The notes beneath the pieces were generated by a model. That model ran no database searches. It worked only from the letters and a program-made list of their open reading frames with translations, and had not been told where the DNA came from. DNA of 64,000 nt from Botryllus schlosseri (Eukaryota), in NCBI GenBank assembly GCA_051294905.1, contig CM119372.1, forward strand, positions 31,312,001-31,376,000. The letters run 5' to 3'. Both the position numbers and the translations under genes were made by a program. Shown piece after piece: positions 1 through 64,000 of this stretch. The number at the start of each line of letters is the position of its first letter. Within the stretch, counting starts at the first letter, position 1.

Positions 1-3000
1 GCAGACTTGGCGTTTAAGAGAATACTGGTTGCTAGGACATGATGAGACAGCGTGGAAAGTGCAAAATCTACACTGTGTAAATGCAAAGTAAGTGTAAAGT
101 GTTAATCAGTGGTTCGTAACTGGTGTTCCTTGCAACACTATTAGTTCCCTGAGCCAGTCTGAGAGGCTCCCGTGAGGTCAATACACACGATCAACTCTCA
201 CATATAATTTGTGATATGATACGCCCATCTTGGTCATCATTTGTTGCAGACACTTATAATTTGGCCGGATCAGTGGTCGAATTGTCACGGTTGTTGGACC
301 GTGCCGTGTGCAGTGGCGCACGCATGGAGATCTGGGTTCTATTTCGGAAATCAGTCCTTCTGAAATGCCAATTTCATCTCCATCTTCATCTCCTCATTTG
401 TAATCAAGCAATTAGTGTCACCCCGCTACGTTTCGGACGAACAATACGATGACACTTTTCAAGGCGAGTAACCCTCGATTTTCTGAACTGGAATCTCAAA
501 GGGAACAGCAGAAAGCACATTGATTTGCTGTGGATATTCATTATAATGCTTTCGTTTTGTGTGAAAATTATATTTAAATGGTTTTGTTCTATTTACACGA
601 TGTTGAAGCACAGTTCATTTTGTGCTACAGTAATCTCATAGCGATGTGTTATCTGTGTAGTTGATGTGTGTCGTGGTAGGATTTTGTTACTACTCAGTAA
701 AAATGTTGCCCGGTAAAATTCAAGTGTTGCTTTTATCGAAGTAACAGCAGCTCATTTCGAAGATCAATAAAATTGTCATATCAGAGATTCGTCGTTTCTT
801 CGTTGTTTATGGCCTAATTAAGCTACCAATTGGAATTTCTCGCGTAGACATGCGGTTTGAGAACCCACACTATAGTCGGTTCACGAGAGGGTATAGCGCC
901 GCGGTTTCAGAATAACATTGTACAAATTTTTGGGTTCATGAAACATTGCGTGGTAAGGCAGTCTTACTCATTTCAAATCACATGCTTTCAGAAGCGCGAA
1001 AATGTCGACAGAAAATGCTTAATCAATATATGAGCCTGTATTGTGACAGAAGTTATCAAACATCATTTCGAATGTTTTCATAATGTTCCTGACGCTTTTC
1101 TTTGTTTGCCGTAGCTGTCTTCACCTAGGCATTTTTTGTCATTGTAGCCTGTTGTGGTGATGTATATATTAATTCTTTCGCTGTAAAGCACCCATAATAT
1201 AATCAACACAATGTAGCATTGATTCCTTCTCCCGGGCTGTTATTCACGAGTCTTGATTCTTGCGCTTGAGTGCAAACTTTAAATTCTATGGAAACGACGA
1301 GCGTTCGGGCGTTTCCGGGTTGCGTCTGTGAATGGTATTGTATCCAAGGGAGTTGGATTTATGAATGGTAGTCACATTGCAAAATTATGGGAAGCCTTTG
1401 GTCGGCATATATCAAGCGAGTGGCTTAATCCAGTGATTAAAACTTGAGGGTCGCACCCTAAAATGACGTCGTGCAAAAGTTTTGCAGGCGTCACGAAAAT
1501 TGTCACGATGATAGAATTTTTGAACAAACGAGATAAATATGTGGCATTTTTCATATTTCCATATAAATACAATCAATATTGTCACTGTATCACGTTAATG
1601 AGAAATAGTAAGAATGACTGATAAACAATGGAATTTGCGCGTGACGTCGCACCAACGCGTGTTGCAATAACTAGGGACCCATATGATCTCGAAACACCTG
1701 TTTCAAATATTCCCGTACTCGGACGTTTCCACCGCTCTACTAAAGCATCCCAAAATGTTCTCCGTAGGCGTGAAGCAATACCGGGAATACACCGTTCTAT
1801 CATAAATGCGAATACCATTAGATTCATTACTGTAAATTATGCGTAGCCAAAAAAACTATGGCGTGCGACACTTATTACCACGCTCTCTCCCTCCCTCCCT
1901 CTACCGTGCTCGAGTAGGCTATTTTCCACGCAAGTTAAATCTTGCCATAGAAACCAATGTTTAAGACAAATCTCACCATGACATCGAACCAACTTGTGTA
2001 ATACGAATTCGGTCTGCAGATTTACATTCTCGGCAATATTGTCGTATCCACTTTTTTGTGTATCTCGCTTATTGGTTATTGTAAACATGTACTTGGAATT
2101 GTGCTAACCAACCAATCACAAGATATCGCGCGAAGCGCAAAGAATATTAGTTATATTTCAAGAATTTCAGAAACTATTGCATTCATAATATAAGATCGCT
2201 CTGGCATTTAATACATTCGATAGTGTCACAGTGATTAACTGATCATCCTATAGATGTATTACATGCTCAGGATTTTTATTGTAGCCGGACATGAATCGGG
2301 CAAGTATTTCTATAACTGGATTGGATCCGGACTGAGACAGGATTCTCAATTTCTGGTGGATGAAAGTCACTTTCTGCTTGTTTAGTTGGATATTTTTTAA
2401 GAATTCGGAAGAGGCTGATAACTGAATCTCCATAAAATTCCTAATAAGATACTTCGACATAGGTCTGTAGTGGACATGGGCAATAGTTGATCTCGAGTAG
2501 GATTTTTTTAAACCAGATTTTCCAATTAAAGACGGACACACAAGGGCATAGCCAGAAAAAATATTTGGGAGGGGCGAAAAGTTCGATTAAGTAAATACCC
2601 CCTCCCCCCCCCCCCCTTCAATATATAAGGAAAAAATAGGTAATAATCGATGGTCTTGGGGCCCTTTATCAAATGATTAACACAACATATGGGACGATCA
2701 TTATACCTATGTTCCACTCACAGACATAAAGTGATGTGAAAATACGAAGATTATGCAACACTCAGATGTCAATACTTTCGCGCGAAGCGCAAAAATTTTT
2801 CACGGGTAATGAATGGAATTGGTTCAATATATTGTTACTTGCATATTGAAAATACGTTTTCCTTCCGGCAACCTTTTTGATATTCATGCACACTGCACAG
2901 CCGCATTTCGGTTACTTATGTAGCCTACGGCCGCATTCCGGGACATAATAGTCGCAATTAACTAATTGGACACCCATACCTACTGTCCATGTCCATTTCC

Positions 3001-4252
3001 GGTGAACTCCGAACTTATCTACTTTCTCATATCGTCTTACTATATAGTGGTCATGTAATGAATAGCTACTGGTAGTGGTTCTGGTCGCGTGAAGTTCGAA
3101 ATATTTTTCAAATTCACGAATGAATTACGTCATTAATAATAGTCGTTTTACATATAGGCTATTACTATCCCATATTCATCCTTTTCAACCCATTTGATCA
3201 AATTCACCGGTAGAATTGATGGAATGAGGGTTTTCGAAAATTTAGAGCAAGTTATAAATGATAATGCATATTCGGGAGGGCCAATTGCTATTAGTCACTT
3301 TGTTGCATGCTCTTCTTTCTTGTTCTCCCAGCAGGATTGTCGGTACAAATTTCTTTCTTGAGGAGCACAGGAATCCAAGTTGGCATTTCTCTATGGGATA
3401 CATCATTTTCCTCCGCTGTTCGCATCTGTACTCTGGGGCTCAGATTGTAAAGGGTGCTACTATAATCGAAAAATTAAGTTGCATTGAATCGCGCAGAGCG
3501 CAAAGTAAATCTCAATGAAATCTTTCAAAAATTCGGGAATCAATTCGTAAATTCGCTTTTCATGTCGACGGCCGCGAACACATGGTAATTGAACTAGCCT
3601 GCGTGTCCATATGGCGCACAAATTCCCTTCTACGGCCACAGGTTGTCCACCCCTGTATCAGGCGATCGCGTCACGGACGAGCCCAAAATCGCTTACATTA
3701 AGTGACAAACAATCAGTGTGGATTTCGGGCCTAGTAACGCGGAGCGTAAAAATGTTTTTTTTGTGTGTGTATAAATGAAAGAATTTGATCAATAATATTG
3801 TTGCGTGTATATGAGCAAGTGGTGTCCATTCTTATTAATTACTTCGTTGAAGCATGGTTATTTAGTAACCTCTGGTAAAGATTGATGATACTTTAAAGAT
3901 TGGGATCGCTGATACTTACCAGACCAAATTAAAAAACTCCTTGATCAGACTCGTGCAATTTCAAATTAGCACTTTTTAACGGGAGGTGGCAATACTTTCC
4001 TGTACCAGTCGCATTTATGTCGGCTGGGGTCTGATTGCAGGGACAGAATCCTTAGGCGCCAGCAATTTAAGCACCCAGAAATGTATATCGAAGGCTTCGG
4101 AATACATGCGTCGCTTTTATGACCGTCAAACATTTCGGGAGCGCAGTTTGCGGAGTCGCATGTGGCCTGATTTATATGTCTTCGTGTGTCCCGGAACATA
4201 AATTGCCGGAAGTAACAGTCCCCAACCCCATACTGAACTGACACCCCTAGAG

Positions 4253-5584
4253 TAGGGTTCCCATAAGTCCGTAATTTCCCGGACATGTCCGGAATTTCAC
4301 TGTTTGAACTAGCGTCCGGGAGGAATTCCTAAAATATGCCAAATGTTCGGAGAGAGATATGATATTCTTTTTCGCCTGCACCATCGAGATGCTTTGACGA
4401 CGGAGTTGCGATATGGCCCCATATGAGGTCATCTAGTTTGCGCCCCCGTTTTTTTCTCCTCCATGCTATCCGTGATTGCTGAGCGCCTAGCAGGATAGCT
4501 GCGGATCCCAATTTTCGAGTGTTTGGTATGACCCGGCCGGGGATCGAACCCACGACCTACCGCTCGAGAAGCCGGACGCATACCCATTACACTATCTCGC
4601 TCGGAATTTCGAAGGCTTTGATGTATGCTCGGATTTTTTTTGGTAAATCAACATAATAACATTATTTTGGGAGATATTTATGCTACATGATATTTTTCTT
4701 CGCGCTGCGCGCGATACTATCACATTTACTGATTTTATTATGGGGATTACCACCCTCGCAAAGTCCACAATAAAATATAAATAAAAATAACATTCATTTA
4801 CTGAAATAAGCCTAATTGTCATCGCAATTATAGAACGGTATATTCCTAGATGCTTTATTCAAAGATAGTGGTTCGAAACGTGTTGGTCGTTTGCCTTGAT
4901 TCTGGGGTTCGCGAAGATGTTGAGCGTAATTAGCTTTCAAAATAACCCGTGAGTAGTGAGTACGCCCGGGCAAAGGTGCTGATTTCTTTCAGTAATCAGC
5001 TCGTCAAATTATGATCTGGGTCATATGGCACATTTTCAAATTAGAGATGAAGTCGTGACCATGAAAGGTTGGAGACCACTAGATGTGGGGTGTTTATAAT
5101 GCTCAGTGGTGCGCACAGGAATAAGGCTGATAAACAATCTTTTCGGTGTGACATGAACATGACTGTATTTTCGAAGTCATCTTCCTCCACCAAATCAACC
5201 GCTAACTCTGACCAGGTGGGCGTGAGAGAGAGGATCAAACTATATAGTAATATGGGAAAGAACCAATGTTATAGACACAATTTATTCAAAAAATTTAACG
5301 AACAGATGCATATAGCAAGCCCCCCAGAAGTTGCATCGATTCCCCCATTGTGAGCCCAAAAATCATTGTTAGTTTTGGCGGGAAGGGGCTGAACAAATGC
5401 GGTTTCGGTCCCGTTCACACGGCACACAGCCACATACTCTTGAACCGGATCGTGACCATTTCAGGTCCATAAGCAGAGCTTTGCCAGTGTGACGTCATAT
5501 TGACAGATCATAACTCATTTCGAAATCCACTAGTGGGCGCTAAAGAGTGTCCGGAATTCGGATCACAGAAATATGGTAACCCTA
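4253..5584. mobile_element. hAT-type element with TAGGGTTNCCAT TIRs, nested in family A copy 1
   Basis: TSD CCCTAGAG at 4245-4252 and 5585-5592; empty site at ~32810 in copy 2; related copy 35491-36617. Confidence 0.85.
4352..4600 (-). mobile_element. tRNA-derived SINE
   Basis: Minus strand has an A-box (TAGTGTAATGG) and B-box (GGTTCGATCC) head; short TCGGA duplication at 4347 and 4601; body recurs at ~61421-61510 and a similar head at ~59270-59355. Confidence 0.7.
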
Positions 5585-6344
5585 CCCTAGAGTCAATCTA
5601 CCCAACGACCTCGGGCTAATCTATTGTATCTACTGCTGGTGCCATTGTATTCTCATAATTGAGAATAAGCTACATTCAATTATGGGTATTTGCGAAAGAA
5701 TTTTTTTTTGGAATACAGATGATGGAATCAAGACGTGTATGGACACTAAATCCCGCGAAGCGCGAAGAAAGATGTTAAGTTGCCTTCATCTGTCCCAAAT
5801 TACTGTAATATTTATTGAGTTTACGAAAATTCTCCAAATATTTGGGGGCCGCGATCGTCGCGTTCGCCCTTCCCTGGCTACGCCAATGCGGACACAGGAT
5901 CCACATTGCATACGGATTCCATTTTATCGAATAGGGCGGAATCCGGGTCTCGAAAAACCGTTATTTGTCTGTACATGTTTTGGAGCTGCACAAATCAGCA
6001 AGAACGTCGTAAGTGGGCGCCGATACTCCACGTTAGAGCTGAGTCAATCAAGCGAGTGATTGCCGAGTTCACAGTCTGCAAACAACCAGACTCAACTCGT
6101 CCTGGCGAAATTTCGGCGAAATCTCTGTGATCACGTGAAACACTATTACTGCGAACTCGGAATATTAACCCTCAACTGAGCGCAGGACAGTATTCCACTA
6201 TTCAATAATCGAAATGTTAGGTTATTCTAAACAAATATAATATCTCTAATACCTATACATCTTCTATTCACAGTGAGACCGGCTAACGAGAATCAACTTG
6301 ACACATTAGTGCCATTTTCCCTGTCGCAATATTCCGCCTTTCGG

Positions 6345-6935
6345 ATATGTGACCGCCATTCCAAATGGGCGACATATTACAAAGTATGCTCAATTCCAAG
6401 ATGAATTCAAGAATGTTTCGCTGATATATTTCACACAATCAACGTATTGCCGGAAAGGTCTTTCACAGTACTTTAAGAAAAATCTAAATTAGGAGTGATT
6501 ATCGGCCTTGTTTGTTTTAATACCACTAACAACCTCAGGCAAAATTGGGTATCGGACATATGCCCGCCATTCCAAATGTGCGACATATTCCAAAGTATGC
6601 CCAATTCAAAGCTGAATTCAAGGGTCTTTCGCCAATATATTTCACACAATCAACGTATTGCCGGAAACGTCATTCAAAGTACGTTAAGAAAAATCTAAAT
6701 TAGGAGTGATTATCGGCCTTGTTTGTTTTTAATACCACTAACAACCTCAGGCAAAATTGGGTATCGGACATATGCCCGCCATTCCAAATGTGTGACATAT
6801 TCCAAAGCATACAAATTCCAAGCTGAATTCAAGAGTGTTTCGCCGATATATTTCACACAATCAACGTATTGCCGGAAAGGTCTTTCACAGTACTTTAAGA
6901 AAAATCTAAATTAGGAGTGATTATCGGCCTTGTTT
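6345..6935 (+). repeat. 211-bp tandem units (2 full plus partial) in the extra left arm
   Basis: Unit marker AGGAGTGATTATCGGCC at 6491, 6702, 6913. Confidence 0.9.
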
Positions 6936-7209
6936 GTCCTGGCGAAATTTCGGCCTTGTTCGTCCTGGCGAAATTTCGGCGAAATCTCTGTGATCACGTG
7001 AAACACTATTACTGCGAACTCGGAATATTAACCCTCAACTCGCCGCTGGGCAATATTCCACTATTCAATAATCGAAATGTTAGGTTATTCTAAACAAATA
7101 TAATATCTCTAATACCTGTACATCTTCTATTCACAGTAAGACCGGCTAACGAGAATCAACTTGACACATTAGTGCCATTTTCCCTGTCGCAATATTCCGC
7201 CTTTCGGAT

Positions 7210-9500
7210 ATGTGACCGCCATTTCAAATGGGCGACAGATTCCAAAGTATGCTCAATTCCAAGATGAATTCAAGAATGTTTCGCCAATATATTTCACACA
7301 ATCAACGTATTATCGGAAAGGTCTTCCACAGTACTTTAAGAAAAATCGACATTCAGAGTGATTATCGGCCTTGTTTGTTTTCAATACGACTACCAACCTT
7401 AGATAATATTGCGCTATCAGACATATACCCGCCATTCCAAATGTGCGACATATTCCAATGTATGCCCAATTCGAAGCTGAATTCAAGGGTCTTTCGCCAA
7501 TATATTTCACACAATCAACGTATTGCCGGAAAGGTCTTTCAAAGTACGTTAAGAAAAATCTAAATTAGGAGTGATTATCGGCCTTGTTTGTTTTTAATAC
7601 CACTAACAACCTCAGGCAAAATTGGGTATCGGACATATGCCCGCCATTCCAAATGTGCGACATATTCCAAAGTATGCCCAATTCAAAGCTGAATTCAAGA
7701 GTGTTTCGCCGATATATTTCACACAATCAACGTATTGTCGGGAAGGTCTTTCAAAGTACGTTAAGAAAAATCTAAATTCAGAGTGATTATCGGCCTTGTT
7801 TGTTTTTAATACCACTACCAACCTCAGGTAAAATTGCGTATCGGACATATGCCCGCCATTCCAAATGTGCGACATATTCCAAAGTATGCCCAATTCAAAG
7901 CTGAATTCAAGGGTCTTTCGCCAATATATTTCATACAATCAGCGTATTATCGGAAAGGTCTTTCACAGTATTTTAAGAAAAATCTAAATTAGGAGTGATT
8001 ATCGGCCTTGTTTGTTTTTAATACCACTAACAACCTCAGGCAAAATTGGGTATCGGACATATGCCCGCCATTCCAAATGTGCGACATATTCCAAAGTATG
8101 CCCAATTCAAAGCTGAATTCAAGGGTCTTTCGCCAATATATTTCATACAATCAGCGTATTATCGGAAAGGTCTTTCACAGTATTTTAAGAAAAATCTAAA
8201 TTAGGAGTGATTATCGGCCTTGTTTGTTTTTAATACCACTAACAACCTCAGGCAAAATTGGGTATCGGACATATGCCCGCCATTCCAAATGTGCGACATA
8301 TTCCAAAGTATGCCCAATTCAAAGCTGAATTCAAGAGTGTTTCGCCAATATATTTCACACAATCAACGTATTGTCGGGAAGGTCTTTCAAAGTACGTTAA
8401 GAAAAATCTAAATTCAGAGTGATTATCGGCCTTGTTTGTTTTTAATACCACTAACAACCTCAGGCAAAATTGGGTATCGGACATATGCCCGCCATTCCAA
8501 ATGTGCGACATATTCCAAAGTATGCCCAATTCAAAGCTGAATTCAAGAGTGTTTCGCCAATATATTTCACACAATCAACGTATTGTCGGGAAGGTCTTTC
8601 AAAGTACGTTAAGAAAAATCTAAATTCAGAGTGATTATCGGCCTTGTTTGTTTTTAATACCACTACCAACCTCAGGTAAAATTGCGTATCGGACATATGC
8701 CCGCCATTCCAAATGTGCGACATATTCCAAAGTATGCCCAATTCGAAGCTGAATTCATGGGTCTTTCGCCAATATATTTCATACAATCAGCGTATTATCG
8801 GAAAGGTCTTTCACAGTATTTTAAGTAAAATCTAAATTAGGAGTGATTATCGGCCTTGTTTGTTTTTAATACCACTTACAACCTCAGGCAAAATTGGGTA
8901 TCGGACATATGCCCGCCATTCCAAATGTGCGACATATTCCAAAGTATGCCCAATTCAAAGCTGAATTCAAGGGTCTTTCGCCAATATATTTCATGCAATC
9001 AGCGTATTATCGGAAAGGTCTTTCACAGTATTTTAAGAAAAATCTAAATTAGGAGTGATTATCGGCCTTGTTTGTTTTTAATACCACTAACAACCTCAGG
9101 CAAAATTGGGTATCGGACATATGCCCGCCATTCCAAATGTGCGACATATTCCAAAGTATGTCCAATTCAAAGCTGAATTCAAGAGTGTTTCGCCAATATA
9201 TTCCACACAATCAACGTATTGTCGGGAAGGTCTTTCAAAGTACGTTAAGAAAAATCTAAATTCAGAGTGATTATCGGCCTTGTTTGTTTTTAATACCACT
9301 ACCAACCTCAGGTAAAATTGCGTATCGGACATATGCCCGCCATTCCAAATGTGCGACAGATTCCAAAGCATACAAATTCCAAGCTGAATTCAAGAGTGTT
9401 TCGCCGATATATTTCACACAATCAAGGTATTATCGGAAAGGTCTTTCAAAGTACTTTATGAAAAATCTAAATTCAGAGATGATTATCGCCCTTGTTTGTT
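7210..9500 (+). repeat. Tandem array, ~10 full units, mostly 212 bp (left arm)
   Basis: Unit markers at 7354, 7567, 7779, 7991, 8203, 8415, 8627, 8839, 9051, 9263, 9474. Confidence 0.95.
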
Positions 9501-10562
9501 CTGTACAGTGGTTTTATGCAGTGCATGTTGCAGGTTTGTTGATGATCCATTTATTAAGTGGAATTGTAGTCGTCGTGCTGTATTATACGCTAAGATCTTA
9601 TGTAAGTGAATTAATCCCCGCTGACATCATGAGACTTCGCTTGATGTATGAACTGAGCATGAACACTAAACTGTTTCGCTATAATACTCTGTTTTGTGAG
9701 TTGAGCCGACATTTGCAAGTGTAAAAACTGATCGCAAGACGTGGACACCACAGAACGGTAGCTTTCATAATTCCGTGGTCAACGATACGCCCCTGCCTAA
9801 TGTTGAATACTTCAAATACTGATACGCAGTCTAAACATTGTTTGGTCAATCCTATTACTCAGCTATTCGGTATGTCGCGAAGGACCGACCGAACTAACAA
9901 CAACGTTTTCAATTCTACGATACTTAGACCACTATTTCGAAACACGGATACAACTTCAACAACTTGTTTATCTTCCAACAAAAATCCAAGTAACCCCAAT
10001 ATATGTTGAAATATATTAAATACTTGCACAATACATCTTTGTAGAATGTTAGCAACTCACTGCCGTTACGTGATAGCTTAGATACAAAAAATCAATACAT
10101 GGCAAACCAATATTGTTATTATTATTATAGATAGTAAAAAATGAAGTAGCGCTTATCGCCGTTAACGATCTGGTGCACCTCGTGAGTAAACGTTAAATCA
10201 GTAGAAATACATATCAAAAGTTCACATTAATCACAGCAATATATGATGCGCGTATTTACAACATGATAAAAGAAAATAGTCGATTGTGTCAGGTAGAAAA
10301 CGGAAGTCAAATGTAGGAGAATCAATACACCCAATTTTAAACAGATGCACTGTTGGTAGTTAATGACCTGGAAAAAGGCAAACAAAATATTATCATGTCG
10401 ACGCGATATTCCAAATGACGATATTCGGTCGAAAACGGACGGACGCAATAATTCATCCGCAATTTCATTTCCGGGAATGCCGCTGTGCCGCTGACGGCTA
10501 CGTCGATGCCCGAATGATCCGTTCAAGATAAGGATACATTTCATGAAGCCAATATTGTAATA

Positions 10563-11532
10563 TTACCACTGCCGATTGAGTTCTTCGGTCAATCGATTCA
10601 TATTTTCCAGAACTTGTTCATATGTTCTCTTCTCGATAATCGATAGATACATCAAAGCAACTTCAGGAAAAACAACCCATTTGAAATATTTACTGCAATT
10701 GTAGGTTGGCCCCAATTGCGTTACGAGCTCACTTTCTTTATGCACGAAAGCATTGTTCAGAACTGGTCGCAAAAAGTGTCGGGTGGATTTGTATTCGTCA
10801 CCTGTGGTCAAACTTCTTATCCATCTTTCATGCGTGATACAAGTCTTACTTCTGATATAATTTAATATCACTTCAAGTTCGTCGTTCCAATGTTCTCTTC
10901 CAGAATCCGTCGTTACAGGTAAGATCATTTTTTGTAATTGGCTGTATTTTCTTTCGAGAAATGAAGCATGATACTGATACCGAACTTCACTCTTCGCCTC
11001 CTGTAATGTCAGATTAGCAATTTTTACAACATTTTGGCATGTCGCATCGCCCATTTCCTTGACTTCATCATTGACATCCGCAATAATCGATGGCAGTGCT
11101 TTCATAAAATATTCGGTCTGGGGTGACGATTGCAGAGGCCTTCGTTTTGGATGTTTTTTAACATAAAGAAAGATGTATCCCGATCTAGACATGACATCGA
11201 AGGCTTTTTTCGAATCCACAAATCTCACATGTTCGTCGTCGCATAGCTGCACCGATCTCTTTGGGCTCATTAAATATGCAGTATAATGCCCGTTTTGGGA
11301 GGTTCCGCTGTGTGCGATCACCGCCTTGAGGGCATATCCAATCAGGATTTGGTTAGATCCTTTGATGTCCAGATTTCTACTGGGAATGACGACATTTTCC
11401 AACTTTTCAGCTTCGTCGTTCAAACGGTTAAGGCGCACGGTCACTATCCTTGGAGTCTCATTGAATTTGACATTAATATCCATCATGGAACCACATTTTC
11501 CACATGTTCGTTTCAAAATTTCAAATGCATCA
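10563..11532 (-). pseudogene. 5'-truncated ubiquitin-specific protease (peptidase C19) ORF: His-box half plus ~200-aa tail
   Basis: CGKC, PRIVTVRLNR, YALKAVIAHSGTSQNGHYTAY, CDDEHV and GYIFLYVK motifs; no Cys box; frame open to the repeat junction (upstream stop at 11544-11546). Confidence 0.8.
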
Positions 11533-14500
11533 GCCTGAGGTTGTTAGTGGTATTAAAAACAAACAAGGCCGATAATCACTCCTAATTTAGATTTTTCTTA
11601 AAGTACTGTGAAAGACCTTTCCGGCAATACGTTGATTGTGTGAAATATATCGGCGAAACACTCTTGAATTCAGCTTGGAATTTGTATGCTTTGGAATATG
11701 TCACACATTTGGAATGGCGGGCATATGTCCGATACCCAATTTTGCCTGAGGTTGTTAGTGGTATTAAAAACAAACAAGGCCGATAATCACTCCTAATTTA
11801 GATTTTTCTTAACGTACTGTGAAAGACCTTTCCGATAATACGCTGATTGTATGAAATATATTGGCGAAAGACCCTTGAATTCAGCTTTGAATTGGGCATA
11901 CTTTGGAATATGTCGCACATTTGGAATGGCGGGCATATGTCTGATACCCAATTTTGCCTGAGGTTGTTAGTGGTATTAAAAACAAACAAGGCCGATAATC
12001 ACTCCTAATTTAGATTTTTCTTAAAGTACTGTGAAAGACCTTTCCGGCAATACGTTGATTGTGTGAAATATATCGGCGAAACACTCTTGAATTCAGCTTG
12101 GAATTTGTATGCTTTGGAATATGTCACACATTTGGAATGGCGGGCATATGTCCGATACCCAATTTTGCCTGAGGTTGTTAGTGGTATTAAAAACAAACAA
12201 GGCCGATAATCACTCCTAATTTAGATTTTTCTTAAAGTACTTTGAAAGACCTTTCCGGCAATACGTTGATTGTGTGAAATATATCGGCGAAACACTCTTG
12301 AATTCAGCTTGGAATTTGTATGCTTTGGAATATGTCACACATTTGGAATGGCGGGCATATGTCCGATACCCAATTTTGCCTGAGGTTGTTAGTGGTATTA
12401 AAAAGAAACAAGGCCGATAATCACTCCTAATTTCGATTTTTCTTAAAGTACTGTGAAAGACCTTTCCGGCAATACGTTGATTTTGTGAAATATATCGGCG
12501 AAACACTCTTGAATTCAGCTTGGAATTTGTATGCTTTGGAATATGTCACACATTTGGAATGGCGGGCATATGTCCGATACCCAATTTTGCCTGAGGTTGT
12601 TAGTGGTATTAAAAACAAACAAGGCCGATAATCACTCCTAATTTAGATTTTTCTTAACGTACTTTGAATGACCTTTCCGGCAATACGTTGATTGTGTGAA
12701 ATATATTGGCGAAATACCCTTGAATTCAGCTTTGAATTGGGCATACTTTAGAATATGTCGCACATTTGGAATGGCGGGCATATGTCCGATACCCAATTTT
12801 GCCTGAGGTTGTTAGTGGTATTAAAAACAAACAAGGCCGATAATCACTCCTAATTTCGATTTTTCTTAAAGTACTGTGAAAGACCTTTCCGGCAATACGT
12901 TGATTGTGTGAAATATATCGGTGAAACACTCTTGAATTCAGTTTGGAATTTGTATGCTTTGGAATATGTCGCACATTTGGAATGGCGGGCATATGTCCGA
13001 CACCCAATTTTGCCTGAGGTTGTTAGTGGTATTAAAAACAAACAAGGCCGATAATCACTCCTAATTTAGATTTTTCTTAAAGTACTGTGAAAGACCTTTC
13101 CGGCAATACGTTGATTGTGTGAAATATATCGGCGAAACACTCTTGAATTCAGCTTGGAATTTGTATGCTTTGGAATATGTCGCAAATTTGGAATGGCGGG
13201 CATATGTCCGATACCCAATTTTGCCTGAGGTTGTTAGTGGTATTAAAAACAAACAAGGCCGATAATCACTCCTAATTTAGATTTTTCGTAAAGTACTGTG
13301 AAAGACCTTTCCGGCAATACGTTGATTGTGTGAAATATATCGGCGAAACACTCTTGAATTCAGCTTGGAATTTGTATGCTTTGGAATATGTCGCACATTT
13401 GGAATGGCGGGCATATGTCCGATACCCAATTTGGCCTGAGGTTGTTAGTGGTATTAAAAACAAACAAGGCCGATAATCACTCCTAATTTAGATTTTTCTT
13501 AACGTACTTTGAATGACCTTTCCGGCAATACGTTGATTGTGTGAAATATATTGGCGAAAGACCCTTGAATTCAGCTTTGAATTGGGCATACTTTGGAATA
13601 TGTCGCACATTTGGAATGGCGGGCATATGTCCGATACCCAATTTTGCCTGAGGTTGTTAGTGGTATTAAAAACAAACAAGGCCGATAATCACTCCTAATT
13701 TAGATTTTTCTTAAAGTACTTTGAAAGACCTTTCCGGCAATACGTTGATTGTGTGAAATATATCGGCGAAACACTCTTGAATTCAGCTTGGAATTTGTAT
13801 GCTTTGGAATATGTCACACATTTGGAATGGCGGGCATATGTCCGATACCCAATTTTGCCTGAGGTTGTTAGTGGTATTAAAAACAAACAAGGCCGATAAT
13901 CACTCCTAATTTAGATTTTTCTTAACGTCCTGTGAAAAACCTTTCCGGCAATACGTTGATTGTGTGAAATATATTGGCGAAACACTCTTGAATTTACCTT
14001 GGAATTTGTATGCTTTGGAATCTGTCGCACATTTGGAATGGCGGGCATATGTCCGATAGCGCAATTTTACCTGAGGTTGGTAGTGGTATTAAAAACAAAC
14101 AAGGCCGATAATCACTCGTAATTTAGATTTTTCTTAACGTACTTTGAATGACGTTTCCGGCAATACGTTGATTGTGTGAAATATATTGGCGAAAGACCCT
14201 TGAATTCAGCTTTGAATTGGGCATACTTTGGAATATGTCGCACATTTGGAATGGCGGGCATATGTCCGATACCCAATTTTGCCTGAGGTTGTTAGTGGTA
14301 TTAAAAACAAACAAGGCCGATAATCACTCCTAATTTAGATTTTTCTTAAAGTACTGTGAAAGACCTTTCCGGCAATACGTTGATTGTGTGAAATATATCG
14401 GCGAAACACTCTTGAATTCAGCTTGGAATTTGTATGCTTTGGAATATGTCACACATTTGGAATGGCGGGCATATGTCCGATACCCAATTTTGCCTGAGGT

Positions 14501-14900
14501 TGTTAGTGGTATTAAAAACAAACAAGGCCGATAATCACTCCTAATTTAGATTTTTCTTAACGTACTTTGAATGACGTTTCCGGCAATACGTTGATTGTGT
14601 GAAATATATTGGCGAAAGACCCTTGAATTCAGCTTTGAATTGGGCATACTTTGGAATATGTCGCACATTTGGAATGGCGGGCATATGTCCGATACCCAAT
14701 TTTGCCTGAGGTTGTTAGTGGTATTAAAACAAACAAGGCCGATAATCACTCCTAATTTAGATTTTTCTTAAAGTACTGTGAAAGACCTTTCCGGCAATAC
14801 GTTGATTGTGTGAAATATATCAGCGAAACATTCTTGAATTCATCTTGGAATTGAGCATACTTTGTAATATGTCGCCCATTTGGAATGGCGGTCACATATC
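11533..14900 (-). repeat. Tandem array, 15 full units of 211-212 bp (right arm, inverted)
   Basis: Unit markers at 11579, 11790, 12002, 12213, 12424, 12635, 12847, 13058, 13269, 13480, 13692, 13903, 14115, 14327, 14538, 14749. Confidence 0.95.
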
Positions 14901-16592
14901 CGAAAGGCGGAATATTGCGACAGGGAAAATGGCACTAATGTGTCAAGTTGATTCTCGTTAGCCGGTCTCACTGTGAATAGAAGATGTATAGGTATTAGAG
15001 ATATTATATTTGTTTAGAATAACCTAACATTTCGATTATTGAATAGTGGAATACTGTCCTGCGCTCAGTTGAGGGTTAATATTCCGAGTTCGCGGAAATA
15101 GTGTTTCACGTGATCACAGAGATTTTGCCGAAATTTCGCCAGGACGAGTTGAGTACAACCATGCACTTCGCAAACAATGACTATGTTCGGCAATGCCGAA
15201 TCGTCTGCTGATTGCTGAACGCAATGGCCCAGCTTTGCCGACTGAATATATCAACAGGATAAACCGTGAGACTTTGCCAAATACCGCTATGGAGCAGTGA
15301 TTTTCGTTATAACGGTGTTTCCTCTTTTATTCTTATAATTCTGATGTTGAAAGCAAATTCAAATTTAATTGCATTGAATTGAGCTGCATGTTTTCTTCAA
15401 AGCGAAGCAGTAAATGTCTCAGTCAGTGAACGCAAAACTGTTTTGGCATCAGATGAAGGTTGAGATATGAAAATACATGCAGCCGAATTTAGTCTGCAGT
15501 CCAAAGAACCAAAAAAGTGGAACTGAGGTTTTATGTTCAAATCTGAAATCTGAAGTATTGATGGTGAATGATATGCAAATCTGTGGCATAATTTTTGAGA
15601 AAAAGTGCCGACAGTAGTTTCCGTGGCATAGTGGCATGGCATACTACCTTTTGTCTTTTGATATGTTTGGTAATATGGAATTGGTGTCTTGTGCACACCG
15701 GGGATTCTAGCCACTGCACTGGACACCAAATGGCCCTGTGGATATATACGCAGTTCACGCAGATCACGCCGGTATCACGTGGGTATCACTCTCCCACGTT
15801 GTTCTGGTGCTCAGGTTCAAGTCTGGAGTGTTTTTGGGGATGTGTTCCAGTTTGTTTAGTAATCATAATCAGGTATCTCGCAGGTAAACCTCCAGCACTT
15901 CGGAATCAAACTCTGAAGTCGACCTCGGATGGACTCGAACCCGTGTGTCTGCGGTGTGTTCATGCTAGTTATCATGTCTTGTGTTTATTTGTCGCCGATT
16001 TTTAAATTCGTTGAATTTGCATTTTGCCAGATGGTTTGAAGCGGCTGAAGGAGACACTTTGCTCGCGTGAGCTTACGACCTGGACTAGCATCGAACAGGC
16101 GGCCTTGGAAGCAAAATCTATACTGCTACCGGTAGTGGTTACTTCCAACATTTGGGACGCAGGTCCTAAGCGGTGAAAGTTCATCTGTGATCCTTGATGA
16201 AGGATCGAAAAGGAAGCGAATGTGAAGGATGGGATTTCGTATCTCAATTCCCAAATACATCAAGTTAAACGCTTGTCCATTAATTAAAGAAATAACACCT
16301 CAATGTCGTCATAGTCAATTCATGGTCTACTTTGGACGTACGTCACAAAGATGCGAATTTTGGGACAGATAATATGGAGTTTGCGCAGCTGTTCTCAGAT
16401 TAGTTGATATCATTTCATTATTGATGTAATGGAATAGTTGGCTACTATATAATATATTTGCTGTTCACCAATATAATTGGCAACCTTCGTTGCGAGTTAC
16501 TTTCAAATAGTAAGCTAAAACTCGTTTCAGACAGATATTAAATGCGTGAACTGCGTATATCCACAGTGCCCACCAAATACATTGTGCTAAAC

Positions 16593-17536
16593 CAGTGGTT
16601 CTTCACCTTTTCTCGCCCAGTGCCCCTATCGGAAATTTTAAGGACTGACGATCCCTACTGGAATCTCGGTACGTTTTGCATGATATATCAGGTGAGCAGC
16701 GAAGATTCTCCATGTCAAAGTAATTTAATAAAAAATAATTTAAAAATAAAACATAGTGTGAGCACAGGAGACCGATTCCATACAGGCCGACGATCGGGTA
16801 ACGGTCCAAGTCCGGTTGTTTTTTCGGGTTTGGAAATATTTCACGCTTGTTAAATAACCCCCTATGAACAGCCGACTAATTAACGATCTAATAATTCTAT
16901 GTGCTATTTTCAGGACCAAATCAAGGTTCTCATCCTAACTGTTGTGTACAGTCCCCGAGCCCGATGTACACACCCGATTCGGTGACATTGTATTTTGTAT
17001 CTCTCCATAACAAGGATATTTAGTTATTCATTCTGGTCAGAAAGCATTAAATCATGCCTACTGTACAAATGGCTCTCATTTTCAAAAGTGCTATAGAACC
17101 ACTCTTCCAGATTTCGAGGCACAGTGTGCTGCAATATATATAGCCTAATACTTCGTTCAAAAGATTTTGTCTGGAAAACCCCCATCCAGTGTGATTTAAC
17201 TGTGTTAAGGGATATTTTGCTACCTAAAATTACGCGCTTGAAGCGTAAAAAGCACATTTTAGATGAAATATTGTAACGACTGCATTTGTGGAAACACTAA
17301 ATACATAGCCGGTATATTTCGCGCAAAGCGCAACGAAAATTTTGGATAATTGATGAATATTGCAACGAGATCTCAAGGACTTGGTATCCCTATGGGAATT
17401 AGTATACCATCTGTACTGTTACGCCATTTCTCTTTGACGCCCCCACAGGCCCCACATATCGCCCCTGAGTGTTTCCGCCCCCTTTGGAATCCAAATCACC
17501 CCAAGGGGGCGCTGGCGACATGGTTAAGAACCACTG
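16593..17536. mobile_element. hAT-type non-autonomous element
   Basis: CAGTGGTTCTT / AAGAACCACTG TIR; TSD TGCTAAAC / CGCTAAAC. Confidence 0.75.
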
Positions 17537-18552
17537 CGCTAAACGGACGGGGATTCCAACCTGGTATATTTGCATGAATGCATGAACCTGAGTCATGGTA
17601 AAGCGATGCAATGGCTTTACACTGAAGGCTACCAGTTTTATTTGTAATGACATTCCATTTAAACTTAGCGGGCAATTTTCGTATGCCTTGAACTATGCCA
17701 ACAAAATCCCTCAGTAATTTCCTATATAACTTATATCTCAATTTTGCCATATGTATTTATTTACCTTTCTATTGACGAAACATTAATAAATATATTGTGA
17801 TGAACCTTTTATTACAAGTAAAACTATTTATTATTAAGAGCCATAGATCGATCTTGTCTCAATATTGACATTTGTGCAGTATTTTCGATAAAATCAAATG
17901 ATCACAAAATTCTTCATGATCAATTTTAAGGGTCATGAGAAATACTAATTATCTGTAAAGAACGGGATGCCGAGAAAAAAACTGAAGTCACTCGTCAAGA
18001 TGCTTCATTTATTATTTATAAACACTAGCCTACCATACCAAATAGCAATATATTTCTTCAATCGACGTTTCTGTCCAAGTACAGTAGTTTCAACCATCAT
18101 ATACTAGTGTTTTGTTCGAGGACTAATTATTGTGTATCGTACTAAATTTGACTCGTACTTTGTAGTAGCATACTAATTTTATATGAACCATATTGTTATA
18201 TATATTTCGGGCGTATATGTTCTATTCACTGTTATAACTTGTATCTCGCCTACACAATATAGAATCAACTACTCTCGATAGATGGAGTAGACACGATGCC
18301 CACCAGATCACTTTGTCGTAGCTTGATCTCGTAATTGAATAAATACTAATATCAGTGTCTAAGAAGCATATATCCCACTGATATTCATTTTATATCATAA
18401 TTCTTTCATGCACTGTATCTCAGGTGGTGCGTACAATCAATTTACATGTGACTTGTAAAATTTTTATTCCATATTATATTATTATTTGTCATGATAAATA
18501 ATAATAAATTCTCTTCCTCTCACACACACAGACACATCAATAGAGACTTGAT

Positions 18553-21500
18553 ATGGGAGCTTGGAAAAAAATCTTCTTGTTCGGTGACTCATTGACGCAA
18601 TATTCCTTCGCCCCAAACGGTTGGGGCGCAGCAATAGCGGATGCCTTCCAAAGAAAAGCGGATGTTATCAACAGAGGATTTTCTGGGTACAACACAAAGA
18701 ATGCGGTAGATTTGCTTCAGATCGACTTTCCCGAAGGATGTGCTACGGTTTGTTTTCTTGATTTGCATGGTGTTCTGATTGGACTGGTAATTTTCGGCCA
18801 GTGATGCATACAAAATTTTCACTAGCTCTTTCTGACCATAAAGTACACGAAAAGCTATCTTTACCTATCAAGTATGTCTATGTCATGCGTTGCACATCTT
18901 GCAGTGTCCTAGTCTCCCTTGTAAAAATTGCTGGTGCGAAAGAAACATTTTGACATTGTTCTCCACATCAAAGCATAAGTGATATTACCCAGCTACATCA
19001 CTCTCCAAGTTCAATTCGGCAGTCAGTAGAGTGAGTTTGATGACATGCAATGTGTGCAAGTGCAGTCATGGACTGTGACGTATCAGCGTTTTTCACTATA
19101 GGCATCATATTATACACAGCAACTCAGACAATCAGCTTTGCAATTCGTTGACAACCAGCTTTGCAATTCATTGTCATGTCTAATCCAATATTTCAACCTC
19201 TTTAGGGTGAAGATGCAGTAGTCATATGCTTTGGTGCTAATGATTCGGTATTGAAGAAGTTCGAACAGCACATACCGGTGGAACAGTACGCATCAAACTT
19301 GCGTACGATCGTCGATCATTTTTCATTGTTGGGCATTCCGAAGACGCAAACTTTTCTGATATCTCCGCCGACAGTCGATCCAGAGGTGAAATTTTGTGAG
19401 TGGTTTCACTGTTGTATATTATCTCTGACGGGAACAGTTTGAAATATGCCCCGGAAAAATGATGATACTTTTTGCAGTAGGACTACTTAAGTATGTTTTG
19501 TCCGTGTTTTAATTATGGACAACTGCATATTCTGCCTTGATATTCTTTACCCTTAAAATACTGGTTGATAAATTTGTGAATAAGACTTATGTAGTCTAGT
19601 CAATTTGCGTAGAGGGAAGATGCAGCATTCGATTGCTTTAGCCGGGGGTGGGCAAACTGCGGCTCTTTAATGATTGCATAAATGCACATGCGTTTCGCCA
19701 TTTGCTGGAGAGGTTTAACCAAGATTATAAATTGATTCATGTTATGTATTGTCTTCGTGTTGTTTCTTCGCATATGGTTTACGCAAGACTTGTAAAATAT
19801 AGGGGACAGTGAGAACACAGGGTTAGAGATTTGAAATTGAACTATCGAATTGAGTTCAAATAAACATTTCACCTGCAACAATGGATGCCTGGAGATTTGG
19901 TGATCAATCAATGATAAATCATCATTTTCACCAATGAACTTGATGATTAATTACGCCAGAGCAGGTCACACTCATTTCCGGGCTAGCAATGGTGAATACG
20001 GCTCTTCCGTTCCATTTGTATTGTAAAGGCTAGCAATAACTGCAGAGTTTGGCCAAGATAATGTCGTCGAGGATACAGCGCTGATACCTTACTTAAATTT
20101 TCATCAGCACTTGAAGGAACTGCTCCACACTGCTGAGACGTCATAGCAGCCTGCAGCCTGATTTCAAATGCCTTGCAGCCCAGGTGGAGACGCACCGTAT
20201 CACCAGACAATAGTGAACTTCATTCAATAGCCTGCATTTCATTGTGACGTCATTAATTCATATTTTTGAATTTTGTGTTGCGAGTCTTCTAAAGTTAAGA
20301 TTTTTGATACCGGTATGTGACTCGCGCATGAAGCAGGTCTACCCGCCCCTGATACAGCCCTTGTATGGCGTTCAAAGACTATGGTTTTATTATTCTTTTT
20401 GGGGCTATTAGTGATTCTTACCTTGGTCACAGTGCATCTTGCACTTGGAGAGCTGTCACTGGAAATTCATCAGTAAAATTGTGCAACGCTTGGTTTTAAT
20501 CAATGTCACTAGACTTCTTCCCACGATAATATTGAAAGATGTCATTTATTAGTTCATGTGGATGTGGTGTGTCTTGGAAAGGCATAATACTACTAGGGCA
20601 TTAATGGACTTCAATGCTTGATACAATTTGCAATGCATTTTGACATGCATCAATGTTTAGTGAACATTTGTTAATGATTGCTATAGGTAACATCTAGTTT
20701 TTTTTTCCATTTGCAGGCTTGGGTGGAGTATAAAATTTCTCAAGATCGTGATAACGAACGTGACCGTCTCAACGAGAATACGAAGCTTTACGCAGAAGCT
20801 GCTGAAAAAGTAGGTGGTAATGTATCATAACTATGAACTATCTGTTGTCTGTTGGCAAGAATATACAATAATGAGAGTAATTTTACTTGGAATGACTACT
20901 TCCACTATTTTTCTGCTATTTACCATAGATCCAAATCCTGTTCCCAATTTGAAACTTGAGTTCAATTCCGAAACTAAATCTACATTCCATTTCGTAGCCT
21001 GTCTAAATCCATGACAAAGAGGGCAATGACTGATATTTTTCTCAACAGTTGCAGGAAAATGTAAATTATCACATATTCCACCTACAAATCCCTATTCGGA
21101 TAATTGAAAATGGTACCAGTAGGTTTGCTGATGGCCGCTGTACGTCAATTGTTTAAAAAAAATGGTCCCGTAATCAATGTTCCCTCTAAGCTGCGCACGT
21201 GCGCAAATGCGCAGTGCTGACGTGGTCTCTGCGCACAGAAAATCTAAGTTGCGCACAAAAAATCCGAAGTGATGACCTTCTTTTTTTAGTCGTTATGCAC
21301 TGTTGTCCAACGGTATGCGCAGTGAGTTGGTGAGTGTGCGCAGACTTGTCAAAAATTAGAGGGAACATTGCCCGTAATCTGCATACCCGGGAATAATTCG
21401 CCTCGGGTTGGGTGGCAGCTAGGGTGGTATCGATCAATTGTAACTAAGACTTATATATTGAGACTTATAGTTTGTTGGTCGATTAGTCGTATCACAGCAT

Positions 21501-22421
21501 TCGAAACAGGTACCTTATTACAAAGTATTTTAGTACCTATGATGATGTCATGTCACAACATTAATATTGACTGTAAATGTATCTGTTTTACAACCCCCAA
21601 GAAAATTATGCCGGTGACAAGTCATCCAAAATAAACTTGCATTTTTAGACCAAAACTATTTCGTAGCAACATGCTGTGTTACGGTCAACCGAGTTTTCGA
21701 GGCTCTAATGGTGGGAATAATGTATTGTAACTAAATTATATGCTGATGAAATAGTAGGCCTACTCTTGGTGTGAATGCCTATATTTTCGGTGAGTCACAA
21801 AAACAAGAATCTAACACATTACTACAGAATACAGGTGTGCGCAAAATGAACTGTTCATCAACAACAATGTTACAAGAACATGATTTTAACACAAAACATG
21901 AAAGATGATGAATTATAATGAATATTTATCGGAAATCAGTGTGACTTTTATTGTAAAGCGCGGGTGTGTGTGTGTTGACCTCTGCCTCACTCCGGACAGT
22001 GGCTCCGCTAACCCCTGGGGTTTGTTTGAATCCTGGTAAAGAACCACTGGGCCAAGTTCGGTAATTCATAGACCGCACCCCGCACGTCATTTCGTCTCCT
22101 TCCTATCTTTTCATTTTATCCTTATCTTGTGATGTTTTGAATTGATAAAAATACTAAAATAATGAATGAATGAATGAATCAGACTGTACGGACACTGTTT
22201 TTGACCTGCAGGTCGCCAAGGACAAATCCTGCATGTTCATCGATTTGTGGTCAGCGTTTATGCTGGAAGAAAATTGGAAGAGCATGTTCTGCGACGGTTT
22301 GCATTTTAATGACGCCGGCAATCGATTCGTTGCCAAGCAAATCCTGGAGGAACTATCGAGCTTGGGCGAAGAATGGAAGATAGTTCGGCCTGACTGGAAA
22401 GACTTCTACAATTCTTCTTGA
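18553..22421 (+). CDS. IAH1: Isoamyl acetate-hydrolyzing esterase 1 homolog (SGNH/GDSL hydrolase), 225 aa, 4 exons
   Basis: Exons 18553-18747, 19206-19385, 20717-20809, 22212-22421, all GT-AG and phase 0; blocks FGDSLTQ, NRGFSGYNT, FGANDS, DGLHF. Confidence 0.93.
21175..21370. mobile_element. MITE in IAH1 intron 3
   Basis: TIR CAATGTTCCCTCTAA; perfect TSD CCCGTAAT. Confidence 0.85.
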
Positions 22422-23041
22422 GATGTTGTCGAATGTCGATGCTCAAGCCCGCCCTAACTTTTCAAAGTTGTCTGTGCGCTTGAATCAGACTTTCAAATCC
22501 CCTGAGGTATAGTTGCGAGAAGTCTCTTTCAGGGGAGAGTATTGATCTGACATGACTGGGCCTCGATTATTGCAATCAATAATTATTGATTGATTGCATT
22601 ATAAAGCAATCACTTACTAATGCTGTGAGATTACCCAGGTGCATTGTTGAGACTAGGGGCCTGCCCTAGGGAAAACTATGATTGCGTTATTGATTACATC
22701 TCATGATTGTTGTAATTAGTTCTTGTCTCTTTAATGTTTGCTCCTACTATGCCCATGATAAAATCTTTACTCGGTCCTGAATAATTTTCCTGTTAAAATT
22801 AGATATAATTTTCCTTTGGCATGCGGTAGTGGTCAAAAATGGTCACTGACGGTGCATACATATTACATAAGTGCAATCAATGCTAATAAATTCATTGAAG
22901 CATAAGTAGAGGTATCGATTCTGTAATGGTTTTGTGAGTAATGGGCTTAGAAATTGGATTCGGGCCGTACTGGCTCTGCTGTCCGGTCACCGTGAAATTA
23001 TTTCACTCCTGAACATTATGTAAGTCCATCGTAGTCTAAAA

Positions 23042-23646
23042 CAGCGGTTCTTAAACAGGGGTCCACGGACCCCTTGGGGGTACGAAGCAGCAAAGTAGGC
23101 AGTACGAGATGAAGTGCGCAATTATACGTTATTTGATTACCTCGATATTACTTTGCAAATCAACATATAGTGGAATATTATATCGATCGAATTTCTTCAA
23201 CTCGAAAATTTTGTTCAAGAGCTTCCTAGTTTGATATCTGGGTATGCCATTCCCTTCGTCAAAATAATAGTAGGCTTAATAAAAGATACACATTAGTAAC
23301 AGAAATGTGTTCGGACTTTTTTTTCGCAATTAAGAGTGAATGTTGTCTTGAAGCCATTAGGGTGCTTTAGTCTAGGGCACTCCAAAATGTCGGAGCTGAC
23401 CGTAATTTTCACGGCGGCGGTTAACATCTGGACCCTAAAATCAGAGCACATCGACGAAACCATTAATATCTCCAGTGGTTGAAATGTCTCCTGTCAATGA
23501 AATCCACAGTTGTGTTGAAAACCCTGGGCTCAATACCAGCCTTTGAGGGTGGCTTGACAAAGTGCTGTTTCGATCCAGAATAGGGGGTAAGAGAAACAGT
23601 TCATGACAGCTTAAGGGGTATGAGCGCTAAAAAGTTTTAAACACTG
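23042..23646. mobile_element. hAT-type MITE
   Basis: CAGCGGTTCTTAAAC start with degenerate right TIR; TSD GTCTAAAA / ATCTAAAA. Confidence 0.65.
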
Positions 23647-24775
23647 ATCTAAAAGCGACGACTTCCACTGCTAATTAAACAGTTTATCCACACTGCTAGT
23701 TGCTTCTCATAATTTTGGTTGTGTAAAGTAGAACGTAGTTGAGCCAACCTAATGGGTGAAAATTATCATAACAACCGCGCGAAATATAGCCCCTGTATCG
23801 CGATAAATGAAATGAATTCGTAGATTCTACACGTAGATTGTTTCAATAGTCACTTTGCGTTAGTTGCGAAGATACAGCTTGTGATTCGAAAGTAGCCACC
23901 TCTGAGTAACTGATCAAGGTATATGAGTCAGAAACAAATATACTTTTTGAAATGACTGACTTGAGTACAATTCAGATTAACTATCACGTGCTGCCATGAC
24001 GACACCTAATCCCGAGCCATGATCACTGTACTTGAATGTTTCCGGCATATCGTCAATGTCCTCCAGTGGAATCGATGCATATTTATTTCCGCAGTGAAGG
24101 AACATGCACTTCGTTTTGAGTTGTCAATAAACACTAAACAGTATCCATTCGTCTAGTCGATATACCTCAAACGTCAGGGCAATGAACCGGAGCAGACTTG
24201 GACAACTGGAAAATTTTCAGCTTTTCCGAATGAGATTAGAATTTATTTAGAGCTACACAAATTTTTCTACATTAGATTACAATTAGAGTTGCACAATTTT
24301 TCCAAATTGGATTAAAATTAGAATTACTGAATTCCCGAAAACTTGGAAATTGAATGAAATTGGGAATGAGAAATAAGTACAGCAAAAATCAAGTCAGTTC
24401 ACATCAAATTACAGTGCATTCCCATGCGCATAAGAATGGTTAACGTATGTCAGTGTTCGGATGACTCGACTCGAGTCACCCTTTATACTTGATTTGTCTG
24501 AAGTCACTTTGCAAAAATGATTTGTCTGGAGTCACTTTCCAAAATTGATTTGACTTGACTCTGCATTTCAAAAATGTATATTGACTCGTGACTCATATCA
24601 AAATTTAAGAGTCAATTTCAAGTAATCTGTGTCGATAAAAATTACTGTATCTTTCATATGTTCGGATTGTTCTCGGTACGTTTGGTGCTGTGCATTGTAC
24701 CGACTTGGTGTTTTCGCTGAGCCATCGTCTGAAAGATGCTTTCTTGTATTTCAACAAGGATCTGATCGTATACTA

Positions 24776-26039
24776 CGGGGGTTCTCAACCCCCGGCCGCA
24801 GACGTATATTTTGCGGCCCGCGACATCTTTCATTATAAACGCAATTACAAATGACACGGTATTGTTACAAATTAATTTGGATACTTAGCTCTTTTATCGC
24901 ACCGTCTCTGTTTCGTTTGATTACTCATTCTCGAAGGCAGTGGTTTTCAAACTGGGGGCGCGCCCCCTTTGGGGCGTGAAACCATCTGACGGGGGCGCGA
25001 AGCTGCGGTCAACTGAAAAAAATTCGCGCTGCACGTTGCCCGCAATGCATCCCCAATTCATAGTTATTTCTCTGTGTATCGTCCGAATTTCGTATTCTCT
25101 AATCAACGGCCATAACCTTCCATGCCATCAAACTAGCCGTTTGTGTTGCTAGCATTCTGGTTGCATTTTGTTATATGAAGATAAGGGGGCACGAATTTTT
25201 TTCCATATCAAAAAAGGCTGGGGGGGGGGGGGACGTGTGTAAAAAAGTTTGAGTTGTGTTCTCGTTTCTTGATATATGCTCTACTTCAGATTGTTGCTCG
25301 GCTGGACTCTGGTTCAAGAGAATTCCGCTACGTAGTAGTGTTTGACTCGCTGCAAACGGTTGTTGAGATTGCCGACGACGTTTCAGACGCATCGTTTAAA
25401 ATTGCTTCGAGTATCGCTATACCCAAGAAATCTGATATGGAAGGTGTGATTTCAATAAAACCGTAACATACTTTGCGAATATTTGCGAATACCAGCGAAA
25501 AATATCAACTTGACAAAGCTGACTTCTGTAACTATTGGTGCAGGGCTCCAGGCATGGACGGAAAGGAGAAGGGTTGATTGGTTTGCTCAGAAATAACCCC
25601 AAACATCAGACTTGTTCTCATATCACACAGAGCTCAATGTGATAATGGCCTCCGTAACGCAAAAGTTATCGTCCTTTTATACATGCTCGCCCACGCATTG
25701 GAACAGAGAGTTCGGCTCTCTGGTGGAAGGATTTGAAGTTGCATATATCGACTTGGCAACGAATGTAATGCACGCTCCATGAAGGGATGTACATGCCCCG
25801 TTAGAAGATACATATTCTCACAATCAGCAGCTGCAAACTTCAAAACGCTGTCCAGTGTCCATTAATGCGTTATAATGAATATAAAAATGTCTAAATGCCC
25901 GCATACGACTGGATAATAGGCTACAATAACCTAAATTTAATAGTAGCCCATGAATACAATAGGTAATATTGTTTGCGGCCCGCAGCGTCTTTTGCTGTTA
26001 AAATGCGGCCCGTTATACAAGGGAAGTTGAGAACCCCTG
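24776..26039. mobile_element. hAT-type element containing a truncated second MITE from 24938
   Basis: GGGGTTCTCAAC / GTTGAGAACCCCTG; perfect TSD GTATACTA. Confidence 0.8.
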
Positions 26040-26281
26040 GTATACTATAAACCAGACCTGGACAAAGTGCGGCCCGCGGGCCAAATGCGGCCCGCGGTGC
26101 TATTTTGTGCGGCCCGCGAAGAGTTGCTTGGAATTCAAAACATAAAACCTAAAACCCTATAGGTAACTCCCATGTGTAATCCAGATTAAAAATGAAGTCA
26201 GTGTGGCAAATTATCCCGTAACAGTTAAAGTCAAAAGAATTCACCAAACCTTTGTTGGCATTGTCACATTACGCATTACAC

Positions 26282-27650
26282 CAGGGGTGGGCAATTATTT
26301 TCCTCCGCGGGCCAAATGAGAAAAATAAATACGTTGGCGGGCCGAGTGAAAAAATTTAGCTTTATTCTCCTGCGTATTTTAATTTTATTTCTAAATTACA
26401 TTGCTAATAAATGCTGCTCAATGAATCAGTTGATATTAGGTAATGAGAAAGTATATATATATTCTATAGAGAAAGTGTCGGTTAAGTAAAAAAATATCTA
26501 TTAGCTGTCATGATTCGAAACAATGTTAAACATGATACATTTTAGCTCTCTTTAAACCCCTATCGACATTCTTCTATTAAGACTCTAAAAGAGTGAGTCT
26601 CGAACAATTTCGTGGCCCCCTTATCATGGTATAACAAAATATTTAAAAGTGCAACCAGAATGCTAGCAATCCCAACGGGTAGTTTGATGGCGTGGAAGAT
26701 TATGGTTGTTGATGAGAAAATTGTGAAATATCAAAGTCGGACAGTACACAGATCAACAACTACAAGCCGGAGTATATCGCGCGTAGCGCGAAAAAAAATT
26801 ACCAATAAACTTCGGCTTCGCGCCACCCTTCTGATGCTTTCACGTCTCCCAGTTCGAGAACCACTGCACTGAAATGAATATGCAATAGTACAAAGCGTAT
26901 TTTCTTGGTCACTGCCTTCCGAGCACTGCCTTTCGAGCAGTTTGCAGGTTAAATAGCCTTCATCTTGAGCGAATCTTACAGTTTTTCTGAACTTCGACCT
27001 TCCTCGACTGAGTGTTTCGTGCTTTTAATACCGACGTTAATTAAAATCCTTAATCTCGGCGACATGATCGGCAAAAACTGAAGGGATGGCTGTACCGCTG
27101 ACTCCAGTATGCGAATATTTAGTACTCTAAATTGTAATCCAAAACCTTCTTTTAATTTCAGTTTTCGGTTTTCTTTCTTTTTTGGCATGCCCGTTATTTC
27201 TTTATGGGTAATTGATATAATGAGTTATGTAGTAATCGTAAGGGCTGATTGACTTGTTTTACGAATTAGGGATTTGAAAACATATCACGTCACAAATTGA
27301 AACACATATCGTATGATGCGTATTGTGACAATGTCAACAAGGCAGGTTTGAACTAAACTACATGGAGAAAGAGTGATTTCTTGTGACTTCACTTGCTACT
27401 AATACTTTGCCACATTGCCTTTATTTGGAATCTTGATTACGCATGCCAGGTACGTAGGCACCGTAATCGTGGCATATTAATGAGCAGGCTTCAAAGTAAA
27501 CGAATTTCCTGTTCATTTGGTACAGCCTATGGTTTTAGTCGTTCAAAAAGCAAGTTTTATGTTTTGAATTCCCAAGCAACCTTTCGCGGGCCGCACAGAA
27601 TAGCTTCGCGGGCCGCATTTGGCCCGCGGACCGCACTTTGCCCAGGTCTG
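26282..27650 (-). mobile_element. Same-family hAT-type copy inserted in opposite orientation
   Basis: Ends are reverse complements of the outer copy ends; perfect TSD CATTACAC. Confidence 0.8.
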
Positions 27651-27733
27651 CATTACACCAATGGTTCTCAAACTGGGGCGGGGACGTAAAGCAACTGAAG
27701 CGGGACGATTTACCTTTGATTTATAGTTATTAC

Positions 27734-27766
27734 TAGGGCAAGTAACTGCTAGAAAAACTTGCCCTA
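27734..27766. mobile_element. 33-bp miniature hAT-type element
   Basis: 10-bp TIR TAGGGCAAGT / ACTTGCCCTA; perfect TSD GTTATTAC; similar TIR bounds 38324-38924. Confidence 0.75.
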
Positions 27767-28888
27767 GTTATTACTCAGTGTATAGTCGTTTTTCGTATTT
27801 GAGAATTCTCTCATCAAAAGTCATAACATTCCATGCCGACCAACTATCCGTTGGGATTGCCAGCATTCTGATTGCATTTTGTGATATGACGATAAGGGGG
27901 CGACGGAATTTTTCACTATCATAAAGGGGTGCGTGTCTAAAAAAGTTTCAGAACTACTTCCCTACACGGTGTGTGCTTCAAATTGTTACGTCATACCATT
28001 CCAAATCCGACATTTGTAAAAAGTCAATCGGTGCCCGTGATTATTATAAGTCATCAGCGCCCATAAAGAGTGAACGGACATGTCAAAAAAGAAAGCCGAA
28101 ACCTGAAATTCAAAGTTTAATGAAGTCAAGGGTAAACCGGTCATTTTAGTATAGTTATTGACGATCAGGTCGCATTGTTTAAGGAGTATAATTTAAGTCG
28201 ATCTTCTGACAAAAATACGAAGACGTAGGCCTACACTCGGTAAAGGGAGGGCTAATTTCAGAATAACTGCAAGCTTCGCTCCACAAGCCAAGCTCTACAG
28301 TGTCAGGTAGGCAGCGACCAATTAAAGACAATAAGCTGTGTAATATCACAAAATATTTTAATGTCTTGATAGAATAACGCGGATAGGGATTTAAACAGAG
28401 TTCAAAAGGTATCACCGGGGCCTACGATAACTTAAGTTATCGTAGTTAAGTTATCGTAGGCCCCGGTATCACGTTTAACATTGTTTCGAAATGTGACGGC
28501 AGATAACGTTATCTTTTGGTAATCAACCGTCGCTTTCACATTCCCTATTATCAACACATCCATCCACTGATCCGTTTTAATCAAGAGTGTAATTCACTGC
28601 TTTCAATTTAGAAATAAAATTGATGCGCTGAAGAACATAGGTAATATACTTTTTGACTCGGCCCGCAAACGTATATTCCGCTTCTCATTTGGCCCGTGGA
28701 CAAAAGTAATTGCCCACCCCTGCTATAAACAATCAGCCCAGCCCAATAATTATAATTGTCGGGCCATAAGTAGCCTAGTGGGCTATATTGCGAAGCGTCG
28801 ACGTGAAAGCCGACACGTAGTTCCATCAACAAGCAACATAGCATTTAATGTGTTCACCGCAAGAAGTTTATTGAATCTTTTCGTAGGT

Positions 28889-29947
28889 ATGGCTATTTGC
28901 GGTACGTCAAGGTCACATGATGAGGCGGCTTTGGAGTTCGCAGATTGTTACCACAAAGAATCGGAGGTACTCGGTCTTGGCTCTTTCTCGGTTGTAAAAA
29001 TATTCACCGAAAAGTCGTCGGGGAATGAATGCGCCGTAAAAATCGTCAAGAAAGCGTACCTAAAACCAGACGAAATAAGACTGCTAGAACAGGAAAGTAA
29101 TATACTGAGCAAGCTGAAACACCGGAATGTCGTTAAATTTAAAGACAGCTTCTCTAATCCGCAGTTTTATTATCTCGTAATGGAACTGCTGACAGGAGGC
29201 GGTCTATATCAATACGTCACGACCAAAAAACGTACATCGCACTGCGAGGAAAACGTTGTGTGGTACATGCGCGACATACTGAACGGACTGCACTATTGCC
29301 ACGGGATGAACATCATTCACAGGGACTTGAAACCTATGAACTTGTGTGTAGCTTTTGACCTCGGACGTGAAGTTGTGAAGTTGATAGACTTCGGCGTGGC
29401 GGTTGACACGAAGGGAAGATCTCGATATCGGCATGGAATTGTCGGCACGCTCGGTTATAGAGCCCCGGAAATGATTAATGACGAGAAGTACGGAACTGCA
29501 GTCGACCTATACGGCTGCGGATGCGTCCTTTATAATCTACTTATCGGCTGCCACCCGGGCAGCGGCGAAATATCGTTGCCTTCCCCACACCGTGGGCTTA
29601 TCTCAAATCCGGCGGTGGATTTACTGGCAAAACTATTGAATCCTTATCAAGACAAACGGATTACGGCCGCGCAAGCTTTGAATCATTCGTTTTGTAGTCT
29701 GCGCGAACGCGGGGCACTGAACAAACATCTTGACATAGCCGTGGAGAGATTGACAGAATTCACGCAAAAGAAGATGTGGAAAACAGCGGCAGCCGTCGGG
29801 GTTATTACCAGCGTGGCGATGGCGCCGATTGTCGGAGCGGCAATGGGAACTTCGCTACGTTTGGAGCCGCTCAGCTCATCTAAGAAGACAGTCACGTTTT
29901 CAAATCCCACGACTCGTAAATCCAGCGATGTAAGATCTCGTTATTGA
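28889..29947 (+). CDS. Intronless CaMK-group Ser/Thr kinase (CaMKII/CASK-like, divergent), 352 aa
   Basis: GLGSFSVV, AVKIV, HRDLKPMN, DFG, GTLGYRAPE and KRITAAQAL motifs, then a regulatory-like segment; first in-frame ATG at 28889. Confidence 0.9.
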   Translation: MAICGTSRSHDEAALEFADCYHKESEVLGLGSFSVVKIFTEKSSGNECAVKIVKKAYLKPDEIRLLEQESNILSKLKHRNVVKFKDSFSNPQFYYLVMELLTGGGLYQYVTTKKRTSHCEENVVWYMRDILNGLHYCHGMNIIHRDLKPMNLCVAFDLGREVVKLIDFGVAVDTKGRSRYRHGIVGTLGYRAPEMINDEKYGTAVDLYGCGCVLYNLLIGCHPGSGEISLPSPHRGLISNPAVDLLAKLLNPYQDKRITAAQALNHSFCSLRERGALNKHLDIAVERLTEFTQKKMWKTAAAVGVITSVAMAPIVGAAMGTSLRLEPLSSSKKTVTFSNPTTRKSSDVRSRY

Positions 29948-31004
29948 ATAAGGAAAAGCGATGTGTAGGGTTTATCAATTGGATCGCAAGACAAATGTAT
30001 CCCATTGTCGATACCCACGAAGCGAGTTGAAAATAGTTGGAATCGGAGTTTCACGTTGCCGAAGTAAAGTACTCGTGCTGAATAAATATATTGCATTCGA
30101 CAAGATAAGTAGAGCATTCCTGTGTCTTTGAAACCAATAGTCTTGGGTGCCGGTTCCGAACGATTGTATTGCCGTTATATTTGATACAGAAAGGTTCCGA
30201 GCAATGTTATTACTTATTATAATAATTCTGTCTGGCAAAACGAGGGTGAAGCCAAGAAGAAACAGACAGACAGTATTGTAGCGTCACTATGCCAAACTCG
30301 ATCACAATGCAAAATTCGAGGCTGATTTTGGGGAGTTCCGGGACAATGAGCAGAATATAATTTATATTTTCGAGGTCAGTACAGCAGCAGCTTTCCATTG
30401 ATACCCGTTTCATCAGATGTAGCGCTTGGTAAGCCGTTCAAAAATGGCCGTAAAGTTGCCTTCAGTCAAATGTAAAGTATGACGTAACCCAAATGCAGTA
30501 AGCCGTTCAATCTCGCTGCGGCCACGCCATATAGGACACTATGGTGAAACGTTAATGCGAACACGATTCGCGAGTTCAATTTAAAATTTCCAACCCTGTA
30601 GTGTCACCTTCTCCTAAATTTTACAATAGTCTTGCGCAAGGGCGTAGCCAGGAAAAATATTTGGGGGGGGGGGGCGAAAAATTCGATGACGTAAATGAGC
30701 CCCTCCCCTTACAGATAAGGAAAAAATAGGTTAAAGACGATGGTCTTGGGCCCTTATTGGATGAATAACACAGCATATGGGACAAATATTCCACCCATAC
30801 ATAAAGTGATGCGATAATATAATGATTGTTGAAAACACGTCAACACTTTTCATTTTTCATGGTTAATGAATGAAATTGGTTCATTATATTGTTACTTGCA
30901 AATTGCAAATACGTTTACCGGTAGAGCTGATAGAAGTGGTGTCATTGAGCATTCAAGGGGCACACTTGAACTATGTTTATACCATACAGCAAGACCATTT
31001 AGAG

Positions 31005-31788
31005 CAGTGGTTCTCAACCGACAGAACGCAAATCATTTTCAAGGGGTCCGCGAAACCTTCAAATTTGCAAAATGGTTCATAACCTAATTTTTAGTTTGTT
31101 TTAAATTAGAGAAATCACGAAGCACTTTCGCTTCATAACTGCTAAAACTTCAGGACTCACATAAACATAGAATGGTCGTCTGAGATGAAATATTCCACTG
31201 TGCAAGTCATTTTAATTGCCTAATTATCAAAGCCCACTCACACTAACATATTGCTGTTCAGGGATGTTTTGTTGGGGTTTTGGAAAAAATGTTTGCAGAG
31301 ATCCATTTTCTCCTATGACATACACGACCACTATTCCAGAATACCTTCACGATGAGCTGTTAAATAGAAATGACTTGGCTGGAGGTTATATTGGTCCATG
31401 TATGTTGCCATCATCGCCGCAAAGGTGTCGTCGGAAGCGTTACATTCGCCACCTCATATGTTTGTGGAAATGGATTTTCGGCACTCGTTCATATCAAATC
31501 GACGACGTGGATTTTCAAGACATGGCCCTGTATTTCAAGAAATGCAGCTACGGAATTCGCTTTGAAATAATAAAAAGTCATCCAAATTTCTACATAAATA
31601 GTGTGATGTTATTTTCAAGAAATGTCATTTTACTGTTTTTATCACTAGCCTATACAGTTAATAATTGCACAGGGCAGATGAAGGTTGCATGACAATAGAG
31701 GCAAATTTGAAATAATAATTGGGGGTCCGCGGGATTACGTGAAGGTCCAAAGGGGGTCCGCGAAGACAAAAAATGTTGATAACCAATG
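31005..31788 (+). mobile_element. hAT-type element nested in family A copy 2
   Basis: CAGTGGTTCTCAAC TIR; TSD ATTTAGAG; homologous to 55537-56409. Confidence 0.8.
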
Positions 31789-32224
31789 ATTTAGAGTTTC
31801 TATAGGGTTCGCGCCGGACGGGAAAGTTGTCATTTATTGTTGTTACTTCAGGACTTGAGGAGAAAGCTGTCACCACTCAAGAGATCACTCATATTTAAGG
31901 TCGTAGCCAGAATTACAGTTTTTTATTGGTGGAGGAGGGGAGGATTTTTTATGAGTTTAGGGGAGCTCCCCCGTGGGAACACCTCGCAGAACCGTACATC
32001 CTGCCATTGACAATTTCGTCACTATCCTTTATCCATACCCCCATACACACATACCCTATGGAAGCTTCCAGTTGCCAACTATAGCTTTGTAGGCGATCGT
32101 GTCATGGACGAGCCCAAATCGCTGACATTAAGTGATAAACAATCAGTGTGAATTTCGGACCTAGTCGCACGGAGCGTGGAATGTTTTTGAATAAATTAAA
32201 TAACTTGATGAATAATATTGGTGC

Positions 32225-32571
32225 CAGTGGTGGCATTTTGGGTGGGCGAGGTGGGCGGTCGCCCGGGGCCCCCTTGGTCGAAGGGCCCCCCTCTTTGGTT
32301 TTAGCGCTTTTTTCAAGGTTTGTAGCGAATAGACGTGGAAATCCTTGTACCAATCAAGAAGATGATTGCGTTCAGATGAGTCAATCATCAAATCTCTGCA
32401 TTTACTATAAAAGTCCCATAACACGACAATCATGAAGTGTCTGCATGCCTGTTAAGTTGGTAGGCGAAAGGGGGGTCTGGGGGGCAAAGGCCCCCAGAAG
32501 CTGGGATTACATACTTATAGGGGGCCCGGAAGTCTCGCCATGGGCTCCCCCCAATCGTAGGGCCACCACTG
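32225..32571. mobile_element. GC-rich hAT-type MITE nested in family A copy 2
   Basis: CAGTGGTGGC / GCCACCACTG; TSD ATTGGTGC / ATGGGTGC; empty site at ~3797 in copy 1. Confidence 0.8.
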
Positions 32572-34135
32572 ATGGGTGCGTGTATCTGAGCTAGTGGATT
32601 CCGGTCTTATTAATTACTTCGTTGAAGCACGGTTATTTAGCAACCTCTGGTAAAGATTGACGCTATACTTTGAAGATTGGAATTGCTGATACATATCAGA
32701 CCAAATTAAAAAACTCCTTTGATCAGACTCGTGCGATTCCAAATTAGCACTTTTTAACGGGAGGTGTTCCAGTCGCATTAATTTCGGAGGGATCTTACTG
32801 ACCTGACACCCCTAGACTCAATCAACTCAACGACCTCGGACAATACTCCCGTGTATGTATTGGTACTGTTGTATTCTCATGCAGCTAAATTCAATTATGC
32901 GCATTTGTGGAATAATTTTTTTCGGGTTACCGATAATAAAATCTAAAATCCAGACGTGTATGGACACTAAATCACGCGAAGCGCGAAAAAATATTTTAGG
33001 TTGCATTCATCTGCCCCAAAATACTGTCATACTTATTGATTTTACGAAAAGTTGCCAAAAATTTGGGGGGAGCGATCGCCCCTCTCTGGCTACGCCAGTG
33101 GTCTTGCGTAAACCATAAGGAAAGAAACAATACGAAAACAATACTCATAATGTTAAAACGTGATAAAATGCATCAATTTATAATCAGGTTGAACCTCTAG
33201 TAAAATGACGAAACGCATGTGCATAATGTGCAATTATTAAAGAGCCGCAATTAAATGCTGAAAGAGCTGCAGTTTGCCCACCCCTGCTGTATATGCATGT
33301 ATGTCTTGCAACACAAGCAGTTTATACCTCCGGTAACGGGCAGTATTAAATTGCAATCGACGCGATGGATCAATTGGAACATGAGACTGGATTCCTTTCT
33401 GATTTTTTTTAAATCAGGTAGCCTTCTATGCCTCCTGTATTGAATGATGTGCTACCTCGTATCTAGTTTTCAGCGCTCCTCAGTGACAGGCGAGTATCGC
33501 AACGACAATTTTAGCTCATAAAATAACGATTGTATGTATAATTTCGGCTCTCGAAATTACGGGCTATCATGCTCAACTGGAATCATCACAATCGATGCTC
33601 GATTTGGATTCTAATATGCCCATTGCCCATCCTTACATATAGCTGGTCTTAAACGAGTTATAGTGTAGGTTATTTTTATGTACTGATTGCGTGGAGAATT
33701 GTGACGTAAGTAGACCGTGAACCCGATGCTACAGTCCTATGCAGAAAATACATTCCTATTACGAAATCAATGAAAAATATGACCCTTCATTTCTCTAATT
33801 GCTGGACAAGCGTCCAAATTCTTTGCTAATTTGCAATTCACGTATAAAATTGTAGACGTACCGGCAAGAAACTCAACTCGTATCGGCAACGGTCCGACGA
33901 CCAGCGATTGAGAGCCACTGATGTATATGGATTCCAATTTCATTGACGCTTCTCAATCCGTCTTAGAAATTATCTGATTACAATGAGTTGACCTCATTCA
34001 CGCTCAACATGATATTGAATGCGGCATTTATTCAATTACATATATTTTACATACACCATAAGAAACAACGAGCATTGGAAAATATACATATGAACTGAAT
34101 CGCTCCTGAATATTAAATTTCGCAGTGTGTCTCTG

Positions 34136-37100
34136 TTAGAGAGCGGTCGACACCACTTCTTTCTCTTCCGTAACCTCGCTGTAAACAGTTGAACTTTCGA
34201 TGGGCATTCTGAATCGGTAACGAGAAAATTTAACATTAATTCAGATGAGGCTCTTACATGTGCGCTGGTTCAAAAAAGGCATGAATTGTCAACGCAAAAT
34301 ATTCACGAATATGAGTAGGTAGCTATATAATAGAAACTGTGCTTTCAGACGTGAGCTAAATGTACTTGTTTTGCCCTAGCTATATTTATTGAAGGACATG
34401 AAAAGTACTGACATATGGCATATATTCATTGATCATTTGGTCATAATACTTCAAGAAAGCAAAATAAATATTATCGTGATTAATCGTGATCACCTTCTAT
34501 ACAATAATAATCGTCTACTGTGAGATTGTGTTGCAATCATAGCCGTTATATGGCATTTCGCGATCGATTACATTGATTCAGTAATCGGCACATGTCTGGT
34601 CTGTAGTCATGGATACAAGATTCATAATTTCATAGTTCAAATTTCATAGGAATGATTCATTCAGTCGCATAACGTGTAAAGGAAGTCAAACCACCGATAC
34701 AAAACGTTATGGTTACCCATTTTGAATAAGGTATATCCAGAGGTGGTCAGTAACGAAGTACTTCTACCTTTTGGAAGTACTCAAGTAGTTTTCCTCTATT
34801 TCTATTACTTACTCAAGTGGATCTGATTTCTCTACTTCTACTTCGTAATATTTTTTGATCTACTTACTTACTTTTCGCTATTTTCAGTTTGTCAAGTAGA
34901 AGTCGTTTAATCCCCCAAAACGAAAGATAGCCTGAGGAATTTCGGGGCTGTTTTCACGGAGTTCCAACATTTAATATTCATAAAAGTGAAGTAAAGCCCA
35001 GAAATTTTGTTGCGCTTCGCGCACAGTAGTTATGGAGTGACAATATGTTTTCAAGAAAGTATCAGTGAATATAATTTTAGGTACCGGATTGCTTGGTTCC
35101 GCTCACATCGCATTATCGCCCATATCAAATATTTCATCACAGTAAATATGGCCCACCATAACGTTTGAAGCTACCGTTCGCAATCTAGCAATTACCTATC
35201 ATATAGTAATCTAGCAGCCCATGACGTGTCCTGCTAATCTGGAAAATCCGGCTTTTTTGAAAGCTACAACAGTTTTAGCAGATCACCTTAGAAGCTTTAT
35301 GGACAAAAGACATGCAATATATTTTCCGCTTTTTAGAAGTGGTATTCTATTTGTATTTCACTTTCAATTCTGAGTAACATACTTCGAGTTCTAATTACTA
35401 TCAGTTCTTTTGTCTGCAGTACATACATGAATAAGCATAAGCGCAAGTGTAGTAATGCCTCTATTTTCCGAAAATAAAGCTACACTAAATTAGGGTTACC
35501 ATATTTTTGTTTAGCAAATTCCGGACACTCTTTAGCGCACACTAGCGGATTTTAAAATGAGGTGTCACACATTGACCGTCAATATGACGTCACTCTAGCA
35601 AAGCATTGCCCATCGACTGTATACACTATACAGGAATGAAGTGGAACATAGGGCATGAATTGGGCCATCTGTAATGTGAGCTTTGCTGATTGCTACTTGC
35701 TAGGGTTTGCAATAGATTCCTCCACGGGCCGGATGAAATCATCTGGCGGGCCATGTCTGGCCTGTCAGGATTGTGTTTGACAGCCCTGCTATACTGTTAG
35801 GCCGGTGCGGCTATCTGTTTATGTGTTTTAATCAGGTCCGAAACAATATTTTTTCTCCCCCCCTTCCGCCCAAAAAAGCACTGATCTTGGGCCCACCATA
35901 GGGTAGTCGATGTAACTTGTTGGGCACTTACTATATGCAATTGGCTATTAAAATTTATGTATGAATTCTGTCAATAATATTGATTCTTCGATTTATTAGG
36001 CTAGTATTACGTGCACCAGCCGGTTGCCCATCCGGTGATTTCTAACCTTTTATGGTCGCGACCTCATTTCCCACTTGAAAATGTTCTGTGGCAAAGCTCA
36101 AAACTTGATAAGCTGATTACTAAAAAAATTCAGCTTGGCCGTACTTACTCACGGCCTAGGAAGCTGATTACGTCCAACATCATCACGATCCCCAGATAAA
36201 GGCGGACGACCCCAAGATTTGGAACCACTGGCTGTGATTGAAGCATCCAATCGGCCTTAACCCACTCTAGGAATATACCGTTAGCTTATAATTGCGATTA
36301 AAATCAGACTTATTTCAGTAAATGATGGTTATTTATATTTATTTTGATTGCATTTTTTGGCGAGGGTGGTGCCTGGTGCCCATACTAATATCATTATATG
36401 TTGCATTAACTCGCGCGCAGCGTGAAGATCAGTTTTGAATAGCATAAATCTGCTTGAAGATAACATTGTTTATGTTGATTTACGAACAACTTTTGAGCCT
36501 GCTTCCAGCCTTCAAAATTCCGGACATTTAGGCATATTTCAGAAATTCCTCCCGGACGCAGATTTTTCAGTGAAATTCCGGACATGTCCGGGAAATTCCG
36601 GACGTATGGCAACCCTACACTAAATATAACTTTTACGATCCACAATATTTGTTATTAACGTATACTGATCGCGCAAAGTGATGAAACCGTATCCGATACA
36701 ACTTTTACGTATTGCTCTTCGCCGAAGCTTGGGGCCTTATAATATGGTGTTGGGCGCCATATGCCATGATATTTTCTAAAACGGGGTCTTCTAGTAAACA
36801 AAGGGTTAGTATTGCATATTCATATCAATACTATAATTTGCATCCCATGATGCGAAAGAATGCTTATTCTTCCGAAAATTGATACCTCCTGGGATGCATC
36901 AATACGAATCAAGCTCTCTGCACCCTCCGCATAGCTCAATTTGCAGCTTTTGACAGTGCATGCGAACGAATTAAGACTACTTACTTACTTGAGTAGATTT
37001 AAAGTCAGTCAATTCTACTTTTACTTCAAGTAGTTTTAGGTCGCTTATGGAAAAAGTACTTCTACTCGTACTTGAGTAGATTTTTGTCGCTACTTTTTAC

Positions 37101-40100
37101 TTTTACTTGAGTAGTTTTCTAGACTACTTTGACCACCTCTGGGTATATCTGAATTTTTGGCAAATATTTAAATCTAAACGGATAATCTCCGTGTAGTAGC
37201 CTAAATTAAACAGTGTCATATTTTTCTAGAAATATCCGTTTGACATCACAATAATGTATTGAAGACGACGGGGCGAGTATTAAAGCTACAAATACTGACT
37301 TGCTGATAGACGAACGATGACCAGACGCAGACGGAATGTCTTCGTCTACAGCCATCGCGTAATTGTGGTATCCGGCGTCGACTTTGCCATCATCGTACTC
37401 GTCTTCTTCATCGTCTGGTTCTTCGCTAAAATTAAACGCAATGTATATCAGCAACTGCGAAAGCAGGACAAAATTCCTATCGGGTCAATACGCGCGGCCA
37501 AAATACGTATTAAGCCGTATTTATTTACGTTGCTGTGAACTTTATTCATTCACTGCAATTATCTGATTATTCAAACAGGTAGTCTTCTGCATATTAAAGC
37601 ATGTCGTAATTGGTCAAAACAGTCTGCAAACCTGCTCGAGTTGAAGAAAATGAGCCGAAGAAGTCAACCGCAGGTGTCGACTTTACATATTGAACGATAC
37701 ATAATAGACAGGGTTGTAATGACTCGAGACATTTTTTAAAATGCGTAAAATGACTCGACTTGTCCTCAAGTAATTGTGCATGACTCGAACCAAATCATAT
37801 GACTCGAGAATAGAACGGCCAAGACAGACATGTCATTGTAACTGCGAATAATAGTAGAGCCACCATATTATTGGCTGTGTTTTGTGGTATTCATGGTGTG
37901 GACTACTATGGTCATTTACATCAGGTCAATTTTATTCAGTAGCTGCCGACTTGTAACACGACCCACTTCTAGGCTTTTATAAGACACCGCTTACGTGGAT
38001 CCAAGATTTAGGTAGAAATTCTGCAGTCGACCTGTAACGACAATGACTCAGACGACTCGAACCTCTACTCCAGACCTGCGTAAAGTGCGACCCGCGGAGC
38101 TATTCTGTTTGTCGACTATGGGTGATTTACACCAGGCCGATATTCCTTATTTTCGATTCCGTATCTGCCGACTTGTAGCACGGCCCACTTAAAGGCTTAT
38201 ACGCGGATGAGGTAGAAATTCTGGAGTCAACCTCGGTCGGACTCGAACCCACAACCCATTGGTGTTGTAGCTGCGGATCATACCACTACGCTATCTCGCC
38301 ACACGATATACATCACAGTGATTTAGGGCAAGTTTTTGTTGCAGTCGAATCCGACGAAAGTTGCACTTATTTTTCACAAAGGTTGCAGTAAAAATTTGCA
38401 TATATTTTTCACAAAAGTTACACTGCAAAGTTGTATTTATGGACAAAGTTCCTTGAAATTATGAGGATTTGAGATACTCAAATCGATCCGTATCCAAGGC
38501 ACTGTAGCAAAACTCGGTGTTGGCGACTTCAATAAAATCAATAGCCTGAAAAAATTCACCCAGTGGAAACATAATTTTCGGCGGTCTAGCCTGAATATAC
38601 GTCAAAGAACCTCAAATTTAAACGAAAGTGAAATAACCAAGCGATATATTTACATATATAGTGCCAATTATTTCAAGTAAAATGTTGGATGCATGAGAAA
38701 TCGGAAAAATCTTTCAAAAATTTACATGAAAAATCGAAAAAAAGTTGCATGAAATATCGATAAAGTTGAAAAAAATTGACTGAAAAAATGGAGAAAAGTT
38801 GCAAAAAGTTGAACCATAGGATTCCTCCAAACAGCTTAAAACACCATACTACATAACTTCTGAGTATTTAGGAAGCTGCCGGGAGCTGTAAAAAAAGTTG
38901 CAAAAGTTGCAAAAACTTGCTCTAGTGATTATACAATCCTCAAATTAAAAATGTGTCTTCATTTGCCACATCACAGGTGCAGTTTTGTACTATACGATAT
39001 TTGTTTTAGTTTCCCTATCGATCGCCAACATCCTGTGCGGAATAGTCCTGATGATATCCATAATTCCCAATATACTAACGATGCTTAACGGATTAAAAGT
39101 CTACCGACTGAGCTAACCGTGCTGCGTTAGCCATTGTTCGATAGGGGTTGATTCCGTGAGAGAAATAGGGCACTTATCAAACGAAACAAACTAAAACATC
39201 CAGGATCATTCCCGACAAGGGACTTGAACCCTTGACTGTTGGATTGAAACGCCAACGCCCTACCGACTGAGCTATCCGGGGCGGTTTCGTTAGCGTTCAA
39301 TAGGGGTTAATTGTTTAAGAGTAATAGGGTAATTATTAAAACATCTGAACTAATATACAATGGAACACGCCCGAAAGGGGACTCGAACCCTTGACCGCTG
39401 GGTTAAAAGTCCAACGCTCTACCGCTAGCCTGTGATCGATAGGGGTTGATTGTTTAGGAGTAATAGGGTAAATATAAATCAAATTCGGACGAATATACGC
39501 GCCCGATAAGGGACTTGAACCCTTGACCGTTGGATTAAAAGTCCAACGCTCTACCGACTGAGCTAACCGGGCCGCGTTAGTCAGCGTTCGATAGGGGTGA
39601 ATTATTTAGGAGTAACAGGGTAATTATAAAACAAAGCTGAACTAATATACAAAAAAACGCGCCCGTTGTGGGACTTGAACCCTTGGCCGTTGGATTAATA
39701 TTCGAAATACGAAAATTCCATGACAATGTCCATGTCCAATAGTCCAAGTCCTGATACAGTTGAGTGAAAGCGTTCGGTAGGGGTTGATTGTCTAGGAGTA
39801 ACGGGGTAATTAAAAAACAAAACTTAACTATTATACAAAGGAAGGCGCCCGATAAGGGACTTGAACCCTTGACCGTTGGATTAAAAGTCCAACGCTCTAC
39901 CGACTGAGCTAACCGGGCCGCGGTAACCAGCGTCCGATAGGGGTTAATTGTTTAGGAGTATTAGGGTGATTATAAAACAAAACTGAACTAATATACAAAG
40001 GAACACGGCCGATAAGGGATTTGAACCTTTGGCCTGGATTATGATTCGAAATCCGAAAATTCCATGACAATGTCCCGATACATTTTAGTAAAAGTCGAGA

Positions 40101-43100
40101 ATCCAAGTGCGATCCCAATGCGGCAAAAATTGCAAATATTTTTAATCCTTTCTAAATTCAAATCCCAAATCATGCACAGCCTGCTTATCATAATCTATGT
40201 CGCGCAGTCTCAGCTCAAATCATATTTTGCAAACAGAAACCGATTTCGAATCGTTGGGCGAGGCCGTTCACAATTCCATTTGGGTGCCTTGGAGTCGACT
40301 TTTATCAAAATACACCAACCAAAACTCTGTCAACAAAAGGAGTTCGTGTACCACCTAAAAATAGTACATTGAACGCTCTCTCATTCACGAAATTTCATGC
40401 TGGTGACGTCATATTTTGTGATACGATTGTTGATATACAATGTTCTTTCCAATTCTCTACTAGTTGCTGACGATTACCCCTGACGAGTGTCAGCCGAAAA
40501 TATTCGGGTTCATTTCAATATAAATTTACTGTTCAATTGTATATTGAAGTTCTGTACCTCCAAGAAGCTCTTCAAACAGAAAGGTGTAGACCAGGGGTGG
40601 GCAACATACGGCCCGCGGGCCGGATCTGGCCCGCGAAGGGATTTTGTCCGGCCCGCGGACAGATTTTCGTCTTACATGATAATGTGGCCCGCCGGCCCCA
40701 GTCTTCCGAGATTCCCCACTACTTGCTCACATACATTTTAGTGATTGTGTGTTTTTATACATATGTATGTACAGCGAGCGAGGGTGGAGCTTACGCGTAA
40801 GTTCGTCGAAGCGAGAAGACTTGCATTATCGGCATTTACGATGTACTGAACCCTAATGTCATTTGTGATAATAATGGTGTTTGTCGACGACATTGGTCAT
40901 TTACACCAGGCCGATATTTCTTATTTTTGATTCCGTAGCACGGCGCACGGCGCACGCTTCTAGGCTTTTGTAAGACACCGACTATGCCAGGTGTCGCCAA
41001 CTGAAAACGGGTCGCGGGCCAATTTCAAATTTCAAGGCCGCGGCCCGCATGAATTCAATATCGAGATAGACAGGCCGCACAGTTTAACAGCCATCTCGTC
41101 ACCTACCTAACCCTAATGCATTGATATCTTGGTAAAGTTGGGGTACCGGGCTTATTGAACGCCTTGAAATCTTAATGAAGGATTGCACCGTGTGTTGATT
41201 GATCAGAGAGAAGCAGACATGGTGGTACCTGTATGACAGGGGTGGCCAACCTGCGACACTAGAAGCAAATTTGTGCGGCCGTGGACACGTAATTCAATTA
41301 GTAGGTGTTGGCGGCCGTCGACGTATAATTTGAATTTACGAATTGACTCCCGATTTCTTGAAAGATTTTTATTATTCTTGAAAGTTTCTTCGAGCAGCGC
41401 GCGATTCAATGCGACTTTATTTTTCGATTTTAATATAGTTGCGTACTTTGCAATCAGAACCCCACAGTACAGTTGCGAACAGATGCGTCACATATAGAAA
41501 TACCAACTCGGAATCGTGTTCTCTTCACTATCTCGACAATCCTGACGGGAGGTCAAGACATGCAAAGAATAGCATGCAACAAAGTGACTAATAATAATTG
41601 GCATGCCCTCACCGACCCTCCACCAACTCATACATCTGATCCGGTGAATCTGATCACATGGAATGAGAAATAATATGTAGAACTACTAATTTCAATGACG
41701 AAATCCATGAATGAATCCGAAAAAATGTTGGCGCTTGGCGCGACTATGAACAGCCTACATTATTTAATAGATTAGTACGGAGTTCGCCGGAAATGGACAT
41801 AGACACTTTAACATGAGTATTTGGCGTCCTGCTAGTTCATTACGACTATTCCCTGGAATGCGGCCGTAGGCTACATGAGTAGTCGAAATGCGGCCGTGAC
41901 TGGCAAAATGATTGGCCACCCCTGCTATATGACAGTGCTGTTCTCAAATCCACATTGTCTTCGTCATTATTGGCGAGAAATGGCTTTGAAGTTGCATTGC
42001 TGTCGTTAAAATACATTCATTAAATACGATTTATTCCTGGTATACGTGGATAAATGGGCGAATAATGTATCGATTCAGCAATCCGGCCCGCCAAGTACTT
42101 AATTTTCCTATATCCGGCCCGCCGACTTGGAGAAGTTGCCCGCCCCTGGTGTAGACTTTTGAAGTCGTGTCAAACTCACATTGCGTCGCGGGCCGGATTA
42201 GACAGTGTTTCCAAAATGTTACCTCATGCCGTTGCTTTTCACTTTCATACTTAATTATTAAGCTAAATGTTTTACTACATTCTATCACCGACCATGGGTT
42301 TAATTCTAGCAAATGGCAACATCATGATTCGCAAGCAATGGAATTGGTGAATTCAAGATGATGCCGGTTGTAACAATTATGAACCTCTAAAACAGTCGCG
42401 TTAACGACGATATAAGTTGGTACATTTTTATGCTTACTTTGCTTTAGTCGTAACTCGTAATATGTCGATTGGCGTATGCGTCGTGTACAGGAATACAAAA
42501 GATTTCACTGCAAACGCGCAGGTTGGAATTTAGTTTATTATTATCAAATCGACGTTCGGGTTTCTCTGGAGTCCTGGTACCTTTTGAATTGGAAGTGACA
42601 CAGTATTTTGACCAGAGATATCAGAATCATATTCTTGTGTATCTAATATATTATACATGTAAACTGCACGTAATGGTTCTGCATTGGCGTTTTCGTGTTC
42701 CATTTTTCCATGGACTCTGAACTGAGTGTGCACTTTTTGCCTTCTGGAAATTGGGTGTCAATGTCATAGATTTGGTCCTACAGTGGTAACAAGAGTGAAA
42801 TCACAACACCGCAATCGGGTGGCTAAAACATGGTCGACATTTGCCGTCTTGAGGGATTATTTAATGGAAGTATCTCCTACAGATAAATCACAACAGTTGT
42901 TACACATGGAAAGATTATTTTTATGTTCAGTTGTCATTGATTTGTTTAACGAATCAGCCTCCGTGATATGCCTATCATGGCCCTAACTAAATCACGCTCG
43001 CACGATTCAATATGATATTTCTGGCGGATCTTCAACCTACCAACAATTACTAGAAAGTATTATTTCCCTACAATGTCGAAAACTAATATTTAAGAACGTA

Positions 43101-46100
43101 GATAGCATGAAGCCGCCAGTCACCGTAATCCTATGACGTCGATGAATCATATATATTTAGCTGTGTAATGTTGCGCTTGCATGTTTGTCTTACGACTACA
43201 CTGGCCCTCACATATACTCTAGTGAACCATCTGATTTGAGCAAACACGTGTCAGTGTAAAAGAGTTCTATTATTATCGATTCATTACGTGCATTGGTACT
43301 GCTATCGCTTTAACTGGGCGATACTCTTTGTTATGTTAATGTCACTAAATTCGACACACGGGTCAGCCGCAATGTTATATTTCGAAAGTTGAACAGCGTT
43401 AGACTTTATCTATGAGCTTTGGCCCCCGACGGAAATGGTAAAACTAGCCTATGTTACGCTGAATAATCGGAAAATTAAGTATTCACGATTTCCAAGTTTG
43501 TATTTTGTCGACGTCTTTGATTTGGAGCGGTCACAGGAACTAACACATTTATCAAAATGGTTATGGATACGGTGGAACATCGCACTTTTTTCAGCCATGT
43601 TTTAGCGATTCCTGCCACATAAGAGTGCTTGGACATAAGGATATATTATATAATTAAACAGTGAACATGTGTTATATGACGAATCCACATCTCCCCAATT
43701 CAATGACTGTTGTCATCGTTTCATAAATTATAAGATCCGAAATCACGAACGCCCTGCTTATGCCTATATCTATTACATATTTGATTGAAATATTTGCTAA
43801 CTTAAAAAGTAAGCCTACTTATGAATATATCGGGACAATCAATCAGTTTTATTAATATTTTCATCATTTCAAAACATCACAAAACTGCGCCACAATCAAA
43901 AGATAGGAGGGTGTCGAAACAACTTGGAGTAGCCTTTAATATCAGACACCCACCTTAGCCTAGGCATGTGGCGGAGGGTGACATAACGATTCGAGAACTC
44001 GAATCCAAATCGAGTATCAATTTTAATGATTCGAGTTGAGTATAGTGAGAGCCGATGTTTTTGAGTACCGAAATTACACTCCATTTATTATTTTATGCAC
44101 AAAACTTGTCCTTGTGAAAATTTCTGCCGACTGCGGGAACTTTGAAGTTTGTTCACGGGTATATCATATCATTCAAAAACTTTAGAGCAAGGCTACCCAC
44201 TTTCATAGAAACGATATACCCGTGCTGTAATGATTGACCTGTTGAATAGCGTGTCTGATCACCATTTCACCATGTCATATTAGTCAGGGTTACCATATTT
44301 TGCGATCCGAAAGAGAGGAAACTTTTCAAAAATTCTGAAAGCTCCAGTACCGGAAATAAAAACTGATGATTTTGAAAAATTTTTCGACCAATAGTACCGT
44401 GTTCACTAAAAAAAGGTCTCCTTTCCCATATCTACTCTCAAAATACCCGTCGCGTCGTATTTTCAGTTGATTGTCTTGCCAACGCTGACGTTCGCTGCGT
44501 CGGAATCCAGTTTTTGATCGCATTTTAACACATTTCATAGAAAAGAGGACAAAATTCCAAAAAAATAGGACATTTAGGCGTTCTCCCAGGACACTTTCAA
44601 TTTCTTGAAAAAAGAGGACAAATCCTCTTAAAATAGGACATATATGGTAACTCTAATATTGGTGTAATGTGTTGGAAATAATTCATCATTAAGTGTAACT
44701 GGCGATATTAAGTTGGCGGTTTCATGAGACCACATTTCTGAACACTTCTAGTCCATTAACAGTGATGATGTTATACTGAGTGATATTCAAATCATCATCA
44801 TCATTGGTTTATTAGCAATTTTATCAGTTCAATACACCACAAAAAATGCGATACAATGAAAAGAAAGGAAGATGTCGAAGCGACTAGGAGTTGTCTATGG
44901 AATCGGACAACCACCTTGGCCTAGGCGATGTAAAGAGGAGGCATGCACACTGATTGAAAGTAAAGAAGATAGTATAGAAAAAGGAAGCGACAAGAAATAG
45001 GGCGGCATAACTCGAAATGATCGACATAACTCGACGGGACTCGGTGTCGACTATAACTCAGGTACTCGAGTTCGCCCAGCCCTAAACTTTTAAACAGTGT
45101 CACGTTTGCAAATTTGAATCATTTTCTTATCGAAGATCTTATGTGCCAATATGTATTCTTAATTATCAAATAAATACGTTCAGTGCAAATACATTTCAAA
45201 TGAACTGATGGAGGTCTATTTGCCTGGTATATATGTGATATGTAAATTAGGTACATGAGAAATTTACCGAGTTATCTCCGCCATGCAGTAAGCTGTACTT
45301 TCGTTACCCTTTCCGGTTGCTAACTATTAAATGTGCGATTGAATCTGATTCAAATCTGCTCACGGGTTAAATAAGTAGGCTATTTATATTGAATTGGCAA
45401 ATAATCTGTTTTAGTTCGAAGCCAACGTTATAATATTGTTTACACTTTTGTATGAGGTTTATATTTTTATTTTGAGTGTGTTTTGGATTTTTCTTCTATT
45501 TTGCGGTACTTTGGAAATGATCAATAAAACTGTGGGAATATTTTCTATGTTGCAAATGCCATCGTAACGACACCGGAAAAATACTCCGGGTTCTTACTCT
45601 GGAAATGGCCAAACCATATTTTACCGATAACGATGCAGTTTTTGTACAAATTCATTGCGAAAGCGGTGGAGCAAATGTTCTACTTTTACTGATGCAATGA
45701 ATTTGAGATACTTTGCTTTCTCCATAACTATGCAGAGGACCCTGTATGTCTTCAAGTGGAGACAATTCCAGATTGACCCTACTAAGTCCGCTTTCAAACC
45801 TCGAAAACGTTCGAAAATCACGTTTGGTATGATTCAATCAGAGGAAAACGTAAACCTGAAATTGCCACCCCAAAACGGCGAAAACGCAAGAATTAAAGTT
45901 AGGAATATTCAATTCCAGTGTGGATATTCTGTTCTACATGTAGCTGTACTTTACAGTAGGCCAAATAGTGTACAATGTACAATTCCCATTTCAATCTCAT
46001 CCGAAATATGTTCATTGTATCGAATATCGTGATCTCTAGCCAATGTTTGTCAGTTTGGAACGGATGGGTGCAACGGATTTATCGACCACATGCACTATTG

Positions 46101-46422
46101 TCAATCTAATGAATATTATTCAACAACACAAATGGAATCCTGCGAAATAAACAGTCAAAATATATACTCACTAAAATTCATCGCAGAAATAATAATTTAC
46201 AAGCATGAAAGCGAAGGCCACCACAAGAAACACGCAAACAGCGATCGTCCCAACGAGCCAGTTCGCCAGTCCCTCTTCTGCAGCTAAAAGAAATTATAGC
46301 GATGAGTAGATCCCAAAGTCACTCCCGAATTGCAATCGCCATTTACTTGCGCAGCTGCCGACTTGGGCCAGAAGCAGTAGACCGACTGCGGTGGACGCAA
46401 AAAAGTCGGTAAGTTTGATCAT
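34136..46422 (-). CDS. MAP17 (PDZK1IP1)/SMIM24-family small membrane protein, 118 aa, 4 exons
   Basis: Exons 46422-46347, 46283-46172, 37425-37300, 34178-34136 (GT-AG, phases 1,2,2) give MIKLTDFFASTAVGLLLLAQVGSCATAEEGLANWLVGTIAVCVFLVVAFAFMLVNYYFCDEFYEEPDDEEDEYDDGKVDAGYHNYAMAVDEDIPSASGHRSSISNEVTEEKEVVSTAL. Confidence 0.75.
34738..37141. mobile_element. hAT-type element with TACTT-rich subterminal repeats, in intron 3 of the MAP17-like gene
   Basis: CAGAGGTGGTCA / TGACCACCTCTG; perfect TSD GGTATATC. Confidence 0.85.
35491..36617. mobile_element. TAGGGTT-TIR hAT-type element nested in 34738-37141
   Basis: Perfect TSD CACTAAAT; reverse-oriented relative of 4253-5584. Confidence 0.85.
38107..38300 (-). 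mobile_element. tRNA-derived SINE (second family)
   Basis: Minus-strand head GGCGAGATAGCGTAGTGG...GGTTCGAGTCC; further copy at ~55322-56434 split by a hAT element. Confidence 0.65.
39209..39281 (-). pseudogene. Degenerate tRNA-Lys copy
   Basis: Full length, but acceptor and anticodon stems have mismatches and the loop is changed to GTTTCAA. Confidence 0.7.
39500..39572 (-). tRNA. tRNA-Lys(UUU)
   Basis: 73 nt GCCCGGTTAGCTCAGTCGGTAGAGCGTTGGACTTTTAATCCAACGGTCAAGGGTTCAAGTCCCTTATCGGGCG; all four stems pair. Confidence 0.92.
39846..39918 (-). tRNA. tRNA-Lys(UUU), identical second copy
   Basis: Identical to 39500-39572; T-runs ~25-35 nt downstream on the minus strand. Confidence 0.92.
40200..40575 (+). 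mobile_element. Penelope-like retroelement 3' remnant (end of GIY-YIG region plus terminal repeat)
   Basis: FRIVGRGRSQFHLGALESTFIKIHQPKLCQQKEFVYHL ending 40372, followed by a hammerhead motif; related copies at ~63385-63600 and ~54515-54610; left boundary approximate. Confidence 0.7.
40476..40509 (+). ncRNA. Minimal type I hammerhead ribozyme motif
   Basis: ACCC-CTGACGA-G[TGTCAGC]C-GAAA-ATAT-TC-GGGT. Confidence 0.7.
40592..42148. mobile_element. hAT-type element containing nested element 41237-41924
   Basis: CAGGGGTGGGCAAC / GTTGCCCGCCCCTG with perfect TSD GTGTAGAC; inner TSD CTGTATGA / CTATATGA. Confidence 0.8.
44285..44655. mobile_element. hAT-type MITE
   Basis: CAGGGTTACCATAT / ATATGGTAACTCTA; TSD ATATTAGT / ATATTGGT. 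Confidence 0.7.
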
Positions 46423-49165
46423 GGCTATATGGCTGATGAATAATGATCTACAAATGAAAAATATTCATAAAACTGGGTGCCGATGTCGTAAGTATTAACG
46501 CATATTCGAGACACAGTTTAGTATTATCTGCTTGCCAAATCACGTCGATCATTTCCGAGCTATCATTGCATTGCAATTCTTGTGATAGGCTCACCTTTAA
46601 TCGATAAAAGTGGTAACAATAATGGAAATAATGATAGTTACTGTATTGTCACATAATGAACTGTTGCGAATCAGAAAATGCAGAAATGCGACAATATATC
46701 TTTCCGTGACAAACTATACGCAACGCAATACCATGAAATGTATTATTTCAACCACTATAAAAACTGCCATTCTAAATTGACTGCCTAGAGCAGCAAGATT
46801 GTTTGCAACACGGGTTCAAGAAAAATCCATGAATAGGCTATAATATGCAGAAGTCAGCCTGCGAACTTTTCGCTGTGAACCGTGAAGAAACGCTAGCTAT
46901 AGCTCAATTCGTTGGCAGTTTATTCGCTCGTATTCCAAAACATTGCTTCTCAAGTATGTTACGTCACAGAAGAAGACTATACAGTACTCATTCGATCACT
47001 TGAAGACAAGTAGCGTTTGCTAAACTGAAGCGGTTAAAACGAAATGTTGCTGGATTACTGGACAGTGGACAGTCTGGACACCGAATAAAGCCTGAAAGGG
47101 CAACGATTTGTCCTGGCTAGGGTTGAGTAAACACTGTTCCTAATGTGTTGTAGGATTCGTCTGAATATTCTAGACTTTTCCACTTCTCCCATAGTAGCAG
47201 ATATACTAGCGTGAATGTGCTGGTGTGATCCTGCTTACATAAAACGAGTCTGTTAGGGTACTCCTGTTGGCTATACGTGCCGTAGCGAGGCTAGTTTATT
47301 CGCTGCTGCGTTAATATTTAGCGAAATTCTAATGCATACATGAACTGAAGATTGATCAATCTGAATTGTTTGCCCGGAACGAACTTTTCATCTTGAGTGA
47401 CAATTGAACGCGATGCGATCTTGTTGACACATATGCGAACGATAGCTATTAGCTTTTATAGTCGTTTCATATGGAAACAGGGATCGATCGCCGTTTAAAG
47501 CTCCAAATCCTTTCATAACATGGTCATATTGGTCAGTAGGGCATTTGAAATAACTATACCGACGTGTTTGGTGTCGAAATTGACGCTTCTAAAATTATAT
47601 ACTGCCTTTTGCATTTGCTTTGACCAGTGTTAGGCCTAATGGCCATTTCTCCTCTGGGCCATATACGGTGACCAATACAAACAATTCAATATGCGACTTA
47701 AGAATGAGAAGCAACATATGGAGATGATGGATATGTTGTCAAATGTAGGCCTACCCGGAATTTCGAAGAGAAAGGTTTTTTGCCTCATATATACTCTTCC
47801 GTAAAAAGGAGCCGTGCACTGCAATTCCGTTGCATAGTCCATATTTACGTTATGATGCTTCATAATTCAAAAGCGAACTACGACCACTACATTTGAATTA
47901 CTACTGACAAATTTGTGGGAGCGAATGCTATGTGAATTTATACACATGGTCTCATGTATTTCCGTGTATATCATGCACGTAGAATGGATTCAAATAAACC
48001 TGTAATCGGACTATAGCCTCATTAACCAGCCTTTTCTTGTCAGTAGTACACTTGGGAAAGTTCTGAAGAAACAAGTAGAAGCGACTGGCTGTACTAAACT
48101 TGATCGCTTTCAGGGCTATACAATCATTGTTGAATAATTTATATTGCAATGACTGTAGTAGGCCTATGTAGTTATGAAAGGAACATCGCAAGAGAAGTAG
48201 AAGTATAACGCCATAAATTTCTACTCAAATACAATTGCCTAGAAGTAGCAATTTCCAAGACATAAGAATAAAAAGTACTTCCATAGCAAGGAGAAGATGA
48301 AACAACTGACAAGTAGTCTACGCAAGTATATGTAGTTTCAAAAAGTAGATTCAGTCGAGCGGTCACATTCTGTTAGCAGGTATATAATCGGATGTGGATA
48401 ATTACCGAATTCCGATTTGTATCTTCTAATCTTTCCGCATATAGGTAGCATCTTCAAATATCTATTATTTGCCATGATACAGGGCCTTTTATATCCCATC
48501 TCCCATAAAACTGATCTTATACGGTAGAGCTGATGGGCACAAAAATAATGGTGATCCATCTTCCGCTTTTATTAATCACCTGTTGCATATGTTCTTATTT
48601 CTTGATCTCCCATCAGGATTGTCGGTAGTCAAAATATTTTGGAATCGCCCAAACGTTTCAGAAAAATCTTCATGCGTGAGTCACACACGATTCAACTTGG
48701 TATTTTTATTGGGGCGCATCATTTTCCTCTGCGATTGATTGCAAGAACACTATTATATCAAAAACGAAAAATTCAAGTCACCCTGAATCGCGCCAAGCGT
48801 GAAGAAAAATTTTAGGTTGAATTAAAAGCTCTCAAATATTTGGGAACCAATTCGTTAATTTAAATTGCACGATGAATACGCTATTTAATTATGTGCAGAC
48901 AGCCGCATAGTTGTGGTTTTCAGCTTCATGCGGCCGTACGTTCGCAGGTTGGCCACCGCTGGCCTGATCGAAATAAGGATGAGCATTGAGTAAGGCCGCA
49001 ACGTATAGGAAATACTCGAGGCTACCGGACCACTATCTAATCCTACGGTGGTGTAGACACAAGCAAATCTCACGGTCCACTGCGATTGCAGATTTACGTC
49101 ACATTTTCCAATTGGCCAAAGGCAATTATAACCGTCTTGCCGAGCGCAAAAATTGATAAAATTGG

Positions 49166-49534
49166 TATCAATCGGAAGCTACCGCGGTACTGACTGCGAA
49201 AATATAAATTTTATTCTGCTCGTGGTCTTGGAGCCACCCAAAATCGGCCTCGAATGTTGTATTGTAACGGAGATTGGTATTGTGATGCAAGAGAGCCGTT
49301 CAGGAGCGAGTGAGCACGAGAGTCGAGAGTGTGAGTGCTCAATCGCTTGATCAACGATGGCCAATATGCTTTCGGTTTGCGCTGCTTCTCATCTGCTCCG
49401 ATACGGCATTGCCGCGTCACAATACCTCCTCGCTACAATGCAAGATTCGAGGCTGATTTTTGGGGGTTCCGGGACCACGAGCAGAATAAAATTTATATTT
49501 TCGCAATCAGTACCGCGATAGCATTCGATTGATA
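49166..49534. mobile_element. Palindromic MITE with ~100-bp inverted arms
   Basis: TATCAATCG...CGATTGATA arms; one arm recurs at ~30280-30403. Confidence 0.7.
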
Positions 49535-49918
49535 TGATATAGGCGAGATTAGTTGATTATCATTCTACAATACACACAACGGTAGATTTAGGCTACTGTG
49601 TGACAATCGTGGAACATCGTATTGTAGAACAGCATCTCGCCTGCTATCCGACAGTCATCTAGGATGTCTGCATTCAAGTCGAAATTTCTTCTAAATGAAT
49701 ACTAGTAAGCCTACGGCAGGGGTGGCCAACCTTTTCGGCCAAAGGGCCACATGAGATTTACGAACCATTGCGTGGGCAACTTGAATGTTGATAACCTTTT
49801 TTTAGTCGCCCGATAGGAACGAACCGAATTCGGTAACATTGAAAACAAGACTTATATGACTATACGCTTTAAAATCGATAACGATGAAATCATGAAAACT
49901 CAGTGTGCAACTGTACAG

Positions 49919-51658
49919 TAGGGCTCTTCAAAAATGACTTTTTCTCTCAAATCGTACTGGCTACTTGATCAAATTGTTAGGTTACCTAATTTAAGCCTAC
50001 ACACAAAATTTGGTTCAATTCCAGCGAGTAACCGCTATGCTACAGGAGAAGAAAGTTTCTATTTATTATATAAAAATAAATGATAAAAAATTTGAAAATT
50101 TTCAGTTCACCCCATGAAAGTGTTACGTTGTCTATAGAAACGATCCTCATTTTTTTTTTTTTTTTTTAATTTTTATGCGGCTCTCCGGAAGCCCAGACCA
50201 TCGCAGGCCCTCTCTACATCTGGTATAGGTGCCTGCTCCGGTCTGGGGGTTTTGAAGTTCTTCTTTGTATTTTTTATGTTCTTCTTTGTATTTTTTATAT
50301 TTTCTAACTAAGGAGGTTGAACAGTATTTAAATTAATGTAATGGTTTCTTGTTTTTCTCTTTTTCCTTTCTCTAGTTAGTTCTCAGTAGTTACTACCCTG
50401 ACGCATCTCAACGGGAGAAAGTTGGTTCTCCCGTGGCTTACTTTTTTGGGGGTTTTGGTCTCTATTTTCCTCCCCATTTTGGGCCCTCTTTTTTTTCCTC
50501 TTTGTTATTTTCCTACTCTATCGAGTTTTCTCTCTATATTTTTGACTATTTTTGATACGTGTTTGTTGTTTTCTTCGTTTTCTAGTCGTTTTTTGACTTT
50601 TCGTAGGATTTTCATCTCCAATCCTTCATTTTCTATTCCTTCATTTTCTATTTTTTTGTTATCAATATCGAGAGCAATCTTCAGGTTTATTATCGTCTTT
50701 TTCATAATCGATGCAATGATCCAGTTAATTTTTTTTTTCCGGTGTTATACATTATTGAGTCATTGTCTAGTTCGAGTCCTAGCGTTTTTTCGATTTTTTC
50801 TTTAATATCTGCAATATATTCACAATCAGTGAATATATGTTTTGCACAGTCGTTACTCGAATTACAAAATTTGCAGTTCAGGAGTAATTTCCTGCCATTT
50901 TTGTCCTCTGTTATATTCCGTCTTCTTTTTTTCTGTCCGAATATGTATCCGTCATGTGCCGCCCGATAATTAATGATCATTTCACTATTAGTTATCATAT
51001 TCTTCCCAAAACACTTGGTTCTGGTTATTTTTGTCCATTTTATTTTCTTTCCGTGTTGTGTTCGGAGTTCTATCTCATTTTCTTAGAGATTTTTTATTCC
51101 TTTATACAATTCTTTGTGGGAGCTCTCTCTCCACTCTTCCTCTTTCCATCCGATTTTTTTGCCAATTCTATGCTATCCACCCAACTTTTTGGTGTAGGAT
51201 ATTTGTGTCTTTCGTTATCATTATAGAGGTTGGGTCGGATGGCTTTTTATTTTTAAGCGGAGTTATTGCCGTCGAAAAATTTCAATTTGAATAAAATAGT
51301 ATTTACGGTGAGCACAAGTATAATAAATAGACAAAGAATCGGTCACCGTAAATACTATTTTATTCAAATTCAAATTTTTCGACGGCAATAACTCCGCTTC
51401 CACTGGTTGGAATTGAACCAAATTTGGTGAGCATCGTTTCTATAGACAGCCTAACACTTTCATGGGGTGAACAGAAAAATTTCAAATTTTTTATTATTTA
51501 TTTTTATACAATAAATAGAAACTTTCTTCTCATGTAGCAAAGCGGTTACTGGCTGGAATTGAACCAAATTTTGTGTGTAGGCTTAAATTAGGTAACCTAA
51601 CGATTTTATCAAGTAGCCAGTACGATTTGAGAAAAAAAGTCATTTTTGAAGAGCCCTA
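49919..51658. mobile_element. Near-fully palindromic hAT-type MITE interrupted by a LINE
   Basis: TAGGGCTCTTC TIR with ~230-bp arms; perfect TSD CTGTACAG; central inverted repeat 51255-51399. Confidence 0.85.
50150..51254 (-). mobile_element. 5'-truncated, dead L1/Tx1-type LINE 3' end
   Basis: Poly(A) tail (T run 50150-50167); CKFC-x7-HIFTDC zinc-finger-like region; in-frame stop upstream and frameshift near 50725. Confidence 0.75.
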
Positions 51659-52491
51659 CTGTACAGTCATGCCCTGGTCGCGCGAAGCACAAAATTTTTT
51701 CAAGGTAATGAATGAATTCGATCAATAAATAAATTACTTGCATATATTGGGGGTCGCCTCTGTATAGCAATGGGCTCAATTAGCAACGACAGATTTATTT
51801 GGCGTTTTAGACATAGCAATATTGACGATTTCGGTTAACATGACTCTGTCATCTTGTGCAAATGTTTCATCGCCAACGATCTCGCTTCGAGCGCACAAGC
51901 AAAATCGCATGTTGGACGACATGTTATCTCCTAATTGCGAGTATAGTTGGACTCAAGTCCGTAAATTACGCGTATTTATAATTTCCAGGAGGGTTTCCAA
52001 TATTAAATGCAAGAATTGTGACAATTAATCACGCGAAGTGCTAAGGAAAATTTCAAGTGATACAAATCTCCTACGGATTGTTCTACTTTTTGGTCATACG
52101 AAGGTTTGCGTTGAATGTGACTAGCCCCTGGTTACGCCAATGCGCCGAAACTGATGTTTTAGTCATCAAATTTCGCGGTCAGGCTATTCAAATTTTGATT
52201 GGCCTTGCAATATACCTGATGATATATCTAATTTCGAGAATTACCTCGCAGGCCGCACAAAACCTTCTCGCGGGCCACATTTGGCCAGTAGGGCACGGTC
52301 TGGCCGCCCTTGATCTGTATCGTTATTATAATAACGGTGATTGATGGTACGAAAAAAAATCCTATTATGGGTAGCCTATTATTAGTAATTTAAAGATATA
52401 TTTAAAAGCAATTGTTTTCATGATGAAGAAGTTGGAGTCGGAGTCGAAGTCAGAGTCATTTTCACAAACTCCGACTCCAGTCAGTATTTTT

Positions 52492-52757
52492 CAGAGGTGG
52501 TCAGTAACGAAGTACTTCTACTTTTTGAAGTACTTGAAGTAGATTTTGCCTACTCACACTACTTTTTAAGTAGTTATGATTCTAGACTACTTCTACTTCT
52601 ACTTGACAGTTTTCAGTTTTGTAGGCAAAAATAAGCGTAGAATACCTACTTACTTACTTACTTGTGAACCAACACTCCTACTTCTACTTGAGTAGAAATT
52701 CCGGCGTTACTTCTACTTCTACTTGAGTAGCGACAGTGACTACTTTGACCACCTCTG
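52492..52757. mobile_element. Short copy of the CAGAGGTGGTCA family
   Basis: Perfect TSD GTATTTTT. Confidence 0.85.
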
Positions 52758-53071
52758 GTATTTTTCCACTCCTCTCCGACTCCAGTCACTACTGTTTCCA
52801 CGACTCCGACTCCATCAAGCGAAAGTTAGCCAGACTCCAATTCCGACTCCCCCGACTGCGACTCCACAGCCCTAGTGGACACACGTGTGTTGTGCTTGTT
52901 TTTGCAATCAGACACCCACCATGGCCTAGGCCCTAGGGTATAAGTACAGATGAGGCATGCACACTGAATGAAAAGTAAAGCAGAGATGTTAAAGGCAAAC
53001 GACAAAATGAGGTGGCATGTGGCGAAAGACGAGATCGATATGTTAGGTCGTGGTCCGGTAATCCCGTAGGC

Positions 53072-53881
53072 CAGGGGCGGCCAACCCGTGGCCCGCGACA
53101 TAATTCTCGAAATTAGTTATAACACAAAAGATTTATTAGCCTGGTAATTTATTGTGAACTGGCAAGGCCAACTAAAAAAAATGATTAGCCTGACCACGGA
53201 ATGTATGATGCTGATGACTAAAATATCAGTTCCGACGCATGGGCGCAGCTAGGGACCAGCCACATTTTCCTTAGAACTTCGTAAATGACCAAACAGTATA
53301 ATATTTCGTGGCTGATTTCTTTGACTTGATATTTTTCCTGGAACTTCTCGCGATTTATTACCACTCGATTTCTTTGTTTTATTATTGGTATCCCTCTGAA
53401 GATTAAAATTAAAAAATAGGCCCAATTTACAGAATTTAGTCTGACTATATTCGAAATTATGAGAGAACGTATCGTCCAACATGTTTTAGTCTGCAATGGC
53501 AGAAAGATCGTTGACGATGAAACCTTTGCGTATTTGCCGAAGCCCGAAGTGTTCGATCTCAATATGCCCAAGAACCGATTATAATCAGGTCCTTGCTAAA
53601 TGAGCCTAGCGGTATATAGATTCGACCCGCAATATATGCAAGTGACTTTAATATTGACCGAATAGCCTACGTTCATAAACTTTTAGAAATTTTCGCAGCG
53701 GTCGCGACCTGAGTGCACTGCACACTGACTTTTCATGACACAATTGTAATCGATTTTGGCGCGTAGTAATATGAGTATTGTTTTCGCCGTTACCTCACAA
53801 ATGGTTATTAACATCGAGTGGACCGCGCAATGATTCGTAAATCTCATGTGGCCCTTAGGCTGAAAAGGTTGGCCGCCCCTG
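53072..53881 (-). mobile_element. hAT-type element, inverted relative of 49717-52312
   Basis: CAGGGGCGGCCAAC TIR at both ends; internal homology to 49717-52312. Confidence 0.75.
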
Positions 53882-54514
53882 ATCTAACACGTCGATTCTC
53901 AAGCTCGACCCCTTTGCTACGCCCCTACATTTATCGTACACTCCGCTGGTTATAAGATTGTCGCAGGAATTACCAATTCAAAATGTCTCGGCCATCGCGG
54001 AGGTTTCCTCCAGAATCATAATAGCCAGATATCGCAAGCTGAACACATGCTAACCGTGTTCTACTACAAAAGGAACCAGTAGGTCCATTACCAACGGTTA
54101 AATCACGAGGAGAAACATTTGCTCATGACATCACAAAAGGAATTACCAAGCTGCATACAGTTGCACTGAACATTGTACGATATTGCACATTACCTGTTCT
54201 GAAGCATGAAACTTGCCTATTGTTGTGATAGCTAGTCATCGGTCCATTGTAATGCGGATCCGGTACACCCCATCCAAGTGATAAGCCGTATAAAAATTAT
54301 GGCATACCCTGCGGTGTAAGATACATCCGGTTGAAGAGCCCTGATCTAACCGAAATTCGAGCACAGCTTCCTTTTTGCTCTTAGGGATGGCGCGAACGTG
54401 AGGTTCACGTTCGCGTTCACAAACGAACCTTGATAGTGTAGAAGGCACGCTGTTGTCTGATATCCTGCTGCTGTAGTTGTAGGCATAGTTCCACATAAGC
54501 TGTGGTTAGGTAAG

Positions 54515-54552
54515 CAACCCCTGACGAGTTTCAACAGAAAATATTCGGGTTG
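54515..54552 (+). ncRNA. Minimal type I hammerhead motif (copy 2)
   Basis: CAACCC-CTGACGA-GTTTCAACA-GAAA-ATAT-TC-GGGTTG; 6-bp stem I. Confidence 0.6.
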
Positions 54553-55029
54553 ATATGAATATGATACTATTCAATTGTATAATGAAGTTCTGTACCTCCA
54601 TGAAGCTATTATATTCCAAATATTCAAAATGTATTTTTTTGGCATTTTCAAATTTTTATTATTTGGTAGTTTTGAAATCAGGTTTCTGGGCATGTTGGAA
54701 TTTCTTGAGATGATAGATGTTTCCCTCTGATAAGGCCACTATCTCCAAATCTGCCTTTTACAAATCGGAATCCAAGCTCAAGTCCGGAATTCCCGAGTTT
54801 GGGGCAGGTTGCCGATGAGAAAAAGCCAAATCCGGGCAGCTCCGAAGCCTATTATTTGTTATGCAATAGGGATATAGCATCCAATGGAACAGACCTGACT
54901 CCCCACAGCAAGCGATCAATCATGACAAGCATTTGATGTAATCGAAAATTCACACACGATTTCATTAGGTAAAAAGGATTTCACGAGTGATTAGGAACTG
55001 GTAAAATAGATAATAATCTCGTAACACTA

Positions 55030-58000
55030 TTACTCAAGGTCAGGGTCGCTGAAATCGAGACCCAACAGGTTGAGAAGTTCAAAGTAAGAGAATTCGAACG
55101 CCCACGTCATGTTCTGGGTGTGGTCCATTTCGTTGGCCTGGATTTTGAGGTTTCGGATAAACTTCATTTTCTCGGCGTAGGCCGCTTTCTCCCTGTAACA
55201 TTAGTGGTCGTTATAATTTGTTGAGAATTATCACTACTCCACAAAACTCAAAATAGCACAATTGGCTGCTTCCAGTGCGCCGACTTCGGGGATAATGAAA
55301 TTTGTTGTTGTTTGCGGTATGCATGGTGTTTGTCGACTACTATGGTCATTTACACCAGGTGAATTTTCCTCATCTCCGCAGCGGCCGACTTCTAGGCTTT
55401 TATAAGACACCGCTTACACAATTGATATGGCGAGGAGGAGCCTAGATAAACCTCCATCACTTAGGTATGTATTCTGGAGTCGACCTCGGTCAGACTCGAA
55501 CCTGCAACCCATTGGTGTTGAAGCAATGGATTATACCAGTGATTCTCAACCGGGGGTCCGCGAAGCATTTTCAGGGGGTCTGCGAAACCTCTAAATTTGT
55601 AAGGTGATTGGTAACCTAATTTTTAGTTTTTTTAATTAGGAAAAGCATGAGACAGTTTCGCTTCATAATTGCTAAAACTTTACGACTCACTTCATTAAAA
55701 CGGTCGTCTGAGATGAACTAGCCGACTGTGCAAACTCATTTCAATTGTCAAATTACCAATAGTCTGCCGACGCAAACATATTGATGCTTATAAATGTATT
55801 GTTGGGGTTTGAGGAAAAATGAAATGTTTGAGATAGCATTTTTGATTTGGACTTGTCAGTCTCAGCAAATTAGTGAGCAGTCGTTTGAAATAAAAATTCC
55901 GGAATTTTTTTTTCGTAATCTGTCGCAATGAAGGAATTGAAACCTCTCCACGATATCCACTTTCTCGTATGATATAACCACTGAATAACTTCAAGATCAG
56001 ATGCTATATAGAAATGACTAGGCTGGACGTGATATGTTCATTAAAACATACACCAAAAGCTGTCTTTGGAAGCGTTACGCGTTAACATTACATTCACCAC
56101 CAATATCTCTTTGTGTAAATGGATTTTTGGCACTCGTTCATACGCAATCGAAGACATGGTATTTCAAGACAATTAATACAGCTGCAAACTTCTTTTCGAA
56201 ATAATAAAAGTGTATCCAATTTCTACATATAATGTGCTGCTATTTTCGAGAAAAGTCATTTTGTGGCTGTTTATCACAAGCCTACAATCAATATTTAGAC
56301 GACACAGATGGCAGTTGCACGATAATTGAGCTAATTCTGAACCAAAACTTGAGGGGGTCCGTGGCGGTCCAAAAGGGGTCTGCGAAGACAAAAAGGTTGA
56401 GAACCACTGGATTATACCAATAAGCTATCTCGCCACCACGGATAATGAGTATCTTTGTGTATCAAATTTTACTAATACCGGCTCCACCTCCAAAATGGGT
56501 ATTAATGCAATTTTGTGAATATCTAAACGACAGGTAATCGGAAATTTCCTGTCCATATACTCAGAATCTTCAAGGGTTTGCGGTGTGATAAAAATTAAGA
56601 GTATCTTCCGTGCACACTCTCTATGAAAAGCAAAATATTCCATCCCGTACCGATTCCTCCAATGCAGTTTTACCAATGTATCTTGGAAACCTTTCCTAGC
56701 TTTCAAATAATACCTGTTCTAACTAGTCATAGGCTATTTCAAAACACTTGCAGCATTATCGAAAATAGACCATGAACGCTATTTCACGTCAGAAAGCGTT
56801 CTAAATCAGTTTGAAGTTTTGCGTTTTACTTCTCCGATTGATCGACAATCCTTCAACCTCTCACATTTTGCAATTGAAATAAATTTGTCAGACAGGCCGT
56901 AAAGTTGATGTGAACTGGCAGTTGAGAATCACTGTGCTAGAAGATCCAACTTACTTTGCCATTATGAAGGCTTGGCGTCGGGCTTCTTCCATCATGATTC
57001 TCGCTTTTTCTTCCTCCTCCAGCCTCCGTTGCTCTTCTCGTCGTTTCTGCTCCTCCAGCTCTTCCTGCTTCCTTCTCTGGTACTCTAGCACTTCCTCTTC
57101 TGCCATTTGCGCCAACATCTCTTTCTCCTGGGAATTTTGGTTCGAGTTGAGATGAAAAATTGAAATAAACCAGAATATTTTCTCAAGACACTCTTCAGGG
57201 GTAATTGATAGCAACTGATAAAGATTTCAAGGGAACTTTGTGTATCAAACGTGACGATTACGACCTACTTCCAGTTGAAAAGCATCATATTTTGCCATGA
57301 ATTAGCAAACTGTATTACAGGCCTTGGAATAAAATTTGCATTGGCACCGTCTCCAGTCATACAGTTTTTGAAACAAAATTTATTAAACTTTGGATTCAGT
57401 GCATATGATGTTGAAAGGTGACACTTTAGCACGTTGTCTTTTAGCCCGGGGTTCGTTTCTCTTTCTCCAGGGTGTCAGCCGATATTATGAAGGAATTACG
57501 TCTTACACAGCACGGCGGTTTAGTTAAGTTAAGTAGGCGTACAGTTTGTCACTCAACGGACGATGTTCAGTCAGGAGGATTTGTGTCTGAAGCTTGTTGA
57601 CAAATCGGGCCTAGTGTATTTCTCTATAGGACAGAGATAGATCATGTCCTTATCTTATATATAAAATATGACCATCACCATCACATAATTCCTTCATAAT
57701 ATTGGCTGCAACGTTCTAAAGTCCGTTCTACGCGCGACTGCCTAACCGCGTCGTGCAAGTACGACAGTAAAGATATTGTGCCAGAAATTCCGCAGCGGGC
57801 TAAGCAACGATGACGCGCAGCCTTGGCGGCTGGAGAGGAACGACCCGTATCCGAAAGTCATTTAATTGCAGCTCCATTATGGTGGCTTTCTGCAGAAAAT
57901 GGCTGCTGGGAAAATTCTTTTGATCTGTGCTTCAATTTGAAACCACATCATTTTTAGAGCACAGTGCCCCTTTAATTAATAATTATATAACCCACTCAAA

Positions 58001-61000
58001 TTTTTTAAACTCTAATCCAGTGGTTCTCAACCTTTTTTTTAGACACGCCCCTTTTATGATAGTGAAAAATTTCGCGCCCCCCTTATCGTCATATCACAAA
58101 ATCCAACCGGGATGCTAGCAACCCCAACAGATTGTTTGAAGGAGGCATGGGAGGTTATGATTGTTGATGAGAGAATTCAAAAATATGAAATTCGGTCTAT
58201 ATATAGAGAAACACGCTTGAATTGAAGGTAAATTACGCCGAGACCGCTTCTTCGCGCCCCCCTAGAGATGCTTTCACGCCCCCCCCAAGGGGGGCGCGCC
58301 CCAAGGTTGAGAACCACTGCTCTAATCGCTTCGCTTTTATACGTTGGAATTGAGCGCTTTTTACCTAACCAAACACTTATGTCGAATACTAGTGAAATTT
58401 GAAGAAAAACGGTATTTTTGAACAACTTTAGTCCCCACGCTATTGTAGTGTCACACTCTATTCTAATGCATTCATGTTATACCAATGGACAGTTTGAAAC
58501 TGCAATCGGTACGAAATAGTTGCCATATCACTGCGATCAACAGGAATACTATTTCATCTCACTCTCTCCAAGGCTTCCTGCTCTTCTAGTGCTTTTAGTC
58601 GTGCTTCTTCCGCTTTACGAAGCTCTTCCTCCCGTTTTTTCTTTTGGATCTCTTCCAATTTTCTCTTATGTTCTTCCTAAAAATATAATCAACACGCTCT
58701 GTGATATGTGTTTGATATGTTATCATTCTATGTGCCCGAGGCCGACTGGTATCTGGCTCGTGGCCTGGAGGGCTGGGGACAACGTTTCAAGTTTTGAATG
58801 TAATAATTTGAGTCCATTGTTAAGAGTCACCAAAATTATACACCCATTCCTACATGGAAATGAGTTTATTGGATGGTATTGCCTTTGAAATTTCGATTGG
58901 ATTCATAGTAGCATCCAAAACATGTAGCATAAGGCTATGAATGTTTGTTTTTTTAATAGCGATGAATCCAAAGTAGTAAAACATAGTTAGTTATGGTCCA
59001 CAAATAAAAAAACATTTATTTTTCCAAGTAAAACTGGCATCATTTTCTTTAGGAGGATGTTACATATTTTTTCCTCGATGTTTTTACGGCATATACACCG
59101 ATTCATGATATACATACACACGATATGAGCATATGCATACCATGATGTACCTATGTCGCTGGACAAAGGAGGTGTAGATATTGCCTTGTAAGTCTTGCAC
59201 CACCCCTCCATGTTATCTCAGAAATGCCGAGTGCCAAATGCGGCAGCCACAGATACCAGTTTTTTTTCTAATCAGGTCTTTGGTCTGACCCGGTCAGAAA
59301 TTGAGCCCACGACCTACTGATCAAGAAGCCTGAGGCTCCACCATTACGCTATCTTGTTGGTTGAGATCGCATAAAAGGTACGGTACATATTTGAAGCTTG
59401 CAATGTGGTCTTAGCGCGTGATAGGCCTACCCAAAGGTTAACACTAACTTGGGATCGACTCTGCCAGTCTGCATTTTGCGTTTCTAATCATATCAACACT
59501 GATGTACCGCAAACTTGTCAATATTCCTTGCTCGAAGCATCGGAAATTTGTACTACTATAAAATGTGGATTTTCCCGCTCCATTGCAATGAAACATTCTG
59601 CGACGATAATTCCCAGAAACCAAAACATTGCATCGTTCAAATCATGTAATGTAGTGATTTATCAAGAACATTGCAGTATACTTCGTGAAAATGCAGAAAA
59701 GATGTGTTTCCCGAACTACAAGTATGTCTTTTGGTGAGAAAACACTAGCTTCCCAATCAGCTCGATTGTTATCGCAAATAAGTGAAGCTTCCGCGAGATA
59801 CATTTCTCAAACTATCTCCGCCGATTAGAAGTTCCAGTTGAAACACGTCACATTGTGATCTCGGTTGAAAATATCTACTTTTATCGGCAAAAATACATCA
59901 TATCAGCGATGTTTGTATTGGATCAAGAGTCCGATATCACTCGACTATATTCAAAGCTATTAATTGGCTTCCAAAGACACCCACCTGCATTCTTTTCTCT
60001 CTTTCTCGCTGCTGCTCTTCTCTCTTTTTCCTCGCCTCTTCTTCTTCCAGCTCTCTCAAACGGGCTTGCTCGGCTTCCGCTTTCCTTCTTTTCATCTCCT
60101 CCAGTCGCCTTCGCTGTTCTTTCTCCAGCTCTTCCCTGTTTGATGAAATGTGAACAGAAAAGTGAAGTAACAGTTGGCATATAGGATATCATTGACATAT
60201 CCTAACAGAAGTGATCAGAAACAAAGTAATACGAGCAGTCAAGATTGGTTTTGCCTGTTTCAGGGTGGCCAACCGTTTCGGCTAAAGGGCCAGATGAGCA
60301 TTATGAACCATCGCGGGAGCCACTTGAATGCTGATGAGCTTTTTTAGTCGTCCGATAGGAGTGAACCGGATTAGGTAACTGTGAAAACAGGACTTATCAC
60401 TACGCATCAAAATCGATAACATTTATGCCACGAAGACTCCTAGCCTCGCAACGCGAGAAAATTTTTCGAAGTTAATGGATGAATTCGCTCAATAATACTG
60501 CCACTTGCATATATTGCGGGTCGCCTCTGTATACCGCAAGGCTCATTTGGCAAGGAAGGATTATTCGGCGCTTGGACATATCAAGCTTTGATTAGCCTTA
60601 CAAGTTAAAAATAAATTACCTGGGTAATTAATTTTTATTTAATATAACCAATTTCGAGAGTGATCTCGCGGGCCACTTAAAACCTTCTCGCAGGCCACGG
60701 ATTGGCCGCCCCTGGCCTACTTGGACTACTCACACAAGTGGTTACATTTAACACTGTGAATCTTGGAAAGCATAAAACAATTTTTGGATAAATTTGTGTC
60801 ACTTTTACGAGTGTAATTGTCATAAGAACCACACGAAATAGGCCTGTATAACGCTCACTTTTGAGTAGAATATCAACACATTGCAGCATTACAGCCAGGC
60901 CTACAATGTTACAACTCCATCACCTCATAGCCTCCTGTTTCTCAAGCTCCTCTTTCTCTCTCCTGGCCTGCTCCTCTTTTTCCTTTCTCTTCCTCTCCAC

Positions 61001-63231
61001 CTCCAGCCGTCTCTTGTCTGCGGCCGCCGCCCTTTTTTCATCCTTCTCTCGTTTTTTAGCCAGTCTGGCTTCTTCCTCTTCGGCCGCTCTCAACAGCTCC
61101 TCCGAGTTATCGGTTTCTGCCGTCGCCTGTTGCGACAAGTAGACGAAATAAAGCACAAGCAGAGCAATCGCCGTATTCTAGGAAAGATTTTAATGCGAAT
61201 CACGCTACTACAGCGCCATGAAAACATTTCATTCACGAGAATTGACTTATCGGACTGTTTGAAGAAATCATGAGTACATGAGTGAATTCGCATTTTAGGG
61301 CAATTCTCTTGATTTAGCTCAATTGAAACCAGAGGAAGTTTACCTAGTCGTGAGAACGAGACAAAATGGGTAATTGGAGTGTTTACTCTGTTGTGAAAGC
61401 ATTTGCCTAGGAGAACGAGGGATATGATATTCTTTTTCGCCTGCACCATCGAGATGCTTTGACGACGGAGTTGCGATACGGCCGTAAGGTCATCTAGTCT
61501 GCGCCCCCATCTAGTCCACTTTGCACTGGACTACACTGTACCCCTCCAGCCAACTGACTATTATCATTTTTCCGCAACTGACTGAGTCATAATTGCAGGC
61601 CAGTAAAGTATACATATGATGACAGTAACGAAGTACGATTTAGTGTACTGAATTACGTTTGAGCTACAAGCACAGCCTACTGAAGGGGCTGTGTTTTTAA
61701 ACTATTTAAAGTTCTTGAACAGTTTTACAGGCAAAACTTACTCTACACACTTGAGATTTTCAAAAATGGGAAGATTTAGATCACTTTTCACCGGCTGGCA
61801 CCGGCGGGTTTTTCCGAAAAATTTTGCGTCACTTTTCAAAACTGTACAACACGACCTTAATGGAATGCAAAACCAACAAGTAATATATCGTTGGAGTCAG
61901 AATGTCAACACCTAACCAACTACGCTACGAAGCGAAATGAGACCAGATTAACCGAGCGTGTATATAATCGAGAAGACGACATAAAAATGTACATGTTTTG
62001 GTTACTTTCTTATAGAGTCCACAACGTATACCTAGTGCGAATAGGTAAGTGCTATTCACGGCGACAGAGATATCATCTTTCACACAAGGAATTAGCGACC
62101 GCTTTTGCTCAACTATTTCGATTGATGCTATAAATACATGGTAGAGCGTTTCACCATAAACACCCTATCAGAATGCGTCTCGTTTCGTGGCGTAGTTGGT
62201 TAGGCGTTGACATTCTGAATCCAACTAAATATTACTTATTAGTTTTGCAACCCATTCAGGTCGTGTTTTACACTTTAGAAAAGTGAAGCAAAATTTTTAC
62301 CCCCCTATCACTGTAACTGAATAATTGTTTGAAATTAACATCTATTTGCAGGGTCAATAATGATTTTGCAATGCTCTCAAATAAACATCTTGCATTTTCG
62401 AAAGTAGCCCCCCCATTGACCGATAAATGTATTCAAATCCTTAACCAAATCGACTTTGTAAAATAATTATTTGAGTACTTTTCAGCCGTTCGTTTTCTTC
62501 TTGCACTTCAAGTAGGCATAAACAGTCTTGGAAAATGCTACTTGTACTTGTAATTGATTAGAAACTTCTACTTAGTGTTGGTGGTAAAAAGATGAGTGAT
62601 CAAATATAATACACACGGCTATGAAATTGTATCAGATCCACACTAATACATTAAAAGTGCTTGCAAAGATCTGTGCCATGAATTAAATGCACCGGCTTAA
62701 AGACCAGCACTCAAACGACGAGTGCTTGAAAACAGTAAATCGTATTCACCTCAGTCGGAGCAGTTTTATCGGAAGCTAATGATTTCGCGTCATCCAGGTT
62801 TTGATTGATTTCCGGCTCCGGTATTGGTTCTTCCTCTGGCTCGCTAGGAACGGGAGTCTCTTCCACTCGGACAAACTGATAGTCATCTTCCGGCCTTAAA
62901 CCAAACAAATCAAATGATAGCGAAGAAAATTATTACCGTCATGTAAGTAACGAGTGGCCCAAATGCGACGTACAGCCGTCATTTAAGTAAATACTAATCG
63001 AATGTATTCCACATTTAATACTGCATCAAGTCATACACTGTGTTCTTTTTTTCGTTTTTATATACCACCATAACTAGTAAGCACGTGTGCACTTGTACAA
63101 TGTAGATACTTGTTTATAGGTAACTTACGTTTGGCTTGGAATGGAGGACAAACGATCATCTTCATCGTCAGACTTTACTTCAGGGGTAGGCGCTTTCGTC
63201 GGCAAAACCTCCGGTTCCGGTGTCTTCACTT
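55030..63231 (-). CDS. KIAA2012: KIAA2012-like protein, last 7 coding exons (5' part outside the window or not identified)
   Basis: Exons 63231-63129, 62894-62750, 61126-60924, 60135-59985, 58676-58563, 57127-56955, 55192-55030 join in phase; E/R/K helix with MAEEEVLEYQRRKQE and a C-terminal TQNMTWAFEFSYF, recalled as matching KIAA2012. Confidence 0.8.
55537..56409 (+). mobile_element. hAT-type element inserted into a SINE
   Basis: CAGTGATTCTCAAC / GTTGAGAACCACTG; perfect TSD GATTATAC. Confidence 0.85.
58018..58319. mobile_element. hAT-type MITE
   Basis: CAGTGGTTCTCAACC TIR; perfect TSD CTCTAATC; relatives at 24938 and 27659. Confidence 0.85.
61817..62298. repeat. Old inverted repeat (~125-bp arms), probable MITE
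   Basis: 61817-61943 is an imperfect reverse complement of 62176-62298. Confidence 0.6.
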
Positions 63232-63544
63232 CTGATAATCATGTGATATTGTGATTAACTAGCTTTAAACACGGAAACACAATAACAATGAGTTAGGGTG
63301 CACGTCGTGCGTGATATCAGATAAAATATATCGTAATATATATTATGCTTTCAGCAAAAGATTGACACTTTTGAAATCGTGGCTAACACAAAGTGAGTTT
63401 GTGTACCATCTAAAAATAATACATTGAGCTTGAGCGCTCTCCCCACCACGATTATTTGAAATTTCATGCCGGTGGCGTCAGATTTTGTGATACGGTCGTA
63501 GATATACAATGTAATTTCCAATTCTCTACTAGTTGCTGACGATT

Positions 63545-63578
63545 ACCCCTGACGAGTGTCAGCAGAAAACATTCGGGT
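63545..63578 (+). ncRNA. Minimal hammerhead motif (copy 3, probably degenerate)
   Basis: ACCC-CTGACGA-GTGTCAGCA-GAAA-ACAT-TC-GGGT. Confidence 0.5.
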
Positions 63579-64000
63579 TCATTTCAACATGAATATACCA
63601 TACAAAATGACTCATGACAGTACAATAGGTGTCATTTTCGGAAATATATTCAATTAACATGTTCGAGGGGCTATTTCAAACCAATTGTTTTGAAAATTTC
63701 ACCTCTAAAAGTGATGCAGACACATCTCAAAACTCCTTTCAACCTTACGAAATCCAAACTGTAAAAAGTAAGGAGTTTTGCCAAAAAAACGCTGTGAAGT
63801 GGCAATTGTGTAAAAACAAAAGTACTTGAGTAAGTTGGGCAAGCCAGCAAAGCCAGCTCGAGTACTATATGTAGAAGTACTTCTAAAAATTGATACTTAA
63901 AAAAACGAATCACTCACAATATATTTTGTACAAACTCAACTCTCATGCAAGCAATCCAATTGAAGAAAGTAGTGTGACTCACTTAGCTCTGCCTTAGCGG

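Follow-up and report, generated by a model that had tools for sequence, protein, structure and literature searches.

Several families of DNA transposons have long inverted ends filled with repeats. Rehavkus elements carry tandem repeats inside long inverted ends (excerpts of 10.1101/2024.12.02.626372); their size is given as 5-18.5 kb, with terminal inverted repeats of 26-412 bp and satellite units of variable copy number, and a 9-bp target duplication appears in all five elements with a listed duplication (excerpts of PMC6446971). Tetris, a non-autonomous element of Drosophila virilis, is described as an outer unique domain followed by a variable number of ~220-bp tandem units, with 8-10-bp duplications (excerpts of PMC4079207). 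Animal Mutator-like elements (MULEs) produce 8- or 9-bp duplications (excerpts of PMC5225508), and in Galileo one of the inverted repeats can serve to rebuild its partner (excerpts of PMC3573991). Proteases are also known from DNA transposons: Ulp1 and OTU domains occur in Ginger1 and Mutator, and a peptidase C19 domain occurs on a Trichomonas transposase (excerpts of PMC2836005).

We analyzed a 64,000-nucleotide stretch of Botryllus schlosseri contig CM119372.1, referred to here as the window. PiggyBac transposons have a TTAA target-site duplication at their boundary, begin with CCC and end with GGG, and an earlier note on this DNA had described a piggyBac-like element ending at TTAA and extending over 7032..15075. 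The motifs it pointed to are present, CCCTCAACT directly after a TTAA at 7028-7031 and its mirror image with a TTAA at 15076-15079, but they are not the ends. The inverted repeat runs 75 bp further on both sides, so that TTAA lies at terminus positions 76-79 and is not a target duplication, and this outer segment is present at all three ends in the window, one of them an additional left end described below. A foldback-type element with mirror-image satellite arms is genuinely present, with boundaries that differ from the first annotation: it spans 6090-15154, or 9,065 bp (Table 1), and it lacks both a TTAA duplication at its boundary and the CCC start and GGG end.

The flanking 8-mers, ACAACCAG on the left and ACAACCAT on the right, match at seven of eight bases, and a match of at least 7/8 at a fixed boundary had a chance frequency of 0.0006 among 200,000 random flank pairs. 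This duplication, read at one site only, falls inside the 8-11 bp range of MULE/Mutator elements, and the 264-bp terminal domain with its unit arrays has the form of their long terminal inverted repeats with subterminal repeats. At the same single site, a boundary scan found no 9-bp duplication pair with one mismatch or fewer; an exact 7-bp duplication can be read if the ends are asymmetric, with one extra G on the left. Two further matches to ACTCAACTCG in the window (33871 and 44032) are due to chance, as the similarity does not extend. Folding of the terminal 111 nt was no better than that of shuffles (z -0.44), and sequence comparison of the terminal domain and the repeat unit found no clear common motif.

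Table 1. Features of the foldback element and its flanks (coordinates in the window).
Feature	Coordinates	Strand	Basis
Left copy of 8-bp target-site duplication (ACAACCAG)	6082..6089	+	7/8 match with 15155-15162 at symmetric boundary
End A: 264-bp terminal domain from the true left terminus, first bases ACTCAACTCG	6090..6353	+	run contigs begin here
Extra copied arm piece: 2.8 units identical to outermost right-arm units	6354..6937	+	units A1-A3 = C1-C3
Patchwork junction	6936..6960	+	read directly from sequence
Second, inner left terminal domain (end B), lacking first 7 bases; contains TTAA-CCCT at 7028-7035	6960..7216	+	alignment of ends
Left satellite arm, built of 10 complete 212-213-bp units and a more diverged partial inner unit	7217..9501	+	unit alignment
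Non-coding core part	9502..10562	.	no match elsewhere in window; no family-HMM or tblastn match
5'-truncated frame: C-terminal half of USP (C19) domain, ~185-aa unnamed C-terminal domain, TAA stop	10563..11532	-	Pfam UCH, BLASTP, HMM
Right satellite arm, built of 15 complete 211-213-bp units and an undegraded partial unit adjoining the coding frame	11533..14890	-	unit alignment
Right terminal domain of 264 bp, reaching the true right terminus, with the internal TTAA at 15076-15079	14891..15154	-	
Right copy of 8-bp target-site duplication (ACAACCAT)	15155..15162	+	pairs with 6082..6089

Other copies in public sequencing runs support the outer boundary. Contigs from four of four runs (X1, X5, X6 and X7) show other copies starting at 6087-6090 and opening with ACTCAAC at 6090, and sequencing depth steps up in the bin 6086-6106 in each run (6.3 to 722 in X1, 0 to 7.1 in X5, 0 to 3103 in X6 and 0 to 12.7 in X7). 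Among 21 of 30 loose-end rows, five contig ends lie before 6087-6090 with unrelated flanks; the check proposed in the earlier note, a search for copies that start at TTAA-CCCT with unrelated flanks, found no such end (6165-6172) in the same rows, and a contig from X7 covering 6089-6212 bridges the TTAA. The findings that the note had named as telling against it, an outer 75-bp segment in other copies and duplications other than TTAA, have largely been made, with both flanks seen for one insertion. One X1 contig matches the left flank (5920-6085) at 92% and continues for 300 letters unlike the element, and may represent an empty allele. Core sequence was found in 20 listed runs, with at least half of its words in 8; none of the 20 is an RNA run. 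The locus belongs to a multi-copy family with modular kilobase arms and a USP fragment, and to this extent the earlier description of an internally deleted family member stands, without its piggyBac-like affiliation.

The inverted unit arrays and the ~2-kb unique core with a USP fragment were correctly recognized from the start. The 212-bp units fill arms of 2.5-3.6 kb; in the first 170 columns of their alignment they are 88-100% identical, with group means of 92-95%. An outer domain followed by tandem units in inverted arms, a variable middle and a target duplication is the anatomy of a foldback element, and tandem repeats inside long inverted ends are that of Rehavkus, although the 9-bp duplication of Rehavkus was not seen at this one site. 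The core (2.0 kb) contains a stop-free frame of 326 codons, whereas the longest frame in 1000 shuffles of the core had 189. The frame matches Pfam UCH at E 1.1e-14 over profile positions 122-254 of 254, with positions 1-121 missing. An active USP combines a Cys box, a His box and an Asp in one domain; in the fragment, His and Asp align to USP2 and the Cys box is absent. The USP domain is cut off by the right array at an undegraded unit, and this partial unit is likely a deletion breakpoint. Downstream of the remnant the core is non-coding and likely represents the 3' region of the gene.

To what gene did the remnant belong? By BLASTP the frame matches P0005 at E 3e-18 over amino acids 11-306. 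Compared by itself with 90 proteins, the C-terminal domain matches P0005 and no other, scoring 85 where the best of 2000 shuffles scored 61. An HMM of this domain built without the element's protein recovers that protein at E 2.8e-9, and its remaining matches in a set of 95 proteins are all family members. The domain is common to proteins with Ulp1-like and USP domains, Clavelina being among the sources. In these relatives the Ulp1-like domain precedes the USP, as indicated by a Pfam C48 match above cut-off (P0095), a UniRef name (P0092) and alignment, and distant relatives have the two domains in tandem with intact-looking catalytic motifs. Since the C-terminal domain is shared with Ulp1-like and USP proteins, the USP fragment probably represents the C-terminal end of a polyprotein belonging to the element itself rather than the cargo that the earlier note had suspected.

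We found no longer homologues among 1209 candidates for the fragment and no forms of 1380-3940 aa among 2204 candidates for the alignment, both weak tests. A profile search of 1.84 billion representatives gave 83 matches, the top three being tandem multi-USP proteins that score highly through repetition, and a Pfam scan of 21 of the 83 detected no MULE or PHD domain. Scans of metagenome DNA returned a single locus (L001), which is a generic USP and has no relation to the element. All ESM Atlas matches were below 0.9 and serve as leads only, a PDB search returned generic USPs only, and the C-terminal domain had no Pfam match above cut-off. AlphaFold mean pLDDT was 34.9 for P0005 and 52.1 for the C-terminal domain, both too poor for a fold search.

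In our view the element is likely non-autonomous and derived by deletion from a cut-and-paste transposon of Mutator/Rehavkus-like type. No transposase was seen in the window or in any relative found (the six family proteins, partial frames of 347-788 aa, have no DDE or PHD match), and a Mutator/Rehavkus-like parent is proposed from anatomy. Such a parent would have encoded one long protein, read inwards from the right arm and comprising a transposase, an Ulp1-like protease, a USP and the C-terminal domain. This copy would have lost the start, the transposase, the Ulp1-like domain and the catalytic Cys of the USP through a deletion that began inside the right array and ended midway through the USP domain, and would therefore make no working enzyme. 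Insertion, with its 8-bp duplication, would depend on a transposase provided in trans that binds the terminal domains and perhaps also the repeat units. The doubled left end would have arisen during replication or gap repair, when the left end switched template to the right arm and copied ~770 bases before the left arm restarted through microhomology. The missing transposase, the failure of the two weak searches to find longer forms, the 9-bp duplications of the five listed Rehavkus elements, the mismatch in the duplication here and the exact 7-bp alternative with asymmetric ends count against this reading.

It is unlikely that a gene-less foldback instead captured a piece of an Ulp1-like and USP gene, be it a host gene or one carried by a Helentron or other element, which would make the USP true cargo. 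Non-autonomous animal MULEs can carry host fragments (excerpts of PMC5225508), UCH domains are present in Helentrons (excerpts of PMC11417382), and none of the relatives found has an attached transposase. One USP match, P0043, is a Helitron-type protein, but it is without the shared C-terminal domain. The core consists of a single unbroken frame that retains its stop, followed by 1 kb of downstream sequence that ends at a diverged inner unit, while its other side meets a fresh unit; this asymmetry looks like a one-sided deletion and argues against capture.

Mobilization by another superfamily seems improbable, whether by a Galileo-like P element with a 7-bp duplication or by a hAT or Zisupton transposon, both of which make 8-bp duplications. 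Galileo has 7-bp duplications and long repeat-bearing ends (excerpts of PMC3573991), and foldback structure may arise in several lineages (excerpts of PMC4079207). The extra left G that permits an exact 7-bp duplication is the first base (6089) of the X7 terminal contig and precedes 6090 in several loose ends, the latter probably a bias of contig placement because flank contigs need ~31 matching letters. The deepest terminal contig, from X6, starts at 6090 and a flank in X5 has T before this position; the base there thus varies among copies, and G is not a fixed feature. Nothing of THAP, hAT or Zisupton type was seen, and our literature search found nothing linking Zisupton with a SUMO protease.

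The doubled left end had been overlooked in the earlier note. The third end (end A, 6090-6937) is 99.6% complementary to 14307-15154 over 848 nt and combines outer bases of left type with a sequence that copies the right arm exactly: the outer 61-88 bp of its terminal domain are left-type, the remainder is right-arm type, and TTAA-CCCT lies internally at 6165-6172. The three sites that differ from the right end all fall within the first 61 bp and are all shared with end B, and the 787 bases past terminus position 61 are identical. End A and the right end also share a G at 6190 that is absent from all run contigs compared; because contigs drop rare variants, this seemingly private G may occur in other copies. 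The junction reads, in order, unit, terminus positions 10-28, unit, and terminus from position 8, with 2, 5 and 1 bases shared at its three switches. Template switching is the likely origin of this structure. Palindromes can mislead long-read methods, and the perfect match of end A to the right arm could point to an assembly or sequencing artefact at 6090-6960 in an otherwise real element. We doubt this explanation strongly, as end A is a left/right recombinant, both outer-end types occur in X1 and X5, and the junction has microhomology at each of three switches; a simple fold-back chimera would account for none of these.

A piggyBac-like element with TTAA as its insertion site, or a terminal repeat that encloses a fossil piggyBac end, is hardly tenable: TTAA-CCCT does stand on all three ends, and CTCAACT is shared by the outer terminus and the sequence just past TTAA-CC, but the continuing inverted repeat, the bridging contig and the absence of loose ends at TTAA in the rows given above have largely refuted the model, and TTAACCC is found at five other sites in the window.

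The main value of the locus is as a correction, as a TTAA-CCCT motif embedded in a long inverted repeat looks like a piggyBac end and would lead annotation astray. It also appears to record two processes at base resolution, an arm-to-gene deletion and the rebuilding of one end from the other arm, the latter being the kind of event proposed for lengthening Galileo ends. We suggest, tentatively, that the parent polyprotein, with SUMO-type and ubiquitin-type proteases and the C-terminal domain, might strip silencing marks from the satellite arms or the transposition complex; this would constitute a transposon-encoded double anti-silencing module, at least tunicate-wide. Why DNA transposons carry SUMO/ubiquitin proteases is addressed only as a possibility in excerpts of PMC2836005, and the tandem Ulp1-like and USP domains of this family offer a test. 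This copy cannot provide it, since the catalytic Cys and everything upstream are missing.

Among known systems, the element resembles piggyBac only in its internal TTAA-CCCT motif and differs in the position of the motif off the boundary, the 8-bp non-TTAA duplication and the absence of a piggyBac transposase from the window. Like other protease-bearing DNA transposons, it has a ubiquitin-/SUMO-type cysteine protease domain (excerpts of PMC2836005; Helentrons with UCH, excerpts of PMC11417382), but here the relatives combine tandem Ulp1-like and USP domains with a conserved tail, and the element is a satellite-armed foldback; Ginger1 has 4-bp duplications and short ends (excerpts of PMC2836005). 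The earlier note knew of no described element with such a combination, which holds only in part. Satellite arms (Rehavkus, Tetris) and transposon C19 peptidases have both been published, and what our literature search did not find is Ulp1 together with USP in a satellite-armed foldback element. Muta1 and other Aedes aegypti MULEs are similar in that they make duplications of 8 or 9 bp, have long ends containing subterminal repeats (type 2 foldback) and have deletion derivatives that keep the ends, although Muta1 is described with 12-bp repeats in 145-bp ends and no protease, against 212-bp units in kilobase arms here (excerpts of PMC5225508). Tetris has the same arm layout and many rearranged forms, a likeness by description and not by sequence, but cores without coding capacity, where the core here holds a USP gene remnant (excerpts of PMC4079207). 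From Rehavkus the element differs in its 8-bp duplication (7/8) instead of 9 bp, in the lack of a transposase or PHD finger in this copy, and in its USP and unnamed C-terminal domain, which are unmentioned for Rehavkus in the excerpts of PMC6446971 and 10.1101/2024.12.02.626372. It shares with Rehavkus, as described in those excerpts, its size, a terminal repeat (264 bp) within the range, and tandem satellite units in inverted ends.

The element is a real copy, deleted and rearranged, of a foldback transposon family; it is not a piggyBac element. The TTAA motif and its mirror lie where the earlier note, which took them for the element's ends, had placed them. However, the inverted repeat runs 75 bp farther out on both sides, so TTAA is internal to the 264-bp terminal domain (its positions 76–79). 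A third end lies upstream, and the outermost symmetric boundaries of the 9,065-bp element, 6090 and 15154, are flanked by ACAACCAG and ACAACCAT, an 8-bp target duplication (7 of 8 matching) whose length is read from this one insertion site. By chance, 0.0006 of 200,000 random pairs of flanks match at 7 or more of 8 bases. A 7-bp duplication without mismatch is possible only with one extra base at one end, and a boundary scan found no 9-bp flank pair with at most one mismatch at the element boundaries.

Features of the element and of the rest of the window (window positions)
Feature	Position	Strand	Description
Outer left end	6090–6937		99.6% complementary to 14307–15154
Inner left end, terminal domain	6960–7216
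TTAA	7028–7031		followed by CCCTCAACT
Left arm	7217–9501		B units
Right arm	11533–14890		C units
Right end	14891–15154
TTAA, mirror motif	15076–15079
Ser/Thr kinase frame	28571–29947	+	intact, intronless, 458 codons; Pfam Pkinase E 1.8e-57; retrocopy or element-borne kinase
Degenerate tandem array	39100–40075		period ~150–160 bp, units 68–78% alike; by eye looks tRNA/SINE-derived
Short palindromes	49166–49534, 51255–51399		MITE-like
zf-RVT match	50702–51082	-	weak (E 0.005, below cut-off), next to a stretch rich in T; probably left over from a LINE 3′ end

Contigs from four public sequencing runs of four samples (X1, X5, X6 and X7) were aligned to 5750–6370. Summed contig depth, which is not copy number, climbs at the bin 6086–6106 in all four (X1, 6.3 to 722; X5, 0 to 7.1; X6, 0 to 3103; X7, 0 to 12.7). 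Among the 21 of 30 rows listed, five loose ends with unrelated flanks fall before 6087–6090, every run contributing one or more, and TTAA has none. Among the 32 of 122 pieces listed, the deepest terminal contig (X6, depth 828) begins at 6090, and an X7 contig (6089–6212) bridges TTAA. The family is therefore dispersed, has ACTCAAC as its first bases and contains the outer segment, which is most of what the earlier note had named as evidence against its piggyBac reading. Left-type and right-type terminal variants occur in the family (6148–6190); at 6148/6150 both are present in X1 and X5, and X6 and X7 have almost only the right type, so that these heteromorphic ends vary between samples. One X6 contig (6151–6210) passes straight from terminal domain into unit-like letters, with a loose end behind 6210, apparently another deletion derivative of the family.

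The inverted arrays of 10 (left) and 15 (right) units reported earlier were recovered as full units of 211–213 bp, plus one partial unit per arm, with 88–100% identity over the first 170 columns. Unit subtypes differ between the arms and alternate inside each; right-arm unit C15 is nearest to left-arm B4/B5, a sign of inter-arm exchange. The copied arm piece, ending at 6937, and the left arm's natural inner end stop at near-equal unit phase (positions 161–163), possibly a breakage or switch hotspot.

The outer left end and the right end differ at three sites, all in the first 61 bases, and the inner left end agrees with the outer at each; from position 62 onward the outer left end equals the right arm without a difference. 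The inner left end differs from both at eight sites (positions 89–186), and at the junction (6936–6960) unit and terminus alternate, with 2, 5 and 1 shared bases. Synthesis probably started at the left terminus, changed template to the right arm of the same copy somewhere within positions 62–88, ran along it for about 770 bases and then resumed on the left arm through microhomology; for the foldback-type element Galileo, an excerpt of PMC3573991 proposes that an inverted repeat can be repaired from its partner. Position 6190 is A in all aligned depth of the four runs, as in the inner left end, and G in the outer left and right ends, a comparison limited by the loss of rare variants from contigs. 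Partly because of that loss, an assembly or sequencing artefact retains a small chance for the doubled left end alone, a question separate from the element's identity.

The 2.0-kb core contains one stop-free minus-strand frame of 326 codons (longest frame in 1000 shuffles, 189), the first few from a repeat unit. The USP fragment seen earlier was borne out: the frame matches Pfam UCH (E 1.1e-14, profile positions 122–254 only), and its His and Asp align with USP2; the Cys box is absent. Searched with a profile, 1.84 billion representatives yielded 83 matches, nearly all on the USP half, and a Pfam scan of 21 of these found a transposase only in one Helitron-type protein. Three matches of 1154–2009 aa (P0002, P0003 and P0004) have 5–7 tandem USP domains; P0002, from the fish Pempheris klunzingeri, is annotated as uncharacterized or USP18-like. 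P0005, a 788-aa match from an ENA contig, aligns to remnant residues 11–306 (E 3e-18) and is the sole match of the C-terminal tail among 90 stored proteins (score 85; maximum 61 in 2000 shuffles). Among 95 proteins, a tail HMM (P0005 and P0092) picked the remnant (E 2.8e-9) and, besides it, just P0095 and P0010. A further profile search found six proteins among 7007 candidates, two being the query's own members and one (CAK8676875) coming from Clavelina lepadiformis. In alignment these share a Ulp1-like domain followed by the USP Cys box, with Pfam C48 above cut-off in one of the six; putative catalytic His, Asp and Cys are read in them by motif. By the shared domains and the tail HMM match, the remnant amounts to the final third of a protein with Ulp1-like, USP and tail parts. 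Captured cargo seems to us improbable. Searches for longer forms of the protein, which are weak tests, were blank, and predicted structure models were too poor for use. The remnant's 5′ end adjoins an undegraded partial unit and the left arm ends inward in a diverged one, the pattern that a one-sided deletion starting in the right array would leave.

We consider it likely, taking the steps jointly, that the parent was Mutator/Rehavkus-like with a transposase acting in trans on the terminal domains, that deletion took away the start, transposase, Ulp1 and USP Cys, and that a template switch gave the doubled left end. The 9-kb copy would remain movable because both outer termini are intact. That the parent encoded a double anti-silencing module is doubtful. 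As the earlier note had said of the core, no transposase was found, here within the whole window or attached to any relative. A foldback element of another superfamily is slightly less probable than captured cargo. A piggyBac origin has next to no probability; the element fails both piggyBac features that the copy can show: the boundary duplication is not TTAA, and copies start with ACTCAAC. Of the earlier proposal, internal deletion, membership of a multi-copy family, modular arms and a USP fragment are supported.

In its workings the element resembles a Tetris/Rehavkus-type foldback element. The excerpts available describe for Tetris an outer domain, ~220-bp units and 8–10-bp duplications (PMC4079207); for Rehavkus, known chiefly from Repbase, satellites inside inverted ends (10.1101/2024.12.02.626372) and a position within or next to the MULEs, together with a PHD finger and duplications of 9 bp (PMC6446971); and for Aedes MULEs, duplications of 8 or 9 bp (PMC5225508). 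We do not file the element as Rehavkus proper because the 9-bp duplication does not appear at its single site and the transposase part is missing from the copy. The earlier note knew of no described element joining such ends, arrays and a C19 USP; the literature searched, with most subscription papers and Repbase outside it, held nothing relevant on Ulp1 plus USP in a foldback or Mutator element. Satellite arms are published, and so, one domain at a time, are Ulp1, OTU and C19 within DNA transposons (excerpts of PMC2836005; PMC11417382). Within the known foldback kind, the tandem Ulp1-like, USP and tail gene sets this family apart.

Follow-up and report, generated by a model that had tools for sequence, protein, structure and literature searches.

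A four-exon gene on the minus strand of the window, the whole 64-kb stretch of DNA that was analysed, encodes a small membrane protein of a stolidobranch ascidian that almost certainly belongs to the MAP17/SMIM24 family. Transcript data from several studies confirm that this gene is real, spliced and expressed. By analogy with human MAP17, which assists the kidney sugar transporter SGLT2 as an accessory subunit, its product would act as an accessory subunit of a sodium-solute transporter.

All features of the gene lie on the minus strand. Exon 1 (46422-46347, 76 nt) begins with the ATG start, encodes a predicted signal peptide (residues 1-25) and ends at a phase-1 donor. Exon 2 (46283-46172, 112 nt, phase 2) covers a short ectodomain, the transmembrane helix from W34 to about L53 and the juxtamembrane residue C59. 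Exon 3 (37425-37300, 126 nt, phase 2) encodes a stretch of acidic residues beside the membrane together with a Tyr-x-Asn motif (Y82). The coding part of exon 4 (34208-34136, 73 nt) contributes a Val-Tyr motif, whose Y114 is located 14 residues ahead of the last residue, as well as the C-terminal STAL and the stop codon TAA. The joined exons comprise 387 nt without internal stops and specify 128 residues, and the three introns of 63, 8746 and 3091 nt are all bounded by GT..AG. The long intron 2 (46171-37426) contains interspersed repeats and a tRNA array. In the putative 3' UTR (34135-34027), a single AATAAA is found at 34032-34027, and raw-read depth is present in the bin 33700-34136. The original prediction had described four short exons that join in phase, and its end points and phases (1,2,2) were all correct, as were the transmembrane segment, the acidic tail and the STAL terminus that it had named. 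It had also stated that three of the exons are missing from the track of open reading frames, which agrees with the finding that, among stop-to-stop frames of at least 75 amino acids, only that of exon 3 is listed in the coding frame. A six-frame profile scan of 2818 pieces revealed no second copy of the gene within the 64-kb window.

The best 19-residue spans reach hydropathy values of 1.70 at the N-terminus and 2.86 in the transmembrane helix, and four relatives are alike in this respect. Hydrophobicity by itself does not exceed chance, as seven stretches of the window attain the same threshold. The final 69 residues contain 21 Asp and Glu versus 4 Lys and Arg. Lys and Arg are absent directly after the helix, and the probable N-out/C-in topology thus leans on the signal peptide, for which cleavage is predicted near residues 25-27.

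Four of the 24 listed sequencing runs, which derive from four studies, were examined: X1 and X3 are contig sets that are presumed to be RNA, while X18 and X22 are bulk RNA-seq runs, of which about 6% and 13% were read, respectively. All three exon joints, including the one that spans intron 2, were recovered in each of the four runs, so that the proposed joining of these exons is borne out by transcripts. In X1 and X3 the joints are spanned by spliced contigs. Raw reads per joint amount to 139, 200 and 362 in X18 and to 266, 232 and 178 in X22, where 63 further reads carry a variant exon-4 allele that lacks 9 nt and leaves the frame intact. These joints were taken from the 15 of 56 table rows that were listed, so that minor isoforms may exist as well. 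The libraries are unstranded, and the strand was assigned from the splice signals. Expression of the gene is roughly 200-300 RPKM. Among the substitutions listed (40 of 857 rows plus one other), all four in coding exons are synonymous and affect third positions, for which the chance is about 0.012 (for transitions). Five further substitutions were found in the loose ends of X18 reads, three of them synonymous and two conservative (V54L, D71E); three far-end letters of this loose-end consensus were left out as unreliable (agreement 0.63). The exon substitutions and the in-frame 9-nt allele count for coding constraint.

At position 46449, 287 reads in X18 and 242 reads in X22 leave the genome. 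Their loose letters together with the genomic AG match 25 of the 25 letters of a stolidobranch spliced leader, which has been reported to be shared by Boltenia, two species of Botryllus, Halocynthia, Herdmania, Polyandrocarpa, and Styela plicata (PMC3795323). The mature mRNA starts with this stolidobranch ascidian leader, which is joined at the acceptor AG (46449-46448) and followed by a 25-nt 5' UTR (46447-46423) without an upstream ATG; read loose ends mark this site. We take the leader-bearing species to be stolidobranchs throughout. The spliced leader of Ciona is described as different, and vertebrates are described as lacking trans-splicing (PMC7986045). Trans-splicing of its mRNA also sets the ascidian gene apart from that of human MAP17. 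As the mRNA carries the stolidobranch leader, the host is a tunicate. The original prediction had considered an invertebrate chordate as host, and both the leader and the grouping of the protein with that of Styela (support 98/99) are in line with this.

Membership in the MAP17/SMIM24 family is supported by several comparisons. The frame of exon 2 scores 35.2 bits on the Pfam MAP17 model PF15807 (E 1.5e-8, cut-off 29.6) with no competing family, so that the search with the family profile, which the original prediction had proposed as a check, is positive above the curated cut-off. Exons 1, 3 and 4, searched singly against Pfam, gave no family. When exon 2 was compared with the 177,635 sequences of the PDB, three matches were obtained, every one of them human MAP17, chains of which are contained in 7VSI, 7WMV, 8HDH, and other entries. 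With a profile built from six relatives, the exon-2 frame is the only one of the 2818 six-frame pieces of the window to score (55.8 bits; next 6.9). Scored against a profile from three PDZK1IP1 proteins of fish, the spliced protein reaches 30.7 bits, versus 8.1 for the best of 500 shuffles. The spacing of 25 between Trp and Cys is kept in all seven proteins compared and in human MAP17 (W30-C55), and 10 of the 29 columns of the helix block are invariant in seven sequences. In addition, all seven full-length proteins compared, including the ascidian protein, end in T-x-L/M. As class I PDZ ligands have a Ser or Thr followed by any residue and a hydrophobic one at the C-terminus, STAL is a class I PDZ-type ending and a predicted PDZ ligand. 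The family interpretation of the original prediction is thus supported.

Comparison with the human gene extends this similarity to gene structure. Human MAP17/PDZK1IP1 has been reported to consist of four exons, with c.176+1 marking the boundary of exon 2 and intron 2 (PMC5896160, PMC10853784), and the ascidian gene has the same number of exons. Intron 2 interrupts codon 59 of the human gene in phase 2, four codons after Cys55, and codon 63 of the ascidian gene in phase 2, four codons after Cys59. The intron phases had been put forward for comparison with vertebrate genes, and for intron 2, the one of the three introns that was compared with human, codon offset and phase are equal. From Trp to Cys, 12 of 26 residues are identical between human MAP17 and the ascidian protein in the PDB alignment, and both proteins have a hydrophobic N-terminus and a short T-x-hydrophobic ending. 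They differ in length (128 residues in the ascidian versus 114 in human MAP17) and in the tail, which is longer and very acidic in the ascidian protein and has no detectable match to fish tails. SMIM24, also called MARDI, is covered by the same Pfam family model as the ascidian protein, and in the Atlas the second- and third-best matches of the Ciona relative are SMIM24 clusters. Two halibut isoforms have indels just past the signal segment and at Cys+5, one codon off the position of intron 2, which bears only indirectly on the intron positions of vertebrate genes.

A search of 1.84 billion representative sequences led to two matches, which are uncharacterized proteins from Styela clava and Ciona intestinalis. 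In a profile search, seven of 8000 candidates were recovered, namely proteins from Styela, Ciona, and Clavelina, the metagenome fragment P0008 and three flatfish PDZK1IP1 proteins; PF15807 is on record for all seven, with P0008 scoring 25 bits and thereby falling under the Pfam cut-off. The three tunicate proteins, all uncharacterized, pass this cut-off and have an acidic tail and a T-x-L end. In the helix block, 22 of 29 residues are identical to the ascidian protein in Styela clava XP_077973416.1, 20 of 29 in Clavelina lepadiformis XP_076815168.1 and 17 of 29 in Ciona intestinalis XP_026690506 (UniProt F7BP51). These genera represent three tunicate orders. The protein of Styela clava is the nearest relative with 45% identity over 108 columns, which makes the ascidian protein too distant to be the product of the Styela clava gene itself. 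The tree in which both group together comprises seven sequences, three fish PDZK1IP1 and four tunicate proteins, with neither an outgroup nor SMIM24; the named vertebrate matches are all PDZK1IP1 (3/3), and SMIM24 is absent from the alignment as well.

The relationship to Styela extends into the tail. The whole tails of the two proteins align with a score of 69, which is reached by none of 2000 shuffles, exon 3 alone matches Styela with an E-value of 0.002, and the Tyr-x-Asn motif at Y82 is common to both. No match was found between the ascidian tail and that of Ciona, as 1113 of 2000 shuffles score as high, and on the profiles of the relatives the tail obtains at most 4.5 bits. The ascidian protein itself was not found in two protein collections by word-seeded searches that were weak (13 candidates for a 40-residue piece, none for exon 3). 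Members from amphioxus or non-chordates did not turn up in the search of representative sequences, the Atlas search with the Ciona relative or the profile search, all of which are too weak to demonstrate absence. A single metagenome locus, obtained from 23 pattern matches, was rejected as a chance hit inside a bacterial permease-like frame.

The original prediction had further suggested that the family, if present in an invertebrate chordate, would be older than assumed. This part stands against the literature searched and fails against the databases, where tunicate members have already been deposited with PF15807 precomputed, which makes the finding less surprising. A tunicate occurrence of the family is stated nowhere among the open-access papers listed in literature searches. 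One paper that joins MAP17 and Ciona is unrelated, as MAP17 is merely a domain label on synaptotagmin 2 there, and a term search of the available text of a paper on SLC5 evolution (PMC9309457) found no tunicate terms. Taken together, an origin of the family at least as early as the last ancestor shared by tunicates and vertebrates is confirmed and was implicit in the databases.

The genomic neighbourhood gives no support from synteny. Human MAP17 has been reported to adjoin TAL1, STIL, and CYP4 genes (PMC5896160). No convincing bHLH or CYP motif was detected among the 2818 frames of the 64-kb window in a crude scan, in which introns can split motifs, so that no TAL1- or CYP-type neighbour is seen. 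A coiled-coil gene with matches to DUF4670 is situated upstream on the minus strand, and the exon that ends at 55033 is probably its last. An operon with this gene was considered and is unlikely, because its stop is about 8.6 kb away from the trans-splice site. Downstream follow an intronless kinase frame and a gene for a GDSL hydrolase on the plus strand.

With regard to function, we consider it somewhat probable that the ascidian protein is an accessory subunit of an SLC5 transporter with a scaffold anchor, taken as a whole mechanism and by analogy with human MAP17. According to this proposal, the single-pass protein with its predicted signal peptide would reach the membrane in N-out/C-in orientation, the outer half of its helix would likely pack on the final helix of a sodium-solute transporter of the SLC5 type, and the PDZ-type tail would likely tie the transporter to a cell-surface scaffold. 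The outcome may be an effect on the surface expression of the transporter, as for human MAP17, which has been reported to raise the surface expression of SGLT2 (PMC10203128). In cryo-EM structures, MAP17 meets TM13 of SGLT2 with just the extracellular half of its helix (PMC10803289), and the human STPM ending is reported to bind PDZK1 (PMC5896160). From W34 onwards, identity of the ascidian protein to human MAP17 in the PDB alignment is 8/12 across the outer helix half and 3/12 across the inner one. Among tunicates and fish, conservation is 0.87 in the outer and 0.67 in the inner half, a difference that is inflated because the relatives were found by words from the outer half. The invariant residues corresponding to human W30, G33, V37, F40, and L41 lie in a sector of about 100 degrees when placed on an ideal helix, with I35 outside, and this pattern is as would be expected if a partner-binding face had been kept. 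It is the combination of outer-helix conservation and a class I PDZ-type tail that favours an accessory subunit with a scaffold anchor.

The reported behaviour of the vertebrate proteins points in part in the same direction. MAP17 has SGLT1 as a further binding partner, through conserved residues (PMC9616851), and SMIM24 activates SGLT2 as MAP17 does (PMC7462921, PMC5896160), which makes the partnership look family-wide. On the other side, human V44, a reported SGLT2 contact (PMC10853784), is replaced by Ala in the ascidian protein, and this counts against an SGLT-type contact. Human SGLT1 is also reported to function without MAP17 (PMC10203128, PMC9616851), so that the ancestral transporter may not have required a helper. 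A wider proposition is tentative and falls somewhat short of even chances, namely that the MAP17-SLC5 pair was present in the ancestor of tunicates and vertebrates, that the ascidian gene would be a pro-orthologue of both MAP17 and SMIM24 that never duplicated, and that human SGLT2 could still be activated by the ascidian helix.

The strongest alternative, which we regard as rather unlikely, is that the family member acts in a general way, as a PDZ-scaffold anchor or an adaptor in trafficking, and that its helix binds another membrane protein or itself, and that the pairing with SGLT arose later in vertebrates. The conserved T-x-L/M end would fit such a role, as would reports that human MAP17 anchors PDZK1, acts with NHE3 and NaPi-IIa and may form a Cys55-linked dimer (PMC5896160); this Cys is invariant in the seven-sequence alignment, and the independence of SGLT1 from MAP17 (PMC10203128) points the same way. 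However, identity to the human protein gathers in the SGLT2-contacting half of the helix, which a role of the tail alone leaves unexplained.

Less probable still, and improbable in its own right, is a tyrosine-phosphorylated transmembrane signalling adaptor, in which Tyr motifs of the acidic tail would recruit proteins with SH2 or PTB domains, with the regulation of transport as a secondary effect. Signalling adaptors of the SCIMP/LAT type have a comparable layout. A Val/Ile-Tyr motif is located 14 to 20 residues from the end in all seven proteins, a second Tyr motif is common to the ascidian protein and Styela, and the last 13 residues of human MAP17 are reported to bind NUMB (PMC5896160). 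The Styela protein also faintly matches SCIMP (E 0.18), but this match is not significant, and the exons in the window are without any adaptor-family match. Moreover, the Asn at position +2 of the distal Tyr, which is found in Ciona, Clavelina, and fish, is missing in the ascidian protein and Styela, and the helix is conserved far better than the tail.

Convergence, by which a small membrane protein from outside the family would have arrived at a MAP17-like helix, is very improbable and largely refuted: the match does span about 36 mostly hydrophobic residues, with no Pfam family for the other exons, and an Atlas search with a 40-residue piece, a query that is too short, gave unrelated clusters only, with a recognition value under the level of known families, but exon 2 exceeds the curated cut-off without a rival family, the Trp-to-Cys spacing is fixed, exon number and the codon offset and phase of intron 2 equal those of human, the family model gives 34.7-57.4 bits for the full-length tunicate relatives (with Styela and Clavelina covering most of the model), and the best three Atlas clusters of the Ciona relative are MAP17/SMIM24.

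The gain from these findings is modest, as the family is known and its tunicate relatives are already in databases with a Pfam tag. Nevertheless, SGLT2 is a major drug target, and the way in which MAP17 activates it is still called unresolved (PMC10203128, PMC12605011). Members from three tunicate orders form a natural, deeply diverged series, which shows the helix residues that stayed fixed and whose members lend themselves to swaps in the standard oocyte assay. If the ancestral partnership holds true, a helper known from the mammalian kidney would predate both the kidney tubule and SGLT2; if the ascidian protein does a similar job for its partner, that job would be older than the vertebrates.

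Intron 2 of the MAP17-family gene (46171-37426, minus strand) harbors a tandem array with a unit of approximately 160-350 nt at 39100-40075 on the minus strand, which contains tRNA genes. Two of these are intact tRNA-Lys(TTT) genes scoring 74.6 bits each, while a third, weaker copy is called as tRNA-Glu(TTC) with 44.2 bits. Partial tRNA copies are also present, and the array as a whole looks like a tRNA-Lys array in decay. Two further intronic segments, 40255-40691 and 44625-45061, displayed high read depth with numerous loose ends in all four runs; they are probably interspersed repeats of high copy number rather than exons of the MAP17-family gene.

Several other features are encoded in the neighborhood. 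A protein kinase frame of 458 codons without introns (28571-29947, plus strand) covers a full kinase domain (195 bits), appears to be CaMK-like and is possibly a retrocopy. Three exon-sized frames at 18544-22421 on the plus strand have domain matches to a GDSL/SGNH hydrolase and are similar to IAH1. The multi-exon, Glu/Arg-rich coiled-coil gene at 55033-61177 (minus strand), which resembles KIAA2012, matches DUF4670, and low complexity may contribute largely to these matches. Within 6341-14903, a minus-strand frame of 326 codons (10563-11543) with a ubiquitin-protease (UCH) match lies between two arrays of a 211-212-nt unit, one with roughly 15 copies and the other with roughly 16; this region is possibly a mobile element that contains part of a protease.

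At 34181-34208 in exon 4, 63 reads of the bulk RNA-seq run X22 represent an allele that is 9 nt shorter with the frame kept, the length change being located immediately upstream of the conserved distal Tyr. The match of the metagenome protein P0008 is limited to the equivalent of exon 2 and stops three residues past the conserved juxtamembrane Cys, as would be expected if a gene caller had run from one exon into the same intron in another ascidian.
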